A stretch of DNA of 64,000 bases from a bacterium (GCA_030649205.1 JAUSGE010000014.1:28717-92716), one strand, 5' to 3'. Positions 1-64,000 are shown, counted from the first letter of the stretch. Numbers and translations: made by a program. The notes: generated from the sequence alone by a model not told the origin.

Positions 1-37
1 CAGGGAAAAATTAAAATTCGCTTCGGCTAATTTTCCT

Positions 38-622
38 TTGGACATAAAAACCAAAATGTATCTGGGGCAATTGATTTTAAATAATTTAGAGGATATAAAA
101 GGGCTGGATGAAGCTGAACTGTTGTTTAAAGAATCAATCAGGCTAAGTCCGACCAGGGTAGAACCGTATTATCTGCTTTATAATTTATACTCCAAAGAAA
201 ACAAGAAGCAAGAAGCGCGCGCCGTACTGCTTGATTTGGAGAATAAACTGCCTTGGTACGGCAGTGTTAAAATTATGCTGATGAACGATTTTGCCAAAGA
301 TGATCCTAAGAAAGCGGAGGAATTTTATCGGCAGGCGGTGAGCCAAAAAGGCTATAGTGATTTCGGCGGCTTAACAAAAATAATCAGCTACTTATTGGCG
401 CAGAAAAGGTACGCTGAAACCGCGCCTTACTACGAGCTGCTGTTTGGCTCTGAACCCAATAGATACGATTACCGGCTGGATCTGGCCCAGGTTTATTATT
501 TGACCGGGCAAATTGACAAAGCGGTTGAGCAGGTTAATCTGATTAATGAGCGGTCGCCGGAGACGCTAAAAGGCTACGAGAAATTTGTTAATATGGTGCT
601 GGCGGCGTATAATAAAAAGTAA
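38..622 (+). CDS. TPR-repeat protein, probably a 5'-partial C-terminal TPR region of a larger protein (frame is open to the window start); alternative standalone start ATG at 56
   Basis: ORF is open from nt 2 in the same frame. TPR-like helical repeats (YYLLYNLY, AEEFYRQAV, LAQVYYLTGQ). The next gene also ends in TPR repeats. Confidence 0.5.
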   Translation: MDIKTKMYLGQLILNNLEDIKGLDEAELLFKESIRLSPTRVEPYYLLYNLYSKENKKQEARAVLLDLENKLPWYGSVKIMLMNDFAKDDPKKAEEFYRQAVSQKGYSDFGGLTKIISYLLAQKRYAETAPYYELLFGSEPNRYDYRLDLAQVYYLTGQIDKAVEQVNLINERSPETLKGYEKFVNMVLAAYNKK

Positions 623-740
623 TATATTTTTCTACCCGGCTTTAGCCGGCCGTTAATCCAAATTATTTTAACTCCGGCTTCACCCCGTTAAATCCCTTCG
701 GGACGCAAAGCGTATTTAACGGGGTAAAGCCGGGCAGAAG

Positions 741-2978
741 ATGAAAAATATGTCTCTAAAAACTTATCTTATAATTTTAAAAACCGGAATTTATTTAAGT
801 TTTGTTTCGGTTTTTCTGGTGTTCAATAATCTGCTGTTTCCTTTTATCACCTCCAAGCAGCTGTTCTTCAATATATTGATGGAAATTTTAATGGTTTTTT
901 GGCTGGCGCTGATTATAAAATATCCCGAGGCGCGCCCCAAGAAGTCGTTTATTACATGGGGCTTGGCGTTTTTTTTCAGCGCGCTGTTGGTTTCTTCCCT
1001 GTTCGGGGTTGATTTTAACATGAGCTTTTGGGGCAATATTGAGAGAATGCTGGGCTGGTTCCATATTATCCATTTCTTTTTGTTCTATTTGATAATTATC
1101 ACGGTTTTCAGAGAGTGGCGGGATTGGCGCAACCTGCTGATAGTTTCGGTCGCCGCCGCCGCCTTGGTCTGCCTGTATGGCCTGTTAAAAATTCCTTACT
1201 CAACTATCGGCAACACGGCCTACGTTTCCGGCTACGCGATTTTTAATATTTACTTCGCTTTGATTTTATTTTTCCGCGATCGGGAAAAAAACGAGCCGGG
1301 CAGCTGGCTGGCCGGAGCGCTTTATCTGGCCGCCGCTTTTATCATGCTATTGGTGATGCGCGTTACTCATACTCGCGGCGCTTACGTCGGACTGGGAGCA
1401 AGTTTCGCGCTATTTTTAATCATGCGCGCCGGCTACAGCCCGAACCGCAAAGTTAAAATTTACAGTTTCGCCGGTTTAGCCGCGATTGTCACGCTGGTAG
1501 TTTTGGCATTTTCATTTCCGCAAAGCGCATTGGTGAGAAATAGTTCCGTCTTAGGCACAATAACGCAGGTTTCGTCCAGCGCGACAACTTTCCAGACCAG
1601 GCTGATTTCCTGGAAGGCGGCCTTAAAAGATTTTCCCAATCATCCGGTCTTGGGCACTGGCTACGGCAATTACGCCATAACTTTTGACAAATATTTTGAT
1701 CCAAAGTTTTACATCTATACTCCGACCGAAACTTATTTTGACCGGGCGCATAATAATCTGGTTGACATTATTTCAACCACCGGTTTGGCCGGCTTGCTGT
1801 CTTATCTTTCAATTCTGGGCGCGGCCGGCTATTATCTGGCCAAAGGCAAAAGGCAGAATAAGATTTCCGGCGTGGAATTTATTTTATTGATCAGCTTGTT
1901 CGCGGCTTATTTTATCCAGAATTTGGCAGTGTTTGATTCGCTGATTACTTATATTTCCTTGATGCTGGCCTTGGCTTATATCTATTGGCTGGCCAATCGG
2001 GAGCCGGAGGCGGCCCAGGAAGAAGCTGGCGCGAATCGCGCTTTGAATAATAAAGAATTAGGCGCGCTGGTTTTTGGCGGTTTGGTTTTATTTTCCATCG
2101 CTTACCAATATAACATCAGGCCGTGGCTGATGCTGGATGGTACGATTAAAGGGCAAATTGAGTTTGCCAAGGGCGATATTGCCGCGGCCGTGAAACAGTA
2201 TAAAAAAACTTTCGCCACTGGCACGGTTTTGGACCGGGACAGCCGCAAGAGCATGATTAATTCATTAAACGGCCAACAGGACAGCCTGTTTAAACTTGAC
2301 CGCGCCCAAGCCGCTGAAATCGCGGATTATGCCATCAGCCTGGCCGAGGCCAATGTCAAATATAACCCCCTGGACAGCATGATGCAGATGCAGCTGGCGC
2401 AAATTTTAAATACCGCTTCGCTGATTAATCAAAATAATTCCAGCAAGTTCTATTTTTATTCCGACCGCGCTTTAAAAGCGATTGACGCGTCCATTAAGGC
2501 CAGCCCGGGCCGAACCACGATTTATTTCACCAAAGCGCAAATTTATCTGATGCGCAATGATAAGGCCAAAGCGCTGGAGACTTTAAAATACGCGGTGAGC
2601 TTAAACGAGCAATACGCTGAAGCCTCATGCTTTTTAGCTAAAGCCGGACTTTATTTAAAGGAAGAAGCCACGGGTTTTGAGGCCATGGGTAAATGCCTTG
2701 ATTTAGGCGGCCGGTCTTATTTAGGCCCCGCGGAGCTCGTAAAAATCGCTTTAAACCATTATCTGGCCAAGAATGATCAGCCGCGAATTTTAGCTTTATA
2801 CCAGCGATGGGTCGAATTGGAGCCCGGCAACGCGAAAATATGGGTAAATTTATCCTTGCTCTATGGACAACAGGGCGATAAAGATAAGGCGGTTGAAGCC
2901 GCGCGAAAAGCCGCCGACTTGGATCCGTCGTTAAAATCAGCGGCCGAGGAGTTTATTAAGAAGCAGCTGGCGAAGTGA
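741..2978 (+). CDS. O-antigen ligase/polymerase-like (Wzy_C) polytopic membrane domain fused to C-terminal TPR repeats
   Basis: N-terminal ~420 aa has more than 10 hydrophobic helices with a Wzy_C-like loop (THTRGAYVGLGASFALFL). C-terminal ~300 aa is TPR-like (AKALETLKYAVSLNEQYAEA, NAKIWVNLSLLYGQQGDKDKAVEAARKAADLDP). Confidence 0.7.
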   Translation: MKNMSLKTYLIILKTGIYLSFVSVFLVFNNLLFPFITSKQLFFNILMEILMVFWLALIIKYPEARPKKSFITWGLAFFFSALLVSSLFGVDFNMSFWGNIERMLGWFHIIHFFLFYLIIITVFREWRDWRNLLIVSVAAAALVCLYGLLKIPYSTIGNTAYVSGYAIFNIYFALILFFRDREKNEPGSWLAGALYLAAAFIMLLVMRVTHTRGAYVGLGASFALFLIMRAGYSPNRKVKIYSFAGLAAIVTLVVLAFSFPQSALVRNSSVLGTITQVSSSATTFQTRLISWKAALKDFPNHPVLGTGYGNYAITFDKYFDPKFYIYTPTETYFDRAHNNLVDIISTTGLAGLLSYLSILGAAGYYLAKGKRQNKISGVEFILLISLFAAYFIQNLAVFDSLITYISLMLALAYIYWLANREPEAAQEEAGANRALNNKELGALVFGGLVLFSIAYQYNIRPWLMLDGTIKGQIEFAKGDIAAAVKQYKKTFATGTVLDRDSRKSMINSLNGQQDSLFKLDRAQAAEIADYAISLAEANVKYNPLDSMMQMQLAQILNTASLINQNNSSKFYFYSDRALKAIDASIKASPGRTTIYFTKAQIYLMRNDKAKALETLKYAVSLNEQYAEASCFLAKAGLYLKEEATGFEAMGKCLDLGGRSYLGPAELVKIALNHYLAKNDQPRILALYQRWVELEPGNAKIWVNLSLLYGQQGDKDKAVEAARKAADLDPSLKSAAEEFIKKQLAK

Positions 2979-2984
2979 GGCCGG

Positions 2985-4178
2985 CTACCGGCAATAAACC
3001 TTTTTGGTTTTTTCAATCATTTTTTCCAGGCCGAACTCCGCGGCGGCTTGGGTTTTAGCGTGCCGACCCAGTTTTTGGGCCAGCGTTTTATTATTTAAAA
3101 GCGTTTTGATTTTTTCCGCCAAATCTTCGGGATCGGCCGGCTTAACCAAGAGACCGGTTTGGCCGTTTTTAATCATTTCCGGAAGGCCGCCGACGGCTGT
3201 GGAAACAATCGGCAGACCGGCAGACATGGCTTCCAGGATGGAGTAAGGCAAGCCTTCTTTAACTGATGAGCAAACATAGATGTCCAGGGCCGGCAGCAAT
3301 TTGGCCGCCTGATTAATTGAGCCGGTTAAAATGAAATTATTTTGCAAATCATAGTTGGCGATTAGATATTCCAGACGGACTCGCTCCGAACCGTCGCCAA
3401 TAATAATAAATGTAATTGGCAATTGGCAATTGGCAATAATTTTATAAGCCGCTTCTATAAAATACTCAAAGCCTTTGGTTTTATAAAGATGGCCGATAGA
3501 GCCGATAAGTAAATTTCCAATTTTTCTGGCTTCGCCAGATCTGGCAAAGCCAGACAATTTCCAATTTCCAATTTTGGAAAGAATTATTTTTTTTGCCTCT
3601 TCTCTGCCGTAAAGATTTGTGGACGCCAGGCCGTTCTGGATAGTAACTAATTTTTCCGCCGGTGCGATGTTGTGTTTTAGGGCGGATTGCCGGTCAAATT
3701 CGGAGACGCAGATGATTTTGTCTTTAAAGCGGGCGGTGAATTTCTCCGCCTGCTTATAAAATAATTTCATGAACCAGGGCAAAGGCTCATTAAAGACCCA
3801 GCCGTGAACAGTGTAAAAAATTTTTGATTTTTGATTTTTGATTTTGGATTTGGCGAATAATGCCGCAATTGAGCCTAAGATGGAAATTTTAGAGCTGTTT
3901 AAATGGATAACGTCAGGTTGATAGTTTTTGATTAATTTTATGATTTCCATTAAAGCCAGAATGTCGTTAAACGGAGAAATATTGCGTTTAAGATGAGGGA
4001 TGATAAAATATTTTAGGTGATTTTTTTGTAAAATTTTAGCTAATTTTACATTATTTTTTCCCTCGCCCATGGCTATGGCAACCTGATATTCTGTTTTTAA
4101 ATTGTTAGCCAAATCAAAAACATAGCGCTGGGCGCCGCCGAATTCTGATTGAGTGATTAAGTAAAGAATCTTTCGCAT
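2985..4178 (-). CDS. glycosyltransferase family 4 (GT-B, retaining)
   Basis: C-terminal E-x7-E region (KEGLPYSILEAMSAGLPIVSTAVGGLPEMIKNGQTGLL). N-terminal GT4 acceptor-domain pattern (FGGAQRYVFDLANNL). Confidence 0.8.
   Translation of the reverse strand: MRKILYLITQSEFGGAQRYVFDLANNLKTEYQVAIAMGEGKNNVKLAKILQKNHLKYFIIPHLKRNISPFNDILALMEIIKLIKNYQPDVIHLNSSKISILGSIAALFAKSKIKNQKSKIFYTVHGWVFNEPLPWFMKLFYKQAEKFTARFKDKIICVSEFDRQSALKHNIAPAEKLVTIQNGLASTNLYGREEAKKIILSKIGNWKLSGFARSGEARKIGNLLIGSIGHLYKTKGFEYFIEAAYKIIANCQLPITFIIIGDGSERVRLEYLIANYDLQNNFILTGSINQAAKLLPALDIYVCSSVKEGLPYSILEAMSAGLPIVSTAVGGLPEMIKNGQTGLLVKPADPEDLAEKIKTLLNNKTLAQKLGRHAKTQAAAEFGLEKMIEKTKKVYCR
3414..3437. repeat. heptanucleotide tandem repeat (AATTGGC)x3 plus partial, inside the GT4 CDS
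   Basis: aattggcaattggcaattggcaat read directly; 21 nt, frame-preserving. Confidence 0.9.
3556..3576. repeat. heptanucleotide tandem repeat (AATTTCC)x2 plus degenerate copy, inside the GT4 CDS
   Basis: aatttccaatttccaattttgg; a similar aatttccaattttt occurs at 3511-3527. Confidence 0.8.
3821..3848. repeat. heptanucleotide tandem repeat (TTTTTGA)x3 plus degenerate TTTTGGA, inside the GT4 CDS
   Basis: tttttgatttttgatttttgattttgga; encodes KSKIKNQKSKI on the minus strand. Confidence 0.9.
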
Positions 4179-4243
4179 AACTGATATTGACTTAAATCAT
4201 ATTTTATTTAATAATAACTAATATAAAAAGATAAAGCAAATTG

Positions 4244-4324
4244 CTCCCACAAATCAACAAATCCGCTACAAATAATACAAATATTATTCGTGATATTCGT
4301 TGCAGATTTGTAGATTTGTGGGAG
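4244..4324. promoter_or_regulatory. imperfect ~22 bp inverted repeat in a divergent intergenic region (candidate operator / divergent promoter)
   Basis: ctcccacaaatcaacaaatcc (4244-4264) versus cagatttgtagatttgtgggag (4303-4324), 20/22 complementary. ACAAATC x2 and AGATTTGT x2 half-sites, AT-rich spacer. Lies between the minus-strand GT4 start (4178) and the plus-strand ugd start (4360). Confidence 0.45.
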
Positions 4325-4359
4325 ATTAAGGTTTTATTTGGTTTAAAGTTTATTTTCTT

Positions 4360-5754
4360 ATGAAAATACTCTATATCGGCGGAGGCTATGTTGGAGCTTG
4401 CTCGGCCGCGGTCAGCGCGGACAGCGGGCATGAAGTATTGGTTTATGACGTTAACTCCGAACTGGTAAAAAACTTTTCCTCCGGCGATAAGGATAAAATA
4501 GAAGCCTGTCTGTTTGAAAAAGGCTTGGGCGATTTGATTATCAGAAATCAAGCGCGCCTTAAATTTACCGATAGTTTAGCCGCGGCGGAAACGTTTGTCA
4601 GCGAGGCCGGGGCGGTTTTCATGTGTCTGCCCACGCCCGAGCGCGACGGTACGGGCGAAACCAACCTGGAAATTTATGAAGCGGCCGCCAAGACATTGGC
4701 TCAAGTGCTGGCTAAGCGAAATAACGGGGCGCAAAATCAGTATGTTCTGTTAGTTAATAAAAGCACGGTGCCGATTGATATGGTGAACCGCACCAAAGAA
4801 ATTATGCTGGCCGGCGGCGTGAAAAATTTTGGCGTGGGCTCAAATCCGGAATTTTTGGTTGAAGGCAAGGCGATTGAAGGCTCAATCAGGCCGCCGCGCG
4901 TGGTGGTCGGAGCCGAGAGCGAAAAAGATTTCGCGATTTTCAGAGATATTTACTCCCGTTTCGCCGAATCTTCCGGCATCGGCTACTTTGAAGTAAGTCC
5001 GGCCGAAGCCGAAGCGAGCAAGCTCTTAGCTAATTACATGCTGTTCAGCCGCTTGGCCAATTGCTTTGACGTGGCCGGGCGGGTGTGCGAAAAGTTTCCG
5101 GGCTTGCGGTTTGAAAACGTCAGAAAAATTTTAATCGCGGACAGCCGCATCGGCGACTGGGGATTTTACGACAGCCTGTTTGCCGGCGGCAGCTGCTTTA
5201 TCAAAGACGCGCGCTCACTGGCGCATCAGCTTAAAGCCAAAGGCGCGGCCGCGGATTTAGTGGATAATATTTTGGCGGCCAATCAGCGCCAGCTGGATAA
5301 TTTTTTAGGCCGGGCCGAAGCCGAATTGAATTTTAACTGGGCCGGAAAAACCGCCGCCCTGCTGGGGCTGGCTTTTAAGCAGGATACCAACGACATTCGC
5401 AATTCCGCGTCTTTGCAAGCGGCGGAATTTTTACTAGGCAAGGGAGTGGCGCAAATCAGAGCGTATGATCCGGCGGCCGGCGCGAATTTTTTAAAATATT
5501 TTTCCAAGAGTGAAGACAGCGGAAAGATCAGCTTGGCCGGCTCGGAAAGCCTGGCCCTGGCCGGCGCCGACGCGTTAATCATTGCCACGGACTGGCCGCA
5601 ATTCAGGGGGCTAACCGGTTTGATTATGGAAGAATTGCCCAAAGGAGCGCTGATCATGGATGGCCGCCGCATGCTGGCGCAAAGCTATGGCGAGCTGGCG
5701 AATGCCGGCTATGATATTATCGCGGTGGGATCGCCGGTGATTAGAAAGGGTTGA
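4360..5754 (+). CDS. UDP-glucose/GDP-mannose dehydrogenase family (probable UDP-glucose 6-dehydrogenase)
   Basis: N-terminal Rossmann motif MKILYIGGGYVGACSA. Catalytic GGSCFIKD motif. Full three-domain length (464 aa). Confidence 0.85.
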   Translation: MKILYIGGGYVGACSAAVSADSGHEVLVYDVNSELVKNFSSGDKDKIEACLFEKGLGDLIIRNQARLKFTDSLAAAETFVSEAGAVFMCLPTPERDGTGETNLEIYEAAAKTLAQVLAKRNNGAQNQYVLLVNKSTVPIDMVNRTKEIMLAGGVKNFGVGSNPEFLVEGKAIEGSIRPPRVVVGAESEKDFAIFRDIYSRFAESSGIGYFEVSPAEAEASKLLANYMLFSRLANCFDVAGRVCEKFPGLRFENVRKILIADSRIGDWGFYDSLFAGGSCFIKDARSLAHQLKAKGAAADLVDNILAANQRQLDNFLGRAEAELNFNWAGKTAALLGLAFKQDTNDIRNSASLQAAEFLLGKGVAQIRAYDPAAGANFLKYFSKSEDSGKISLAGSESLALAGADALIIATDWPQFRGLTGLIMEELPKGALIMDGRRMLAQSYGELANAGYDIIAVGSPVIRKG

Positions 5755-5755
5755 G

Positions 5756-5903
5756 GCCTGACCTAAAGAAATTATTTTTCCCGCTTAGATAAAATCTGTG
5801 TATTTTTTACAAAAAATTACTACGATTTTACCACCGTTTAGTTGTTTCGGCGCCGAGGCATGCACCGAGGAGCCGCGATAAAAATAATTTCTTTAGGTCA
5901 GGC
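5756..5903. repeat. perfect 24 bp inverted repeat flanking ~100 bp (long stem structure or MITE-like element)
   Basis: gcctgacctaaagaaattattttt (5756-5779) is the exact reverse complement of aaaaataatttctttaggtcaggc (5880-5903). Confidence 0.8.
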
Positions 5904-5952
5904 GCATAACATGGATTAACTCCTGAATTTTACGAGCAGACATATGATTTTT

Positions 5953-6024
5953 AGGCTGAATTTGCCGTTAAGAAAATGGCATGTTTAAGCGGAGCGAGTT
6001 TGCCATTTTTAGGCAAATTCAGCC
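5953..6024 (+). promoter_or_regulatory. long imperfect hairpin (~24 bp stem with one bulge, ~19 nt loop) in the 5' leader of the short UGDH-like gene
   Basis: aggctgaatttgcc...aaaatggca (left arm) pairs with tgccatttt...ggcaaattcagcc (right arm). Sits 68 nt upstream of the ATG at 6092. Confidence 0.6.
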
Positions 6025-6091
6025 GTGCCGCAGGCAAAAATCATCCTGGATGCGAGTAAATATTCAGGAATCAATCCGCAATCAAAACATT

Positions 6092-6946
6092 ATGACTATC
6101 GGTTTTATCGGCCAGGGCTGGATCGGAAAAAATTACGCTGATGATTTTGAGCAGCGCGGTTTCACTGTGACGCGCTATAGTTTGGAGGCGGAGTATAGCG
6201 GCAACAAAGATAAAATTAAAGATTGCGATATTGTATTTATCGCCGTGCCTACGCCGACCACGCCGTCCGGCTATGATGCCAGTATTGTTAAATCAGCGGT
6301 CAAGCTGGTTGGCCGAGGCAAGATCGCGGTTATAAAATCAACCATGCTTCCGGGAGCGACCGAAGAAATTCAGGCGGAAAATCCGGAGATTATCATTCTG
6401 CACTCGCCTGAATTTTTGACCCGTTCCACAGCCGATCATGACGTAAAACGGCCGCCGCGAAACATTATCGGACTGCCCAAAGATAACGACGGATACCGGA
6501 AAGCCGCGCGATTGGTTTTGAACTTAATACCTCAAGCGCCATTCAACCTGATCTGCGCCGCCAAAGAAGCGGAGATGATAAAATATGTCAGGAACTGCCA
6601 GGGCTATTTCAGGGTAATTTTCGCTAATTTGGCCTATGATTTGGCCGCGGCCATCGGCGCCGACTGGCAAAAAATTGAATCAGCCATGGCGGCCGACCCG
6701 ATTAACGGCGGTTATTATTTTAAGCCGGTCCACGACCGCGGACGGGGCGCCGGCGGCCCGTGCTACATTAAAGATTTCGCGGCTTTTGCCAGGCTATACC
6801 AAGAAAAAACCGGCGATGAAGCGGGCGGCAAAGTTTTAGCCAGCCTGGAACATAAAAATATTGAATTATTGGCGCAAAGCGGTAAAGATTCTGATTTGCT
6901 TAAAGGCGTTTATGGGGAAGGCGCGGTTAACAAAATAATTACATAA
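6092..6946 (+). CDS. short UDP-glucose/GDP-mannose dehydrogenase-family protein (~284 aa; N-terminal NAD domain plus catalytic Cys, no C-terminal UDP-binding domain)
   Basis: Start chosen at MTIGFIGQGWIGKNYA (Rossmann GxGxxG) rather than the ORF-track start at 5981, which would run through the hairpin. A GGPCYIKD motif parallels the GGSCFIKD of the upstream paralog. Confidence 0.6.
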   Translation: MTIGFIGQGWIGKNYADDFEQRGFTVTRYSLEAEYSGNKDKIKDCDIVFIAVPTPTTPSGYDASIVKSAVKLVGRGKIAVIKSTMLPGATEEIQAENPEIIILHSPEFLTRSTADHDVKRPPRNIIGLPKDNDGYRKAARLVLNLIPQAPFNLICAAKEAEMIKYVRNCQGYFRVIFANLAYDLAAAIGADWQKIESAMAADPINGGYYFKPVHDRGRGAGGPCYIKDFAAFARLYQEKTGDEAGGKVLASLEHKNIELLAQSGKDSDLLKGVYGEGAVNKIIT

Positions 6947-6947
6947 T

Positions 6948-7874
6948 ATGCCAAAATGCTTAGTCACCGGCGGCGCCGGTTTCATCGGATCTAATTTGAC
7001 TGACGAGCTGATTAAACTCGGGCATAAGGTAAGCGTGATTGATAATTTATCCAGCGGCAAAAAAGAATATCTTAATCCGAGAGCCAAGTTTTATAAAATT
7101 GATATTTGCTCGCCGGAAATTAATAAGATTTTTCAGCGGGAAAAGTTTGATTATGTTTTTCATCTGGCCGCGCAGATTGACGTGAGAATTTCCGTGGCGC
7201 GTCCGGAATTTGACAATCAGATGAACGCCATGGGCAGTTTAAACGTCTTTAAGCAATGCGGCGGGAATAAAGTGAAAAAAATTATTTTTGTTTCTACCGG
7301 CGGCGCGCTCTACGGCGACTGCCTGAAGCCGGCCGGGGAGCAAACTTTAATCCAGCCGGTTTCGCCTTACGCCATTCATAAATACGCGGCGGAACGATAT
7401 TTGGAGTTGTGCCGGGAATTGTACGGGCTGGATTATACGGTTTTAAGGCTGGCGAATGTCTACGGTCCGAGGCAATATAAGGGCGGAGAATGCGGCATTA
7501 TCGGCGTATTTACATCCAATCTGGCCGCCGGCAAACCCAGCGTGCTTTACGGCGACGGCTCAAAAACCAGAGATTTCGTTTACGTGTCAGACGCGGTGGG
7601 CGCCTGCGTCAAGGCGATGGCGGCCGGACCGGGAGGCGTATTTAATATCGGCAATGGCCGGGAAATCAGCATGGATGAAATTATTTCAGCCATTAAAAAA
7701 ACCGCGGGCAAAAAATTTATTTTTAAAAAAGAACCGGATCGTCCGGGCGAAGTGCGAAGGAGTTCGCTTAATAGCGCCAAGGCCAAAAAAATATTAGGCT
7801 GGCGGGCGCGGGTGAAGCTGAATGACGGCATCAGCCGGACCATCGCCTGGGCGCTTAATCAGCAGTCAAAATGA
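6948..7874 (+). CDS. NAD-dependent epimerase/dehydratase (extended SDR, GalE-like)
   Basis: [11 protein letters not shown] Rossmann motif; YxxxK context (YAIHKYAAERY); 308 aa. Confidence 0.75.
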   Translation: MPKCLVTGGAGFIGSNLTDELIKLGHKVSVIDNLSSGKKEYLNPRAKFYKIDICSPEINKIFQREKFDYVFHLAAQIDVRISVARPEFDNQMNAMGSLNVFKQCGGNKVKKIIFVSTGGALYGDCLKPAGEQTLIQPVSPYAIHKYAAERYLELCRELYGLDYTVLRLANVYGPRQYKGGECGIIGVFTSNLAAGKPSVLYGDGSKTRDFVYVSDAVGACVKAMAAGPGGVFNIGNGREISMDEIISAIKKTAGKKFIFKKEPDRPGEVRRSSLNSAKAKKILGWRARVKLNDGISRTIAWALNQQSK

Positions 7875-8821
7875 AAATTCTAATCACGGGCGGCGCCGGC
7901 TTCATCGGCGCTCACGCGGCGAAAAAATTAATAGAAGAAAAAAACGAGATTGTGATTGTTGACAATCTTAATGATTATTACGACGTAAAACTTAAAAAAG
8001 ACCGGCTGAAAATATTTTTAGCCGGCCTGAAATTTAAGTTTTTTAAAGCAGACATCGCCAATTACCGGCAATTGGAAAATATTTCAGCCAAACATAAATT
8101 TGACTGCATTTTGCATTTAGCGGCGCAAGCCGGGGTTCGCTATTCATTAACTAACCCCTGGATTTATGAAAAAACAAATGTTGCCGGCACGCTTAATTTA
8201 TTGGAATTAGCCAAGATCCACAAAATAAAAAAATTTGTTTTTGCTTCTTCATCGTCGGTCTACGGCGGCAATGCCAAACTGCCGTTCAGCGAAACCGATT
8301 CGGTTGATAAGCCATTGTCGTTTTACGCCGCGACTAAAAAATCCTGCGAACTTCTGGCTTACGCTTATCATGGCTTGTACGGAATAAAAGCGTGCGGCTT
8401 GAGGTTTTTTACAGTCTACGGGCCTTGGGGCCGGCCGGATATGGCTTGTTTTAAGTTCGCGGATTTAATCAGGAAAAACCAGCCGGTTGAAATTTATAAT
8501 TTCGGCAAGATGAAGCGGGATTTTACTTACATAGACGATATTGTTGCCGGAATAGCCAGCGCCATAAAAAATAATTTTGCTTATGAAATAATAAATTTGG
8601 GCAACAGTAAGCCGGAAAAGCTGGAGCGGTTGATATTTTTGCTGGAAAAGCATTTAGGCAAGTTTAAGAAAAAATATCTGCCGATGCAGGCCGGTGACGT
8701 GGCCGCGACTTGGGCGGATATTGAAAAAGCCGGCAGGCTGTTAAATTTCAATCCGGCCGTTTCTTTGGAAGAAGGCATTAAAAAATTTATCGCTTGGTAT
8801 AAAAATTACTATAATATTTAA
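7871..8821 (+). CDS. NAD-dependent epimerase, UDP-glucuronate 4-epimerase-like
   Basis: [12 protein letters not shown]; YAATKKSCE catalytic YxxxK; [14 protein letters not shown] motif typical of the Cap1J/GlaE-type UDP-GlcA epimerase subgroup. Confidence 0.6.
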
Positions 8822-8822
8822 T

Positions 8823-9764
8823 ATGACAATTTTAATAACCGGCGGAGCCGGCTTTCTAGGCTCGCATTTGTGTGGGCGGCTACTCTTGGCTGGCAATCGG
8901 GTTATTTGCCTGGATAATTTTTTTACCGGCAATAAAAAAAATATTGAGCCATGGCTCGGCAAGGAAAATTTCAGCTTGATTCAACATGATATTATTGAGC
9001 CGTTTTTTATTTCGGAAAAAATTGATCAGATTTATAATCTGGCTTGTCCGGCTTCGCCGGTTCATTATCAGGCTAATCCGATAAGAACGGTTAAGGCTAA
9101 CACCATCGGCGTGATCAATGTTCTGGGGCTGGCCAAAAAGCATAGCGCCAGAATTCTGCAGGCCTCAACTTCCGAAGTCTATGGCGATCCGGCCGAGCAT
9201 CCGCAAACGGAAAGCTATCGGGGCAACGTTAATTGCGCCGGCTCTCGGTCTTGTTACGACGAGGGCAAGCGCGTGGCCGAAACATTATTTTTTGATTATT
9301 GGCGCGAGCATAAAGCGGATATCAGGGTGGCAAGGATTTTTAACACTTACGGCCCGAATATGTCCGCCGATGACGGACGGGTAGTGTCTAATTTTATCAC
9401 GCAAGCGCTGAAAAATGATGACATAACCATTTACGGCGACGGCGGACAAACCAGAAGTTTTCAGTATGTTGACGATTTGATTGACGGTCTGATTAAGATG
9501 ATGGAAAATCAATCGGGCTTTATCGGGCCGGTGAATTTGGGCAATCCGGAAGAATTTACCATTAAGCGGCTGGCGGACGAAATTATAAAGCTAATTCCTG
9601 AAAGCAAAAGCAAAATTGTTTATAGAAGCCTGCCCGAGGATGATCCGCGGCAAAGAAAGCCGGACATCAGCCTGGCTAAGGAAAAATTGGGCTGGCAGCC
9701 GCGGGTTGAGCTGGAAGAAGGATTGAAAAAGACGATTGAATATTTTAGAAAAATAATAAAATGA
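8823..9764 (+). CDS. UDP-glucuronate decarboxylase (UDP-xylose synthase, UXS/ArnA-C-like)
   Basis: [44 protein letters not shown] and [22 protein letters not shown] are hallmark UXS motifs. Confidence 0.75.
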
Positions 9765-10915
9765 TGAATATTATAATTTTTTCCACCGCTTATCTGCCTT
9801 TTTGGGGCGGGGCTGAAATCGCGGTTAAAGAACTGACGGACAGGATCGGCGGCTGTGAATTTGACCTGATTACTGCCCGCTTGGACAGGCGCCTGCCGAA
9901 ATTTGAAAGATTGGGGCGGGTGAATGTTTATAGAGTTGGCCTGGGCTGGAGGCCGGACAAATTTTTACTGCCATTTTTAGGCTTATGGCAGGCGCTCCGC
10001 CTGGATAAATCGTGTCATTATCAGATTATTTTTTCTTTGATGGCCAGTCAGGCGTCAATCGCCGCGGCTTGGTTTAAAATGCTCTGTCCTGAAAAAAAAC
10101 TGCTGCTTAATCTGCAGGAAGGGGACGAGGAGGAGCATCTTAAAAGATACGCGCTGGGCAGTGATTGGCTGTACAATCGGCTGATCAAGCCTTGGCATTT
10201 GCTGGTTTTTAAAAAAGCGGATTTGGTGGTCGCCATCAGCGGCTATTTAAAACAGCGGGCGCAGGCGAGTGGCGTGAAATGTGAAATTGAGGTAGTACCG
10301 AACGGAGTGAACATGGCGAATTACGAATTACGAATTACGAATTACGAATTACGAAAAAAACTAGGGATCGGCGATAAGGAAAAAGTTGTTATTACCGTTT
10401 CCAGGCTGGTGAAAAAAAACGGGGTGGAGTATTTAATTGAAGCTATGCGCTATTTGCCGGAGAATGTTAAATTGATAATTATTGGAAGCGGTGAATTAGA
10501 ATTAAATCTAAAATCTAAAATCGCAAATCTAAAATTAGCTGGTCGGGTGCTAATGCTAGGTGAAATTGGAAATCAATCCATTCCTGAATACTTGTCCGCG
10601 GCCGATGTCTTCGTGCGGCCGTCTTTATCCGAGGGGCAGGGGATTTCTTTTTTGGAAGCCATGGCCGCGGGCGTGCCCATAATCGGCACGCCGGTCGGAG
10701 GCATTCCTGACTTTTTGCGCGATGGCGAGACCGGACTATTCTGTAAGGCAAACAATCCCCAAAGCATTGCTGAACAGGTGAAAGCATTATTGAACAATAA
10801 AGAGCTGGCCGATAAAATAACAGCCAGCGCGCTCCGGCTGGTGAAAGAGAAGTATGATTGGAACTTTATTTCCGAAAAATATGCAAAAATTTTCCATTGT
10901 TATTCCGGTATATAA
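9761..10915 (+). CDS. glycosyltransferase family 4
   Basis: E-x7-E region ([38 protein letters not shown]). Confidence 0.8.
10319..10353. repeat. heptanucleotide tandem repeat (AATTACG)x5 inside the GT4 CDS; 35 nt, so unit length is not a multiple of 3
   Basis: aattacg x5 read directly; encodes [12 protein letters not shown]. Confidence 0.9.
10504..10537. repeat. degenerate heptanucleotide tandem repeat (AAATCTA, ~5 units) inside the same GT4 CDS
   Basis: aaatcta aaatcta aaatcgc aaatcta aaatta; encodes [12 protein letters not shown]. Confidence 0.75.
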
Positions 10916-11579
10916 TGAAAAAAACACTATTTTAGAAATTTTAAAGCGAATTGAAGCGGTTGAATTGCCGCTGGCAAAAGAAATTATCTTTGTAGACGAC
11001 GGTTCGACCGATGGCACGCGGGAAATTTTAAAAAGTTTGCCGCCCGATAAATATAAAATATTTTATCAGCCGGAAAACCGGGGCAAGGGCGCGGCCGTGC
11101 GCCGGGGCTTTAGCCAAGCTACGGGTGATGTAATTATCATGCAGGACGCTGATTTAGAGTATGACCCCGAAGATTACCTTAAACTAATCAAACCAATAAT
11201 GGACGGCAAAGCCGACGTGGTCTACGGTTCCAGATTAACCGGCTCCGAGGCGCATCGGGTTTTATATTTTTGGCATTCAGCCGCCAATAAATTTTTAACC
11301 ACCCTGGCCAATATGTTCAGCGACCTGAATTTAAGCGATATGGAAACCGGCTATAAAGTTTTTTCGCGCGCCGCCTGGGAAAAAATTTCACCGCGTTTAA
11401 TTTCTAATCGCTTCGGCATTGAACCGGAGATTACCGTCTTGGTGGGCAAAAATAAATTGCGAGTTTACGAGGTCGGCATAACTTACGCCGGCCGGACTTA
11501 TGAAGAAGGAAAAAAAATCGGCTGGCGCGACGGCTTGGCCGCGCTTTGGCACATTATTAGATTTGGCGTCAGGAAATAG
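10881..11579 (+). CDS. GT2 polyprenol-phosphate glycosyltransferase (GtrB/DPM1-like)
   Basis: [13 protein letters not shown]...DDGSTDGT...QDADLEYDP are GT2 motifs with a DxD; ~232 aa like GtrB. Start taken at the internal ATG that begins the GT2 core (the ORF-track start at 10854 overlaps the upstream gene more). Confidence 0.8.
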   Translation: MQKFSIVIPVYNEKNTILEILKRIEAVELPLAKEIIFVDDGSTDGTREILKSLPPDKYKIFYQPENRGKGAAVRRGFSQATGDVIIMQDADLEYDPEDYLKLIKPIMDGKADVVYGSRLTGSEAHRVLYFWHSAANKFLTTLANMFSDLNLSDMETGYKVFSRAAWEKISPRLISNRFGIEPEITVLVGKNKLRVYEVGITYAGRTYEEGKKIGWRDGLAALWHIIRFGVRK

Positions 11580-11583
11580 AAAC

Positions 11584-13131
11584 ATGATGAATTTTTTACG
11601 AAAATATAAACAAATAATTAAATATTTTATCGCCGGCGGCGCGGCCGCGGCGGTTGATTTAGGTTTGTTGTATTTTCTGACCGATATTTTAGGAATTTGG
11701 TATTTAATTTCTACCAGTTTGGCTTTTGCCGCCGCGTTTTTCGTCAGTTTCTTTTTGCAGAAGTTTTGGACTTTTAGGGATCCCGATCAAACTGTAATAT
11801 ATAAGCAGCTGGCAACATACTTAGCCGTGGCTTTGGTCAATTTTACCCTAAACGCCGCCTTGATGTATATTCTGGTTGACGGCTTTAAGATTTGGTACCT
11901 GCTGGCGCAGTTTTTGGCAAGCGGTTTAATTGCCGGTGAAAGCTACTTTATTTATAAGTTTGTAATTTTTAATAAAAAGTCAGCCGGAGAAATAACTAAG
12001 CCAAGAGTGTTGATTGCCACCGGCATCTACCCGCCGGATATTGGAGGACCGGCGACTATGCTGGAAGCCTTGGCCAGTTCCTTATCTCGGCTGGGTTTTA
12101 GCGTGCAAACGATCACTTACGCGGAGCAAACTGCGCCGGGACAAGTTTATAGAATTTCCAGGGCGCAAAATAAAGCGTCCCGCTATGCTAAATATTTTTG
12201 GCGGTTGTGGCTTTTGTCGCGCCGGGCGGATATTCTGTATGTTACCGATACTTATAGCGTGGGCTATTTTGCTTATTTGATAAAAAAGCTAACCGGCAAA
12301 AAATATATAATTCGTTTTGCCGGCGATAGCGCTTGGGAGATGGCGGCGGGCGCCGGCTGGATTGAGGATTATATAACGGATTTTCAAAATATTAAATATG
12401 ACAGGCGCATAGAAAGATTAAAGGCGCGCCGAAAAAAAATATTGGTTAAGGCGGATAAAGTTATAGCGGTCAGCGATTTTATGGCCAAGCTGGCGAAAAT
12501 TATCGGTGTCAGAGAAGAAAAAATAACCGTAATTTACAATGCCGTGGATTTTTTCCCCGCTTCGCCAAAGCGCCAAATTCCGTTAAATCCGACCTTGGTT
12601 TATGCCGGCAGGTTAGTTCCTTGGAAGGGCGTGTCCATGCTGATTCGGGCAGTTCAAGAATTAAAAAACCATCGGCCAAATATAATTTTTGAAATAATAG
12701 GCGATGGACCAGAAGAAGTTAAACTTAAAAAATTGGCTTATAATTTCGGGCTGGCTGAAAATGTGATATTTCGCGGCCGGGTAAGAGAGGAAGAGAGTCA
12801 CGAAATTTTTGCCCGTTCTACCATTTTCGTTTTAAATACTAATTACGAAGGCTTGCCGCATTCGGTTTTAAACGCCATGCGCGCCGGTTTGCCCGTGATT
12901 GCGACGCCGATTGACGGTAACCTGGAAGTCGTCGAGGATCAAGTAAATGGATTGCTGGCGCCGTATAATAAACTGGCGGATTGGATAATTGCGATAAATA
13001 AATTGCTGAATAATCAGGGCCTGCAGCAAAAATTTTCTAAAAACGGTCTGGAAACCATAGCCAGATTCAAATGGAGCGAAGTGGTGGAAAAAACTTCGGC
13101 TTTAATCATCCGCAGTTTTGGTGAAAAATAA
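11584..13131 (+). CDS. fusion: N-terminal GtrA-like flippase-family membrane domain plus C-terminal GT4 glycosyltransferase
   Basis: N-terminus has 4 TM helices with a GtrA-like signature (KYFIAGGAAAAVDLGLLYFL, QKFWTFRD). C-terminus has GT4 E-x7-E (YEGLPHSVLNAMRAGLPVIATPIDGNLEVVEDQVNGLL). Start at MMNFLRKY, just after the upstream stop. Confidence 0.7.
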   Translation: MMNFLRKYKQIIKYFIAGGAAAAVDLGLLYFLTDILGIWYLISTSLAFAAAFFVSFFLQKFWTFRDPDQTVIYKQLATYLAVALVNFTLNAALMYILVDGFKIWYLLAQFLASGLIAGESYFIYKFVIFNKKSAGEITKPRVLIATGIYPPDIGGPATMLEALASSLSRLGFSVQTITYAEQTAPGQVYRISRAQNKASRYAKYFWRLWLLSRRADILYVTDTYSVGYFAYLIKKLTGKKYIIRFAGDSAWEMAAGAGWIEDYITDFQNIKYDRRIERLKARRKKILVKADKVIAVSDFMAKLAKIIGVREEKITVIYNAVDFFPASPKRQIPLNPTLVYAGRLVPWKGVSMLIRAVQELKNHRPNIIFEIIGDGPEEVKLKKLAYNFGLAENVIFRGRVREEESHEIFARSTIFVLNTNYEGLPHSVLNAMRAGLPVIATPIDGNLEVVEDQVNGLLAPYNKLADWIIAINKLLNNQGLQQKFSKNGLETIARFKWSEVVEKTSALIIRSFGEK

Positions 13132-13143
13132 ATTATTGGATTT

Positions 13144-14592
13144 ATGAATAATAGATTATTATTAGTCAACCCGCCGTTTAATGTCGCCAAAGACAATTAC
13201 GACAGCTCGGTATCGGTCGGTTTATTAAGCCTGGCCACCTATTTGGACTGGCGCGGCGTGCCGGTAAAACTTATTGATGGCGTCCGGCAGAAAGATTTTT
13301 TAAAAATTTTTCAACAGGCAGCCGCCGCGAGCGACTTAATTTGTTTTTCCGTTATGACCATGCAGATACCGCAAGCGCTGGAATTATCCGAGCTGGCAAA
13401 AGAGATTAATCCGCAAAGCAAAATTATCTGGGGCGGCGCTCATCCGACTTTTTTCCCGGAACAAACAGCCAGGCATAGCCTGATTGACGCGGTGGTAATA
13501 GGCGATGGCGAGTATGTTATTTTTGATTTGTTTAACGAGCCGGACTGGCAAAAAGTTAACGGCATCGCTTATAAAAAGGGCGGGGAAGTCGTAATTAATT
13601 CTCGGCAAAAGCCGCTTGATCCTAAAACCATGCCGCTGTTTAACTGGGAACTTGAGCCCAGAGAAATACTGGAAAATTTGAGTTTAATCCCGACGCTCAC
13701 TTCCCGCGGCTGTCCTCATCGCTGCGCTTTCTGCATCAACGCCATTCTAAAAAATAGCTGGCGCGCCAGAACCGTTGATCAGGTATTGGAAGATTTAAAG
13801 ATCATAAGCGGCAAGGATTATTTCGCGGGCAAGCCTTTAAGATTTTGGGACGAAAATTTTTTTGTTGACATTAGGCGGGCTAAAGCCATAGTTAATGGCA
13901 TGATTGAGCGCGGGCTTGAGCGGCCCTGGGAGACGACCGTGCGGGCTAATTATATCAGCGCGGCCATGGTTGACGATAATTTTATGGGAAAAATGAAGCA
14001 GTCAGGCTGTTATCTTTTATCGTTCGGCGCCGAATCCGGCTCGCAAATTGTTTTGGATAAAATTAAAAAAGACATAACGCCCGAGCAGATTATTTATGCC
14101 GCCAAGCAATGCCTAAAGCACAAGATTATTCCGCAGTTTTCTTTTATGGTGGGGCTTCCCGGAGAATTAAAGCAAGACATGAAATTAACCGTAAAATTGA
14201 TAGATAAATTGATTAAGTTAAGCGACCAGGTGCAGATTTTAGGCCCGCAGGCGTTTCGGCCTTACCCCGGGTCGGAGTTATACCTGGAATGCGTAGCTTC
14301 GGGCTGGAGCGCTCCCGAAACGCTTCCGGCCTGGAGCCATTTGGTAAAAAATCAGCTGAATTATTTGCAAGTGAAGAACTTTAACTGGGTTAAGCACAAG
14401 GATTTTGTTGATTCCATGGAAGCCTACGTGCGCTTCGGCGCGCATAGTATTAAAAGCGCCATGGGGTCGTCGGTTAAAGCGAGAAAGTTTATTAAATTAG
14501 CTTTTGTTTTAATCTGCCAGCTAAGATGGAAATTAAAATTTTTCGCCTGGCCGTTTGAATTCAAACTGGCGAAAAAATTTGTGACGAAATGA
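13144..14592 (+). CDS. B12-binding domain radical SAM protein (class B)
   Basis: N-terminal Rossmann-like B12-binding region (LLLVNPPF..., GGAHPTFFP) followed by the TSRGCPHRCAFC cluster (Cx3Cx2C). Confidence 0.85.
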   Translation: MNNRLLLVNPPFNVAKDNYDSSVSVGLLSLATYLDWRGVPVKLIDGVRQKDFLKIFQQAAAASDLICFSVMTMQIPQALELSELAKEINPQSKIIWGGAHPTFFPEQTARHSLIDAVVIGDGEYVIFDLFNEPDWQKVNGIAYKKGGEVVINSRQKPLDPKTMPLFNWELEPREILENLSLIPTLTSRGCPHRCAFCINAILKNSWRARTVDQVLEDLKIISGKDYFAGKPLRFWDENFFVDIRRAKAIVNGMIERGLERPWETTVRANYISAAMVDDNFMGKMKQSGCYLLSFGAESGSQIVLDKIKKDITPEQIIYAAKQCLKHKIIPQFSFMVGLPGELKQDMKLTVKLIDKLIKLSDQVQILGPQAFRPYPGSELYLECVASGWSAPETLPAWSHLVKNQLNYLQVKNFNWVKHKDFVDSMEAYVRFGAHSIKSAMGSSVKARKFIKLAFVLICQLRWKLKFFAWPFEFKLAKKFVTK

Positions 14593-16031
14593 ATAAAATA
14601 ATTTTGATTCATATCAACCATTCAGAAGACCATTCGGAAAAAATATTGCCGCTTGGCATTTTATCCGTGGGCAGCGCTTTAAAAAAGCATGGCTTCGGTG
14701 CTGAACTTATAAATATTAATGAAACGGAAATAGATCGGACCGTAGATTACGTGGCTGAACAAAATCCATTATACGCGGGTTTTTCCGTGATGACCGGACG
14801 GCAAACAATGCATAGCGCGAAAATGTCAAAAAAATTAAAAGAGCGCGCTAATATTAAAATAATGTGGGGCGGCATCCATCCGTCGCTTTTGCCCGAGCAA
14901 TGCTTGAGCGAAAGCTACATTGATTTTGTCATCTCCGGAGAAGGGGAGGAAACCGCCGTTGAATTTTCCCGCAAACTGCAATCTGGCGAGCCGTTGGCTG
15001 ATATTTTAGGCTTGGGCTATAAAAGCGGCGGCGCGGTTAAAATCAACCCGCCCCGCCCGATGATAAAAAATTTGGATGACTGGCCGCTTGATTTCAGTTT
15101 GCTTGATTTGGAGAAATACATCTTCAGATTGGATAAATTTAAGCGGGTAATCGCTTATAAAGCCAGCCGCGGCTGCCCCTTTAATTGCGCTTTTTGCTAT
15201 AATCGCGCTTTCAATCAAAGCCGCTGGCGTGCTTGGTCGATTGATCTGGTCGTCTCGGATATTGAATATTTAAAGAAAAATTATAAAATTGACGCTGTAA
15301 AATTTTACGATGATAATTTTTTTGTGGATAAAAATCGCGCTTTGGAAATTTTAAGGCGGATTGGCTTGCCGGCGCACCTGGAAGTAAGAATTGATATGAT
15401 TGACGATTCCATAGCCCGGGCGCTTAAAGAATGCCAAGTTTTTGATTTGCTAATCGGCATTGAATCGGGCAGCGACCGGCTGCTAAAATTAATTAATAAA
15501 AATTTTACGGTTGAACGATTGATTGCCGGAGTAAAAATATTGGCCAAATATGACGTGCCGGCCAGCTATTCGGTTATCGTGGGATTGCCGACCGAGACTA
15601 AAGAAGAATTTGAAGCTACGATTGATTTATTGTATAAAATTTATAAAATTCATCCGCGCGCCGCGGCTTTTTCTCTGGGCGCTTATATGCCGTATCCCGG
15701 GTCGCTAATGTACGACTTTGCCATTAATGAGGGCTTTAAGCCGCCGGAGAAAACCGAGAATTGGGGCAGAATCGACAGGTTTAGAAAAGACTTTTCCACG
15801 CCCTGGACGGATGGAGCGCGGGTCTGGCGCATTCGCGAATATTTTAAGCTGTTAAAGTTAAAATTAGGCCCGATGAATAAATGGTTTGAGCTTAGAATTA
15901 AACATAGATGGTTCGCCCTGCCGTTAGACATTTATTTAATAGAATATTTAGCCGGCGCGGCCATTGAAGAAAAAAGCCGGGCAGGTAAAATTATGAGAAA
16001 AATTTATAATTTAATGAAAAATAAATTATGA
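14589..16031 (+). CDS. B12-binding domain radical SAM protein (class B)
   Basis: GGIHPSLLP B12-domain motif; ASRGCPFNCAFCYN (Cx3Cx2C). Confidence 0.85.
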   Translation: MNKIILIHINHSEDHSEKILPLGILSVGSALKKHGFGAELININETEIDRTVDYVAEQNPLYAGFSVMTGRQTMHSAKMSKKLKERANIKIMWGGIHPSLLPEQCLSESYIDFVISGEGEETAVEFSRKLQSGEPLADILGLGYKSGGAVKINPPRPMIKNLDDWPLDFSLLDLEKYIFRLDKFKRVIAYKASRGCPFNCAFCYNRAFNQSRWRAWSIDLVVSDIEYLKKNYKIDAVKFYDDNFFVDKNRALEILRRIGLPAHLEVRIDMIDDSIARALKECQVFDLLIGIESGSDRLLKLINKNFTVERLIAGVKILAKYDVPASYSVIVGLPTETKEEFEATIDLLYKIYKIHPRAAAFSLGAYMPYPGSLMYDFAINEGFKPPEKTENWGRIDRFRKDFSTPWTDGARVWRIREYFKLLKLKLGPMNKWFELRIKHRWFALPLDIYLIEYLAGAAIEEKSRAGKIMRKIYNLMKNKL

Positions 16032-17146
16032 ATTTATTAGTTATAAATTTGGATAAAGCGATTTTTTCTAAAAATTCCGCTAGTCTTGAAAGGCTTAAGG
16101 AGTATAGCGAGCTGACGGATAAGATGTTTGTTATTGTTTGGACAAAAAATAAAGAGCAAATGATAGTTTATAATAATAAATTGTTTATTTATCCCACCAA
16201 CTCTTGCTGCCGGCTGTTCTATTATTTTGCTTCGCTTGGAATCGCCGGAAAAATATTGAAACATGAAAAAATTGATTTAATTTTTACCCAAGATCCTTTT
16301 GAAACCGGCTTGGCCGGCTGGCTGATCGCCAAAATTTATAAGATTAAATTACAACTGCAAATTCACACGGATATTTTTAGCCCTTATTTTGAGCTTGAAT
16401 CTTTAGCCAATAAATTAAGGGTTTTGCTGGGAAAATTTTTAATAAAAAGAGCTGACAGTTTCAGGGTGGTAAGCCGAAGAATAAAAGAATCTTTAGTTAA
16501 ATTAAGCGTACCGGCGGAAAAAATTTTTGTATTTCCGATTTTTACCGATTTTAAAAAAAATGCCGGCCAGCCAATAAGAAGCGATTTAAAAAGTAAATAT
16601 CCGCGCTTTAATTTTATAGTTTTAATGATATGCCGCCTAAGTCCGGAAAAAAATATTCCCCTGGCCATCAGCGCCATGGCTGACATCGTAAGGCTTCGTC
16701 CCGGCGCCGGCCTGGTAATCATCGGTTCCGGCCGAGAGAGCGAGGAAATAATTAAATTTGGAAAAAATAAATTAGGAGGCATGATGGTTTGGGAAAAATG
16801 GACCGATGATCCGGTTTCGTATTATAAAAGCGCCGATTTATTTTTACTGACTTCTAATTATGAAGGCTGGAGTTTGGCCGTAATTGAAGCCGCTAGTTTC
16901 GGCCTGCCGATTATTATGACTGATGTGGGCTGCGCCGGCGAAGCGATTAAAAACGGCGAAAGCGGCATGATAATACCGGTTGGCAATAAAGAAAAATTAG
17001 TTGAAGTCTTGTTAAAAATTATTGAAGATGAAAATTTAAGGAAAAAATTAGGAGCAAACGCTAAATTGGCGGTAAACCGGCTGCCGAACAAAGAGCAGAC
17101 ATTGAATTTATATAAAATTTCTTGGCAAAAAGCCGTTTTAAAATAA
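16028..17146 (+). CDS. glycosyltransferase family 4
   Basis: YEGWSLAVIEAASFGLPIIMTDVGCAGEAIKNGESGMI (E-x7-E). Confidence 0.8.
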   Translation: MNLLVINLDKAIFSKNSASLERLKEYSELTDKMFVIVWTKNKEQMIVYNNKLFIYPTNSCCRLFYYFASLGIAGKILKHEKIDLIFTQDPFETGLAGWLIAKIYKIKLQLQIHTDIFSPYFELESLANKLRVLLGKFLIKRADSFRVVSRRIKESLVKLSVPAEKIFVFPIFTDFKKNAGQPIRSDLKSKYPRFNFIVLMICRLSPEKNIPLAISAMADIVRLRPGAGLVIIGSGRESEEIIKFGKNKLGGMMVWEKWTDDPVSYYKSADLFLLTSNYEGWSLAVIEAASFGLPIIMTDVGCAGEAIKNGESGMIIPVGNKEKLVEVLLKIIEDENLRKKLGANAKLAVNRLPNKEQTLNLYKISWQKAVLK

Positions 17147-17178
17147 CTTTATAAATTAGCCGGATAAATTTTTATAGT

Positions 17179-19620
17179 ATGTTTAAAAAGTATAGGCTGG
17201 AAATTATTATTTTCTTAATAGCGTTGATTTTAAGATTAGCGTTCGCCGGTATCGTTTATGGCCAGAGCGATTTTAATTATAGCCGATTTTTAGGCAAGCT
17301 AAAGGCTGATAGTTGGCATGACATAGCGCGGAATCTGGTTAATAACAAAATTTATTCAGATAATCAGATTTCGCCGGATTCGGTTAGAACCCCCGGCTAT
17401 CCGGCAATGATTGCCGTTTCTTTGTATATTTTTGATTCTGTTTGGCCATTTCTTATTTTCCAGGTTATTATTGGCAGTTTGCTGCCTTTGCTTGGCCGGA
17501 AAATAAGTTTGGAAATTACGCGGAACAATAAGATTTCCAATCCGGTGGCTCTGATTTTAGCGATTGAACCCATGGGGATTTGGCTATCCATAATGTTAAT
17601 GACAGAAACTATTTTTACCTTGTTTTTTCTTTTGTTCGCGTTGTTTTTTCTTAAATTCATAAAGATAAATCAAGAGCCTGAAGCTCGAGTTTATGATAAT
17701 TTCAGTCATATTGTTTTGGCCGGCCTTTTTTTGGGCCTAGCCACTCTGATCAGGCCAACGACATTTTATTTTCCCATAATTTTAATAATCGGCTGGATTA
17801 TCTATTGGTATTTTATAAAGCATAAATTGTTATTAAAATATCTTTTTGCCTTTTTGACAATTTTTAGCATCGCCGTCGCCCCCTGGCTTTACCGGAATTA
17901 TAAAGTTTTCGGCACGGCCGAGCTTTCAGCCAGCCAAGCGGAGGTATCATTTTGCTATTTGGCTCCTTCGGTGCTGGCCATAAAAGATAAACAAAGTTTT
18001 TCACAAGCCCAGAAGAATTTTTTTAAATCTCAAGGATTTGAAAACTGCCCCAGAATAACTTTAGATAAAGCTCATTGGTTTCAGTCGCGCGTCATTGAAG
18101 TGTCTAAAGAAAATCCAAAAGCTCTGGCGCGGATTTTAGAAATTAGCTTACTGACCTTTTTTACTCATGACGGAGTTTTGAACCTGTTGAGTTATGTCAA
18201 TGCTACAGAGCCATCGGGGTTAACCGCAAGGCAAATAGCGGCACAGCCATGGCCTGAAATATTGCGGACAGCCAGAAGTTTGATTTTTAGCCCGGCTCTT
18301 TTAATAATTTTGGCGCGCGCGTTATGGATTTTAATATTTTTTCTGTTTATTTCAGGAGCGGCTTACGGGCTGATTAAAAAAAAGTTCACAGTTTTTTCGG
18401 CTTTTGCCTTGGCTTGTATCGCTTATTTCGCCTTGACGACAAGTATCGGCGGCTTTGGCGTTAACGCCCGTTTTAGATTTCCGGTTAATGTTTTTATTTT
18501 TGTCTTCGCGATTGGTTTTCTGCGCGAGATTATAAATAGCGGGAAAGATAGAATTTCTGGCAGGGCGAGATTATTGATTTTAACCCAAAAAATTGATCTT
18601 GATGACGATGTGCTTGGTTTTATGCACGGCTGGGTCGCTGAATTCGCGAAAAGATGCGAAAAAATAACGGTGATTGCTTTAAGCGCCGGTGAATATAATT
18701 TACCCGGGAATGTTAAAGTTTTGTCATTAGGCAAAGAAGAGGGTGAATCAAAAATAAAATATTTGGCTAATTTTTATAAGTATATTTGGCGCCATAGAAG
18801 CGAATATGACCATATCTTTGTGCACATGAACAAAGAATATATGCTGCTGGGCTGGCCGTTTTGGCGGTTATGGGGTAATAAAACAACGCTTTGGTATAAT
18901 CATCGCTACGGCAATATACCGGGTGAACTCGCGGGCCTGCTGGCGAACCAAATTTTCTTTACTTCGCCTTTCTCCTTTTTTTCTAGAAATAAGAAAGCCA
19001 GGCAAATGCCGGCCGGCGTGGATACTGATAAATTTATTAAGAATATTCAGGCCGAAAAAATAAAAAATTCTATTCTTTTTTTGAGCCGCATTTCACCGGT
19101 TAAAAAGGCTGATGTTCTTTTAAGGGCGGCGAAGATTCTTGACGCCGAAGGAATTGATTTTATTTTGGATTTTGTCGGCGCCCCTGGCCTGAAAGACGCC
19201 GCGTATTTTAAAAATTTAAAAAATGAAGCGCAAGAGCTGGAAAAAACAGGCAAGGTAAAGTTTTTAGGCAATGTGTCCAATAATCAGGCGCCGGCCGTTT
19301 ATAATCAGCATAGGATCTTTGTGAATTTAACCGATTCCGGCTCTTTTGACAAAACTATTTTAGAGGCCATGGCTTGCGAAATAATGCCGCTGGTTTCCAG
19401 CCGGTCATACGAAAAAGTCTTGCCGCCAGAGTTGATTTTTAAAGAAGATGACGAAAAAGATTTGGCCGAAAAATTATTAAAAGTTTTAGCGATGCCGGAG
19501 CCGGAAACAAAAATTCTTGGCCAAAAATTTCGGCAATACGTCCTGGCCAGCCATAGTTTAGATTTATTGGCGGGGAAAATAGCGGAATCTTTCATAAATC
19601 TTAAAGATGTAGTAAAATAA
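17179..19620 (+). CDS. fusion: N-terminal polytopic GT-C-like membrane domain (ArnT/PMT-like) plus C-terminal GT4-like cytoplasmic domain
   Basis: ~450 aa with at least 10 hydrophobic helices and an N-terminal loop resembling GT39/GT83 (RTPGYPAMIAVSLYIFD). C-terminal ~350 aa has a GT-B layout (LSRISPVKKADVLLRAAKIL...FVGAPG). Confidence 0.6.
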   Translation: MFKKYRLEIIIFLIALILRLAFAGIVYGQSDFNYSRFLGKLKADSWHDIARNLVNNKIYSDNQISPDSVRTPGYPAMIAVSLYIFDSVWPFLIFQVIIGSLLPLLGRKISLEITRNNKISNPVALILAIEPMGIWLSIMLMTETIFTLFFLLFALFFLKFIKINQEPEARVYDNFSHIVLAGLFLGLATLIRPTTFYFPIILIIGWIIYWYFIKHKLLLKYLFAFLTIFSIAVAPWLYRNYKVFGTAELSASQAEVSFCYLAPSVLAIKDKQSFSQAQKNFFKSQGFENCPRITLDKAHWFQSRVIEVSKENPKALARILEISLLTFFTHDGVLNLLSYVNATEPSGLTARQIAAQPWPEILRTARSLIFSPALLIILARALWILIFFLFISGAAYGLIKKKFTVFSAFALACIAYFALTTSIGGFGVNARFRFPVNVFIFVFAIGFLREIINSGKDRISGRARLLILTQKIDLDDDVLGFMHGWVAEFAKRCEKITVIALSAGEYNLPGNVKVLSLGKEEGESKIKYLANFYKYIWRHRSEYDHIFVHMNKEYMLLGWPFWRLWGNKTTLWYNHRYGNIPGELAGLLANQIFFTSPFSFFSRNKKARQMPAGVDTDKFIKNIQAEKIKNSILFLSRISPVKKADVLLRAAKILDAEGIDFILDFVGAPGLKDAAYFKNLKNEAQELEKTGKVKFLGNVSNNQAPAVYNQHRIFVNLTDSGSFDKTILEAMACEIMPLVSSRSYEKVLPPELIFKEDDEKDLAEKLLKVLAMPEPETKILGQKFRQYVLASHSLDLLAGKIAESFINLKDVVK

Positions 19621-19644
19621 TAAGCGTGCCGTAATTTTTATCCT

Positions 19645-21000
19645 ATGAAAATTGCTTTAGTCAGGCCAAACTACAAAACTCACTTGATTACCCCGCCGCT
19701 TGGCTTGGGCTATATTTCTTCGTATCTAAAAAGCAAAGGCTGGCGGGTAACAATTATTGACGGATTAAATTTAAATTTAAGCAATGATGAAATAGCTAAT
19801 CTCTGCCAAGATTGCGAGGTTGTGGGAATTACATGCCTTTCTGATTTTTATTTAGAGGCGGTTGATTTAAGTAAAAAACTTAAACAGGCCGGTAAAATTG
19901 TGATTTTAGGCGGAGTCCATCCAAGCGTTTTACCGGCCGAGAGCCAAAAAGAATCCGGCGCCGATTATATTGTGGTCGGAGAAGGGGAAGTAACCTTTGA
20001 AGAATTAATCCGGGCATTGAGCCTTGGCCAAAATCCTTATTCCATTGCCGGCGTCTTCAGTCTAAGCCGTCAAACCGAATTTAAACCAAGGGAATTAATT
20101 GTTGATTTGGATAGTTTGCCGTTTCCTGATTGGGGCCAGCTTGACCCCAGAAAATACCAAAAAGCTCCGCATGGCGCTTTGGTAAAAAATTTTCCGGTGG
20201 CGCCGATAGTTTCAACCAGAGGCTGCCCCTATAGCTGTAAATTTTGCGCCAGCCCGCGTTTTTGGGGCAAGCGATTGAGGTTTCGCTCTCCGGAGAATGT
20301 CATAGCTGAAATTGAGCTGCTGGTTAAAAATTTCGGCGTTAAAGAAATACATTTTGAAGACGATAATTTAACATTAAGGCGGGAACATGCCATGGCTATC
20401 TGCAATTTAATTATTGCCAGAGGCGTTAAAATTTCTTGGGCCACGCCTAATGGCATTAGAGCTGACAAAGTTGACGAAGAATTGCTGAGGCTGATGAAAA
20501 CAGCCGGTTGCTATTATGTTGTTTTCGGAATTGAAAGCGGCAACCAAAAAATATTGGAGAATATCAATAAAAAGGAAACTTTGGCTGATATAGAAAAAGC
20601 TGTAAAGATAGCCAATAAGTTAGGCATGATGACTCAGGGTTTTTTTATTTTAGGGCTTCCCGGAGAAACCGAAGAAACCATTAAAAATTCTATTGACTTT
20701 GCCAAGCGCATACCGCTGGACCGAGCGCAGTTCTTGATTTTAGATCTATTGCCTGGCTCGGCTCTATGGGAAGAACAAAAAAATAATTTTGTGGTGGATT
20801 ACAAAAAAGAAAGTTATCATGAGCCGACTTGGGTGCCGGATACGATATCGCCGGAAACTCTTAAAAAATGGCAGCCCAAAGCGTTTCGCTCTTTCTTTTT
20901 TCGCCCGGGTCCGCTATTCTCCCTGATTAAGTTTTTTCGCCTGTCGCAAATAAAATATATTATTAATCGATTAAAAGATTTTAAGATTTTCAATTCTTAA
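19645..21000 (+). CDS. B12-binding domain radical SAM protein (class B)
   Basis: GGVHPSVLP; [14 protein letters not shown] (Cx3Cx2C). Confidence 0.85.
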
Positions 21001-21004
21001 CTTT

Positions 21005-22531
21005 ATGCCTAAAACCGCGATCATCATCGGCGCCGGTCCGGCCGGCTTAACCGCCGCCTATGAACTTTTAACTAAAACCGACATTAAACCTATCATTTAT
21101 GAGAGTAGCGCCGATATCGGCGGTATTTCCAAAACGCTGAATTATAAAGGCAATAGAATTGATATCGGCGGACATAGATTCTTTTCCAAGTCAGACAGAA
21201 TCATAGAGTGGTGGCAGAATATTTTACCCCTGGAAGCCGTGCCGCCCAAGCCCGGGCCGGATCCGGAGCGGGAAGATAAGCTGATGCTCATGCGCAAACG
21301 CTTATCAAGAATATTCTTTTTGCGCAAATTTTTCGCTTATCCGGTCTCTTTAAGCCTTGAGACTTTGTCCAATTTAGGCATAGCCAGGGCGGTTAATTTT
21401 TTTTTAAGCTATATTAAAGTTCGCCTTATGCCGATCCGAGAGGAAAAGTCTCTTGAGGATTTTTTTGTTAATCGATTTGGCAAAGAGCTTTATGGCACTT
21501 TTTTTAAAGATTATACGGAAAAAGTCTGGGGCCTGCCCTGCAGTAAAATCAAGGCTGAATGGGGAGAGCAGAGAGTAAAAGGGCTGTCCATAGCCAAAAC
21601 AATTTATCACGCTTTTAAAAAGATGCTTATTAAAAGATCTCCTTTGGATCAAAAAAATATAGAAACCAGCCTGATTGAATATTTTTTATATCCTAAATTC
21701 GGACCCGGGCAGATGTGGGAAGAGGCGGCGAAGATTATAAAAGAAAAAGGCGGCGAAATACATTTGAATCATCATGTTGTCGGACTTGATTTGCAAAAAA
21801 ATGAAATAACCGAAGCGGAAATAAAAGTTTTAAATAGCAATGAGATAAAAGTTCAAAAAGCCGATTATTTTTTTTCCACCATGCCGATTAAGGAATTGAT
21901 TCCCGCGCTCGGAGAAAACGCGCCCGGCGGCGTAAAACGAGTCGCTCAAGGGTTAATGTACCGGGATTTTATTACTGTTGGCTTACTGCTTAAGAAACTA
22001 AAGATAAAAAATGATACAAAAATAAAGACCGTTAATGATTTCATTCCGGATAATTGGATTTATATTCAAGAAAGGGACGTAAAGGTGTGCCGGGTGCAAA
22101 TATTCAATAATTGGAGCCCTTATCTGGTTAAAGAAAAAGATAAGGTTTGGATAGGGCTTGAATATGTCTGTAGCTCGGAAGATGAAATATGGGGAAAAAC
22201 GGACAAAGAAGTTTCAGAGTTTGCCATCGGTGAATTATTGAAAATCGGCTTTATAGAAAAAGAAGATATTATTGATTGGGCGGTGATTAGAATGGAAAAA
22301 GTATATCCTACTTATTCCGGAGCTTACGAAGAGTTCGAGACGGTCAAAAATTTTTGCGACCGGATAGAAAATTTATTTTTGATTGGCAGAAACGGCATGC
22401 ACCGGTATAATAATCAAGACCATTCCATGCTGACGGCTATGGTCGCGGTTGAAAATATAATAAATAACCTTAAATCAAAGAAAAATATTTGGGAGGTCAA
22501 TATTGAAAAAAGCTACCATGAAAGCAAATAA
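21005..22531 (+). CDS. FAD/NAD(P)-binding oxidoreductase (amine-oxidase / UDP-galactopyranose-mutase-like superfamily)
   Basis: N-terminal dinucleotide-binding motif [17 protein letters not shown]; C-terminal [25 protein letters not shown] flavoprotein-type tail. Confidence 0.6.
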
Positions 22532-23594
22532 AAAAATCATTATTTTTTTGGGAGCTCTGATAATCGCCAACTTGGCGGCGGCCTATTTTTTCCTCGGGCT
22601 TGGGACGCCCCCGGGAGATGCTCCCAGTTATCATGATGCCATGGAGTTTCTCTTGGGCCAGGGCGAGTCAGGAGCAGTTGAAGCCATTGTTCTGACCAGA
22701 TTGTTAACTTCCCCGCTGATGCTTTATCTATCAATATTTTTTGGTTATTTTGTTAATAGTTTATATTCCGGGATGATGATAATGAATCTGATATTTTATT
22801 TTTTGATTATTAGTATTTTTTATTTTTTGGTTTATGAAATTTATGGACGAAAGAATGTCGCTCTTTTTAGCACGGTTTTAATAGCAACTAATTATTATTT
22901 AGTCAGTCCGGCCAACGCTTTTTTAGTTGATTTAAGCGGTTGGTTTTTCATGCTGGCCGCTTCTTGGTTCGCCGTTAGGTATTATAAAAGAAAAATTAAT
23001 AAAAATTATTATTTGGCCCTGCTCTTTTCCGTTATCGGAGTATTTTTTAAGGAATACGGGGCGCTTGGCTTGCTGACTTTATTTACCTTGATTTTTTTAT
23101 CGGATTTTTCCTTAAAAGAAAAAATAAAAAAAATTTTATTAGGCGGATTTATGTTTGGCGTTTTACCGCTGGCTTACCATATATTTTTCTATTTAAAATT
23201 CGGTTTTTCATATTTTTCCGTGTATGATTTAACTTATTATCAATACAATATTATAGAACCAAACCATAGCTTCGTTATTCTGATAAAAGTTCTGGGCTGG
23301 GTTTTTTCGTTTGGCTGGTTTTTATTTTTTTACGGCGCTTGGCGCGAATATCGCGATTTTGATAAAGTCAGGCTTAAATTTTTGATTTCACTTCTGCCTT
23401 TATCTTTATCTTTTTTGGCTTGGCCTAGTTTCGCTCAAAGAGTGGCTTTTGTTTTAGCTCCATTATTAGCGATTATTTCCGGCCGAGGCTTGGCTGACGC
23501 AAATAAATACTTAGCCGTTTTGCTGGTTATCGCTTATATTTTTTTTAATTATAATATTGGCCGTTTAATAGAAATTATTAATTTGCCATTATAA
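22503..23594 (+). CDS. polytopic integral membrane protein (putative GT-C-type glycosyltransferase or polymerase)
   Basis: ~10 hydrophobic segments over 363 aa; sits in the glycan operon. Confidence 0.45.
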
Positions 23595-23602
23595 TAGACA
23601 AC

Positions 23603-24295
23603 ATGAGATTATCCATAGTAATACCGGTTTTTAATGAAAAGAATACTATTCTGGAAATTTTAAAAAGAATTGAAGCGGTTGATTTAGGCGCGGAAAAAGA
23701 AATTATTATCGTTGATGATTGTTCTACGGATGGAACTCGGGAGTTATTAAAGCCGATAAAAGGAAAATACAAAATTTTTTTTCATGAAAAAAATTACGGC
23801 AAGGGGCGGGCCTTGCGGACTGGTTTGATTGAGGCGACTGGCGAGGCAATAGTCGTTCAGGATGCTGATTTAGAATATGATCCGGCTGATTTTGCCTTAA
23901 TGTTAAAAATAATGCGGGAGCAGAATGCTTTAGCGGTTTATGGTTCTCGGCGCTTGCATCATAATTATTTTGAAGGCCGTTATTCCGGGCATATTTTTGC
24001 TTTAGGCGGTATTTTTTTGACCTGGCTGACTAATCTTTTGTATAAGACCGGAATAACCGATGAACCGACCTGCTATAAAATGTTTAAAACCGGCTTGCTT
24101 AAAAGTTTAGATTTAAAGTGCGAGCGTTTTGAATTTTGTCCCGAGGTTACGGCTAAAATTGCCAAACGCGGAATAAAGATTATTGAAGTGCCGATAAATT
24201 ATTATCCGCGCCATAAGCGTGAAGGCAAAAAAATTAATTGGCAAGACGCGGTGGAGGCTGTCTGGACGTTATTAAAATACCGTTTTAAAAAATGA
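23603..24295 (+). CDS. GT2 polyprenol-phosphate glycosyltransferase (GtrB/DPM1-like), paralog of 10881..11579
   Basis: [43 protein letters not shown] is near-identical in its N-terminal ~50 aa to the gene at 10881. Confidence 0.8.
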   Translation: MRLSIVIPVFNEKNTILEILKRIEAVDLGAEKEIIIVDDCSTDGTRELLKPIKGKYKIFFHEKNYGKGRALRTGLIEATGEAIVVQDADLEYDPADFALMLKIMREQNALAVYGSRRLHHNYFEGRYSGHIFALGGIFLTWLTNLLYKTGITDEPTCYKMFKTGLLKSLDLKCERFEFCPEVTAKIAKRGIKIIEVPINYYPRHKREGKKINWQDAVEAVWTLLKYRFKK

Positions 24296-24299
24296 AAAA

Positions 24300-25703
24300 A
24301 TGAGTAAAATTTTATTAATCAATCCGCCCTGGATAATTGGCGAAGATAAAAATTTATGGAAAGGCGTGGCCAGCTGCTGGCCAAGCCTAGGCTTGGCTTA
24401 TATCGCCGCAGTGCTTGAGAAAGCCGGACATAAAGTATTGTATCTGGATTGTTCGGCCGAACAGTACACGGTTAAGGAGTCGGCGCAAGCGCTTGAAAAA
24501 TATGATAAAAATTTGGATTTTGTTCTTTTGACCGCCACCACGCCTTTAATTAATAACGCGTTAGCGATTGCGGCCGCCGCTAAAAATATTTTTTCTCTGG
24601 CAAAAATTGTTTTAGGCGGAGTGCATCCCTCAATCCTGCCCGACGAAGTTATGGCGTGCGGCAGCGTTGATTTTGTAGTTATTGATGAGGGTGAAATTAC
24701 CATGAAGGAATTGGCCGGAGGAAAAAGTCCGGCTGAAATTTTAGGTTTATGCTATAAAGAAAACGGACTGATAATAAAAAACGCGCCCCGCCCCCTAATT
24801 CAGAACTTAGACGAAATTCCGCCGCCGGCTTATCACTTATTACCAATGGATAAATATTTTCCGGCCGTGGGGAGTTATAAAAGATTGCCCGTGATGATAA
24901 TGTTTGCCACCAGGGGTTGTCCGGGCCGCTGCACTTTTTGCTGCCGCACTTTCGGAGGCAGAGTTCGCCGCCGGTCAGCTCGTAATATTATTGAAGAAAT
25001 AAAGATTTTACAAAGAGATTACGGTATAAGAGAAGTGGCTTTTTACGATGATACTTTTACTTTGTTTAAAGATGTGGTAAAGGAATTTTGCGATATAATT
25101 GAGAGAGAAAAAATTGATCTTACCTGGTCCTGTTTTACCCGGGTTGATTATGCAAGCGAAGAGCTGTTTAAAATAATGAAGCGAGCCGGCTGCCATTTAA
25201 TTTTATTTGGCGTGGAATCCGCCGATGAGGAAATTTTAAAAAATATTAAAAAAAATATTTCTTTGCGGCAAGTTGAAAAAGTGGTAAAATTAGCGCGTCA
25301 GCTCGGCATAGAAACACGCGCTTCTTTTATGTTCGGCAATCAGGGCGAGACGGAAGAAACCATTAAAAAAACTATTGATTTCGCGATTAAGCTGGATCCG
25401 GACGAAGCGCAATTTAATATCGCTATGGCCTACCCGGGGACAGAACTTTTTAACTGGGCCAAAGAGCGGGGTTATATTAAAAGTTTTAACTGGAGCGATT
25501 ACAGTTATTCCAATATCGTTTTTGAAATGCCGAATTTAGACCGGGCCAAGCTGAAATATTATTACGAGCTGGCGCATCGCCGGTTCTATTTCCGGCCAAA
25601 ACTTATTTTACGGCGCTTGGGGCGTATTAGAACCTTTGATCAGCTATGGCAGGAGGTGAAAGGCGGATTATTGCTGCTCGGTTTTGTTTTTGGCAAAAAA
25701 TAA
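24300..25703 (+). CDS. B12-binding domain radical SAM protein (class B)
   Basis: GGVHPSILP; ATRGCPGRCTFCCR (Cx3Cx2C). Confidence 0.85.
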   Translation: MSKILLINPPWIIGEDKNLWKGVASCWPSLGLAYIAAVLEKAGHKVLYLDCSAEQYTVKESAQALEKYDKNLDFVLLTATTPLINNALAIAAAAKNIFSLAKIVLGGVHPSILPDEVMACGSVDFVVIDEGEITMKELAGGKSPAEILGLCYKENGLIIKNAPRPLIQNLDEIPPPAYHLLPMDKYFPAVGSYKRLPVMIMFATRGCPGRCTFCCRTFGGRVRRRSARNIIEEIKILQRDYGIREVAFYDDTFTLFKDVVKEFCDIIEREKIDLTWSCFTRVDYASEELFKIMKRAGCHLILFGVESADEEILKNIKKNISLRQVEKVVKLARQLGIETRASFMFGNQGETEETIKKTIDFAIKLDPDEAQFNIAMAYPGTELFNWAKERGYIKSFNWSDYSYSNIVFEMPNLDRAKLKYYYELAHRRFYFRPKLILRRLGRIRTFDQLWQEVKGGLLLLGFVFGKK

Positions 25704-25752
25704 AATATTAGTTATTTTAAGTTCCGTTTTGGGTTATAAAATAAATAATTAA

Positions 25753-27078
25753 ATGGAAAATTTTTTTAAAAAAAATAAAATATTGATTTTAATTTTAACC
25801 GGCGCCTTTTTAGCCAGCTTGGCATATTCTTTTTATTTTAGAATTGAGCTGGCGGTTGACGCCAGGGCTTATGACAATATTGCTAAAAATATTATAGCTG
25901 GCAACGGTTATCGCGAGGATTTGGGCGGTGATATCGCTCAAGACAATGCGATTACGCGGGTTGGCCCGCTATATGAATTTACGCTAGCCGGCAGCTATAA
26001 AATATTTGGGTACCATTATGAAGCCGTTTGGATTTTGCAGGCGCTGCTCCATGCTTTAACCGCCTGGTTATTGTATTTGACATGTTTGTTAATATTTTCA
26101 GCTAACGAAAAGAGAAAAACAATTGCTTTGCTCGCCGCCGGCATTTTTGCCTTTTATCCCGATCTCATAGAAATTTCAGCCATGCTTATGACTGAAACGT
26201 TGTATTTGTTTTTTGTTTGTCTTTTATTCTATGTGTTTTTCTATTATTTTTCCCGGCCGGATAAATGGCGTCTAGCGCTGGCGCTGGGTTTGATCTTCGG
26301 TTTGGCGGTTTTAGCCCGTCCACCGGTGCTTTTTTTAGCGCCGGTTATAATTTTCCTTTTTTGGAGTAAAAAAAAGTGGCTGCCATTAGCGCTGTGTTTG
26401 ATTGTCTTGTTTTTGGTTTTTGCGCCATGGACCATCAGAAATTATTTAACCTATGGAGAAATAATGCCCTTTGGCGCGGCTGGAAATTATAATTTTTGGA
26501 TTGGCAATTGGCACGGCGGCGATGGCGAGCAGAATCCTCAGCCATTTCATGCCGTTTTCGCGTCAACGCATGCGACTAAAGAAATTAATAGCGAGTCAAT
26601 GCGCCAGTTTAAGTTATTTTTACGCGAGCATCCGTTTGAGTTTTTAAAACTGACCGCGCTTCGCGTTATTAAATATTTCAGTATTGCGAGGCCGATGGGC
26701 TGGTGGTTTTATCAGGCTGGGATTGGGCAGCTGCTTTTTGTTTTTTCTTCGGCCCTGGCTTCAATTATTTTGTTTATTTTTAGCCTTGGCGGAGCGATTA
26801 AGGCTTTTATGCTTCGGGAAGAAAAATTGAATTATTTATTAGCTTTAACAATTTTTACGCCGCTGATTATTTTCGTTACCGTCGTGGAAACGCGCTATCG
26901 GTTCCAGATTTATCCGTTATTGGCAATTTTTGCCGGTTATTATATGGTTGATTTTTATAAAATGAAACATTTGGATAAATATTTTTGGCCGGCGGCGGTC
27001 GTTATATTAACTAACGGTTTTCTTGATTTAATATTAAGCTGGGATAAATTTAAAGAAAGGATATTCAAATTTTTTTAA
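25753..27078 (+). CDS. GT-C-fold membrane glycosyltransferase (ArnT/PMT/GT39-like, polyprenol-phosphate-sugar dependent)
   Basis: 441 aa with ~11 TM helices; N-terminal periplasmic-loop acidic residues (DARAYDNIAKNI); resembles PMT_2-type glycosyltransferases. Confidence 0.55.
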   Translation: MENFFKKNKILILILTGAFLASLAYSFYFRIELAVDARAYDNIAKNIIAGNGYREDLGGDIAQDNAITRVGPLYEFTLAGSYKIFGYHYEAVWILQALLHALTAWLLYLTCLLIFSANEKRKTIALLAAGIFAFYPDLIEISAMLMTETLYLFFVCLLFYVFFYYFSRPDKWRLALALGLIFGLAVLARPPVLFLAPVIIFLFWSKKKWLPLALCLIVLFLVFAPWTIRNYLTYGEIMPFGAAGNYNFWIGNWHGGDGEQNPQPFHAVFASTHATKEINSESMRQFKLFLREHPFEFLKLTALRVIKYFSIARPMGWWFYQAGIGQLLFVFSSALASIILFIFSLGGAIKAFMLREEKLNYLLALTIFTPLIIFVTVVETRYRFQIYPLLAIFAGYYMVDFYKMKHLDKYFWPAAVVILTNGFLDLILSWDKFKERIFKFF

Positions 27079-27079
27079 T

Positions 27080-28432
27080 ATGAAAGTAATATTATTGGAT
27101 ATTAAAGGCGCCTCGGCCAGAAAATGCGTTAATAAGGATTTATCCGGAGGCATGGGAACCGCCACCTGGGTCGGCGACTCATTTTTGGCCCGTGTTTTTG
27201 AGCGCGTCAAAAAAACAAACGTAGTTCTGCCGGAAATCACGATCGCTTATCTGGCCGCAATTTTTAAAAAATTCGGCTGGGAGGCCGAGGTGGCTGAGAT
27301 TAAAATAGGCTTGGAAAATTTTCGGAAAAAAGCGGATTTGGTTTTAGTGTTAAGTTCTATCGTTGATTGCGGCCATGAATTGGCTATCGTAGGCGAGCTT
27401 AAAGAAAAAGGCTATCATGTTGGAGTGTTCGGATCTTTCGCTACGGCTGTTCCGGAATTTTTTTCCAAGGCTGACTTTGTGATTAAAGGCGAGCCGGAAG
27501 CGGGCGCCTGGCAGATCGCTTCGCATAACTTATTGCCAAAAGGAATTATGGAAGTCGCGCCAATTGCCGACCTTAATTCTTTGCCGTATCCGGATTGGAG
27601 TTTTTTTCCGATTAAAAAGTATTCTTATTCTCCGGCTTTAAATAAAAAACCGGTCGTCGCCATGCTGGCTTCGCGGGGCTGTCCATATGGCTGTTCATTC
27701 TATTGCCCTTATTCAATAAATTCCGGCAGAACCTGGCGCGCGCGGAGCGTTGATAACGTGATTGGCGAGATGGAATATTTGAAGAAAAATTATGGCGTTA
27801 AGGCGGTTGATTTTAGAGACCCGGTTTTTACCTTAAACCGCGAGCGAACCGTGAAATTGGCTCAAGCCATGATAAAAAATAATTTAGGCATAATCTGGTC
27901 TTGCGAAACCAGAATTGATTGCTTGGATAAAGAACTTATTTTAATTATGAAACAAGCGGGTTTGCGGCATATCAATGCCGGCGTGGAGTCATTTAATGAA
28001 GAGGTGCTGAAAAAATCCAAGCGCCTGCCGATTCGCGCCGTTCACCAGGAAGAGATAATTTCTTTTTGCCATAAAAATGGTATTTCTGTCGCCGCTTTTT
28101 ATATTATCGGGCTTGAAGGCGACACTAAAGCCAGCGTCAAAGAGACTATTAAATATGCCAAAAAATTAAATACTCTAGTAGCTCAATTTACCATTAGCAC
28201 GCCCTATCCCGGAACGGAATTTTTTAATCAAGCTAAAGCGCAGGGCAGGCTGCTAACGCAGGCTTGGGAGCAATATGATATTTATACTCCGGTCGTAGAG
28301 CATGAAAATTTAAGCTCGGCCGATCAACTGGAGTTAAAAGAAGAAGCTTTTATCGCCTATTATTTTCGACCGCGTTATTTGCTGACCCATATGCCTAAAT
28401 ATTTATTGCAAAAATTTTTATGGCCGTTTTAA
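27080..28432 (+). CDS. B12-binding-domain radical SAM paralog with non-canonical Cys cluster (Cx3Cx3C)
   Basis: ASRGCPYGCSFYCPYS; codons verified at ~27672-27710 (tgt cca tat ggc tgt tca ttc tat tgc). Rest of the core is conserved with the paralogs (RTWRARSVD). Confidence 0.75.
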   Translation: MKVILLDIKGASARKCVNKDLSGGMGTATWVGDSFLARVFERVKKTNVVLPEITIAYLAAIFKKFGWEAEVAEIKIGLENFRKKADLVLVLSSIVDCGHELAIVGELKEKGYHVGVFGSFATAVPEFFSKADFVIKGEPEAGAWQIASHNLLPKGIMEVAPIADLNSLPYPDWSFFPIKKYSYSPALNKKPVVAMLASRGCPYGCSFYCPYSINSGRTWRARSVDNVIGEMEYLKKNYGVKAVDFRDPVFTLNRERTVKLAQAMIKNNLGIIWSCETRIDCLDKELILIMKQAGLRHINAGVESFNEEVLKKSKRLPIRAVHQEEIISFCHKNGISVAAFYIIGLEGDTKASVKETIKYAKKLNTLVAQFTISTPYPGTEFFNQAKAQGRLLTQAWEQYDIYTPVVEHENLSSADQLELKEEAFIAYYFRPRYLLTHMPKYLLQKFLWPF

Positions 28433-29238
28433 TTACCGGCGCCAAAGGATTTATCGGTTCGCGCTTAGTATCTTTTTTAAAAGAGGCGGGTTTTGATTTG
28501 GTAAATTTTGCCGCTGATATTACTGATCGTCAAGCGGTTTTAAGCTGGTCAAGCGATAAGAAAATTGAGGCGGTTATTCATCTGGCCGCGATTATGGGCG
28601 GGCGCAATAAAAGTTTGTTTAAAAAGATAAATATTGACGGGACCGGAAACATAATTGAGCTGTGCAAAAAAATCAGAGCCGGCCGTTTAATTTTTATGTC
28701 AAGTTTAAGGGCGCTTTCGTCCGAGCCAGATGATCCTTATGTTAATTCCAAAAAAGAAGCGGAAAAATTAGTTATTGACTCCGGCCTGCCTTATGTAGTT
28801 TTGCGGCCAAGCATGATTTACGGCCCGGGCGATAAAAAAAATATTGGATTTTTGCTAAAAATCGCCAGAACTTTGCCGCTAGTTCCGGTTTTTAATTTTA
28901 GGCTGCAGCCTTTATTTGTTGACGATGTTGCCAGAGTTATTATGGCTTGTTTTAAGGCCGCGCCAAACCAGACAATCAATCTGGCTGGCCAAGAAACTAT
29001 CAGCTATGCCGATTTGCTGGAATTATTAAAAGTTAAAGGTTATAAAATAAGGAGGCTTAACGCGCCGCGGCTGTTTAATTTTTTACTGAAGATTTTTTCT
29101 TGCCTGCCTTTTTCGCCGCTGCCGTATTGGCAGGTCAAAACTCTGTTGGCGGATGAAATTTTTGCAGGCAGCCAATGGCCCGGGAAGTTCAACATAAAGT
29201 GGACTTCTCTGGAGGAGGGAATGGCAAAAGTGGTTTGA
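28420..29238 (+). CDS. NAD-dependent epimerase/dehydratase-family SDR (short, 272 aa)
   Basis: ITGAKGFIGSRL Rossmann motif; YVNSKKEAE (YxxxK). Confidence 0.7.
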   Translation: MAVLITGAKGFIGSRLVSFLKEAGFDLVNFAADITDRQAVLSWSSDKKIEAVIHLAAIMGGRNKSLFKKINIDGTGNIIELCKKIRAGRLIFMSSLRALSSEPDDPYVNSKKEAEKLVIDSGLPYVVLRPSMIYGPGDKKNIGFLLKIARTLPLVPVFNFRLQPLFVDDVARVIMACFKAAPNQTINLAGQETISYADLLELLKVKGYKIRRLNAPRLFNFLLKIFSCLPFSPLPYWQVKTLLADEIFAGSQWPGKFNIKWTSLEEGMAKVV

Positions 29239-29342
29239 TTTGTATAAATATTAGCCTTTACTTCACCGATTATTTTTGCTACAGTGGTACAAACAATGCC
29301 TAGACCGCAAGTTTATTCATTATTGGCGATTTTAGCGGGTTT

Positions 29343-30665
29343 TTGAATATCGGGTTAATTTTCAGACGTTTTATGGCTGACAAAAAATTAAATATTATTA
29401 TTACCGGAGATAATGGCGAGTCTTTGCCGCCTCCTTACGGCGGGATTATTAAACGCTGTTTATTGCACGCGAAAGAATGGAAAGAAAAAGGCGCCGAAGT
29501 TTATCTTCATGTTTATCATCGCCACGAAAAGGAAAACGATTTGGGAGCCGGCGCGAACTATTTTTACGATTTTAAAAAAGAGCCGTCAAAAATTGATAAA
29601 ATATTTTTCGCGGCAAATAATTTTTTACGAAATCCGTTTTTATTTTTTAGGCTGCTTTTACTGCAAATAAAATTAAATCCTAATTTTATCATCGGCCGGT
29701 TTCTATACTGTGCCGGCAGAGGAATTCTGCTTGATAAAAAGATTAAACAAATTGATCCTGATATTTTAATAACCGAAACCGGTTGTTTGCAAAGCGCCGT
29801 CGCTGTTTTTATCGGTAAGAAAAATAATTTGCCCGTGGTTTTAGAAAATTACGCCGAAATTCAGTATCTGCTTGATATTTCAGGGAATAATCAAGCGGAG
29901 CGTTGCGCCAGACTTTGGGATTATCTGGTAAATCAAGCCGATGCCGTCGTTTCCGCTTCCAAACATTGTTCGCAGGGACCGAAAAAGTATGTCAGAGATG
30001 AATCCAGGATTAAAATTATTTATAGCGGCATCAATTTTAATATTTTTAACGCCCAGGCCGGAAAAGACAAGGCGGCGGCGCGAAAAGAATTCGGGCTGCC
30101 GCATGACAAATTTTTGGTGATGGCGGTCGGCGCGTTAAAGATGCGGAAAGGCCATGACCAACTGCTGGAAGCTTTACTTATAATGCCGGACGATGTTTTG
30201 AACAAGATAAATGTGGTTATTTGCGGTATGGGGTCGGTTGGCGATTTGATAAAAAAAGCCGGAGAAATCGGTTTTCCCCATAAGTCGTTAAAGATTTTTC
30301 AGGGTTTAAGCGAAGAGTCTTTGGCTCAGCTTTATTCTTCGGCTGATTGTTTCTGTTTTCCTTCCATAACCCCGCGAGAATGCATGGGCATGGCGATGAA
30401 AGAGGCGATGGCGGTTGGCTTGCCGATAGTTGCCTATAATGCGGGCGGAATCAAAGAGGCGATTGAGCAAGGGATTAACGGTTTTTTGGCGCCGGTTGGC
30501 GATCAGGAATCTTTGGCGCTGGCGATAAAAAAGATGATGGATCTGGGATTAAGCGGAAGATCTTTTTTAAGCCAAAGTAACATCATTAAGGCCAGGCATT
30601 TTTTTGACATAAAAAAAACGGCGGAGCAATTATATCAAGTGCTATTAAAATTAGTTTTAAAATAA
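29343..30665 (+). CDS. glycosyltransferase family 4 (alternative start at ATG 29373)
   Basis: C-terminal E-x7-E (RECMGMAMKEAMAVGLPIVAYNAGGIKEAIEQGINGFL). Confidence 0.75.
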   Translation: MNIGLIFRRFMADKKLNIIITGDNGESLPPPYGGIIKRCLLHAKEWKEKGAEVYLHVYHRHEKENDLGAGANYFYDFKKEPSKIDKIFFAANNFLRNPFLFFRLLLLQIKLNPNFIIGRFLYCAGRGILLDKKIKQIDPDILITETGCLQSAVAVFIGKKNNLPVVLENYAEIQYLLDISGNNQAERCARLWDYLVNQADAVVSASKHCSQGPKKYVRDESRIKIIYSGINFNIFNAQAGKDKAAARKEFGLPHDKFLVMAVGALKMRKGHDQLLEALLIMPDDVLNKINVVICGMGSVGDLIKKAGEIGFPHKSLKIFQGLSEESLAQLYSSADCFCFPSITPRECMGMAMKEAMAVGLPIVAYNAGGIKEAIEQGINGFLAPVGDQESLALAIKKMMDLGLSGRSFLSQSNIIKARHFFDIKKTAEQLYQVLLKLVLK

Positions 30666-30677
30666 TATTGATTCAAT

Positions 30678-31775
30678 ATGAAAAAAATTCCGTTGGCTAA
30701 ACCAGATCTAAGCGGCAATGAAATTAAATATGTCAATGAGGTTATCGCCAAACAAGGGAGAATTTCTTCCAGCGGCTATTATCTTGATAAATTTGAAGGC
30801 ATGGCCGCCAGAAGATTCAAAAGGAAATTCGCTTTAAGCTGCTCTAACGGAACAACGGCTTTGCATCTCGCTCTCTTAAGTCTGGGCATCGGGCCGGGGG
30901 ACGAGGTGATTGTGCCGACCATGACTTTTGCCGCCTGCGCGGCGGCCATAGTTTATTGCGGTGCCAGGCCGGTTTTTATTGATTCCAATCTTCAAGATTG
31001 GACGATTGATGTTTTGCAGCTGGATGCAAAAAAGACCAGCCGCACCCGCGCGGTGCTGGCGGTGGATCTTTATGGCATGCCGGCCAACTATGATATTTTG
31101 CCGGCTTGGTGCAAAAAAAATAAGATTTATTTAATTGAAGACGCGGCCGAGGCCCATGGCGCGTGCTTTGCCGGGAAGCCGGTTGGCAGTTTTGGCCAAG
31201 TAAGCTGTTTCTCTTTTTATGGCAATAAAGTTTTAACTACCGGCGAAGGCGGCGTTTGCCTGACCGATGATAAAGCACTGTATAATCGGATGAAAGTTTT
31301 AAAAAATCACGGCATGAGATCGGCCGGGCTTTATGATCATGATATAGTCGGTTTTAATTATCGCTTGACTAATTTGCAGGCGGCAATTGGTTGCGCTCAA
31401 TTTGAAAGATTTAATGAATTTTTGGCTAAGCGAGAGCAGCTTGATCGGTGGTATCATGAGTTTTTGGGCGGGACTGAAGAAATAATTTTTCAAAAATATG
31501 ATCAGAAAAAAATCAGTCCGGTTTGCTGGCTTTTCAGTTGTGTGGTTAAAAAAAATAGCCAATTAATCCGCAGCAAATTGACTGGCAAAGGCATTGAAAA
31601 TCGAGCGTTTTTTAAGCCGCTGCATTTGCAAAAACCCTATAAGCGATATTGTCTGAATCAAAAATTCCCCAAGGCCGAATATCTTTATAAGCATGGTTTA
31701 ACCTTGCCGGCTTTTATTGATTTGACCAAAAGAGAAATTAAGCGTATCAGCGATTATTTACTGGCCAGTTTTTAA
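30678..31775 (+). CDS. DegT/DnrJ/EryC1/StrS-family PLP-dependent sugar aminotransferase
   Basis: Region around SFYGNKVLTTGEGG with a Lys in the conserved position; typical 365 aa length. Confidence 0.8.
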   Translation: MKKIPLAKPDLSGNEIKYVNEVIAKQGRISSSGYYLDKFEGMAARRFKRKFALSCSNGTTALHLALLSLGIGPGDEVIVPTMTFAACAAAIVYCGARPVFIDSNLQDWTIDVLQLDAKKTSRTRAVLAVDLYGMPANYDILPAWCKKNKIYLIEDAAEAHGACFAGKPVGSFGQVSCFSFYGNKVLTTGEGGVCLTDDKALYNRMKVLKNHGMRSAGLYDHDIVGFNYRLTNLQAAIGCAQFERFNEFLAKREQLDRWYHEFLGGTEEIIFQKYDQKKISPVCWLFSCVVKKNSQLIRSKLTGKGIENRAFFKPLHLQKPYKRYCLNQKFPKAEYLYKHGLTLPAFIDLTKREIKRISDYLLASF

Positions 31776-31796
31776 CGGAAAAATAAGAATTTTTTT

Positions 31797-32429
31797 ATGA
31801 GTTATTATTCGGAAATTGAATATAAGAAAAAAAAGACGGACGAGCTTTGGTTTGAAAAATTATATTTTGATCGCTGGTTTAAAAATTGTTCCGGTCCAAT
31901 CTTAGACATCGGCTGTTCAGCCGGTAATTTTTTAGCGGTGGCGCCGGAAATAATTGAAGGAATTGACCTTGATGACGAGGCGTTGGAAATTGCTCTTGCC
32001 AGAGGCTTAAAAGTTAAAAAAGTTGACATTGAATCGGGAATGAAAAATATTGAAAATGAATATTACGCGGCGATTTACGCCAAACATGTTTTGGAGCACC
32101 TGGATAAGCCGTTAGAATTTCTACGGGAGATTAAAAGAATCTTAAAGCCCGGCGGCCGGGCGATAATTTCTACCCCAAACTGTCCCTATATGTTAAATAA
32201 GAATTTTTGGGATGATTATACGCATAAAAGGCCGTTTACCCGGCAGAGTTTAAAAATGATTGCTTTTGACGCAGGCTGGTTTAGGATAAAAATTTATGAA
32301 GATTTTCGCTGTTTTCCGGGATTGGGAAAAATAATGAGATGGTTTTCATTATCACCTAAGCTGGTTAGAGATACTCAATCTTTTTTTGGCGTTAACGGAT
32401 TGTCATTAATTTTAGAGTTAAAAAAATAA
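31797..32429 (+). CDS. class I SAM-dependent methyltransferase
   Basis: Motif I ILDIGCSAGNF; post I LKPGGRAIIS. Confidence 0.7.
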   Translation: MSYYSEIEYKKKKTDELWFEKLYFDRWFKNCSGPILDIGCSAGNFLAVAPEIIEGIDLDDEALEIALARGLKVKKVDIESGMKNIENEYYAAIYAKHVLEHLDKPLEFLREIKRILKPGGRAIISTPNCPYMLNKNFWDDYTHKRPFTRQSLKMIAFDAGWFRIKIYEDFRCFPGLGKIMRWFSLSPKLVRDTQSFFGVNGLSLILELKK

Positions 32430-32440
32430 ATAATTTATTT

Positions 32441-33439
32441 ATGAAAAGAGCGTTAATTATAGGCATTACCGGCCAAGACGGTCCGTACTTAGCCAAGTTA
32501 TTAGTCAATAAAGGTTATAAGGTTTATGGCGGTTATCGGCGATCCAGCACTAGGAATTTATGGCGGCTTCATTATTTAGACGTTAAAAAGGACGTAGAAT
32601 TAATTTCTTTGGATTTAATCGATCAGACTTCCATTATGGCGGCGATTAAGCAATCCCGGCCCGATGAAATTTATAATTTAGCGGCTCAAAGTTTTGTCGG
32701 AGTTTCTTTTGAGGAAGCGATAGCGACCGGAGAAATTACCGGGCTCGGCGTAACACGGATTTTGGATTCAATCAGACAGACAAATCCAAGAATTAAGTTT
32801 TATCAGGCCTCGACTTCGGAAATGTTTGGCGATGCTTTGCCGCCGCAAAGCGAAAAGACGCTTTTTGAACCCAACAGTCCTTATGCCGCGGCCAAGCTTT
32901 ATGCCCATTGGGCAACCAAAAGCTATCGCCAAGGCTATGGCTTGTTCGCTTGCTCCGGCATTTTATTTAATCATGAATCGCCGATTCGCGGCATTGAATT
33001 TGTGACCAGAAAAATTACTGATGGGGTGGCGCGGATAAAAATGGGTTACAGCGATAAAATTTATTTAGGCAACCTGGACGCCAAGCGCGACTGGGGGTTT
33101 GCCGGAGATTATGTTGAAGCGATGTGGCTAATGTTACAGCAAAAAAAAGCTGATGATTATGTTATCGCGACCGGCGAAAGCCATACGGTTAAAGAATTTT
33201 GCGAAGAAGCTTTTTCTTGTGTCGGGCTTAATTGGCAAAAATATGTGGAAGTTGATAAAAAGTTTTTGCGTCCTAATGACGTCCATTATCTTTTAGGAGA
33301 TCCAGCTAAAGCGAAAAAAGAACTTAATTGGCAGCCCAAAGTTAATTTTAAAGAGTTGGTCAAAATGATGGTGGAGGCGGATTTGGAAAAATATCAGAAC
33401 CCCCTAAAGCACACCCGGCAGTTTTTAAAGCATATTTAA
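32441..33439 (+). CDS. gmd: GDP-mannose 4,6-dehydratase
   Basis: MKRALIIGITGQDGPYLAKLLVNKGYKVYG and ...YAAAKLYAHW... are canonical Gmd motifs; 332 aa. Confidence 0.85.
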   Translation: MKRALIIGITGQDGPYLAKLLVNKGYKVYGGYRRSSTRNLWRLHYLDVKKDVELISLDLIDQTSIMAAIKQSRPDEIYNLAAQSFVGVSFEEAIATGEITGLGVTRILDSIRQTNPRIKFYQASTSEMFGDALPPQSEKTLFEPNSPYAAAKLYAHWATKSYRQGYGLFACSGILFNHESPIRGIEFVTRKITDGVARIKMGYSDKIYLGNLDAKRDWGFAGDYVEAMWLMLQQKKADDYVIATGESHTVKEFCEEAFSCVGLNWQKYVEVDKKFLRPNDVHYLLGDPAKAKKELNWQPKVNFKELVKMMVEADLEKYQNPLKHTRQFLKHI

Positions 33440-33441
33440 TT

Positions 33442-34554
33442 ATGAAATTAATTTATTTAACCGACTTTGGCTTGCCGACCGAGTGGGCGCATGGGATTCA
33501 AGTAATGAAAATGTGCGAGGCCTTTAGCGGCCAGGGCGTTGAAATAGAGTTGGTGGCGCCTCGACGCCGCAATGAAATAAAAACGGACTCGTTTGCTTAT
33601 TATGGCGTAAAAAAAATTTTTAGGCTGACTAAACTGCCTTGCCTTGATTTTTGTCCCGGCAATACTAATAGTTTTTATTTTTGGCTGCGCATAGTTAGCT
33701 TTTTGCTGGTAGCTAAATTTTATTTTTTAATTAAAGATTTTGATGCGTTATACGCCAGAGATCAAATTGCCGGCTTATTCTTTAATGATTTTATTCTGGA
33801 AATTCATTCGCTGCCTGAATTGATCAAGCCTCGGCATAGAAAAGTATGGAGGAAAGCGGACAAGCTGTTGGTTTTAACAAGTTTTGCAAAAGAGAGATTG
33901 GTAAAAGAGGGGATCGGCGAGGATAAAATTTTGGTAACGCCGGACGCCGTTGATTTAAAAGACTTTGATATCAGCGCGGCTAAAGAGCAACTAAGGCAGG
34001 AGCTGGCCTTGCCCCTTGATAAAAAAATAATTATGTACGCGGGCAGTTTTTATTTGCATGACTGGAAGGGTGTTGACATTTTATTGGCATCAGCGGAATA
34101 TTTTGATCGAGACTGGGTTTTAATGTTAGCGGGCGGCGAGGCGGAAGAAATAGAAATGATTAAAGAAAAATATGGTTCGCCGAATATTCTATTGGTTGGC
34201 CGTAAGCTCCATCAAGAAATACCCCGGTATCTTAAAGCAGCCGATGTTTTGATTTTACCTAATAAAAAAGGCAAAGATATTTCTGAAAAATATACCTCGC
34301 CTTTGAAATTGTTTGAATATATGGCTTCTGACAGGCCGATTGTTGCTTCTGATTTGCCTTCAATCAGGGAAATTCTAAATGATAAAAACTCCGTCTTGGT
34401 AAAACCGAATTCGCCTAAAAATTTAGCCCTCGGCATTAGAAAATTAATTCAAGATGATATTTTTTCAAAACGATTAACCGGGCAGGCTTTGCGTGACGCG
34501 CAAAATTATACCTGGGAAAGAAGAGCGAAAAAAATAATTGAATTTATTAAATAA
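33442..34554 (+). CDS. glycosyltransferase family 4
   Basis: GT-B layout with C-terminal EYMASDRPIVASDLPSIREIL. Confidence 0.7.
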   Translation: MKLIYLTDFGLPTEWAHGIQVMKMCEAFSGQGVEIELVAPRRRNEIKTDSFAYYGVKKIFRLTKLPCLDFCPGNTNSFYFWLRIVSFLLVAKFYFLIKDFDALYARDQIAGLFFNDFILEIHSLPELIKPRHRKVWRKADKLLVLTSFAKERLVKEGIGEDKILVTPDAVDLKDFDISAAKEQLRQELALPLDKKIIMYAGSFYLHDWKGVDILLASAEYFDRDWVLMLAGGEAEEIEMIKEKYGSPNILLVGRKLHQEIPRYLKAADVLILPNKKGKDISEKYTSPLKLFEYMASDRPIVASDLPSIREILNDKNSVLVKPNSPKNLALGIRKLIQDDIFSKRLTGQALRDAQNYTWERRAKKIIEFIK

Positions 34555-34556
34555 AA

Positions 34557-34584
34557 AATTGCCGCGCAAAAAAAAGCGGCAATT
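34557..34584 (+). terminator. 9 bp stem hairpin (aattgccgc / gcggcaatt) with a 10 nt A-rich loop after the GT4 stop; no U-tract
   Basis: Seen directly; a partially overlapping palindrome ggcaattgcc also occurs. Confidence 0.3.
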
Positions 34585-34613
34585 GCCGGTATCTTAAGAT
34601 AAGATAATAATTT

Positions 34614-35336
34614 ATGAAATTGACAATTAACAGCTTAAGCATTTTTTTCCCTTGTTATAACGACAAGGGAACGATCGGGAAAATGATAGCCGAGTCGGCC
34701 AAGACGGCCGAAGCTTTAGGCATTAAAGATTACGAAATTATCGTTACGGATGACGGCAGTACTGACGGTTCGCGCGAATTGTTGGCGGATTTGCAAAAAT
34801 CCGATTCCCGGCTTAAAGTTATTTATCACGAGAAAAATCGCGGCTACGGCGCGGCGCTTAAAAGCGGCTTCGCCCGGGCCGGCAAAGAATGGATTTTTTA
34901 TACTGACGGCGACGCGCAGTATGACGTAAAAGAGCTGGCCTTATTGGTCGGCGCGCTGGAAGAAGGCGTTGATTTGGTTAATGGCTATAAGATGAAGCGC
35001 CAGGACACTTTTGACCGGATTATAATCGGCAAAATTTACCAATGGGTAATGAAAGCGGTTTTTTTGCTTAAAATAAGAGACGTGGATTGCGATTATCGCT
35101 TATTCAGGAAAGCCAAGCTGGATGAAATAATCTTGAAAAGCAACGACGGCAGCATGTGCGTTGAATTATCTCGCCGGCTGCAAAATGCCGGAGCCGTGGC
35201 CCGCCAAGTGCCAGTGCACCATTTCTCCCGCACCTACGGGCATTCGCAGTTTTTTACCTTTAAGAGAGTGTCCAGGACATTATTGACTTTGGCGAAATTA
35301 TGGTGGGAGCTGGTTTTGCTCGGACGGACAAAATAA
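34614..35336 (+). CDS. GT2 glycosyltransferase (polyprenol-phosphate sugar synthase-like, third GtrB/DPM1-like copy)
   Basis: SIFFPCYNDKG...VTDDGSTDGS...YTDGDAQYD. Confidence 0.75.
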   Translation: MKLTINSLSIFFPCYNDKGTIGKMIAESAKTAEALGIKDYEIIVTDDGSTDGSRELLADLQKSDSRLKVIYHEKNRGYGAALKSGFARAGKEWIFYTDGDAQYDVKELALLVGALEEGVDLVNGYKMKRQDTFDRIIIGKIYQWVMKAVFLLKIRDVDCDYRLFRKAKLDEIILKSNDGSMCVELSRRLQNAGAVARQVPVHHFSRTYGHSQFFTFKRVSRTLLTLAKLWWELVLLGRTK

Positions 35337-35344
35337 GATACTAT

Positions 35345-35932
35345 ATGATTAAAGAGATTACAAATTATTTAGAACAGCACCCTGTTATTTTAAATTTTTT
35401 AAGAAAATTTCTTGAGGGCGGCCATAAGGGAGAAATTGAGGTCATAAAGCGTGAACTGCCGGACAGATTGGAGCGGCGCGCTCTTGATTTAGGTTGCGGC
35501 ACCGGGGTGTTTTCACCGTTTTTTGGCAAAGATTATGCCGGCGTTGATATTTCGGAAGCGTATATTAATTATGCCCGCCGCCGCTATAATAAAACTTTTA
35601 AAGCTATGGACGCCCGCCGACTGGCTTTTCCCGGCCAATCATTTGATATCGTCTGGGTGAACGGCGTATTGCATCATCTTGATGATGCCTCGGTCAGGCA
35701 GATATTAAAAGAGATTAAACGAGTTTTGAAGACCGGCGGCCGGGTAATCATTATGGAAGATACACCGGGCGTTAAATTTATTTCTAAAATAGTCAGGAGC
35801 CTGGATGCTGGAGGATATATTCGGCCGGCTGAAGGGTATCGCCGCTTAATCCGGGAGCAGTTTATTATTAGAAAAGAATACCCCTTGCGCACCGGCGTCT
35901 GCGATTATCAGGTTTTTGTAATAAATATATGA
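35345..35932 (+). CDS. class I SAM-dependent methyltransferase
   Basis: Motif I ALDLGCGTGVF; post I LKTGGRVIIME. Confidence 0.7.
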   Translation: MIKEITNYLEQHPVILNFLRKFLEGGHKGEIEVIKRELPDRLERRALDLGCGTGVFSPFFGKDYAGVDISEAYINYARRRYNKTFKAMDARRLAFPGQSFDIVWVNGVLHHLDDASVRQILKEIKRVLKTGGRVIIMEDTPGVKFISKIVRSLDAGGYIRPAEGYRRLIREQFIIRKEYPLRTGVCDYQVFVINI

Positions 35933-36354
35933 TAAATAAAATAAAAGTAAAAAACGCCAAGATTATTAAATTGCAGTTTTTCAATGATTTTCCTGATGGC
36001 AATTTGGTGATTGGCGAAGAAAAAAAGAGCGTGCCTTTCGCCATTAAACGGTTCTATTTTATAAATAATTTATTTAATAAAAAGGCGATCCGCGGCCTGC
36101 ACGCCCATAAAAAATTAAAGCAAATTATTTTGTGCGTTAACGGGTCGTTTGAATTGCATTTAGACGACGGCCGGACTAAGCAAAAAATAATCATGAACGA
36201 TCCTTATACCGGCATTTATTTGGGCTCAAAAGTCTGGCGCGTCATGAAGAAATTTTCCTCGGACTGCGTTATCTTGGTAGTGGCCAGCGATTATTATAAA
36301 GAAAGCGATTATTTCCGCGATTATCAAAAATTTTTAAAGTCCGTGAATGAATAG
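35929..36354 (+). CDS. WxcM/FdtA-like cupin (NDP-4-keto-6-deoxyhexose 3,4-ketoisomerase family)
   Basis: 141 aa; FAIKRFYFINN...IRGLHAHKKLKQIILCVNGSF matches the FdtA His-pair region. Confidence 0.7.
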   Translation: MINKIKVKNAKIIKLQFFNDFPDGNLVIGEEKKSVPFAIKRFYFINNLFNKKAIRGLHAHKKLKQIILCVNGSFELHLDDGRTKQKIIMNDPYTGIYLGSKVWRVMKKFSSDCVILVVASDYYKESDYFRDYQKFLKSVNE

Positions 36355-36368
36355 CCGGTATTTTTTTT

Positions 36369-37457
36369 ATGATAAAATTTATTGATTTAACCAGGGAATA
36401 CAATTTTATAAAAACTGAAGTTAATCAGGCAATTGGGCGAGTTTTAAAAAGCGGGCGGTTTATTTTGGGCCGCGAAGTAGAAAGTTTTGAAAAAGAATTT
36501 GCGGCTTATTGCGGAGTCAAATATTGCGTCGGCGTGGCTTCGGGAACCGATGCCCTGTTTTTGTCGTTAAAAGCGCTTGGCATCGGTGTTGGCGATGAGG
36601 TGATTACGGCGGCGAATTCCTTTGTCGCTACGGCTCTGGCGGTTGAACTGGCCGGCGCCAAGCCGGTTTTTGCTGATGTAAATCCGTTGACTTATAATCT
36701 TGACCTTGATAAAATTGAAAAGAAAATCAGTTTCCGCGCCAAAGCGATTATTCCGGTTCATCTTTATGGGCAATTGACTGAGATGGAAGAGATAAAAAAA
36801 ATAGCGCGCCGGCGCGGTCTTAAAATTATTGAAGATGCCTGCCAGGCGCACGGCGCGAGCTTATTCGGCAAAAAAGCCGGAGCCTGGGGCGACGCCGCGG
36901 CTTTCAGTTTTTATCCCAGCAAAAATTTAGGCGCTTACGGCGACGGGGGAGCGATTATTACCAATGATAAAAATATTTACGAGAAATTGCTCTTTTTAAG
37001 ATTTTACGGCCAGACCGAGCCTTATCGGTCAGATTTTTTTGGCATTAACAGCCGCCTGGATGAACTGCAGGCGGCGGCGCTGCGCGTAAAATTAAAATAT
37101 CTGGATAAATGGAATCAACGCCGCCGGGAAATCGCGGCTATATATCGTCAGTATATCACTAATCCGGCCGTGATATTGCCCGAGGGCAAGAATCAGGCCG
37201 GCCACGTTTTTCATTTATTCGTTGTCAGGACAAAACAGCGCGACGCTTTAAGGAAGTTTTTGAAAAAAAACGGAGTTGAAACTTTAATCCATTACCCTAT
37301 CGCTTTGACGCGTCAGCCGGTTTTTAAAAAACTGGCCGGCGCTAAATGCCCCATAGCTGAACAAATGGCCGGCGAAATTTTTTCTTTGCCCATGTATCCG
37401 TTTTTAAAAAATGAGGAAATCAAGAAAATCGCAATGGTTATAAATAGGTTTATATAA
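36369..37457 (+). CDS. DegT/DnrJ/EryC1-family sugar aminotransferase (FdtB-like position)
   Basis: AASGTDALFLSLKALGIGVGDEVI...SFYPSKNLGAYGDGGAI. Confidence 0.8.
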   Translation: MIKFIDLTREYNFIKTEVNQAIGRVLKSGRFILGREVESFEKEFAAYCGVKYCVGVASGTDALFLSLKALGIGVGDEVITAANSFVATALAVELAGAKPVFADVNPLTYNLDLDKIEKKISFRAKAIIPVHLYGQLTEMEEIKKIARRRGLKIIEDACQAHGASLFGKKAGAWGDAAAFSFYPSKNLGAYGDGGAIITNDKNIYEKLLFLRFYGQTEPYRSDFFGINSRLDELQAAALRVKLKYLDKWNQRRREIAAIYRQYITNPAVILPEGKNQAGHVFHLFVVRTKQRDALRKFLKKNGVETLIHYPIALTRQPVFKKLAGAKCPIAEQMAGEIFSLPMYPFLKNEEIKKIAMVINRFI

Positions 37458-37463
37458 ATTTTT

Positions 37464-37724
37464 ATGCGGCATTTAAGAAGAATGTTTTTAGCCTATTTCC
37501 GGACAGAGTACGTAAAAAAACAGATTTTATCAAGAAAAGGCGAGTGCGGGCATCACGGTTGCTGCGGCGACTCGCCGTGGTCATGGTTTTTTACCAGAAA
37601 ATGCCTTAAGGGAAAAGATTGTTTAAAATGGAGTAATTTGCCATATTATTGCAAATTATATCCGATAGATGAAAAAGATAAAGCGCCTAAAACAAAAAAA
37701 TATTGTAATTTTTATTGGGATTGA
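37464..37724 (+). CDS. small Cys/His-rich hypothetical protein (86 aa, 8 Cys)
   Basis: Fills an otherwise unexplained 270 bp gap in a tightly packed operon; stop 4 nt before the next start; CGHHGCCGD...C-x5-C...C...C pattern; no homolog recognised. Confidence 0.4.
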   Translation: MRHLRRMFLAYFRTEYVKKQILSRKGECGHHGCCGDSPWSWFFTRKCLKGKDCLKWSNLPYYCKLYPIDEKDKAPKTKKYCNFYWD

Positions 37725-37728
37725 TTAT

Positions 37729-39564
37729 ATGAATAAAATAAAATCCTTTTTTAATTATCTAAGACTGGCGGTTTTAAACCATAAATTGGCGTTGGTTGGC
37801 GCCATACTCGTCGGTTTGATTTATATCTTGCCGAATATTTTTTTCATAGCGTCTTTGGGTAAAAATTATCATGGCATTCCCATGATGCAGACCGCTAATG
37901 AAGATTTTTATTTAGCCAGAATTCAAAAAGTCATTGATGGGCATTCTTTGCTCGGCCCGGCGGTTTTTTATGAAAACCGGCATCAGGGATCATTGACGCC
38001 CGCCGGCGGAGAGATTTTTTATGCCCTGCCCAGCCGGCTGTTGCGTCTGTCGCCTGTCAATCTAGTGATTGCCAGCAGGTTTGTTCTGCCGTTTATTCTA
38101 TTCTTCCTGGTTTATTTTTTAATTAGCCGGCTGACGGCAAATAGCTTTTCAGCCTTAAATAAAATTAACGCCATTGCCGGAGCTTTATTGGTAACCTTGG
38201 GTTATGATTTGGTGGATTACCGATCTACCTGGCTTTTTTTGACCGGAAAAATAAGCGGCGGTAATTTTTTAATCTGGGCCAGGCTGGTTAATCCGGTAAT
38301 GGGCGCGTTTTTTTTATTTTCTTTTTTGCTCTGTTTATGGGTAATTATCAGGCAAGAGCGGTATCGCAAAACTTTAATTGCCGCGGCCGGCGGATTTTTG
38401 GCGCTGGCGATTTATACTTATTTTTTTAGCTGGGGCATCGCGGTTTCGGTTTTGGCGATTTTGGGGCTGGTTTATCTGTTGGAAAAAAGATATGGCTTAA
38501 TTAAAAGCTTGGCGGCGATCGGGTTGGTGGCGGCCGTTTTATCCTCGCCCTATTGGTTTTTTTCCTGGCAGTTAAGCCGAGCGCAGGGGTATAAAGAAGC
38601 TTTATTGCGCAATGGCCTTTTTTATACCCATTATCCATTAGGGAATAAAATTTTACTGGCAGCGCTGGCGTTTTACGCGATAGCCACTATTTTTTTATTC
38701 ATAAAAAGAAAAACTTTACCTTTATGGAAGGAGCGGATAATGGACGGCGGACTAAAAAATAGGCCGCAAGATTGGTATATCTTCTCTTTGGCTTTGCTGT
38801 TAGGCGGCCTGTGGGCGCTAAATCAGCAAATTATTACCGGACGAACCATTTATCCGTATCATTTTGTCCAATATACCATTCCCTTGGCCATGATTGCCGC
38901 TATGGTTCTATTTTATAATCTTCTAACAGTTAAACGGACGGTAATTTGGCGCTTGGCGCTTTTTTTTATTATAATGGTTTCTTTAGGCTGGGGTATATTT
39001 ACCCAAGTTAAAGCATATCGAGTTTCTTTTGATTATTTCGCCGGACTGCAAGTTTATGGGCCGCTGTTTGATTGGCTGAATCTTCAGCCGAAAGATAACG
39101 TGGTTTTTGTTAATAACTCTGACTTTTTAAATGGCCTAGTTCCGGCCTTTACCCATAGTAATGTTTATTCTTCAACCTTTGCCTATAATTTAATTGATCC
39201 TAATCGCAGACATGACAGTTATTTGGCGCGGATTCGCCTGAAAGGCGTAACCGCTGAAGAATTTGATGAATATCTAAAGCAAAACAGGCATGAGGCGGTT
39301 GGTTATTTGTTTTCCAACTGGAAGGTTTTATACGGGATTAAGCAATTTCCCGATTTTTCCGACCCATTGTTTGAAGAAAAAATAAAAAAATTACCCGAGG
39401 ACTATCGGAAATTTTATGCTAAAGATTTTCGCCAAGCTTTAAGCAAATATAGGCTGGATTATATTTTATCTGTTGGACCGTTATCGGATAAGGTTCAGGC
39501 AGATTTAGGCGGAGTAACTGAAGTTTTCCGGTCTGGAGATATATTAATATATAATTTTAAATAG
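37729..39564 (+). CDS. large polytopic membrane protein with a C-terminal soluble domain (putative GT-C glycosyltransferase/polymerase)
   Basis: ~12 hydrophobic helices in the first ~430 aa, then a ~180 aa hydrophilic tail; start at MNKIKSFF just after the upstream stop. Confidence 0.45.
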   Translation: MNKIKSFFNYLRLAVLNHKLALVGAILVGLIYILPNIFFIASLGKNYHGIPMMQTANEDFYLARIQKVIDGHSLLGPAVFYENRHQGSLTPAGGEIFYALPSRLLRLSPVNLVIASRFVLPFILFFLVYFLISRLTANSFSALNKINAIAGALLVTLGYDLVDYRSTWLFLTGKISGGNFLIWARLVNPVMGAFFLFSFLLCLWVIIRQERYRKTLIAAAGGFLALAIYTYFFSWGIAVSVLAILGLVYLLEKRYGLIKSLAAIGLVAAVLSSPYWFFSWQLSRAQGYKEALLRNGLFYTHYPLGNKILLAALAFYAIATIFLFIKRKTLPLWKERIMDGGLKNRPQDWYIFSLALLLGGLWALNQQIITGRTIYPYHFVQYTIPLAMIAAMVLFYNLLTVKRTVIWRLALFFIIMVSLGWGIFTQVKAYRVSFDYFAGLQVYGPLFDWLNLQPKDNVVFVNNSDFLNGLVPAFTHSNVYSSTFAYNLIDPNRRHDSYLARIRLKGVTAEEFDEYLKQNRHEAVGYLFSNWKVLYGIKQFPDFSDPLFEEKIKKLPEDYRKFYAKDFRQALSKYRLDYILSVGPLSDKVQADLGGVTEVFRSGDILIYNFK

Positions 39565-39565
39565 T

Positions 39566-40660
39566 ATGAAAAACAGAACTATAAAATGGTGGGCGCCGAA
39601 GATTGGAGAAGAGGAATTTCGTTTAGTCAGGGATGTTTTGGCCAGCAATTATTTAAATGATGGTGATATCACCAGGCAATTTGAGGCTAAAATTGCGAAT
39701 TTGCTGAAAGTAAAACATGCGGTAGCTGTGACCAGCGGCACAATCGCGATATTTTTATCCTTAAAGAGTTTAGACGTCGGTTATGGCGATGAAGTGATAA
39801 TCCCTGATATGACTTTTATAGCAACCGCAAATGCCGCTGAAATGTGCGGGGCAAAAGTAATTTTAGTTGATATTGACCCAAAGACTTTAAATATTGATAT
39901 TGAAGCCATCAATGGAGCAATTACAAAAAAAACAAAAGCCATAATACCTGTTCATGTTACCGGCCGAGGAGCTCAAATGGAAGCTATTTTAAAAATAGCG
40001 AAAGAAAATAATATTCATATAGTTGAAGATGCGGCCGAAGCGCTGCTTTCGAAGCAAAACGGTAAATATCTCGGCGCCTTTGGCGACATAGGCTGTTTTT
40101 CTTTATCGCCGAACAAAACAATTACCACCGGACAAGGCGGATTTATAGTGACTAATAATGATAAATTAGCCGTGAGATTAAGGGAATTAAAGGATCAAGG
40201 CAGGTCAAAAACCGGCTCGGGCGGTGATGATTTTCATAATTCCATCGGTTATAATTTTAAATTTACTAACTTGCAAGCCGCAGTCGGTTTAGGCCAATTA
40301 AGTTATTTGCCCGACAGAACCGAGAAGATGAAAAAAATAAATAAGCTATATGTCAATAATCTGAAAAATATAGAGGGGTTAAAATTATTTGAATTCAAAG
40401 AAGAAGAGGTGCCGCAATGGACCGATGCTTTAATAGAAAAACGCAGTGAGTTAGAAGCGTATTTAAAAAGTAAAAATATAAATTATAGAAATTATTGGTT
40501 TCCCTTGCATACCCAACTGCCTTATAAGCTGGCGGACGATAATTTTATTAACAGCACAAAGTTAAGCCCGAAAGCTTTATGGCTGCCTTCCTGTTTTGAT
40601 ATGTCTGATGAAGACGTGATGTATGTAGTGGAAAATATAAAGAATTTTTATTCGCGATAA
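39566..40660 (+). CDS. DegT/DnrJ/EryC1-family sugar aminotransferase
   Basis: VTSGTIAIFLSLKSLDVGYGDEVI...SLSPNKTITTGQGG. Confidence 0.8.
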   Translation: MKNRTIKWWAPKIGEEEFRLVRDVLASNYLNDGDITRQFEAKIANLLKVKHAVAVTSGTIAIFLSLKSLDVGYGDEVIIPDMTFIATANAAEMCGAKVILVDIDPKTLNIDIEAINGAITKKTKAIIPVHVTGRGAQMEAILKIAKENNIHIVEDAAEALLSKQNGKYLGAFGDIGCFSLSPNKTITTGQGGFIVTNNDKLAVRLRELKDQGRSKTGSGGDDFHNSIGYNFKFTNLQAAVGLGQLSYLPDRTEKMKKINKLYVNNLKNIEGLKLFEFKEEEVPQWTDALIEKRSELEAYLKSKNINYRNYWFPLHTQLPYKLADDNFINSTKLSPKALWLPSCFDMSDEDVMYVVENIKNFYSR

Positions 40661-40662
40661 AA

Positions 40663-41916
40663 CTAAATGTTAATAACAATTTTTGGAGTGGGCAAGGGCA
40701 TTATAAATTTGCCTTTATAGCCCATTTTTCTCATTATTTTTATAAGCTCTTCGCCGATATGCCAAGATAAAACCAAGGCATATTCAGGCTGATCTTCAAA
40801 TAATTTTTTTTCATCAACCACCGGGATATGTGTTCCAGGAGTAAATAATCCGATTTTAGGCGAACCGGATTTTTCGCAAGCATAATCAATCAAATGGCTA
40901 TCAATATGAGTAAAGCCCAGCAAGGTGTTGGAGCGTGCCGGACTGCCAATAGCGGCGATGCGCGTTCCTTTTTGCTTGCAATTTGTCAGTAGAGCCATCA
41001 GCTCTTGTTTGGCGTTAATCATCCGCTGCCCGTATTGTTTTAATTTTTTAACATCATATAGCCCGGCGGTTTCTTCGGCCTTAATTAATTTATTTACTCT
41101 GCTGCTCGCCGGGTGTTTGCCTTTTTTAGCGTAAATTCTAATTGAACCGCCGGCGGCGGAGATTGTTTCGGCATCTACCAGGCTAAAGCCGGTAAGAGAA
41201 AAAAGTTTGATTAATGGTTTTAATGAATAAAATCTAAGATGTTCATGGTAGATAGTATCAAGCTCCAGACCTTGCATCATATCGGATAAATACTGCGATT
41301 CCGAAACAAAAATTCCATCATCATCAAGCATTATGTTTATGCCTTTTATAATTTCAAAAAGATTGTTAATATGGGCGAAAGCGTTGGTCATGGTAATTAT
41401 TTTTGCTTTGCCATATCGTTTTACCGCTTGGCTAGCGATTTTTTCATTGAAATATCCCTGAATTGTTCGGATGCCTTTATTATTGGCTTCTTCGGCCGCG
41501 TTAGTCGGCTCTATGCCCAGTATTTTTATGCCTTTATCTTTAAAGGCTTTTAAGAGAGATCCATCGTTTGAGCCGATATCAACGATCAAATCTTTTGCGG
41601 TTAAATGATATTTTTTTTCTAAAGTATCGGCTAGAGAACAAAAATTTCTAATTAGCATTTTAGTCAGCCCGGTGCGATAGGGGTAATTTAGGGGAAAAAC
41701 TAATTTCGGGTCAATAATATAATCAAGCTGCGCCAGCCCGCAATTAGGGCAATAGCAAAAATTAAGCGGATAAGTAATTTCCGGCTCGTTAAGCCGTTCT
41801 TCGGTCAAATAGTTTTGGACTATCGGCTGATGGCCGAAAGACAAAATTGTTTCTAGATTTTTTCCTGAACAAATTTGGCATTTATCAATGTGGCCGACGG
41901 GAATTTTTTTTGTCAT
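40663..41916 (-). CDS. SAM-dependent NDP-hexose C-methyltransferase (TylCIII/NovU-like: N-terminal Zn-ribbon, class I MT, C-methyltransferase C-terminal domain)
   Basis: N-terminal CQICSGKN...CPNCGLAQL zinc ribbon; motif I VDIGSNDGSLL; 417 aa like C3-methyltransferases of branched-sugar pathways. Confidence 0.7.
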   Translation of the reverse strand: MTKKIPVGHIDKCQICSGKNLETILSFGHQPIVQNYLTEERLNEPEITYPLNFCYCPNCGLAQLDYIIDPKLVFPLNYPYRTGLTKMLIRNFCSLADTLEKKYHLTAKDLIVDIGSNDGSLLKAFKDKGIKILGIEPTNAAEEANNKGIRTIQGYFNEKIASQAVKRYGKAKIITMTNAFAHINNLFEIIKGINIMLDDDGIFVSESQYLSDMMQGLELDTIYHEHLRFYSLKPLIKLFSLTGFSLVDAETISAAGGSIRIYAKKGKHPASSRVNKLIKAEETAGLYDVKKLKQYGQRMINAKQELMALLTNCKQKGTRIAAIGSPARSNTLLGFTHIDSHLIDYACEKSGSPKIGLFTPGTHIPVVDEKKLFEDQPEYALVLSWHIGEELIKIMRKMGYKGKFIMPLPTPKIVINI

Positions 41917-42016
41917 ATTGGCTGTTTATTTTTTTAATTATTCACTCTATAGTTGACTCAATTTTTTTATTAATATAATATTATTATATAGTAATATAAG
42001 CCAATGTCAAATAATC

Positions 42017-42595
42017 ATGAATTTAACTGCCAACAAATTAAATTCGCCGCAATACGACAAATTTTTGCTTAAATCAGCGGGCGAAGATGTTTTTATCAGC
42101 GCGCAAGTTGAAATCAGACGGCCGGCTATGGTTTCTATCGGCAGCCATGTCGCCATAGACAGCGGCCTTTATTTGACCACGCGAGCCGAGATCGGCGATT
42201 ATATTCATATCGGCCCGGGCGTCCATATCATCGGCGGCCCTAAAGGATTCATAAAAATGGGACATTTTACGAATATCGCTTTGGGCGGTAAAATTTTATG
42301 CGCCTCTGATGAATTTTCAGGAAACAGTTTGATTACCGCGCCGGGCATACCGGCGAAATATACCAAAGTAATAATTAGGCCGGTGATTTTTGAACGATTT
42401 GCCAATATTTGCGCCAACGCTGTTATTTTGCCCGGGGTTACTTTAGGCGAGGGTTCAGTGGTTGGGGCCTGCTCTTTAGTGACAAAGGATACTGAGCCTT
42501 GGACAATTAATACTGGCGTTCCGGCTCGCCCCGTTAAAATAAGAAAAAAAGGCAAGATGCTTGAATACGCTAAAAAATTAGGCTACTTTAATTAA
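42017..42595 (+). CDS. hexapeptide-repeat (left-handed beta-helix) sugar acetyltransferase
   Basis: IGSHVAIDSGLYL / IGPGVHIIGG / ICANAVILPGVTLGEGSVVGACSLV hexapeptide repeats. Confidence 0.75.
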   Translation: MNLTANKLNSPQYDKFLLKSAGEDVFISAQVEIRRPAMVSIGSHVAIDSGLYLTTRAEIGDYIHIGPGVHIIGGPKGFIKMGHFTNIALGGKILCASDEFSGNSLITAPGIPAKYTKVIIRPVIFERFANICANAVILPGVTLGEGSVVGACSLVTKDTEPWTINTGVPARPVKIRKKGKMLEYAKKLGYFN

Positions 42596-42622
42596 ATAAT
42601 CGTGAAATTTTTATAAAAAATC

Positions 42623-43813
42623 ATGAAGATTGTTTTTGTTACTTCTAAATTAAATTTTTTAACCGCCGGCGGATCGGTTGAAGAGATAGATTTGATTATT
42701 AGAACCTTGGCTAATTTAGGAAATGAAGTTACGGCAGTGACGGCCTTTTCTTTAAATAATAAGATAACCGGCCCTTTGCCTTACCGGGTTTGCGAAGAGA
42801 TGATTAAATCTTATAGATTATTAAGCATTCAGGCGGGAGTGCTAAAAATTTTGAGAAAGTATTCTTCTTGGGCCGATATTTTTATCGTTGATGCCCATCT
42901 TTTTATGTATGGCGCCGGGTTTTATCGAAAAATGGGAGGCAAGGTGCCGGTAGTTGGTTTTTTTAATCAATTTTTAACTTGCTGGCCGCAGTGTGTTTCC
43001 AGCCTTTTTAAACAGCCGAAACAAAATTTTTTTCATAAGATTAAAGGAAAAATTAGATGGTGGATAGAGAAATATGTCGGCATGTCGTTAGTCGGCAATC
43101 TTGATCTCTTTGCTTTTGTCAGCCCGGCTCTGATGGCTATGTATAAAGAATTCGGCATCCGCGACAACAATAAATGTTTAGTGGTGGGAGACCCGGTGGA
43201 TATTAAAAAAATAATGGCGAAAAATAATATTACTCCCGATTCTTATCGGCTAAGAAATAAAAGAAACGGCCCCATTAATCTATTTTTTTCCAGCCGTATG
43301 TCCCCCGGCAAGGGCTTTGATATTTTAATCGCCGGCTTTTCAAAAATTAAGAATAAGAAAAATTTCCGTTTAATTTTAGGCGGTTCCGGCCATGAAGAAA
43401 AACAGGTTAAGCGGATGGTGCAAGATTTGGGATTGCAGAAGCATGTAATTTTGCCCGGCTGGGTGACTAAAGAGCAGCTTTATCGTTATTATAGCGAGGC
43501 GGATATTTTTATTCAGGCTGACTGGTGGCCGGCCGGAACTTCAATCTCTTTATATTATGCCATGGCTTTCGGCGTACCATCAATTTTGCCTGGCGGCGGC
43601 GGGCTAGAGTGGCAGGCAAAAAATTCAGCCTTGTACTTTAAATATCGCCAGCTTGACGATTTAGCGCGTAAAATTGAACAATTGGGCGCGGACTATAAGT
43701 TAAGAGAAGAAATTTCACAACAATGCTATGTTAGATTGTCTGAAGATGAAATGAATTATGAAAATAATATAAAAAAATTATATGAGAAAATGAAATTAAT
43801 TAGCGGTATATAA
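42623..43813 (+). CDS. GT-B glycosyltransferase (GT4/GT1-like)
   Basis: GT-B layout; C-terminal LPGWVTKEQLYRYYSEADIFIQ...GVPSILPGGGG. Confidence 0.55.
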   Translation: MKIVFVTSKLNFLTAGGSVEEIDLIIRTLANLGNEVTAVTAFSLNNKITGPLPYRVCEEMIKSYRLLSIQAGVLKILRKYSSWADIFIVDAHLFMYGAGFYRKMGGKVPVVGFFNQFLTCWPQCVSSLFKQPKQNFFHKIKGKIRWWIEKYVGMSLVGNLDLFAFVSPALMAMYKEFGIRDNNKCLVVGDPVDIKKIMAKNNITPDSYRLRNKRNGPINLFFSSRMSPGKGFDILIAGFSKIKNKKNFRLILGGSGHEEKQVKRMVQDLGLQKHVILPGWVTKEQLYRYYSEADIFIQADWWPAGTSISLYYAMAFGVPSILPGGGGLEWQAKNSALYFKYRQLDDLARKIEQLGADYKLREEISQQCYVRLSEDEMNYENNIKKLYEKMKLISGI

Positions 43814-45487
43814 TTGTTTTATAAAATAATAAATTTTTTATATATGCCATTGGGAGAAAAATCAGAAAAAATCGTTATTGTGGGCTTTGGCTGGGTCGGT
43901 CAGGCCAACGCGCTGGCGCTTATTAGAATGGGCTTTGAAGTTTTTTATTATGACGTCCTGGCGCCGAAATACCACTATGCGGATAAATACCTAGGGTTTT
44001 ACGAAAAAATAAAACCGCTGGATAATCTCCTGCAAGCCGACAGCCCCGACACTTGGTATGTAATATGCATTGGCGACCGGGTGAATGAAAACGGACATCA
44101 GGATATCTCTTTGATTGAGAGGGCTTTAGAATTATTGCGGCCGGCGCGGGGAAATATTATTCTGCGCTCAACGGTTTTACCGAAATATCTGAAGGGCTTG
44201 CCTTTTGATATTTATTTGCCGGAATTTCTCCATGAAATAAACGCGGTTGAAGATTGCTTAAACCCTTTTATCTTCGCTTTAGGCAGCTGGAAAAAAATTA
44301 TTTATCCGAGTTTTATTGAACAATGGGAAAAACGGGCTTACAAAGTTTTTAAAGGCGCGCCCGAAGAGGCCTCATATATTAAATATTTATCCAATATTTG
44401 GAACTCCCTGCGCGTTGCTTTTGTTAATGAGTTCGGCGACAGCATTTCCCTCCCGCAGAATAAAGAACGGCAGAAAAAAATTGCCAATATCATTGATTTC
44501 CTGTTTGATAAAAAAAGTTATCTGCGCTACGGCCAAGCCTACGGCGGCCATTGCCTGCCGAAAGATACCCAGGCTTTCTTAACCTGGAAAGAAGAAGCTG
44601 GCCCGTCGCCGATTCTGCGAGCGATCCATGAATCAAACATTTTACATCAGCAAATTACCGATGCTTACGCTCTGCCGCAATGGTTTTCTTCGTGGGATTA
44701 TGATAATTACCGCCGCGCGACCGCTTTAATCACGCGCTGGTGGCATAATTTTAATTCTTTAAAAATAATTAAGTCTACCCGGCAAATTTTAAAACCAGCC
44801 GTCAAGCTGTTTTCTCTGCGCGCCGCCAATAAATCTTTGCCCGAGATTAAAAACAACTGGGAAAAATTAGCCAAAAAAAATCCGTACTATTATGCAAACT
44901 CCGAGACTAAATCACGGCAAAAAGTAGATGAATTTGAGCTTCGCCAAAGCGGCGAAAATGATTACTTAAAATATATTTCTGGCGATGATTTGCTTCATAA
45001 ATTCTTGGGTGATTTTAAGGATAAAATCGCGCTGGACATTGGCGTTGGAGTCGGACGCATGACTGAATTTTTTAGCCAAGACTTTAAAATAATTTATGGC
45101 ATTGATATTTCGCCCAACATGCTAACTATTGCCGGCAAACGTTTATCTGCCCTCAATAACATTGAGCTAGCCGCCAGCGCGGGCGATGACATTCCCTTTA
45201 GCGATGCCGAATTTGATTTAATTTTTTCACATTTAACCTTTAAGCATTTGCCGAATACAGCCATAACGCAAAATTATTTTAAGGAAATTTTCCGGACATT
45301 AAAACCCGGCGGCTTAGCCAAAATACAGCTGCGCACCGGCGCCACGCCGCATTTTTGGCAATGGTTTTACGGCGTGTCGCTGACGCCGGAGCAAGCGTTA
45401 TCTTTGGCCGATAAAGCTGGATTACAAATAGCTAAAACAGAAATAGAAAATAGCAAGAGCTTATGGGTTTGGGTTAAAAAAATATAA
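43814..45487 (+). CDS. fusion: UDP-glucose/GDP-mannose-dehydrogenase-like N-terminal region plus C-terminal class I SAM methyltransferase
   Basis: IVIVGFGWVGQANALAL (Rossmann) ... YGGHCLPKD (the UGDH-family GGxCxxKD catalytic motif) ... C-terminal LDIGVGVGRMTEFF with LKPGGLAKIQ (MT motifs I and post I). Alternative start M at 43844. Confidence 0.6.
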   Translation: MFYKIINFLYMPLGEKSEKIVIVGFGWVGQANALALIRMGFEVFYYDVLAPKYHYADKYLGFYEKIKPLDNLLQADSPDTWYVICIGDRVNENGHQDISLIERALELLRPARGNIILRSTVLPKYLKGLPFDIYLPEFLHEINAVEDCLNPFIFALGSWKKIIYPSFIEQWEKRAYKVFKGAPEEASYIKYLSNIWNSLRVAFVNEFGDSISLPQNKERQKKIANIIDFLFDKKSYLRYGQAYGGHCLPKDTQAFLTWKEEAGPSPILRAIHESNILHQQITDAYALPQWFSSWDYDNYRRATALITRWWHNFNSLKIIKSTRQILKPAVKLFSLRAANKSLPEIKNNWEKLAKKNPYYYANSETKSRQKVDEFELRQSGENDYLKYISGDDLLHKFLGDFKDKIALDIGVGVGRMTEFFSQDFKIIYGIDISPNMLTIAGKRLSALNNIELAASAGDDIPFSDAEFDLIFSHLTFKHLPNTAITQNYFKEIFRTLKPGGLAKIQLRTGATPHFWQWFYGVSLTPEQALSLADKAGLQIAKTEIENSKSLWVWVKKI

Positions 45488-45496
45488 ATTAAAAAT

Positions 45497-45527
45497 AAAA
45501 AAAGAGCCTTCGTTTTCACGAAGGCTC
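45497..45527 (-). terminator. rho-independent terminator for the minus-strand NUDIX gene (9 bp GC-rich stem plus U-tract on the minus strand)
   Basis: gagccttcg-ttttca-cgaaggctc (45504-45527), followed on the minus strand by uuuuuuuauuuuu; lies between convergent genes. Confidence 0.75.
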
Positions 45528-45543
45528 AATTGATGAAAAGTTC

Positions 45544-46308
45544 TTAAAATCCAAATAATTCAGGATGGCGAGCGAAGAACATCATTAAAGGAGCAAGGCT
45601 TATCCCCATATGATGGATCACTCCATCCGCCGTTTTTCCGGCCGCGATTCGCCGCCGTATTTCTTTGACGGAAAGAAACTCTATTTTTCTGATATCCTCT
45701 CCGTCGCCAGCCGTTAAACCGGACGGATCATCGCTGACTGGCAACACCACTTGCGCAAATGCCACTAAGGTGCCGTTGCGTATCAATGTGGGATCTTGCC
45801 AGCAAGTTGCTGGTTCGGGGATTTCTATTTCTATTACTTCCCTTATACCGGCTTCCTCTCTCAGTTCCCTGTGAACGGCCCGTTCAACTCCTTCCTTAAG
45901 GGGAAGTTCGCGGTCAGCAGCGGTTAAAAATCCCATCGGGATCTGTCCAAAGACCAATAAACCTGGTTCTGGATGTTCCGGATCATCGGCAAACGGCCGC
46001 GCTTGCTCCAGATACGCCAGTTTAGTTGTGCCGCCCGCATCGCGCCCCCAGGCGACAATCGCTACTCCCGACTTCTGGGAATACAATAATTTGTCGTAAA
46101 TGGGTTCGCCTTTGCCGTCAAGCGCCACAACCAACTGCGCGAAACCTGAAAATCCTTCCAATTTCAGATCGCAGCCCGGAGGCAGGGTAAGCACGCTTCC
46201 GTCAGGAAGTGTAACCCTCGCCTTCCACGCGCTGGGTTGGCTAGCGATTTTTTCCGTTTGTTTGAAATCAATTCTCCGAGCTTCCGCAAACGTTACGAAT
46301 GTTTTCAA
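45544..46308 (-). CDS. NUDIX-family hydrolase (degenerate Nudix box), GC-rich relative to neighbours
   Basis: E-x7-RELREEAGI matches REUxEExGU of the Nudix box; visibly higher GC (e.g. ccgcccgcatcgcgcccccaggcgac) than the flanking AT-rich genes. Confidence 0.55.
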   Translation of the reverse strand: MKTFVTFAEARRIDFKQTEKIASQPSAWKARVTLPDGSVLTLPPGCDLKLEGFSGFAQLVVALDGKGEPIYDKLLYSQKSGVAIVAWGRDAGGTTKLAYLEQARPFADDPEHPEPGLLVFGQIPMGFLTAADRELPLKEGVERAVHRELREEAGIREVIEIEIPEPATCWQDPTLIRNGTLVAFAQVVLPVSDDPSGLTAGDGEDIRKIEFLSVKEIRRRIAAGKTADGVIHHMGISLAPLMMFFARHPELFGF

Positions 46309-46388
46309 TGTCCATCTCCTTTCTTTATGTTTTTTTTATGTTGTTTTTTTACAACACACTATCTTATTATAATAACTAATTTTTGTCA

Positions 46389-46403
46389 ACTTCCTATGAA
46401 AAA
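46389..46403. repeat. left copy of a 14-15 bp direct repeat (target-site duplication) flanking the IS
   Basis: acttcctatgaaaaa, identical to 47848-47862. Confidence 0.7.
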
Positions 46404-47847
46404 TGTAAAAATTTTATGATAATGTCCTACTAGCGTCAAATAGAAATGTCCTAACTGATGTGATAAGGTGTTTAGTTGTTTTTAATCAACTAAACATAAA
46501 ATCACATGGCTACGAACATAACTATGTCTTTACCCGAGGTAAAAAAGTATGACATTATCAAGCAAGTAATTAACAAAGAATTGAACGGCAGCCAAGCTGC
46601 CGGACTGCTGAATCTGACAACGCGCCAGATCAGGCGGCTAAAGAAAAAAGTAGATAAGCGCGGAATCAAAGCCTTGATCCACGGCAACCGAGGCAAGCCG
46701 GGCAACCGCCGCCTGCCGGCTAAAGAAAGGAAAAGAATAGCCGGCCTGATAAAACAGAAGTATCCGGATTTCGGCCCGACTCTGGCCGCGGAGAAATTAA
46801 CTGAATTGGACAAGATTGAGCGCAGCCGCGGCGCCGTTCGTTCCATCATGATCGCGGAAAAAATCTGGCAGCCCAAGTCCAAGAAAAAAGAAACCCACCG
46901 GGAATGGCGGCAGAGAAAAGCCTCTAAGGGCGAGCTGATCCAATACGATGGCTCTTACGAACATTGGTTTGAGGATCGGGGCGGAGAAATCTGCCTCTTG
47001 GCCTCGATTGATGACGCTAACAGCGAAGTCCGAGCCAGATTTGATGAACACGAGGGCGTTGAGCCGACATTCAGCTTCTGGCGGGACTACATTGAGCGTT
47101 TCGGCAAGCCCAATGCGATTTATGTGGATAAATTCAGCACTTATTCGATGAACCACAAACTGGCCAAAGAGAACCCTGATACCCTGACCCAGTTCGAACG
47201 AGCCATGACAGAACTGAATGTCGGCATCATCCACGCCCACAGCCCGCAAGCCAAAGGCCGGGTAGAAAAACTGTTCGGAACATTGCAGGACAGGCTGATT
47301 AAAGAATTAAGGCTGGCTGGCATTTCCACCATCAAAGAGGCAAATGAGTTCCTTGAAAGAGTATTCCTGCCGAAGTTCAACGCCAGGTTCATGGTTGAAC
47401 CCAGAAGCCGGGCTAATCTGCATAAGAAATTAAATGAGCAGGAAAAGAAAAAATTAGATTCCATTTTCTCGCGGCAGTACCGGAAAGTCGTGATGAACGA
47501 TTTCACCGTCAGCCACAAGAAACATTGCTATCAGCTGGAAAAAATCCAGCCGGTAACAATCTGCAAGCAAGATAGGGTTACCGTGGAAGAGCGGCTGGAC
47601 CGAACGATCCAATTCCGCCTCCGAGGCAAATATCTTAATTACAGGCTGTTGCCGGAAAAACCCAAAAAGATCAGCGACGCCAAAAACAGCTTGCAATGGG
47701 TCATCCCTAAGTCAACCGCCCACATACCGCCGGTCAACCATCCCTGGCGCCAAACAGCCAATTTAGAATATCTTAAAAAACTAACCAAAGTGTCAAAGTA
47801 GGACATTTCTAAAAAACGCCAAATAGGACATTTCTAAAAGACCTTTA
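46404..47847 (+). mobile_element. insertion sequence, IS481/ISNCY-like (single rve/DDE transposase, TGT...ACA termini, ~50 bp imperfect terminal inverted repeats)
   Basis: IR-L tgtaaaaattttatgataatgtcctactagcgtcaaatagaaatgtcctaa versus the reverse complement of IR-R gtaaaggtcttttagaaatgtcctatttggcgttttttagaaatgtcctac. Flanking 15 bp direct repeat; GC higher than the host locus. Confidence 0.8.
46506..47801 (+). CDS. DDE transposase (HTH plus rve integrase core), IS481/ISNCY-like
   Basis: N-terminal HTH (LNLTTRQIRRLKK). D (IQYDGSYEHWFE), D (AIYVDKFSTY), E (HSPQAKGRVEKLFGTLQD) are characteristic of rve-type transposases. Confidence 0.8.
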   Translation: MATNITMSLPEVKKYDIIKQVINKELNGSQAAGLLNLTTRQIRRLKKKVDKRGIKALIHGNRGKPGNRRLPAKERKRIAGLIKQKYPDFGPTLAAEKLTELDKIERSRGAVRSIMIAEKIWQPKSKKKETHREWRQRKASKGELIQYDGSYEHWFEDRGGEICLLASIDDANSEVRARFDEHEGVEPTFSFWRDYIERFGKPNAIYVDKFSTYSMNHKLAKENPDTLTQFERAMTELNVGIIHAHSPQAKGRVEKLFGTLQDRLIKELRLAGISTIKEANEFLERVFLPKFNARFMVEPRSRANLHKKLNEQEKKKLDSIFSRQYRKVVMNDFTVSHKKHCYQLEKIQPVTICKQDRVTVEERLDRTIQFRLRGKYLNYRLLPEKPKKISDAKNSLQWVIPKSTAHIPPVNHPWRQTANLEYLKKLTKVSK

Positions 47848-47862
47848 CACTTCCTATGAAAA
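47848..47862. repeat. right copy of the target-site duplication; includes the ATG of the downstream epimerase gene
   Basis: acttcctatgaaaaa identical to 46389-46403; the atg at 47856 is the start codon of the 47856..48860 CDS. Confidence 0.7.
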
Positions 47863-48860
47863 AAATATTAATTACCGGCGGCGCCGGTTTCATCGGCTAT
47901 CATCTCGCCAATGAACTTCTAAAAAACCCCGCCAATCATCTGACCCTAGTTGATAATCTTCAGCGCGGCCGGATAGATGAAGATTTTAAGGCGCTTTTAA
48001 AAAATAAGCGGGTGCAATTCATTAAAGCAGACTTAACCGACCAAAAATTTTACAAAAAATTAGACAAAAATTTTGACCAAGTCTATCATCTGGCCGCCGT
48101 CAACGGCACCAAGTGGTTTTACAAAATGCCGCAGGAAGTGTTGCGCATTAACACTTTATCTTTAATTTATATCCTTGAATGGATAAAAAGTCTTAAGAAA
48201 AAAACAAAACTCTGTTTTACCTCTTCCAACGAGGCCTACGCCGGCGCGCTCGCGTCGTTTAATAAATTGCCTATCCCAACGCCGGAAAAAGTCCCTTTAG
48301 TTATCAGTGACACTTATAATCCGCGCTGGACTTATGGCGCCACAAAATTAGTCGGAGAGCTTTTCGTTATCTTTTACGCTAAAGTATATAATTTTCCGGC
48401 GATTATTGTCCGGCCGCATAATTTTTACGGCCCGCGCGCCGGCTATGATCATGTGTTGCCCGAATGGTCGCAAAAAATTATCGCTCGCCAGGACCCGTTT
48501 ACTATTTGCAGCCCGAAAGAAACCAGAACCTTCTGCTATATCACCGACGCGGTCAAAGCCATGCGAATGCTTATGGATTCATCAATAACCGATAACCAGC
48601 CGATTGAAACCGTCCATATCGGCGCCAGCGATGAAATTACCATGGAAAAATTGGCGGAGAAGATGTTTGAAGCGGCCGGCTGGAAGCCAAAAAAAATAAT
48701 CAGCCAGCCCTCGCCGGCAGGCAGCGTTAAGCGCCGCTTGGCTGATATAACAAAAATAAAAAAATTAATCGGCTGGCGGCCGGAAACAAAATTGGCGGAC
48801 GGGCTGAAAAAAACTTTTGAGTGGTACACGGTTCATTCTAAAAAATATGGTAAAGCTTAA
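47856..48860 (+). CDS. NAD-dependent epimerase/dehydratase (extended SDR)
   Basis: [16 protein letters not shown]; YGATKLVGE (YxxxK). Confidence 0.75.
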   Translation: MKKILITGGAGFIGYHLANELLKNPANHLTLVDNLQRGRIDEDFKALLKNKRVQFIKADLTDQKFYKKLDKNFDQVYHLAAVNGTKWFYKMPQEVLRINTLSLIYILEWIKSLKKKTKLCFTSSNEAYAGALASFNKLPIPTPEKVPLVISDTYNPRWTYGATKLVGELFVIFYAKVYNFPAIIVRPHNFYGPRAGYDHVLPEWSQKIIARQDPFTICSPKETRTFCYITDAVKAMRMLMDSSITDNQPIETVHIGASDEITMEKLAEKMFEAAGWKPKKIISQPSPAGSVKRRLADITKIKKLIGWRPETKLADGLKKTFEWYTVHSKKYGKA

Positions 48861-48971
48861 AATCGCCCCTGGAGACTTAAGGCATAAAATCATAAGCCGG
48901 CATTCTGTTTAAAAAAGTGGTACTTGGCATGCGATATAGAAAATTATTAAATTTTATTAATTGTTAATATT

Positions 48972-50927
48972 ATGTTAAAAATATACCTAGCTGATCTCGT
49001 GTACGATACTATCAAAACAAACTACACGGTTCCTCTTAATATTGCCTATATCGCGGCATTGCTTGAAAAAAGATTCAGCAAACAAGTCAAGATTATTCTT
49101 TTTAAGTATCCAAAGGAACTTGAAAAAGCCATATCTAAGGATCCTCCGGACATTATCGGGCTTAGCCATTATAGTTGGAATTCTAGGCTTAGCCTTCTTT
49201 TTGTTAATATGGTTAAAAGGTTGAACCCAAAGGTAATAACAGTAATGGGCGGACCAAATATAAGAACTGAACCATCTGGCATAAAGGCGTTCTTGAAAGC
49301 AAACCCGAATCTTGATTACTACATTATGTTTGAGGGGGAAGAGTCTTTTGCGGACTTGGTAGGAGGCATCCTCAACGGAAAAGTAAGACCAACCCCAAAT
49401 AGTTGCGCGACAATTATTGGCGGAAAACTGATTTATTCTCCCGTTGATTTTATCAAGAAACCAAAAGAGATTGACCTGCCAAGCCCATATCTTACAGGCT
49501 GGCTTAACAAATTTCTTAAGGACCCGAATATGATCCCCTTGCTTGAAACAAACAGAGGTTGCCCGTTTGGTTGTTTATATTGCGCCTGGGGAGTTACTAC
49601 ATTGTCAAAGGTAAGATTGAGGGATCTAAGCGTGATCAAAAAAGAGATCGAATATGTTGCTGAAAATTCCGCGGGTCAGGTAAAATGGATTTTTTGCGAC
49701 GCTAACTTTGGATTATTTGATCGTGATGTTGAAATTGCCAAGATTATAAGAAATGTCATGGACAAAAAAGGATTTCCAGTATTATTGGATCTTTACCATT
49801 CTAAAAATACGAGTGAAAGAAATATTGAGATAGCCAAGATAATAAAAACCCAATCGGGATATATTGCAATCCAGTCTTCTGACCCCTGCGTTCTTAAGTG
49901 TTGCGGCAGAGGCGGTATTAACATGGATCATATAAAAGCTCAGATTAAGTATTATAAAGATAATAACATGGAAGTTGGCACGGACATTCTTATCGGGCTT
50001 CCCGGAGAAAGCGTAAAAAACCACCTGACTTCCTTAAAGGACTCATTTGATATCGGATTTGATGATATTCGCCCGTATAATATCCGGCTTTTGCCTGGGT
50101 CAAAATATGAAGACGATACGCGCAGAAAGGAATATGCAATAAAGACAAAATTCAGGCCAATTTTTGGCGCATATGGCATCTATGATGAAAAGATTGTTTT
50201 TGAGATTGAGGAATCGGTCAGAGCTACAAAAGACATGTCCGAAAAAGAGCTTAACAATTTTAAGATTCATCATTGGCTGATCTATTTTGCCTGGAATGTA
50301 GGAATGTTTAAACCCATTCTCAAATTTGCTCAAAAAAGAGGCGCCAACCCCGGAGAAGTATTGGATAAACTCGCACATTCCAAGGATCCATCGATAAAGA
50401 GAATATTTGATTATATGAAGAATAAATCAATGGAAGAATGGTTTAATACAAAAGAGGATATGATCAAATTCTATAAGAGCCGGAGGAACTACGATAAACT
50501 CGTAAACGAATTTGTAAAACTAAACTTTTTGTACATCGCGCTGGTTTATAAAGATGCCGGTATATTAACATCAATCCAAAATGAACTAGTCAGAATCCTA
50601 AGAGAAGAATACCGTATTGGAGGTATATTATTTGACAAAACGCTAGACTTGACAGAAAAATTGGCCTGCAAGGACTTATTGCAAGGGGATACCAGTAAGA
50701 GAGTGAAATATCCCGGAGAGGTTGTCTCTTTAATAATAAATAATCCCGAGCTTTTAAAAAAACAAAGTGTTGAAGTTGAGATTTACAGGCCTAAGAAGTA
50801 TGATTCTTTATGCCGGTTTTATTTAATGCCTAATGGCAAAAAGGACATTTCTTTAAAAAATTTCACAAGGTTTTTGGAGAATGACGGAATGTTTACATTG
50901 AGGAACAAGATTAGATTGGTTAGTTAG
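48972..50927 (+). CDS. B12-binding-domain radical SAM protein with ~200 aa C-terminal extension (651 aa)
   Basis: MGGPNIRTEP region; TNRGCPFGCLYCAWG (Cx3Cx2C); longer than the ~450-480 aa paralogs. Confidence 0.8.
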   Translation: MLKIYLADLVYDTIKTNYTVPLNIAYIAALLEKRFSKQVKIILFKYPKELEKAISKDPPDIIGLSHYSWNSRLSLLFVNMVKRLNPKVITVMGGPNIRTEPSGIKAFLKANPNLDYYIMFEGEESFADLVGGILNGKVRPTPNSCATIIGGKLIYSPVDFIKKPKEIDLPSPYLTGWLNKFLKDPNMIPLLETNRGCPFGCLYCAWGVTTLSKVRLRDLSVIKKEIEYVAENSAGQVKWIFCDANFGLFDRDVEIAKIIRNVMDKKGFPVLLDLYHSKNTSERNIEIAKIIKTQSGYIAIQSSDPCVLKCCGRGGINMDHIKAQIKYYKDNNMEVGTDILIGLPGESVKNHLTSLKDSFDIGFDDIRPYNIRLLPGSKYEDDTRRKEYAIKTKFRPIFGAYGIYDEKIVFEIEESVRATKDMSEKELNNFKIHHWLIYFAWNVGMFKPILKFAQKRGANPGEVLDKLAHSKDPSIKRIFDYMKNKSMEEWFNTKEDMIKFYKSRRNYDKLVNEFVKLNFLYIALVYKDAGILTSIQNELVRILREEYRIGGILFDKTLDLTEKLACKDLLQGDTSKRVKYPGEVVSLIINNPELLKKQSVEVEIYRPKKYDSLCRFYLMPNGKKDISLKNFTRFLENDGMFTLRNKIRLVS

Positions 50928-52419
50928 ATAGTCTGAGTTTTAAATCTAATTTTTTAGCGATTAAATCAACCAGCAGAGTTAATTTTTCTTTTTCAATTTC
51001 CGGCGCTTCTCCCTGTTCCCAGATTTTTGTTAAATCAATCGGCGCCGATTCTTCTAAGATAGCGCCGATAAAATTTTCCAGCTCGGTTTCGTCATGGCGG
51101 AAATTTTCCAATTGTTTTTTTATTAAGAATGGCAGCTGTTCAATTTCGTGGCAATGTTTTACCGTTGACAAGGCGTTATAAAAAACATCGCCGAAAGTAA
51201 TTATCGGTTTTTTGAATAATATGCCTTCCCAGCCGGTGGTGCCGGTAATGGTAGTTATTAATTTAGCGTTTTTGAGAAGGTCAAAAGAACCGGTACGGGG
51301 ATTTACTAATTTAACATTGGGAATTTTTTTCAGCTTTTTATAATAATCATGCGTCCGATAGCCGACCATAGTCGGGTGTTCTTTGACATAAAGTTTAAAG
51401 TGAAGCGGCAAGGATTTGGCAATTTGTTTAATTAAGTTGATTTGGTCGGTCCAGAAAGGCGCCATCAGCATAGTGGCAACCTCCGGCTCTAAATGGAGAG
51501 GAAAAAAAGCGAAATCTTCTTTTAAATCAATCTCATCATACAAATGCTTAAAACCGATTAACGACCGGACTTTTCGGCGCAGGCGGTCAAAGAAGTAAGT
51601 TAGCGGCTGCTCATCGCAGTAATCGCGGAATTGCTTTTTAAAAAAATAGCGCCAGCAGATAATCAGAAACCAGCTTAATGATTGGAAAAATTTTTTTGAA
51701 AATAGCCAGTTAATTTGCCGGCCTCGTTCAACGTCAATTTCGCTTTTTAAGTCATAATAAAAAGCGGCCGGGTGTTCACGAAATTCCAGGAGATATTTTT
51801 TAGCTTCGGCTAATTTTTGGCCTGAAACCTTGTTTTTGATGAAAAAAAGCTTGGCATAACTGAAATTTTTATAATTTTCCGTCAAAGTATAGCCATTATT
51901 TATCCGCGTTTCAGCGCCGATAAAAATTTTGATATTTTTCTTTTTAGCTATTTCATATAGCAATAGGCTGCTGATGCTGCCGACGATCGTCATAAAAATA
52001 AAATCAGGTTTTTCGCTTTCTAAAAAATATAAAATCGCCTTGGCCTTAACTTGAAAAATTTTCATCATTTCTTCGTGAGTGTATTTAGGAGTATCGTAGG
52101 GATATTCTCGCGCCAGCATATTGAACATCACTACTCGATCCAGGGTGACATAAGGCCAAAGATTGGGGATGCCATATTCTTGCTCAAAGTTATTAAGGAA
52201 GGCCAAATCTAATTTTTCATTATGGTAGCGCTCATGCAGATCTTCATCTAATATGAGGGAAGTATAATTGATTTCTTTTTGATTTTTAAGAAATTCAAAA
52301 CTGGAGCGGAGATAGACATAACCGCAAAAGTTTTCAACGCCGTATTTTTCTTTTAAAATAACGGCTACTTTATGGCCGACATAAGCGAAGCGCCGCTGGA
52401 GCAGAAAGCAAGCTTTCAT
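50920..52419 (-). CDS. GT-B-like putative glycosyl/ulosonic-acid transferase, Capsule_synth (KpsC/KpsS)-like
   Basis: LYVKEHPTMVG and KLITTITGTTGWEGILFKKPIITFGDVFY resemble the HP...(I/V)TxNSxxGxEALxxGKPVITxG core of KpsC/KpsS/LpsZ proteins; tentative. Confidence 0.4.
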   Translation of the reverse strand: MKACFLLQRRFAYVGHKVAVILKEKYGVENFCGYVYLRSSFEFLKNQKEINYTSLILDEDLHERYHNEKLDLAFLNNFEQEYGIPNLWPYVTLDRVVMFNMLAREYPYDTPKYTHEEMMKIFQVKAKAILYFLESEKPDFIFMTIVGSISSLLLYEIAKKKNIKIFIGAETRINNGYTLTENYKNFSYAKLFFIKNKVSGQKLAEAKKYLLEFREHPAAFYYDLKSEIDVERGRQINWLFSKKFFQSLSWFLIICWRYFFKKQFRDYCDEQPLTYFFDRLRRKVRSLIGFKHLYDEIDLKEDFAFFPLHLEPEVATMLMAPFWTDQINLIKQIAKSLPLHFKLYVKEHPTMVGYRTHDYYKKLKKIPNVKLVNPRTGSFDLLKNAKLITTITGTTGWEGILFKKPIITFGDVFYNALSTVKHCHEIEQLPFLIKKQLENFRHDETELENFIGAILEESAPIDLTKIWEQGEAPEIEKEKLTLLVDLIAKKLDLKLRLSN

Positions 52420-52502
52420 TTTTTATGGAGTTATTATTAAATTAACGGTATATTGAAATAATAGCACTATTCTAAAAAGTGTCAATAACCTAATGACCCC
52501 TG

Positions 52503-52531
52503 TTGACACCTTTTGACATATACGGTAAAAT
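52503..52531 (+). promoter_or_regulatory. near-consensus sigma70-type promoter (TTGACA-17 nt-TAAAAT) with an overlapping palindrome GTGTCAA...TTGACAC
   Basis: ttgaca at 52503-52508, taaaat at 52526-52531; the ATG at 52540 follows ~8 nt later (leaderless-type). Inverted repeat gtgtcaa (52479-52485) / ttgacac (52503-52509). Confidence 0.55.
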
Positions 52532-52539
52532 GGTCATAT

Positions 52540-52788
52540 ATGGCTCAAGAAATAAAATCCAACGAAGTTTATACTACGGCCGAAACGCAGCAATTGCTGA
52601 AAATAAGCTCCAGTACGATTAAGCGCATGCTTAAAAAAAAGCTGATTAGAGCCAATAAGGTTGGCGGGCAGTATCGTATTTTAGGCAAGGAAATTTTGCG
52701 CTTGGTTTCTCCGGAGGTTGAAAAACAAGCGATTAAATCGTATTTAAAATTGAAGCAAAAAGTTGTGGATAAAATAAATAAATGGTAA
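52540..52788 (+). CDS. small helix-turn-helix DNA-binding protein (excisionase/MerR-like HTH_17 type)
   Basis: YTTAETQQLLKISSSTIKRMLKKKLIRANKVGGQYRI is the classic excisionase-family HTH; start set at the ATG downstream of the promoter rather than 52513. Confidence 0.6.
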   Translation: MAQEIKSNEVYTTAETQQLLKISSSTIKRMLKKKLIRANKVGGQYRILGKEILRLVSPEVEKQAIKSYLKLKQKVVDKINKW

Positions 52789-52806
52789 TTTTTATTAGTA
52801 TCATTT

Positions 52807-54594
52807 ATGATTTTGCCAAATAATAAATTAGTAAATTTTTCAAAAATTTTTTATAAAGCCTATTGGGGATATAAAAAGCAGATTTTAGCGTTAACGGCGC
52901 TTGGTTTTTTAAGCAGTTTGCTTGAGGGCATAGGCATTAATGTCGCCATTCCTATTTTTTCTTTTCTTTCAGGCACTAATAGCCAGGCCAATGATTTTAT
53001 TTCCGAAATAATTAAAAAATCTTTTGGCTTTTTTAGCATAAATTACAGTTTGAAATATCTGTTTATTTTTGTTTGCGGCTTGCTTATCTTCCGGGTTTTG
53101 GTTTTGCTCTTGTCTAATTACATTAAAATAAAAATTGCCGCCGTCTATGAAGAAAAAACCAGAGGCGAATTATTTAAGCTTACCGCTGAAGCTAATTGGC
53201 AATATTTATTAAAACAAAAATTAGGCCACTTGGAAACTATCTTGGTAACCAACGTTAGATATGGCAGCGTGCTCTTGCAATATATCAGCGACTGCTTGAT
53301 GATGGCGACGAGCTTGCTGGTTTTTCTTCTGGTGGCGATTAATATTTCCTGGCTAGTCACTTTAATTACCGTAGCGCTGGGCGGATTGATATTTTTCGCC
53401 TTTAAGCCGTTTTTACATAAAACCAGAACTTTGTCGCGGGAAAACGAAAAAATTAACCGCCAGACGTCTCACCATATCAATGAAAATATTTTAGGCATGA
53501 AAACCATAAAAGTAATGTCGGCCGGCGATAAGATAGTTGATAAGGCCAAGGAATATTTTAAAACTTTAAGGGAGTTGATTGTTAAAACTTCATTTTTAAG
53601 CATAGCGACCAACGCATTGATTCAGCCAATCGGCCTGATTTTTGTTTTTATTATTTTTGCCATTTCCTATAAAACCGGCATATTTAATTTCGCCGCCCTG
53701 GCCGCTATAATTTACTTGATCCAAAGAATATTCACTTACGGCCAGCAGCTGCAGACGACTTTTTACGTCATGACCAATTCCGCCTCTTACGTTGATAAAA
53801 TGCTTGAATATCGGGATGAGATAATAAAAAATAAAGAAATTGACAGCGGCACGGACAGCTTTAAATTTGATAATTTTTTAGAATTTAAAAATGTTAGTTT
53901 TTATTATGACCAGGCTAAACAGATATTGAATGAAGTCAATTTTACCGTTAACAAGGGGGAGATGATCGGCTTAATCGGCCCGTCCGGAGCCGGTAAAACT
54001 ACGATCGTTGATATAATTTTGCGCCTGTTTAATCCGGTCAAAGGCGAAATTTTATTAGACGGTAAAAATATAAATAAGATTGATATTAATGAATGGCGTA
54101 AAAATATCGGCTATGTTTCCCAAGATATTTTTCTTAAAAACGATACTATCGCCAATAATATAAAATTTTATAATGACGCGATTTCCGATAAAGAAATGGA
54201 AGTCGCGGCTAAAATGTCCAATATTTATGATTTTATACAGAGTTGCCCGGATAAATTTGCCAGCGTTATCGGAGAAAGGGGAATTTTATTATCGGCCGGG
54301 CAAAGACAGAGAATCGTTATCGCCAGAATTTTAGCCAGGCGTCCGGAAATTTTAATTTTGGATGAGGCCACCAGCGCTTTAGATAATGAGTCCGAAGTGC
54401 AGATTCAAAAGGTTATAGAAAATTTAAAAAATAAAGTAACGGTTTTATTAATCGCCCATCGCTTATCTACGGTAATGAATTGCACCAAGCTGTTAGTCCT
54501 GCAAGACGGAGAAATCAAAGAGCAGGGTTCGCCGGAAGAATTATTAGCGGATGAAAAATCTTATTTTTATAAAGTGAATAACATTAGAAAATAA
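52807..54594 (+). CDS. ABC transporter, fused permease-ATPase exporter (type I exporter, MsbA-like)
   Basis: Six N-terminal TM helices; Walker A GPSGAGKTT; signature LSAGQRQRIVIAR; Walker B ILILDEATSALD; H-loop IAHRLST. Confidence 0.9.
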   Translation: MILPNNKLVNFSKIFYKAYWGYKKQILALTALGFLSSLLEGIGINVAIPIFSFLSGTNSQANDFISEIIKKSFGFFSINYSLKYLFIFVCGLLIFRVLVLLLSNYIKIKIAAVYEEKTRGELFKLTAEANWQYLLKQKLGHLETILVTNVRYGSVLLQYISDCLMMATSLLVFLLVAINISWLVTLITVALGGLIFFAFKPFLHKTRTLSRENEKINRQTSHHINENILGMKTIKVMSAGDKIVDKAKEYFKTLRELIVKTSFLSIATNALIQPIGLIFVFIIFAISYKTGIFNFAALAAIIYLIQRIFTYGQQLQTTFYVMTNSASYVDKMLEYRDEIIKNKEIDSGTDSFKFDNFLEFKNVSFYYDQAKQILNEVNFTVNKGEMIGLIGPSGAGKTTIVDIILRLFNPVKGEILLDGKNINKIDINEWRKNIGYVSQDIFLKNDTIANNIKFYNDAISDKEMEVAAKMSNIYDFIQSCPDKFASVIGERGILLSAGQRQRIVIARILARRPEILILDEATSALDNESEVQIQKVIENLKNKVTVLLIAHRLSTVMNCTKLLVLQDGEIKEQGSPEELLADEKSYFYKVNNIRK

Positions 54595-54608
54595 TTATTT
54601 TTTATATT

Positions 54609-56042
54609 ATGTTTAGCAAAAAAAATAAAATTTTATTCATAATTCACGATGTCTATCAAGAAGATAATCAATTGCCTCTGGGGTCGGCTTATTTAGCGGC
54701 AGCTTTAAATCAAAATGGAGCTTCCATTGAGGCTTACTGTATGGATGTTTTTCATTATACTAATAAAGAATTGGCCAAGCATTTAGAGGAAAACGAATAC
54801 GATTTAATCGGTTTGGGATTTTTGGCGGCCAGGTTTAATGAAACTGTTGTTGATTTGTGTAAAACCGTGAACGCCCATAAAAAAACCGCTTGGTTTATAT
54901 TAGGCGGGCAAGGGCCTTCCCCGATCCCCGAATATATTTTAAGAACGACCGGGGCCGATATAGTGGCGATCGGCGAAGCTGAAAATACCATCGTTGATTT
55001 GTTAAATTGTAAAATTAACAATGGCGATTTATCCCAGGTGAAAGGCATTGCTTATTTAAACAATGGCGAATTCCAATACACCGGACAGAACAAACTAATT
55101 ATCAAATTAGACGAAATTCCTTTTCCGCTTTGGGAGATATTTCCCATGCATAAATACACAAGCTGTTTCAATTTATTTAATCAGTTGCCCGAGGAAAAAA
55201 GTTTTTTGATTGCCACCAGCCGTGGTTGCACAAATCGCTGTAATTTTTGCTATCGCATGGAAAAAGGGATAAGGTTAAGAAGTATTGATAATATTATTGC
55301 GGAAATAAAGATTTTATTTTCACGATATGGCGTTAATTGCCATGCTTTTATCGACGATTTATTTGTTTTTAGCAAACAGCGTCTGCGGGAATTTGAACAA
55401 GCCCTGGCTCAGTCCGGGTTAAAAATAAAATTTAATTGTAATGCGCGAGTAGATATTATTGATAAAGAAATGGTAGAAATATTAAAAAGATGCGGTTGCC
55501 AATTTATTAATTTTGGCTTTGAATCATCCAGCAATGAAGTGCTTAAATTGATGCATAAAAATGCTACCGCCGAACAAAATATCAGAGCCTTGGAACTTGT
55601 TAAAGCAGACGGCGGCATCGGCATGGGTCTTAATTTTCTTTGGAATAATTTAGGCGACAATGAGGCGACTTTAAGGAAAAATGTTGAACTTATAAAAAAA
55701 TATAATACTTATTATCAATTGCGCACTATCCGGCCCGTAACTCCTTACCCCGGTTCTGACTTATATTATCAATTAATCAAGATGGGAAAACTAAAGGGGC
55801 CGGATGATTTTTTTAAAAAATTTAAGAATTCGGATTTAATGCTGGTAAATTTAATGGATATTCCGGATCATAAAGTTTACGAATTATTGCTGGAAGTAAA
55901 TTCTGATTTAATTTTAGACCATTATTCGCATACGGATGGCGATAGGGAAGAGGCGAAGCGTTTGATTCAGCAATTTTCAGATTTATATGCCGGCAAAACC
56001 GTTAAATTCCGCGGCGCCAGGCATTATGTAAAGAAAAATTAA
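54609..56042 (+). CDS. B12-binding domain radical SAM protein (class B)
   Basis: ATSRGCTNRCNFCYR (Cx3Cx2C); N-terminal B12-like domain. Confidence 0.85.
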   Translation: MFSKKNKILFIIHDVYQEDNQLPLGSAYLAAALNQNGASIEAYCMDVFHYTNKELAKHLEENEYDLIGLGFLAARFNETVVDLCKTVNAHKKTAWFILGGQGPSPIPEYILRTTGADIVAIGEAENTIVDLLNCKINNGDLSQVKGIAYLNNGEFQYTGQNKLIIKLDEIPFPLWEIFPMHKYTSCFNLFNQLPEEKSFLIATSRGCTNRCNFCYRMEKGIRLRSIDNIIAEIKILFSRYGVNCHAFIDDLFVFSKQRLREFEQALAQSGLKIKFNCNARVDIIDKEMVEILKRCGCQFINFGFESSSNEVLKLMHKNATAEQNIRALELVKADGGIGMGLNFLWNNLGDNEATLRKNVELIKKYNTYYQLRTIRPVTPYPGSDLYYQLIKMGKLKGPDDFFKKFKNSDLMLVNLMDIPDHKVYELLLEVNSDLILDHYSHTDGDREEAKRLIQQFSDLYAGKTVKFRGARHYVKKN

Positions 56043-56153
56043 TTAAAAATCTATTTGTTAAAATAATGAAAAATATCAGATGGCAAAAGCAAGCCGGCGA
56101 GTGGAAAATGAAATATCAAGCCGTTTAAAGTTAATAAATTAAGTTAATAAAAT

Positions 56154-56879
56154 ATGGGGAATGTTTGTCTTATTCCGGCCAGAAGCGGTTCAAAAAGAAT
56201 TCCTAAAAAAAATATTAAATTATTAAACGGCAAGCCTTTAATTGCTTATGCAATCAGTGCCGCCTTAAAATCAAAATTAGTTGACAGGGTTATTGTTTCA
56301 ACCGACAGCGAAGAAATTGCCGAAATCGCTAAACATTATAAGGCAGAGGTGCCTTTTATAAGGCCAGCGGAATTAGCTCAAGATGATACGCCGACATTAC
56401 CCGTTTTACAGCATGCAGTAACATATTTAGAAAAAAATGAAAAGTATAAAGCGGATTTAATAATTGTGCTTCAACCAACCGCTCCCTTGGCGCTAGCCGA
56501 AGATATAGATGATGCGATAACAAAAATAACACAGATGAAAACAAATTCCTGCGTCAGTACATGTGAAATCAGCGAAAGGCCGGAATGGATGTATGTTTTT
56601 AATAATGACGAATTAAAACCGTTTCTAGACAAAATACCTCAAGAAAAACGTTTTCGGCGCAGTCAAACTTTGTCTAAAATTTTCAGATTAAATGGTGCGG
56701 TGTGCGTTGTCAGGGGAAATACCTTAATGAAACATAATAAAATAATAGACGAAAATAGTTTATCGGCGATAATTATGCCGCAGGAACGCTCCGTTGACAT
56801 AGATAAATTAATAGACTTTAAGTTAGCGGAATTCTTGTTAAAAGAATTTTATGGAAAGAACAATCAAAATAGAAAATAA
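56154..56879 (+). CDS. acylneuraminate (nonulosonic acid) cytidylyltransferase, NeuA/LegF/PseF-like
   Basis: CLIPARSGSKRIPKKNIKLLNGKPLIAYAI is the CTP_transf_3 signature of CMP-sialic-acid-type synthetases. Confidence 0.8.
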   Translation: MGNVCLIPARSGSKRIPKKNIKLLNGKPLIAYAISAALKSKLVDRVIVSTDSEEIAEIAKHYKAEVPFIRPAELAQDDTPTLPVLQHAVTYLEKNEKYKADLIIVLQPTAPLALAEDIDDAITKITQMKTNSCVSTCEISERPEWMYVFNNDELKPFLDKIPQEKRFRRSQTLSKIFRLNGAVCVVRGNTLMKHNKIIDENSLSAIIMPQERSVDIDKLIDFKLAEFLLKEFYGKNNQNRK

Positions 56880-57963
56880 GTTATCCGGCCTTGAGCAACC
56901 GGTATTTATTATTGCCGAAGCCGGGGTTAATCATAATGGCCGTTTAGCTTTGGCGCTTAAACTGGTTGACGTGGCCGCTGACGCCGGAGCTGATGCCGTA
57001 AAATTTCAAACTTTTCGCGCGGAACAAGTTACCATAGCTTCTGGAAAAATGGCGGAGTATCAGAAAAGAAATCTCGGTAAAACAGAAAGTCAACTAGCGA
57101 TGCTTAAGAGACTGGAATTAAAAGAAAAATATTACCCAGCGCTTATTAAAAGAGCCAAGGAGCGAAAAATTATTTTTCTTTCATCGCCACACGGCGGTTT
57201 TGAATCAGTTGATTTTTTAAAGAAACTGAAAATTTCGGCATTTAAATTCGGTTCAGGGGATTTAACTAATTTGCCATTATTGGGATATGCGGCCAAATTT
57301 AAAAAACCAATGATCATTAGTACCGGTATGGGTAATTTACAGGAGATAAAAGAGGCGGTAGCGGCTATTAAAAAGGCCGGTAATAATAAGATTGCGATTT
57401 TACATTGTACCACAAATTATCCAACCGCCTTGAATAAGGTTAATTTATTGGCGATGAAAACAATAGAAAAAGAGTTTGGTTTGCCGGTAGGTTATTCCGA
57501 TCATACTATAGGCATAAAAGTTTCCGTAGCGGCTGTGGCTTTAGGCGCGCGGATCATTGAAAAACATTTTACTTTAGATAAAACTCTTACGGGGCCAGAC
57601 CACAAAGCTTCTTTGGATCCAGCAGAGTTAAAAGAATTAATTAAACAGATAAGAATAACGGAAAAAAGATTAGCCAGCGGCGAAAACTCAAAAAATTTAA
57701 TAAAAGAATTGAATGTTCAAAAAGCGCTGGGCGACGGCATTAAAAAACCAGTTTCCAGTGAATTAATAGCGGCGAAAATTGGCAGGAAAAGCCTAGTGGC
57801 GAGGTTCAATATTCCTAAAGAAACTAAAATTACCGGCGAAATGTTAGATATAAAAAGGCCGGGAACCGGGATTGAGCCTAAATATTTTAAAATGGTTATT
57901 GGTAAAATAGCCAGCAAAGATATAGCCAGAGATGCTTTAATTACATTTAAAGATTTAAAATGA
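56851..57963 (+). CDS. N-acetylneuraminate-type synthase (NeuB/LegI/PseI family) with C-terminal SAF domain
   Basis: PVFIIAEAGVNHNGRLALALKLVDVAADAGADAVKFQTF is the near-canonical NeuB N-terminus; HCTTNYP...SDHT; antifreeze-like SAF C-terminal domain. Confidence 0.85.
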   Translation: MERTIKIENKLSGLEQPVFIIAEAGVNHNGRLALALKLVDVAADAGADAVKFQTFRAEQVTIASGKMAEYQKRNLGKTESQLAMLKRLELKEKYYPALIKRAKERKIIFLSSPHGGFESVDFLKKLKISAFKFGSGDLTNLPLLGYAAKFKKPMIISTGMGNLQEIKEAVAAIKKAGNNKIAILHCTTNYPTALNKVNLLAMKTIEKEFGLPVGYSDHTIGIKVSVAAVALGARIIEKHFTLDKTLTGPDHKASLDPAELKELIKQIRITEKRLASGENSKNLIKELNVQKALGDGIKKPVSSELIAAKIGRKSLVARFNIPKETKITGEMLDIKRPGTGIEPKYFKMVIGKIASKDIARDALITFKDLK

Positions 57964-58928
57964 AAATTAAAGATGAAAAAATGAAATATATAAAAGAGAA
58001 AGTTTTAGTGACTGGCGCCGCCGGTTTCGTCGGCTCCCATCTTTGCGAGGCATTAATTAACGACGGATATGAAGTTATCGCGTTAGTCCATAATAAAAAA
58101 GAAATTGGCCGGCTGAAGAATGTCCAGAGATTAAGAGCAATCAAAGGAGATATAGAAAATTTTATTGAAATTTTTAAAATTTTAAAAAAGAATAAGCCAT
58201 CAGGTGTATTTCATCTAGCCGCCATTCAACCATCCAAGCTAAATAATGATCCAGCTGCTTTTTTTGAAGCAAATGTCGGAGGAACTTTTAATATTTTGGA
58301 TGCCAGCCGTCGTCTAAATATTAAGAAAATAATTTACAGTTCCTCAATGAGTGTTTACGGGAGCGTTTATGAAAGAAAAATAAATAATCTTCCGGTAGGA
58401 GAGGATTGCCCGACAGATCCTTATGACTTTTATAGTTTAACCAAGCTAATGGGCGAGGAATTTTGCCGATTTTATGCCAGACAATTTAATTTAAATATTA
58501 TTGTTTTAAGATATTCGGGTATTTTTGGCCCAAGAAAAAAGGGCGGGGCAGTAACCGGTTTTATTAAAAATGCTTTTGCTGGCCAGCCTATAAAAATTTT
58601 AAATAATATAAATTGGGACATTATTCATGTTAAAGACGTTGTAAAGGCTAATATGGCAGCTTTTAAAAAATCGGCTCAAATGCGATTTGAAATAATAAAC
58701 ATCGGAAGCGGCCAAGAGATAAATATAAAAGAGTTGGCTAAAAGTATTTTAGAAATTAGCGGGTCAAAGTCAAAAATTGAATTGGATAAAAATTTATTTT
58801 TATCAAAACCATTGCGTTTTTATTATAATATTACCAAAGCTAAAAAATTGTTGAAATTCAAGCCGATGTCGGCGAAACAAGGCGTGCGGCAATATATTAA
58901 GGAAATTAATAATAATTTTAAAAAATGA
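57960..58928 (+). CDS. NAD-dependent epimerase/dehydratase (SDR)
   Basis: VTGAAGFVGSHLCEAL; YSLTKLMGE (YxxxK). Confidence 0.75.
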   Translation: MKIKDEKMKYIKEKVLVTGAAGFVGSHLCEALINDGYEVIALVHNKKEIGRLKNVQRLRAIKGDIENFIEIFKILKKNKPSGVFHLAAIQPSKLNNDPAAFFEANVGGTFNILDASRRLNIKKIIYSSSMSVYGSVYERKINNLPVGEDCPTDPYDFYSLTKLMGEEFCRFYARQFNLNIIVLRYSGIFGPRKKGGAVTGFIKNAFAGQPIKILNNINWDIIHVKDVVKANMAAFKKSAQMRFEIINIGSGQEINIKELAKSILEISGSKSKIELDKNLFLSKPLRFYYNITKAKKLLKFKPMSAKQGVRQYIKEINNNFKK

Positions 58929-59623
58929 TTTTATCCGGGCATCAGCCAGAGTATCTGCCTTATCTTGGGTTTATTCATAAGATCGCCAAAGCCGGCCAAT
59001 TTATTTTAGTCGACCATGTTCAATATCTTGAAAAAAGTTTTCAAAACAGCAATAGAATCAGAACGGCTCCGGGTCAGGAGGGCTTTACCTGGCTGATAGT
59101 GCCGGTTAAGAGCCATGGCAGAAGATATCAGAAAATAAATGAAGTGGAAATAGATAACTCCGTCGCTTGGGGGAAAAAGCATTGGAAAACTATTTATTTA
59201 AATTATAAGAAAGCCCCCTTTTTTGATAATTACCAAGAATTTTTTGAAAAATTATATTTAAAAAAATGGGACAAGCTAGTTGATTTAAATGAAACAATCA
59301 TTTATTATTTAGTGGAAAAGCTGGGCGTTAAAACGCCGATTGTCAGAAGCTCCGATTATGATTTTAAAGAGAAAAAAAATGATTTGCTGATAGAAATGTG
59401 TAAAAAATTAAAAGCTGGCGCCTATTTGTCCGGCCAGGGAGCAAAATGCTACGTTGATGAAGAAAAGTTTAAAAAAAATGGTTTAAATCATATATTTTCC
59501 GATTTTAAACATCCGACTTATCTCCAAAGATTTAAGCCTTTTGCAGCCAATCTTTCCGTGATTGATTTATTATTCAATTGCGGCCCGGAAAGTTTAAATA
59601 TAATTCTAAATAATAAACACTAA
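58925..59623 (+). CDS. WbqC-like family protein
   Basis: N-terminal ILSGHQPEYLPYLGFIHKIAKA matches the conserved WbqC-like (PF08889) start; 232 aa. Confidence 0.6.
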   Translation: MILSGHQPEYLPYLGFIHKIAKAGQFILVDHVQYLEKSFQNSNRIRTAPGQEGFTWLIVPVKSHGRRYQKINEVEIDNSVAWGKKHWKTIYLNYKKAPFFDNYQEFFEKLYLKKWDKLVDLNETIIYYLVEKLGVKTPIVRSSDYDFKEKKNDLLIEMCKKLKAGAYLSGQGAKCYVDEEKFKKNGLNHIFSDFKHPTYLQRFKPFAANLSVIDLLFNCGPESLNIILNNKH

Positions 59624-59624
59624 T

Positions 59625-60725
59625 ATGATTCCTTTAGCTAGGCCGACTTTACCAAAGTTTAGTTCCATTGAAAAAAAATTAAAGGGAATTTTTAAAAGCG
59701 GCATGCTCACTGACTCAAAGTATGTTGGTGAATTTGAACAGAGATGCGCTGATTTTTTAGGGGTGGAAAATGTCGCGGCCGTGTCTAGCGGAACGGCGGC
59801 GCTAACTTTAATATTAAAATGTCTGAAGTTAAAAGGCGAAGTTATTCTGCCGAGTTTTACTTTTACTTCCGGAGTTAATGCTTTATTTTGGTGTGGTTTG
59901 ACCCCGGTTTTCGCGGATATTAACCCTAAAACTTTTAATATTGATCCGGCCTCAATTCAAAAAAAAATAACTAAAAAAACCGCGGCTATTTTGGCGACGC
60001 ATGTTTTTGGCAATCCATGCGAGATAGAAAAAATTGAGAAAATCGCTAAAAAAAATAATTTAAAAGTTATTTATGACGCCGCCCATGCTTTCGGGTCAAC
60101 CTACAAAGGGAAATCGGTATTTTGTTTTGGCGACGCTTCTATTGTTAGCTTTACTCCAACTAAAGTAATTACTACGGCCGAGGGCGGATTAGCGGTGGTA
60201 AAAGATAAAAATTTTTCCAGAATTTTAAAATTAGGCAGGAATAATGGCGACAGTTTCAACAGGGCGGAAGAGTTTTTGGGAATTACCGCCAGAATGAACG
60301 AATTTAGCGCTATTTTAGGAATTGAAGGATTGAAAATATTTAATATAAATTTAAAAAGAAGGCTAAGAATAATAAATTTATATAAAAAAGAATTGGCCCA
60401 GGTTAACGGCGTATCTTTACAAAAACTAGAGCATGATTCCTTCTCGGTATATAAAGATTTTACTATTTTGGTGGATGAAAAAAAATTCGGCATGTCCAGA
60501 GATGATTTATTACAGAAGTTATTAAAGGATAAAATTCAGACCAAAACATATTTTTATCCCCCGCTTCACCAAAAGATAACCTGTTCAAAATTGCGTAAAT
60601 CACTTTTGCCAGAGACTGAGAACATCAGTTCGCGCATTATGAGTCTGCCGCTTTATTCCCATATGCCGGAAAAATACGTTCAGCAAGTTTGCACGTTGAT
60701 TAAAAAATCTTATGTCAAAAAATAA
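59625..60725 (+). CDS. DegT/DnrJ/EryC1-family sugar aminotransferase
   Basis: VSSGTAALTLILKCL...SFTPTKVITTAEGG. Confidence 0.8.
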   Translation: MIPLARPTLPKFSSIEKKLKGIFKSGMLTDSKYVGEFEQRCADFLGVENVAAVSSGTAALTLILKCLKLKGEVILPSFTFTSGVNALFWCGLTPVFADINPKTFNIDPASIQKKITKKTAAILATHVFGNPCEIEKIEKIAKKNNLKVIYDAAHAFGSTYKGKSVFCFGDASIVSFTPTKVITTAEGGLAVVKDKNFSRILKLGRNNGDSFNRAEEFLGITARMNEFSAILGIEGLKIFNINLKRRLRIINLYKKELAQVNGVSLQKLEHDSFSVYKDFTILVDEKKFGMSRDDLLQKLLKDKIQTKTYFYPPLHQKITCSKLRKSLLPETENISSRIMSLPLYSHMPEKYVQQVCTLIKKSYVKK

Positions 60726-61890
60726 ACCAAAAAAAATAATGAAAGTAGCGGTTGTAACCGGCACCAGGGCGGAATACGGAATTTTAAAGCCATTATTAAA
60801 AAAAATTAAAAATTTTTCTGGTTTTAAATTAGAGTTAATGATTACGGGTATACATTTATTAAAGCGATATGGTCTGACGATCGGAGAAATTAAAAAAGAT
60901 GGTTTTAAAACGGATGAGAGAGTTGTTATGTATGAAAAAAACGAGGAAGCAAGTTGTTACTACGGAGAGGCATTGGGAAAGGGAATAAAAAATTTTACGA
61001 AGATGTTTTTAAAAATTAAGCCCGATCTTTTAATAGTGCTCGGCGATCGACTGGAGCCTTTGGCTGCGACCCTGTCTGCGGCGAATTTAATAATTCCCAT
61101 CATCCATATTCATGGCGGAGAAAAAACCAACAGCGGCTGTATTGATGAAAGTATCAGGCACGCCATCACCAGATTTGCTCATATTCATCTGGTATCAACA
61201 GAACAGAGTAAACAAAGGCTCATAAAAATGGGCGAAGAGCCGTGGCGGATATTCAGGGTGGGCGCGCTGGGACAAGAAAGCTTTTTGAATTCCCCTAAGA
61301 TAAAGAGGGAGGTTCTTTTTGGTAAATTTCGGCTGGACAGCAAGCAGAAGCTTATTCTTTGCCTGTTTAATCCGGTTATTTTTGAAGCGGATAAAATGGG
61401 AAGGCATATGCGGGAAATATTGAAAGCGCTTGAAGAGTTAAAAATTCAAAGCATTATTATTTATCCGAACAACGACATTGGCGGCAAGGATATCATAAAA
61501 GAAATAGATAAGCACAAGAATTCGCCGTTTATAAAAATTTACCCCAACCTGAACCATGAAGATTATGTTAGTTTATTAAAACAGGCCAATGTTTTAATAG
61601 GAAATTCCAGTTCCGGCATCATTGAGGCGCCATCTATTAAATTACCAGTGGTGAATATCGGTTTAAGAAATACCGGGCGGGAGCACGCGGAGAATATTAT
61701 ATTCGCGGATCCGGCTAAAAATGATATTATAGAGGCGATTAAAAAAACGCTTTATGACAAAAAATTCAGGAAAAAATTGAAGACATGCAAAAATCCTTAC
61801 GGAGATACAAAAACAGTTGAAAAAATTATTAATATTTTAAATAAAATAAAAATTAATAAAAAGCTGCTTACCAAGTATCTTACTTATTGA
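60712..61890 (+). CDS. UDP-N-acetylglucosamine 2-epimerase, hydrolysing type (NeuC/LegG-like); alternative start ATG 60739
   Basis: MKVAVVTGTRAEYGILKPLL...DRLEPLAATLSAANLIIPIIHIHGGEKT are canonical NeuC motifs. Confidence 0.8.
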   Translation: MSKNKPKKIMKVAVVTGTRAEYGILKPLLKKIKNFSGFKLELMITGIHLLKRYGLTIGEIKKDGFKTDERVVMYEKNEEASCYYGEALGKGIKNFTKMFLKIKPDLLIVLGDRLEPLAATLSAANLIIPIIHIHGGEKTNSGCIDESIRHAITRFAHIHLVSTEQSKQRLIKMGEEPWRIFRVGALGQESFLNSPKIKREVLFGKFRLDSKQKLILCLFNPVIFEADKMGRHMREILKALEELKIQSIIIYPNNDIGGKDIIKEIDKHKNSPFIKIYPNLNHEDYVSLLKQANVLIGNSSSGIIEAPSIKLPVVNIGLRNTGREHAENIIFADPAKNDIIEAIKKTLYDKKFRKKLKTCKNPYGDTKTVEKIINILNKIKINKKLLTKYLTY

Positions 61891-63326
61891 TAAATTTTAT
61901 GAATGATTGTATACTAGCTTATCCAATTCCGACGGCTGATAGTCCGGTTAAAGGTTCGGCTCTTTCTATTTTTTATCCGGGAGCTATGCTGGAACAAAAC
62001 GGCCTTAAGGTTGAGTATTTCGACGAACGATTTGACAAGTTTGATGACCTTCTGTTTTTATTAAAGGAAAATCCGGTTTGCGTCGGCGTGTCTTCAATGA
62101 CTGGTTATCAATTGATTAGAAGCAAGCGAATATTGGAAACGGTGAAGAAAGTAAATCCGAACATTTATACGATCTTCGGCGGCGCCCATCCTTCATTGCT
62201 TCCCGCGCAGTGCATTAAAGAAGATTTTGTGGATTTTGTGGTTGTTGGAGAAGGCGAAAAAACACTGCTGGAATTGGTAATGGCTTTAAAGAACGGAGGC
62301 AATTTAAGCAAAGTGGACGGTATTTTTTGGAAAAACAAAGGAAAAATTATCGCTAATAAGCATAGAGAGTTCATGGATCCCACGGAGTGGCCGTTCCCCC
62401 TGACCCCAAAAAATAGAAAATATTTTAAGATCGCCGCTAACAGGGGGGAGCTGATGTTCCCGGCAAGTCGAGGTTGTCCGTATAATTGCAATTTTTGTTA
62501 TAATCAAACATTTAACCGCCGCAGTTGGCGGCCGATGCCGCTTGATAAATTTGAAAAAGAGTTGGGGATTTTTTTGCGGGAATTCAAAATTAAAAACGCG
62601 TATATAAACGACGACAATATTGGTTCAAATAAGGCCAGAATAAAGAAAATAGCCGAAATTATAAAAAGATTCGGAATCACCTGGAGCACGAGTATAAGAT
62701 GCAGCGATATGGACGAAGAAACCGCGAGAGTGTTTGAGGAAAGCGGCTGCCACGAGCTGCTCCTGGGCGTTGAATCCGGCTCGGACAGAGTTCTTAACGA
62801 AGTGGTCAACAAAATGTATCCTAAAGGCAGTGAAGATATCCGCAACTGCGCCAGAATTTTAAGTAAGACAAAGATCCGCGGGAGATATAACTTTATAGCA
62901 GGCCTGCCCAGCGAAACAGCGGAAGAAACACATAAAAGCATGGATTTAGCCGATTGGATCTGGCGAACCGATCAGAACGCTAAAATTGCTTTTGCCGCCT
63001 TTTCTCCTTACCCCGGCAGCAAACTTTATCAAGAAGCGCTGAAAGCCGGTTTTAAAGAGCCCCAGGATTTTTCAGGTTGGAGCAAAATGTCCTTAAGCAA
63101 TGAAGTCAATCCCATAGCCAGTAATCTTTATTATATAGCTGGATTGAAATTCAGGGAGAAAAAAGGGGATTCAACCAATAGAAATTTTTCCGGGTTGAAA
63201 AGATTGATAATTTATCCTTTTGAAATTTCAGCGCGGCTTCGCTGGAAATACAGATTTTTAAAATATTACGAATTAGAAAAATTCATAATAAAGATGTTGT
63301 TTATTTGGGCTAGTAAAAGAACTTGA
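61887..63326 (+). CDS. B12-binding domain radical SAM protein (class B)
   Basis: GGAHPSLLP; ASRGCPYNCNFCYNQ (Cx3Cx2C). Confidence 0.85.
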   Translation: MINFMNDCILAYPIPTADSPVKGSALSIFYPGAMLEQNGLKVEYFDERFDKFDDLLFLLKENPVCVGVSSMTGYQLIRSKRILETVKKVNPNIYTIFGGAHPSLLPAQCIKEDFVDFVVVGEGEKTLLELVMALKNGGNLSKVDGIFWKNKGKIIANKHREFMDPTEWPFPLTPKNRKYFKIAANRGELMFPASRGCPYNCNFCYNQTFNRRSWRPMPLDKFEKELGIFLREFKIKNAYINDDNIGSNKARIKKIAEIIKRFGITWSTSIRCSDMDEETARVFEESGCHELLLGVESGSDRVLNEVVNKMYPKGSEDIRNCARILSKTKIRGRYNFIAGLPSETAEETHKSMDLADWIWRTDQNAKIAFAAFSPYPGSKLYQEALKAGFKEPQDFSGWSKMSLSNEVNPIASNLYYIAGLKFREKKGDSTNRNFSGLKRLIIYPFEISARLRWKYRFLKYYELEKFIIKMLFIWASKRT

Positions 63327-63383
63327 TCAAAAGCACATAATTTTAAATTAATTTATTATGGTTATAAAAATTAGTATGGAAGT

Positions 63384-63412
63384 TTGAAAATTGGCGAAAA
63401 AATTGTTAGAAT
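63384..63412 (+). promoter_or_regulatory. near-consensus sigma70-type promoter (TTGAAA-17 nt-TAGAAT) upstream of the terminal radical SAM gene
   Basis: ttgaaa 63384-63389, 17 nt spacer, tagaat 63407-63412; AT-rich 150 bp intergenic region. Confidence 0.45.
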
Positions 63413-63476
63413 ATTAAATAGAGTAAAAATAGATAAAAAATTATTACAAAAAAGATAATTTATTATAATAAAATTT

Positions 63477-64000
63477 ATGAAAAAAGAGTTTAAAGGCATT
63501 TCTTTAAGAAAACATGAGTTGGAAGAATTTATGGGAAATTTTAAGGACATGCCGGATAGGTTATTAAAATATTGTGAAATATTATTAGAGGGCAAGGACG
63601 CCTCTCCTTATTGTTTCCAAGATACTATGTCATTTAGACATATAGGCGTTGGTCTTACTTCCAAATGCAACAAGCACTGTGTTTGGTGCTATCGGTTTGA
63701 TCCGATGTATAAAAATGTTTTAAATAAAGAACTTCCTTTTGAAAAATTGGAAAAAATAGTTAATAACACTAAAGGAAAATTCAGGATGGTAAAATTGGGC
63801 GGGCTAGGAGAGCCGATTCTTTATCCTCGTCTTTTGGATGCGATTGCATTAGTGAGAAAATTGTCGGATAGAGTTAGAATTACCAGTAACGCCAGTTTAT
63901 TGAACAAAAATTTAATTAATAAAATGATTGAGAGCGGATTAACTGATATAGAAGTCAGTATTCTCACATTTGACGAAAAAGAAGAGATGAAATTAAGAGG
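63477..64000 (+). CDS. radical SAM protein, 3'-partial (no N-terminal B12 domain; Cys cluster near the N-terminus)
   Basis: ATG at 63477, frame open to the window end. GVGLTSKCNKHCVWCYRFD (Cx3Cx2C) ~60 aa from the start, G-rich SAM motif GGLGEPILYP. Not in the supplied ORF track because it is truncated. Confidence 0.7.
   Translation, partial: MKKEFKGISLRKHELEEFMGNFKDMPDRLLKYCEILLEGKDASPYCFQDTMSFRHIGVGLTSKCNKHCVWCYRFDPMYKNVLNKELPFEKLEKIVNNTKGKFRMVKLGGLGEPILYPRLLDAIALVRKLSDRVRITSNASLLNKNLINKMIESGLTDIEVSILTFDEKEEMKLR

Follow-up and report, generated by a model that had tools for sequence, protein, structure and literature searches.

A predicted operon for a CMP-activated legionaminic-type acid with an accessory WbqC, PIG-L and B12 radical SAM gene set

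The genes at positions 56154 to 61890 of a 64-kb stretch of DNA (the window) belong to an operon for an activated nine-carbon legionaminic-type "bacterial sialic acid." We put at about 70% the probability that this interval is the core of an operon making a CMP-activated 5,7-diamino legionaminic-type acid, with a tailoring set and transfer by a GT-B enzyme. The core pathway is an ordinary, known one; the accessory set is undescribed. The DNA comes from an uncultured bacterium that probably belongs to the Patescibacteria.

Results

Operon layout and core enzymes

Gene identities, type assignment and conserved neighbourhoods were obtained by analysis of the sequence, with Pfam and NCBIfam profiles for the families and the PDB for solved relatives. 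The operon extends from 52513 past the end of the window, and the genes at 56154 to 61890 are translationally coupled within it. All six ORFs listed for this interval in an earlier note were found at the same coordinates (Table 1); neighbouring genes overlap at four of the five junctions, and the WbqC/DegT junction is a 1-nt gap. The start of the 2-epimerase gene was placed at 60739 by gene callers.

Table 1. Features of the operon and its surroundings, in window coordinates
Feature	Coordinates	Strand	Family evidence
B12-binding radical SAM protein, 651 aa, KedN5-like C-methyltransferase type	48972..50927	+	Pfam B12-binding and Radical_SAM
KpsC/KpsS-like GT-B glycosyltransferase, 499 aa	50920..52419	-	PF05159, 34.8 bits (gathering score 20)
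HTH_17 small DNA-binding protein, 91 aa, first gene of the operon	52513..52788	+	Precomputed Pfam HTH_17
ABC exporter, fused membrane and ATPase domains, HepA/MsbA/PglK-like	52807..54594	+	Pfam ABC_membrane and ABC_tran
B12-binding radical SAM protein, 477 aa	54609..56042	+	Pfam; CTNRCNFC motif
CMP-nonulosonic acid synthetase (NeuA/LegF/PseF class)	56154..56879	+	CTP_transf_3, E 1e-28, 101 bits
Nonulosonic acid synthase (PEP condensation), NeuB/LegI type	56851..57963	+	NeuB, E 2e-92
GalE-like extended SDR, 322 aa	57960..58928	+	Best PDB matches UDP-hexose 4-epimerases
WbqC family protein, 232 aa	58925..59623	+	PF08889, 247 bits, full-length
PLP-dependent sugar 4-aminotransferase, DesI/LegC-like	59625..60725	+	DegT, E 4e-98, 329 bits
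Hydrolysing NDP-sugar 2-epimerase (NeuC/LegG)	60712..61890	+	Epimerase_2; TIGR03568 NeuC, 429 bits (cutoff 236)
B12-binding radical SAM protein, 475-479 aa	61887..63326	+	Pfam; CPYNCNFC motif
Radical SAM gene, 5' part (MoaA/SPASM-twitch-like; 364 aa in full)	63477..64000	+	Pfam Radical_SAM

The NeuA-, NeuB- and NeuC-like and DegT identities proposed in the earlier note, and the WbqC-like protein inside the module, were borne out by family matches far beyond chance. Its claim that these genes form a CMP-nonulosonic acid pathway is supported but has to be amended, as the interval is incomplete and has neither a dehydratase nor an N-acetyltransferase. Downstream of the window, the same contig carries genes for a PIG-L protein, an LbH acyltransferase (136 aa, hexapeptide repeat) and a PseB-like SDR (351 aa), which places a PIG-L deacetylase and the likely N-acetyltransferase and 4,6-dehydratase 2 to 4 kb past the window end; the latter two are proposed from position and homology. 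A separate pseudaminic module (PseB/PseC/Pse-methylase, above the NCBIfam cutoffs) lies just downstream of the window. At the other end of the operon, the HTH_17 gene is kept adjoining the ABC exporter and PF05159 genes in L087, L088, L101 and L110, and orthologues of the exporter (620 to 750 bits) adjoin PF05159 homologues. The exporter itself scored 346, 312 and 221 bits on the HepA, MsbA and PglK models, all below cutoff, and is a candidate flippase or exporter of the glycoconjugate.

Sequence comparisons support a legionaminic/neuraminic rather than a pseudaminic type for the synthase and the 2-epimerase. The synthase scored 438 bits on TIGR03569 (cutoff 400) versus 281 bits on PseI, and its best PDB match was Bacillus subtilis SpsE (213 bits), with Neisseria meningitidis NeuB at 157 bits; SpsE is needed for legionaminic acid synthesis (PMC7439481). 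When 47 synthase domains were placed in a tree and labelled by genomic context, the window's synthase grouped with those neighboured by NeuC and separately from the PseB-linked ones, and nearly all members of its clade have a NeuC neighbour (exceptions, L102 and L116). The best PDB match of the epimerase was the hydrolysing 2-epimerase for GDP/UDP-N,N'-diacetylbacillosamine from Acinetobacter baumannii (225 bits), with human GNE at 181 bits. The PDB matches and the NeuB phylogeny, which the earlier note had named as a check, thus agree with its argument that a NeuC-type epimerase favours a legionaminic or neuraminic route. The cytidylyltransferase stayed under every equivalog cutoff (192 bits on the PseF model; cutoff, 205.7), and its best solved relatives were NeuA/CMP-Neu5Ac synthetases (about 105 bits). 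For the DegT enzyme, the best NCBIfam match was DesI (282 bits, below cutoff) and the best PDB match was 2po3 (199 bits).

WbqC, PIG-L and radical SAM genes

WbqC takes its name from the Escherichia coli O121 O-antigen cluster. In the literature searched, we found no established function for any member of the family and no description of WbqC in nonulosonic operons with PIG-L and B12 radical SAM genes. An AF2 model of the WbqC protein (pLDDT 91.7) gave no significant PDB match by fold or sequence, and no relative with a known function was detectable; the hints as to its fold were nonsignificant matches to HUP-class nucleotide-binding proteins (Foldseek E > 0.01). We regard it as a putative amino-sugar tailoring enzyme. 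Among 80 genome loci with WbqC, PIG-L was found within 10 kb in 51, DegT in 42 and NeuB in 18, and PIG-L directly adjoined WbqC in 31. None of the 80 had a PF05159 homologue; the PF05159 transferase is therefore not universal to WbqC clusters. The tailoring genes also cluster away from nonulosonic pathways, in the order 2-epimerase-rSAM-PIG-L-WbqC in L141; on a Bacillus mycoides plasmid, WbqC adjoins PIG-L and a FemA/FemB-family gene, and a published operon has the order ProRSx-GT4-WbqC-LmbE-tRNA. In other organisms with the nonulosonic pathway, the gene order is NeuB-NeuC-rSAM-WbqC-PIG-L-LbH-DegT-SDR in L138 and LegB-type SDR-DegT-PglD-nucleotidyltransferase-MT-NeuB-WbqC-rSAM-NeuC-PIG-L-rSAM/SPASM-cytidylyltransferase in L140; pathway and tailoring parts are also contiguous in L083, L003 and L004.

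Eight B12 radical SAM paralogues are present in the window; five of them are remote from the module, at 13 to 28 kb, in the company of glycosyltransferases. The last entry in Table 1 is a ninth radical SAM gene of a different type; it continues past the window and is complete on the Logan contig, and radical SAM/SPASM genes recur in L138, L140, L004 and L015. The earlier note took the genes at 54609 and 61887, in both of which CxxxCxxC is intact, to bracket the module and raised the possibility of a radical-SAM-modified sugar. Bracketing by itself means little because of the eight paralogues, and the gene at 54609 has only weak counterparts (58 to 140 bits) in related loci. The part of the claim that gained ground concerns 61887. 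In the seven contexts of its relatives for which DNA was available, this locus counted, NeuB, WbqC and PIG-L were each found within 10 kb in six. In L138 and L140 the relative is flanked by NeuC and WbqC (in that order in L138, reversed in L140), in L024 by NeuB and WbqC, and in L026 by the cytidylyltransferase and WbqC-PIG-L. That 61887 orthologues keep recurring beside WbqC, PIG-L and a 2-epimerase in nonulosonic operons elsewhere is suggestive of a conserved tailoring set, and the recurrence of WbqC with a deacetylase and a B12 radical SAM enzyme points to an undescribed sugar modification. The gene at 48972 (CPFGCLYC motif; 150 bits on the KedN5 family, below cutoff) is a possible accessory enzyme, with homologues (313 to 324 bits) that adjoin nonulosonic acid genes in L004 and L138.

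An alternative is that the B12 radical SAM genes are unrelated to the nonulosonic acid, methylate other sugars or lipids of what is a very large glycan island, and lie near the module by chance through their density. The number and spread of the paralogues and the weak conservation of 54609 fit this reading, as do a 40%-identical relative of 61887 in a heptose-like cluster without NeuB and the relative in L141, which likewise lacks NeuB. However, the closer relatives of 61887 sit inside nonulosonic operons of several lineages (L138, L140, L024 and L026). We consider this alternative doubtful as a whole, but some of the paralogues close to the module may act on other sugars.

The GalE-like SDR and the identity of the product

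The earlier note listed "SDR dehydratases," in the plural, but the interval holds a single SDR, and its motif is not dehydratase-like. It reads SSSMSVYG. The enzyme at the LegB slot of L140 has STSEVYG at this place, and the GDP-mannose dehydratase encoded in the window has STSEMFG; across the SDR and its orthologues, SS[M/Y/Q/I]xxY stands where dehydratases have T-D-E or T-S-E. Lacking the dehydratase acid/base residues, it was ruled out as a canonical 4,6-dehydratase. A score of 93 bits to Pal (6bwl) and the matches in Table 1 leave epimerase, reductase and Pal-like partner as candidate roles.

Legionaminic acid is not separable by sequence from its stereoisomers (8-epi, 4-epi and acinetaminic), and the extra SDR could alter the isomer. 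The product might be another 5,7-diamino stereoisomer or skeleton (8-epi- or 4-epi-legionaminic, acinetaminic or a 9-hydroxylated acid), with the SDR setting the isomer or oxidising C4 to supply the aminotransferase, with no 6-deoxygenation. The SDR-DegT-WbqC trio is kept in L083, L003 and L004; in L004 and L138 the 10 kb to either side contain no dehydratase of the PseB/PglF or LegB type, and none of their SDRs has the dehydratase dyad. However, a PseB-like SDR with a canonical ISTDKA motif is present beyond the window on this contig, L083 and L003 have one as well, the loci were viewed to 10 kb on either side only, and L140 has WbqC, radical SAM, PIG-L and a canonical LegB-type dehydratase with no extra SDR. 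We judge this reading, the C4-oxidase version included, unlikely.

The KpsC/KpsS-like GT-B protein

The GT-B gene was previously described as convergent with the module. It is divergent from the operon across a 93-nt gap, which holds the region's two best promoter-like matches, and is convergent solely with the upstream gene at 48972. The assignment to PF05159 called for in the earlier note was obtained above the gathering score. In a family profile search, KpsC chains were the only PDB matches (E 6e-10), with YVKEHP aligned to YVKVHP, and the AF2 model (pLDDT 85.8) is a GT-B fold with its best TM-scores to KpsC. Of 32 homologue loci with a length of 8 kb or more, 28 carried nonulosonic genes (NeuC or PseB type), in many cases only a few hundred bases from the PF05159 gene, and the order of a PF05159 gene followed by a divergent HTH_17-ABC-pathway unit is conserved across loci. 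KpsS1 of A. baumannii is a characterised GT118 retaining Pse5Ac7Ac transferase homologous to KpsC/KpsS (PMC12887879). The neighbourhood statistics and this precedent back the earlier suggestion, and the protein is a good candidate for the CMP-nonulosonic acid transferase.

It could also be a transferase for Kdo or another ulosonic acid, or a capsule-linker enzyme like KpsC/KpsS, given that the relatives with solved structures found by sequence are all beta-Kdo transferases, that the similarity is confined to the C-terminal nucleotide-binding domain and that L085, L089, L091 and L092 carry homologues with no nonulosonic genes in view. We find this quite improbable: KdsA and KdsB genes are absent, the cytidylyltransferase reached at most 60 bits on KdsB models, the locus has two PF05159 paralogues and two nonulosonic modules, and, besides the neighbourhood counts, the superfamily includes KpsS1.

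Discussion

Proposed pathway

We infer the order of the steps, the donor nucleotide, the stereoisomer and all of the tailoring chemistry as follows. An NDP-GlcNAc 4,6-dehydratase would give a 4-keto-6-deoxy sugar; the likeliest enzyme is the PseB/PglF-class 351-aa SDR about 3 kb past the window end, possibly partnered with the GalE-like SDR as in the Pen-Pal pair. The DegT enzyme would then add the 4-amino group, the 136-aa acyltransferase would acetylate it, the NeuC-type enzyme would remove the nucleotide and epimerise C2, the NeuB-type synthase would condense the hexose with PEP, and the cytidylyltransferase would form the CMP-sugar. The tailoring set would comprise WbqC, the B12 radical SAM enzyme at 61887, and the downstream PIG-L and SPASM-type radical SAM proteins. 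Our best guess is that PIG-L strips an N-acetyl group, that WbqC adds another acyl or an aminoacyl group on the freed amine, and that the B12 enzyme adds a C-methyl group to the sugar or to its substituent. The GT-B protein would move the sugar from the CMP donor onto a glycan, probably by a retaining double displacement, and the ABC protein would export the product.

That NeuC, NeuB and NeuA make CMP-Neu5Ac from UDP-GlcNAc, while the SDR, WbqC and DegT proteins make an unrelated amino sugar of the same glycan, is very unlikely: the synthase and epimerase do pass NCBIfam models named for Neu5Ac enzymes, CMP-Neu5Ac synthetases are the best solved relatives of the cytidylyltransferase, WbqC, DegT and SDR genes occur together without NeuB elsewhere, and the interval by itself could not yield a 6-deoxy-4-amino precursor because its SDR is not a dehydratase, but the epimerase is nearer to the diNAcBac-specific enzyme than to human GNE, the synthase is nearer to SpsE than to N. 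meningitidis NeuB, and synthase-epimerase orthologues in L138, L140, L118, L124 and L003 adjoin DegT, LbH acetyltransferase and dehydratase-class SDR genes.

Comparison with known systems

Known CMP-legionaminic pathways include LegB/C/H/G/I/F of Campylobacter jejuni, with GDP-linked precursors, and a UDP-linked route in A. baumannii. The present locus shares with them a hydrolysing 2-epimerase, a NeuB-type synthase, a CMP-synthetase and a 4-aminotransferase, closest to legionaminic enzymes. It differs in that the dehydratase and acetyltransferase are away from the core, in that an extra GalE-like SDR, WbqC, PIG-L and radical SAM enzymes are interleaved, and in that the SDR, DegT and cytidylyltransferase are all below NCBIfam equivalog cutoffs. 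SpsM/C/D/G/E/F of B. subtilis form a legionaminic route with UDP-linked precursors (PMC7439481), which the PseB/PglF-class SDR and LbH acyltransferase on the contig resemble.

The GT-B protein shares with KpsC/KpsS (GT107 retaining beta-Kdo transferases) and, by description, KpsS1 the GT-B fold, PF05159 and K-x-H-P, and its gene is likewise coupled genomically to a CMP-ulosonic acid pathway. Its similarity to KpsC/KpsS, however, spans only about 80 to 125 residues of the C-terminal domain, and no relative of its N-terminal 300 residues was detectable. QVESD of T. dismutans KpsC corresponds to HLEPE in the family, with an invariant Glu313 at the aligned Asp. Tanf_01245 and TFUB4_00887 of Tannerella forsythia are genetically validated transferases of Pse/Leg derivatives with a conserved C-terminal HP-motif domain (PMC5420450). 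The protein weakly matches the C-terminal region of the T. forsythia BFO_1060 family (NCBIfam; E 2e-8), but at 33.6 bits versus a cutoff of 200 it is not a member.

With class B cobalamin-dependent radical SAM methylases of sugars or natural products (such as the KedN5, PhpK and HpnR families), the window genes share the N-terminal B12-binding domain and the CxxxCxxC core, but none of their NCBIfam matches comes near the cutoff (150 bits at most versus 250 to 750). No such methylase linked to nonulosonic acids was found in the literature searched. The WbqC gene lies beside a sugar aminotransferase gene, as in every context inspected. In mycothiol and bacillithiol synthesis, a GT4 enzyme acts first, then a PIG-L/LmbE deacetylase, and an amino acid is then ligated to the freed sugar amine. 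WbqC differs from MshC and BshC in having no sequence kinship with them, but GT4, PIG-L/LmbE and WbqC recur together, one WbqC operon has a dedicated ProRS paralogue and a tRNA, and another has a FemA/FemB-family gene. By this analogy, we hypothesize that WbqC has an amide-forming activity.

The nonulosonic acid module is probably of the legionaminic type

The six ORFs that an earlier note on the sequence had named between 56154 and 61890 were recovered at the same coordinates, all on the plus strand and all with matches to their families. Four of the five junctions between them overlap (56851/56879, 57960/57963, 58925/58928 and 60712/60725), the WbqC/DegT junction is a 1-nt gap, and the radical SAM ORF downstream overlaps the last module gene (61887/61890). 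They belong to a longer operon that opens with an HTH_17 gene, continues with an ABC exporter, a B12 radical SAM gene, the six module genes and another B12 radical SAM gene, and leaves the window within a radical SAM gene of a different type. Deposited proteins of the locus are MDO8592395.1, MDO8592402.1 and MDO8592405.1, on a 144-kb contig. The closest homologues that bear a taxon name come from Patescibacteria/Parcubacteria lineages, which suggests that the organism belongs there as well.

Features of the window, with model matches
Feature	Position	Strand	Match or remark
O-antigen-ligase (Wzy_C) domain protein, C-terminal TPR repeats	741-2978	+	745 aa
B12 radical SAM paralogue	13144-14592	+	
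B12 radical SAM paralogue	14589-16031	+	
B12 radical SAM paralogue	19645-21000	+	
B12 radical SAM paralogue	24300-25703	+	
B12 radical SAM paralogue	27080-28432	+	
ORF between two DegT genes	37669-39564	+	631 aa; no Pfam or NCBIfam match
LegC-like DegT, opposite-strand sugar C-methyltransferase, hexapeptide-repeat transferase	39566-42595		DegT 277 bits; Methyltransf_13/14; 192 aa
Dehydrogenase-methyltransferase fusion	43814-45487	+	
ISNCY family transposase	46506-47801	+	392 bits, cutoff 250
B12 radical SAM	48972		
PF05159 protein	50920-52419	-	499 aa; 34.8 bits, gathering score 20
HTH_17	52513		
ABC exporter	52807		
B12 radical SAM	54609		
CMP-sugar synthetase (predicted)	56154-56879	+	CTP_transf_3, 101 bits
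Synthase	56851-57963	+	NeuB 309 bits; NeuB_NnaB (TIGR03569) 438 bits, cutoff 400
Extended SDR	57960-58928	+	
WbqC	58925-59623	+	PF08889, 247 bits
Aminotransferase	59625-60725	+	DegT, 329 bits
2-Epimerase	60712-61890	+	Epimerase_2 249 bits; NeuC (TIGR03568) 429 bits, cutoff 236
B12 radical SAM	61887		
Radical SAM, other type	63477		continues past window end

The NeuC-like protein had its best PDB match in the GDP/UDP-N,N'-diacetylbacillosamine hydrolysing 2-epimerase of A. baumannii (225 bits), with human GNE at 181 bits. Among solved structures, the synthase scored best with B. subtilis SpsE (213 bits), followed by a pseudaminic acid synthase at 171 bits and NeuB of N. meningitidis at 157; it exceeded the cutoff of TIGR03569 and reached 281 bits on the PseI model, under the cutoff of 340. 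B. subtilis needs SpsE to make legionaminic acid (PMC7439481). The earlier note had proposed a NeuB phylogeny as a check. A neighbor-joining tree was built with 47 NeuB domains, taken from all loci compared and labelled by genomic context and not by curated references, and in it the window synthase grouped with NeuC-associated synthases: nearly all members of its clade have a NeuC-type neighbor (the exceptions are in comparison loci L102 and L116), and PseB-neighbored synthases form separate groups. The cytidylyltransferase was closest to the PseF model (192 bits, under 205.7) and to NeuA structures, and is predicted, at class level only, to be a CMP-sugar synthetase. Together, the relatives of NeuC and NeuB, the tree and the adjacent aminotransferase favor a 5,7-diamino nonulosonic acid of legionaminic type as the probable product, the stereoisomers being inseparable by sequence. 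The proposal of a CMP-nonulosonic acid pathway was thus right in kind, but the interval does not hold the whole of it.

Missing steps are probably supplied from beyond the window end

The interval had been credited with SDR dehydratases. The SDR encoded at 57960 does not qualify as a 4,6-dehydratase: its best solved relatives are UDP-hexose 4-epimerases, and the T-D/S-E dyad is absent. At the position of the catalytic Ser/Thr, SS[M/Y/Q/I]xxY is found both in this SDR and in its orthologues from four other loci, without the acidic residues required for dehydratase activity. By contrast, the motif is STSEVYG in the SDR that fills the LegB slot of comparison locus L140 and STSEMFG in the window's own GDP-mannose dehydratase; PseB-class proteins downstream have ISTDKA. 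An assignment as LegB was also considered and rejected. Although LegB was the top NCBIfam match, its score was 143 bits (cutoff, 475), and the alignment showed that the SDR lacks the catalytic Glu of the L140 enzyme. In B. subtilis, the UDP-linked legionaminic pathway can start with a PglF/PseB-class enzyme, which the two-enzyme pair Pen-Pal can replace (PMC7439481). Since Pal is also among the solved relatives of the SDR (93 bits), a role as a Pal-like helper is possible. The DegT aminotransferase at 59625 was closest to DesI (282 bits), with 195 bits on the LegC model against a cutoff of 420, and no N-acetyltransferase was found between 56154 and 61890.

The downstream genes were taken from a public Logan contig carrying the identical locus. 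They encode a PIG-L deacetylase, a 136-aa hexapeptide-repeat acyltransferase (LbH), a 351-aa PseB-like SDR and a 477-aa PF05159 paralogue. The PseB-like SDR, about 3 kb past the window end, scored 302 bits on the PseB model (cutoff, 408) and has the ISTDKA motif; the LbH protein scored 61 bits on the NeuD/PglB/VioB model (cutoff, 161) and has orthologues in four comparison loci (L003, L118, L124 and L138). These two proteins are the likely providers of the dehydratase and the acetyltransferase, the SDR by its position only. In L138, the genes NeuB-NeuC-rSAM-WbqC-PIG-L-LbH-DegT-SDR are contiguous, and so are LegB-type SDR-DegT-PglD-nucleotidyltransferase-methyltransferase-NeuB-WbqC-rSAM-NeuC-PIG-L-rSAM/SPASM-cytidylyltransferase in L140; L118, L124 and L003 have NeuB-NeuC together with LbH, DegT and a PseB-like SDR.

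A pseudaminic-type module follows about 6 to 10 kb past the window end (16270-20845 of L002, which covers the same contig). Its PseB, PseC and pseudaminic-acid-associated methylase all passed their NCBIfam cutoffs (452 bits over 408, 456 over 423.5 and 178 over 112, respectively). After the methylase come a very divergent 593-aa NeuB-cytidylyltransferase fusion (only 97 bits on the NeuB model), to which L138 has a similar fusion of 596 aa, and a HisH-like glutamine amidotransferase. With these downstream genes, the locus comprises two nonulosonic acid modules and two PF05159 paralogues, the latter (499 and 477 aa) being 30% identical in their C-terminal domains.

A KpsC-like protein is a candidate nonulosonic acid transferase

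The 50920-52419 protein had been put forward as a candidate transferase for the CMP-activated sugar. It passed the PF05159 gathering score (residues 300-416), and a profile of 31 homologues matched only KpsC chains in the PDB, with E values from 6e-10 to 7e-8; the alignments pair YVKEHP with YVKVHP, and PLHLEPE with PGQVESD of T. dismutans KpsC. Its AF2 model (pLDDT, 85.8) is a GT-B fold, and the Foldseek matches were GT-B proteins, with the best TM-scores (0.52-0.60) to KpsC. In the KEHP motif (346-349), K346 and P349 are invariant in the family and H348 is nearly so, while residue 347 varies. Glu313 is invariant in the family, and its counterpart in T. dismutans KpsC is the Asp of QVESD. We infer that this Asp would be the catalytic nucleophile; by residue offsets, it probably corresponds to D160 of E. 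coli KpsC. The protein also matched, weakly, a T. forsythia family of Pse/Leg transferases that were genetically validated (PMC5420450).

Full-length homologues with 50 to 67% identity are abundant and all annotated as hypothetical; sources that name an organism point to Patescibacteria lineages. In a sample of 50 metagenome loci with PF05159 homologues, 32 were at least 8 kb long, and 28 of these contained nonulosonic acid genes. For the close homologues, the figure was 14 of 17 (NeuC-type in 8 and PseB-type in 5 of the 17), often within a few hundred bases. A precedent is KpsS1, a KpsC/KpsS homologue that a passage of PMC12887879 cites as a characterized retaining pseudaminyltransferase of GT118. 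The role of candidate transferase is thus a well-supported hypothesis; for a CMP-nonulosonic acid as the donor, the evidence is the neighborhood counts (28 of 32 long loci).

The gene had been described as convergent. This holds only for its upstream neighbor; relative to the operon it is divergent, and its divergence from an HTH_17-ABC-pathway unit recurs in other loci. The 93-nt gap between the two contains the region's two best promoter-like matches (11/12 positions), facing outward, in a region where the total count of such matches was not above the shuffled expectation.

WbqC, PIG-L and a B12 radical SAM enzyme form a recurrent set

In the products of the genes at 48972, 54609 and 61887, a B12-binding domain precedes a radical SAM domain that carries CxxxCxxC; the two flanking genes of the earlier note, both with an intact motif, are indeed B12 radical SAM genes. 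Their bracketing of the module is no evidence in itself for a link to it, because five further paralogues lie at 13 to 28 kb, distant from the module. These stand among glycosyltransferases, scored 114 to 230 bits to the two genes near the module and have CxxxCxxC in four of five cases. The 64 kb thus contain eight B12-type genes, and a ninth radical SAM gene, of a different type, begins at 63477; such a density is unusual for a glycan island. None of the B12 genes had an equivalog match, and methyl transfer is a candidate activity only. Some members of class B radical SAM enzymes are not methylases.

Orthology was more informative for the 61887 family, for which seven contexts with DNA, this window included, were examined. 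In four comparison loci, the relative stands inside the gene set: between NeuC and WbqC-PIG-L in L138 (70% identity), between WbqC and NeuC in L140 (49%), between NeuB and WbqC-PIG-L in L024 from Saccharibacteria (242 bits) and between the cytidylyltransferase and WbqC-PIG-L in L026 from Patescibacteria (503 bits). In L139 (49%), it lies about 5 to 8 kb from a cytidylyltransferase-ABC-NeuB-NeuC set. L141 (8936-12994; 46%) has 2-epimerase-rSAM-PIG-L-WbqC without NeuB, in a GT4-rich cluster with a Wzm/Wzt transporter and with neither NeuB nor cytidylyltransferase in view, so the cassette is not confined to nonulosonic acids. Near WbqC in a heptose-like cluster that lacks NeuB, there is an eighth relative (40% identity). 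Homologues of the 48972 gene (313 to 324 bits) adjoin nonulosonic genes in comparison loci L004 and L138, and the 54609 gene had weak counterparts only. We conclude that WbqC, PIG-L and the 61887 enzyme recur as a functional set, which often adds a 2-epimerase and a SPASM-type radical SAM enzyme and is frequently, but not solely, tied to nonulosonic pathways.

WbqC itself is a full-length member of its family (residues 7-225 on positions 1-217 of the 218-position model) with a confidently predicted structure (pLDDT, 91.7). Foldseek found nothing in the PDB at an E value of ≤0.001; the best probabilities (tyrosyl-tRNA synthetase, 0.75; cytidylyltransferase, 0.63; universal stress protein, 0.54) came with TM-scores of 0.2 to 0.33 and are hints only. 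A profile search of PDB sequences gave nothing at an E value of ≤1, and 36 family members searched against Pfam at an E value of ≤10 matched PF08889 alone. The literature searched mentions WbqC incidentally, with no function given, and that on O121 glycyl-sugar genetics led only to WbqG/WbpS.

The neighborhoods of WbqC were compared in 80 genome loci from many phyla. PIG-L lay within 10 kb in 51 of them and directly adjoined WbqC in 31. Within the same distance, a DegT aminotransferase was present in 42 loci and NeuB in 18, of both NeuC-linked and PseB-linked kinds. Examples are DegT-rSAM/SPASM-GT4-WbqC ... PIG-L in Omnitrophota, a bacillosamine-like cluster in Parcubacteria and amino-sugar clusters on Rhizobium and Azospirillum plasmids. 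On plasmid pBWB401 of the cultured Bacillus mycoides KBAB4 (comparison locus L142, 8116-10374), the order is DegT-SDR-aminotransferase-FemA/FemB-family protein-WbqC-PIG-L, with WbqC and PIG-L directly after a member of an aminoacyl-tRNA-dependent transferase family. A published operon has the order ProRS paralogue-GT4-WbqC-LmbE-tRNA-murG, with a dedicated tRNA (PMC10404621, figure 2). The shared theme of these contexts is an amino sugar and a deacetylase that exposes an amine, with aminoacyl-tRNA machinery in two cases. As a working hypothesis, WbqC would catalyze amide formation at a sugar amine; the FemA/FemB neighbor and the ProRS paralogue/tRNA operon are hints that amino acids are what WbqC systems attach to such amines.

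A more speculative reading, to which we give a probability of roughly 0.3, goes further. A conserved WbqC/PIG-L/B12 radical SAM cassette, often with a 2-epimerase and a SPASM radical SAM enzyme, would tailor nonulosonic acids, and also certain other amino sugars, in Patescibacteria and in several further uncultured lineages, replacing N-acetyl by other acyl or aminoacyl groups and C-methylating the sugar or its substituent. If so, it would yield legionaminic and pseudaminic acid derivatives of an as yet undescribed class, and WbqC would found a new family of amide-forming enzymes, dependent on ATP or aminoacyl-tRNA.

The surrounding glycan island

Glycan synthesis accounts for all scanned ORFs of the window except a transposase, one NUDIX-domain and one TPR protein, and an ORF without a family match. 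The glycan genes encode glycosyltransferases, methyltransferases, five DegT aminotransferases and an O-antigen-ligase-like protein. The last, with its TPR repeats, may attach the finished glycan to a carrier. The trio at 39566-42595 looks like a separate pathway for a C-methylated amino sugar and recurs near PF05159 homologues in comparison loci L086 and L087. The fusion at 43814-45487 is unusual in joining a nucleotide-sugar dehydrogenase-like N-terminal part to a class I SAM methyltransferase domain.

The nonulosonic segment, from 50 kb on, has a G+C content of 0.35-0.37, compared with mostly 0.40-0.48 upstream, and because of this drop the island may be a mosaic of parts of different origin. 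The transposase lies just upstream of this segment, and the GC skew is negative at 44 to 48 kb. A megablast search of 50000-64000 against the plasmid database gave no match, and the window contained no tRNA genes and no Rfam families.

Significance and relation to known systems

In many bacteria, the surface glycans end in nonulosonic acids, which influence how hosts, phages and partner cells recognize the bacterium. Patescibacteria live attached to other cells and have very small genomes; even so, the organism described here, which probably belongs to them, devotes over 85 kb to a glycan island that includes two nonulosonic modules and no fewer than nine radical SAM genes. The many B12 enzymes raise the question of the cobalamin source in an organism expected to have little biosynthetic capacity. 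In the literature searched, no paper joined "nonulosonic acid" with "radical SAM" or "nonulosonic" with "Patescibacteria", and the top-ranked results of two broader searches never combined the relevant terms. Neither the conserved association of WbqC/PIG-L/B12 radical SAM genes with nonulosonic pathways nor their abundance in Patescibacteria-like genomes was found described there.

The three genes together are a specific target in a search for new sugar chemistry. Since WbqC is common in O-antigen and capsule loci, the hypotheses matter beyond this locus, and its conserved partners narrow the functional hypotheses for the family; the PF05159 homologues are a candidate nonulosonic acid transferase family, abundant in the Patescibacteria-like group. 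The first reading needs correction in its SDR, its completeness, the orientation of the PF05159 gene and how much the flanking radical SAM genes count as evidence. The finding itself is real, and its parts of known kind are a CMP-nonulosonic acid pathway of legionaminic type and a candidate transferase of the KpsC/S-like class.
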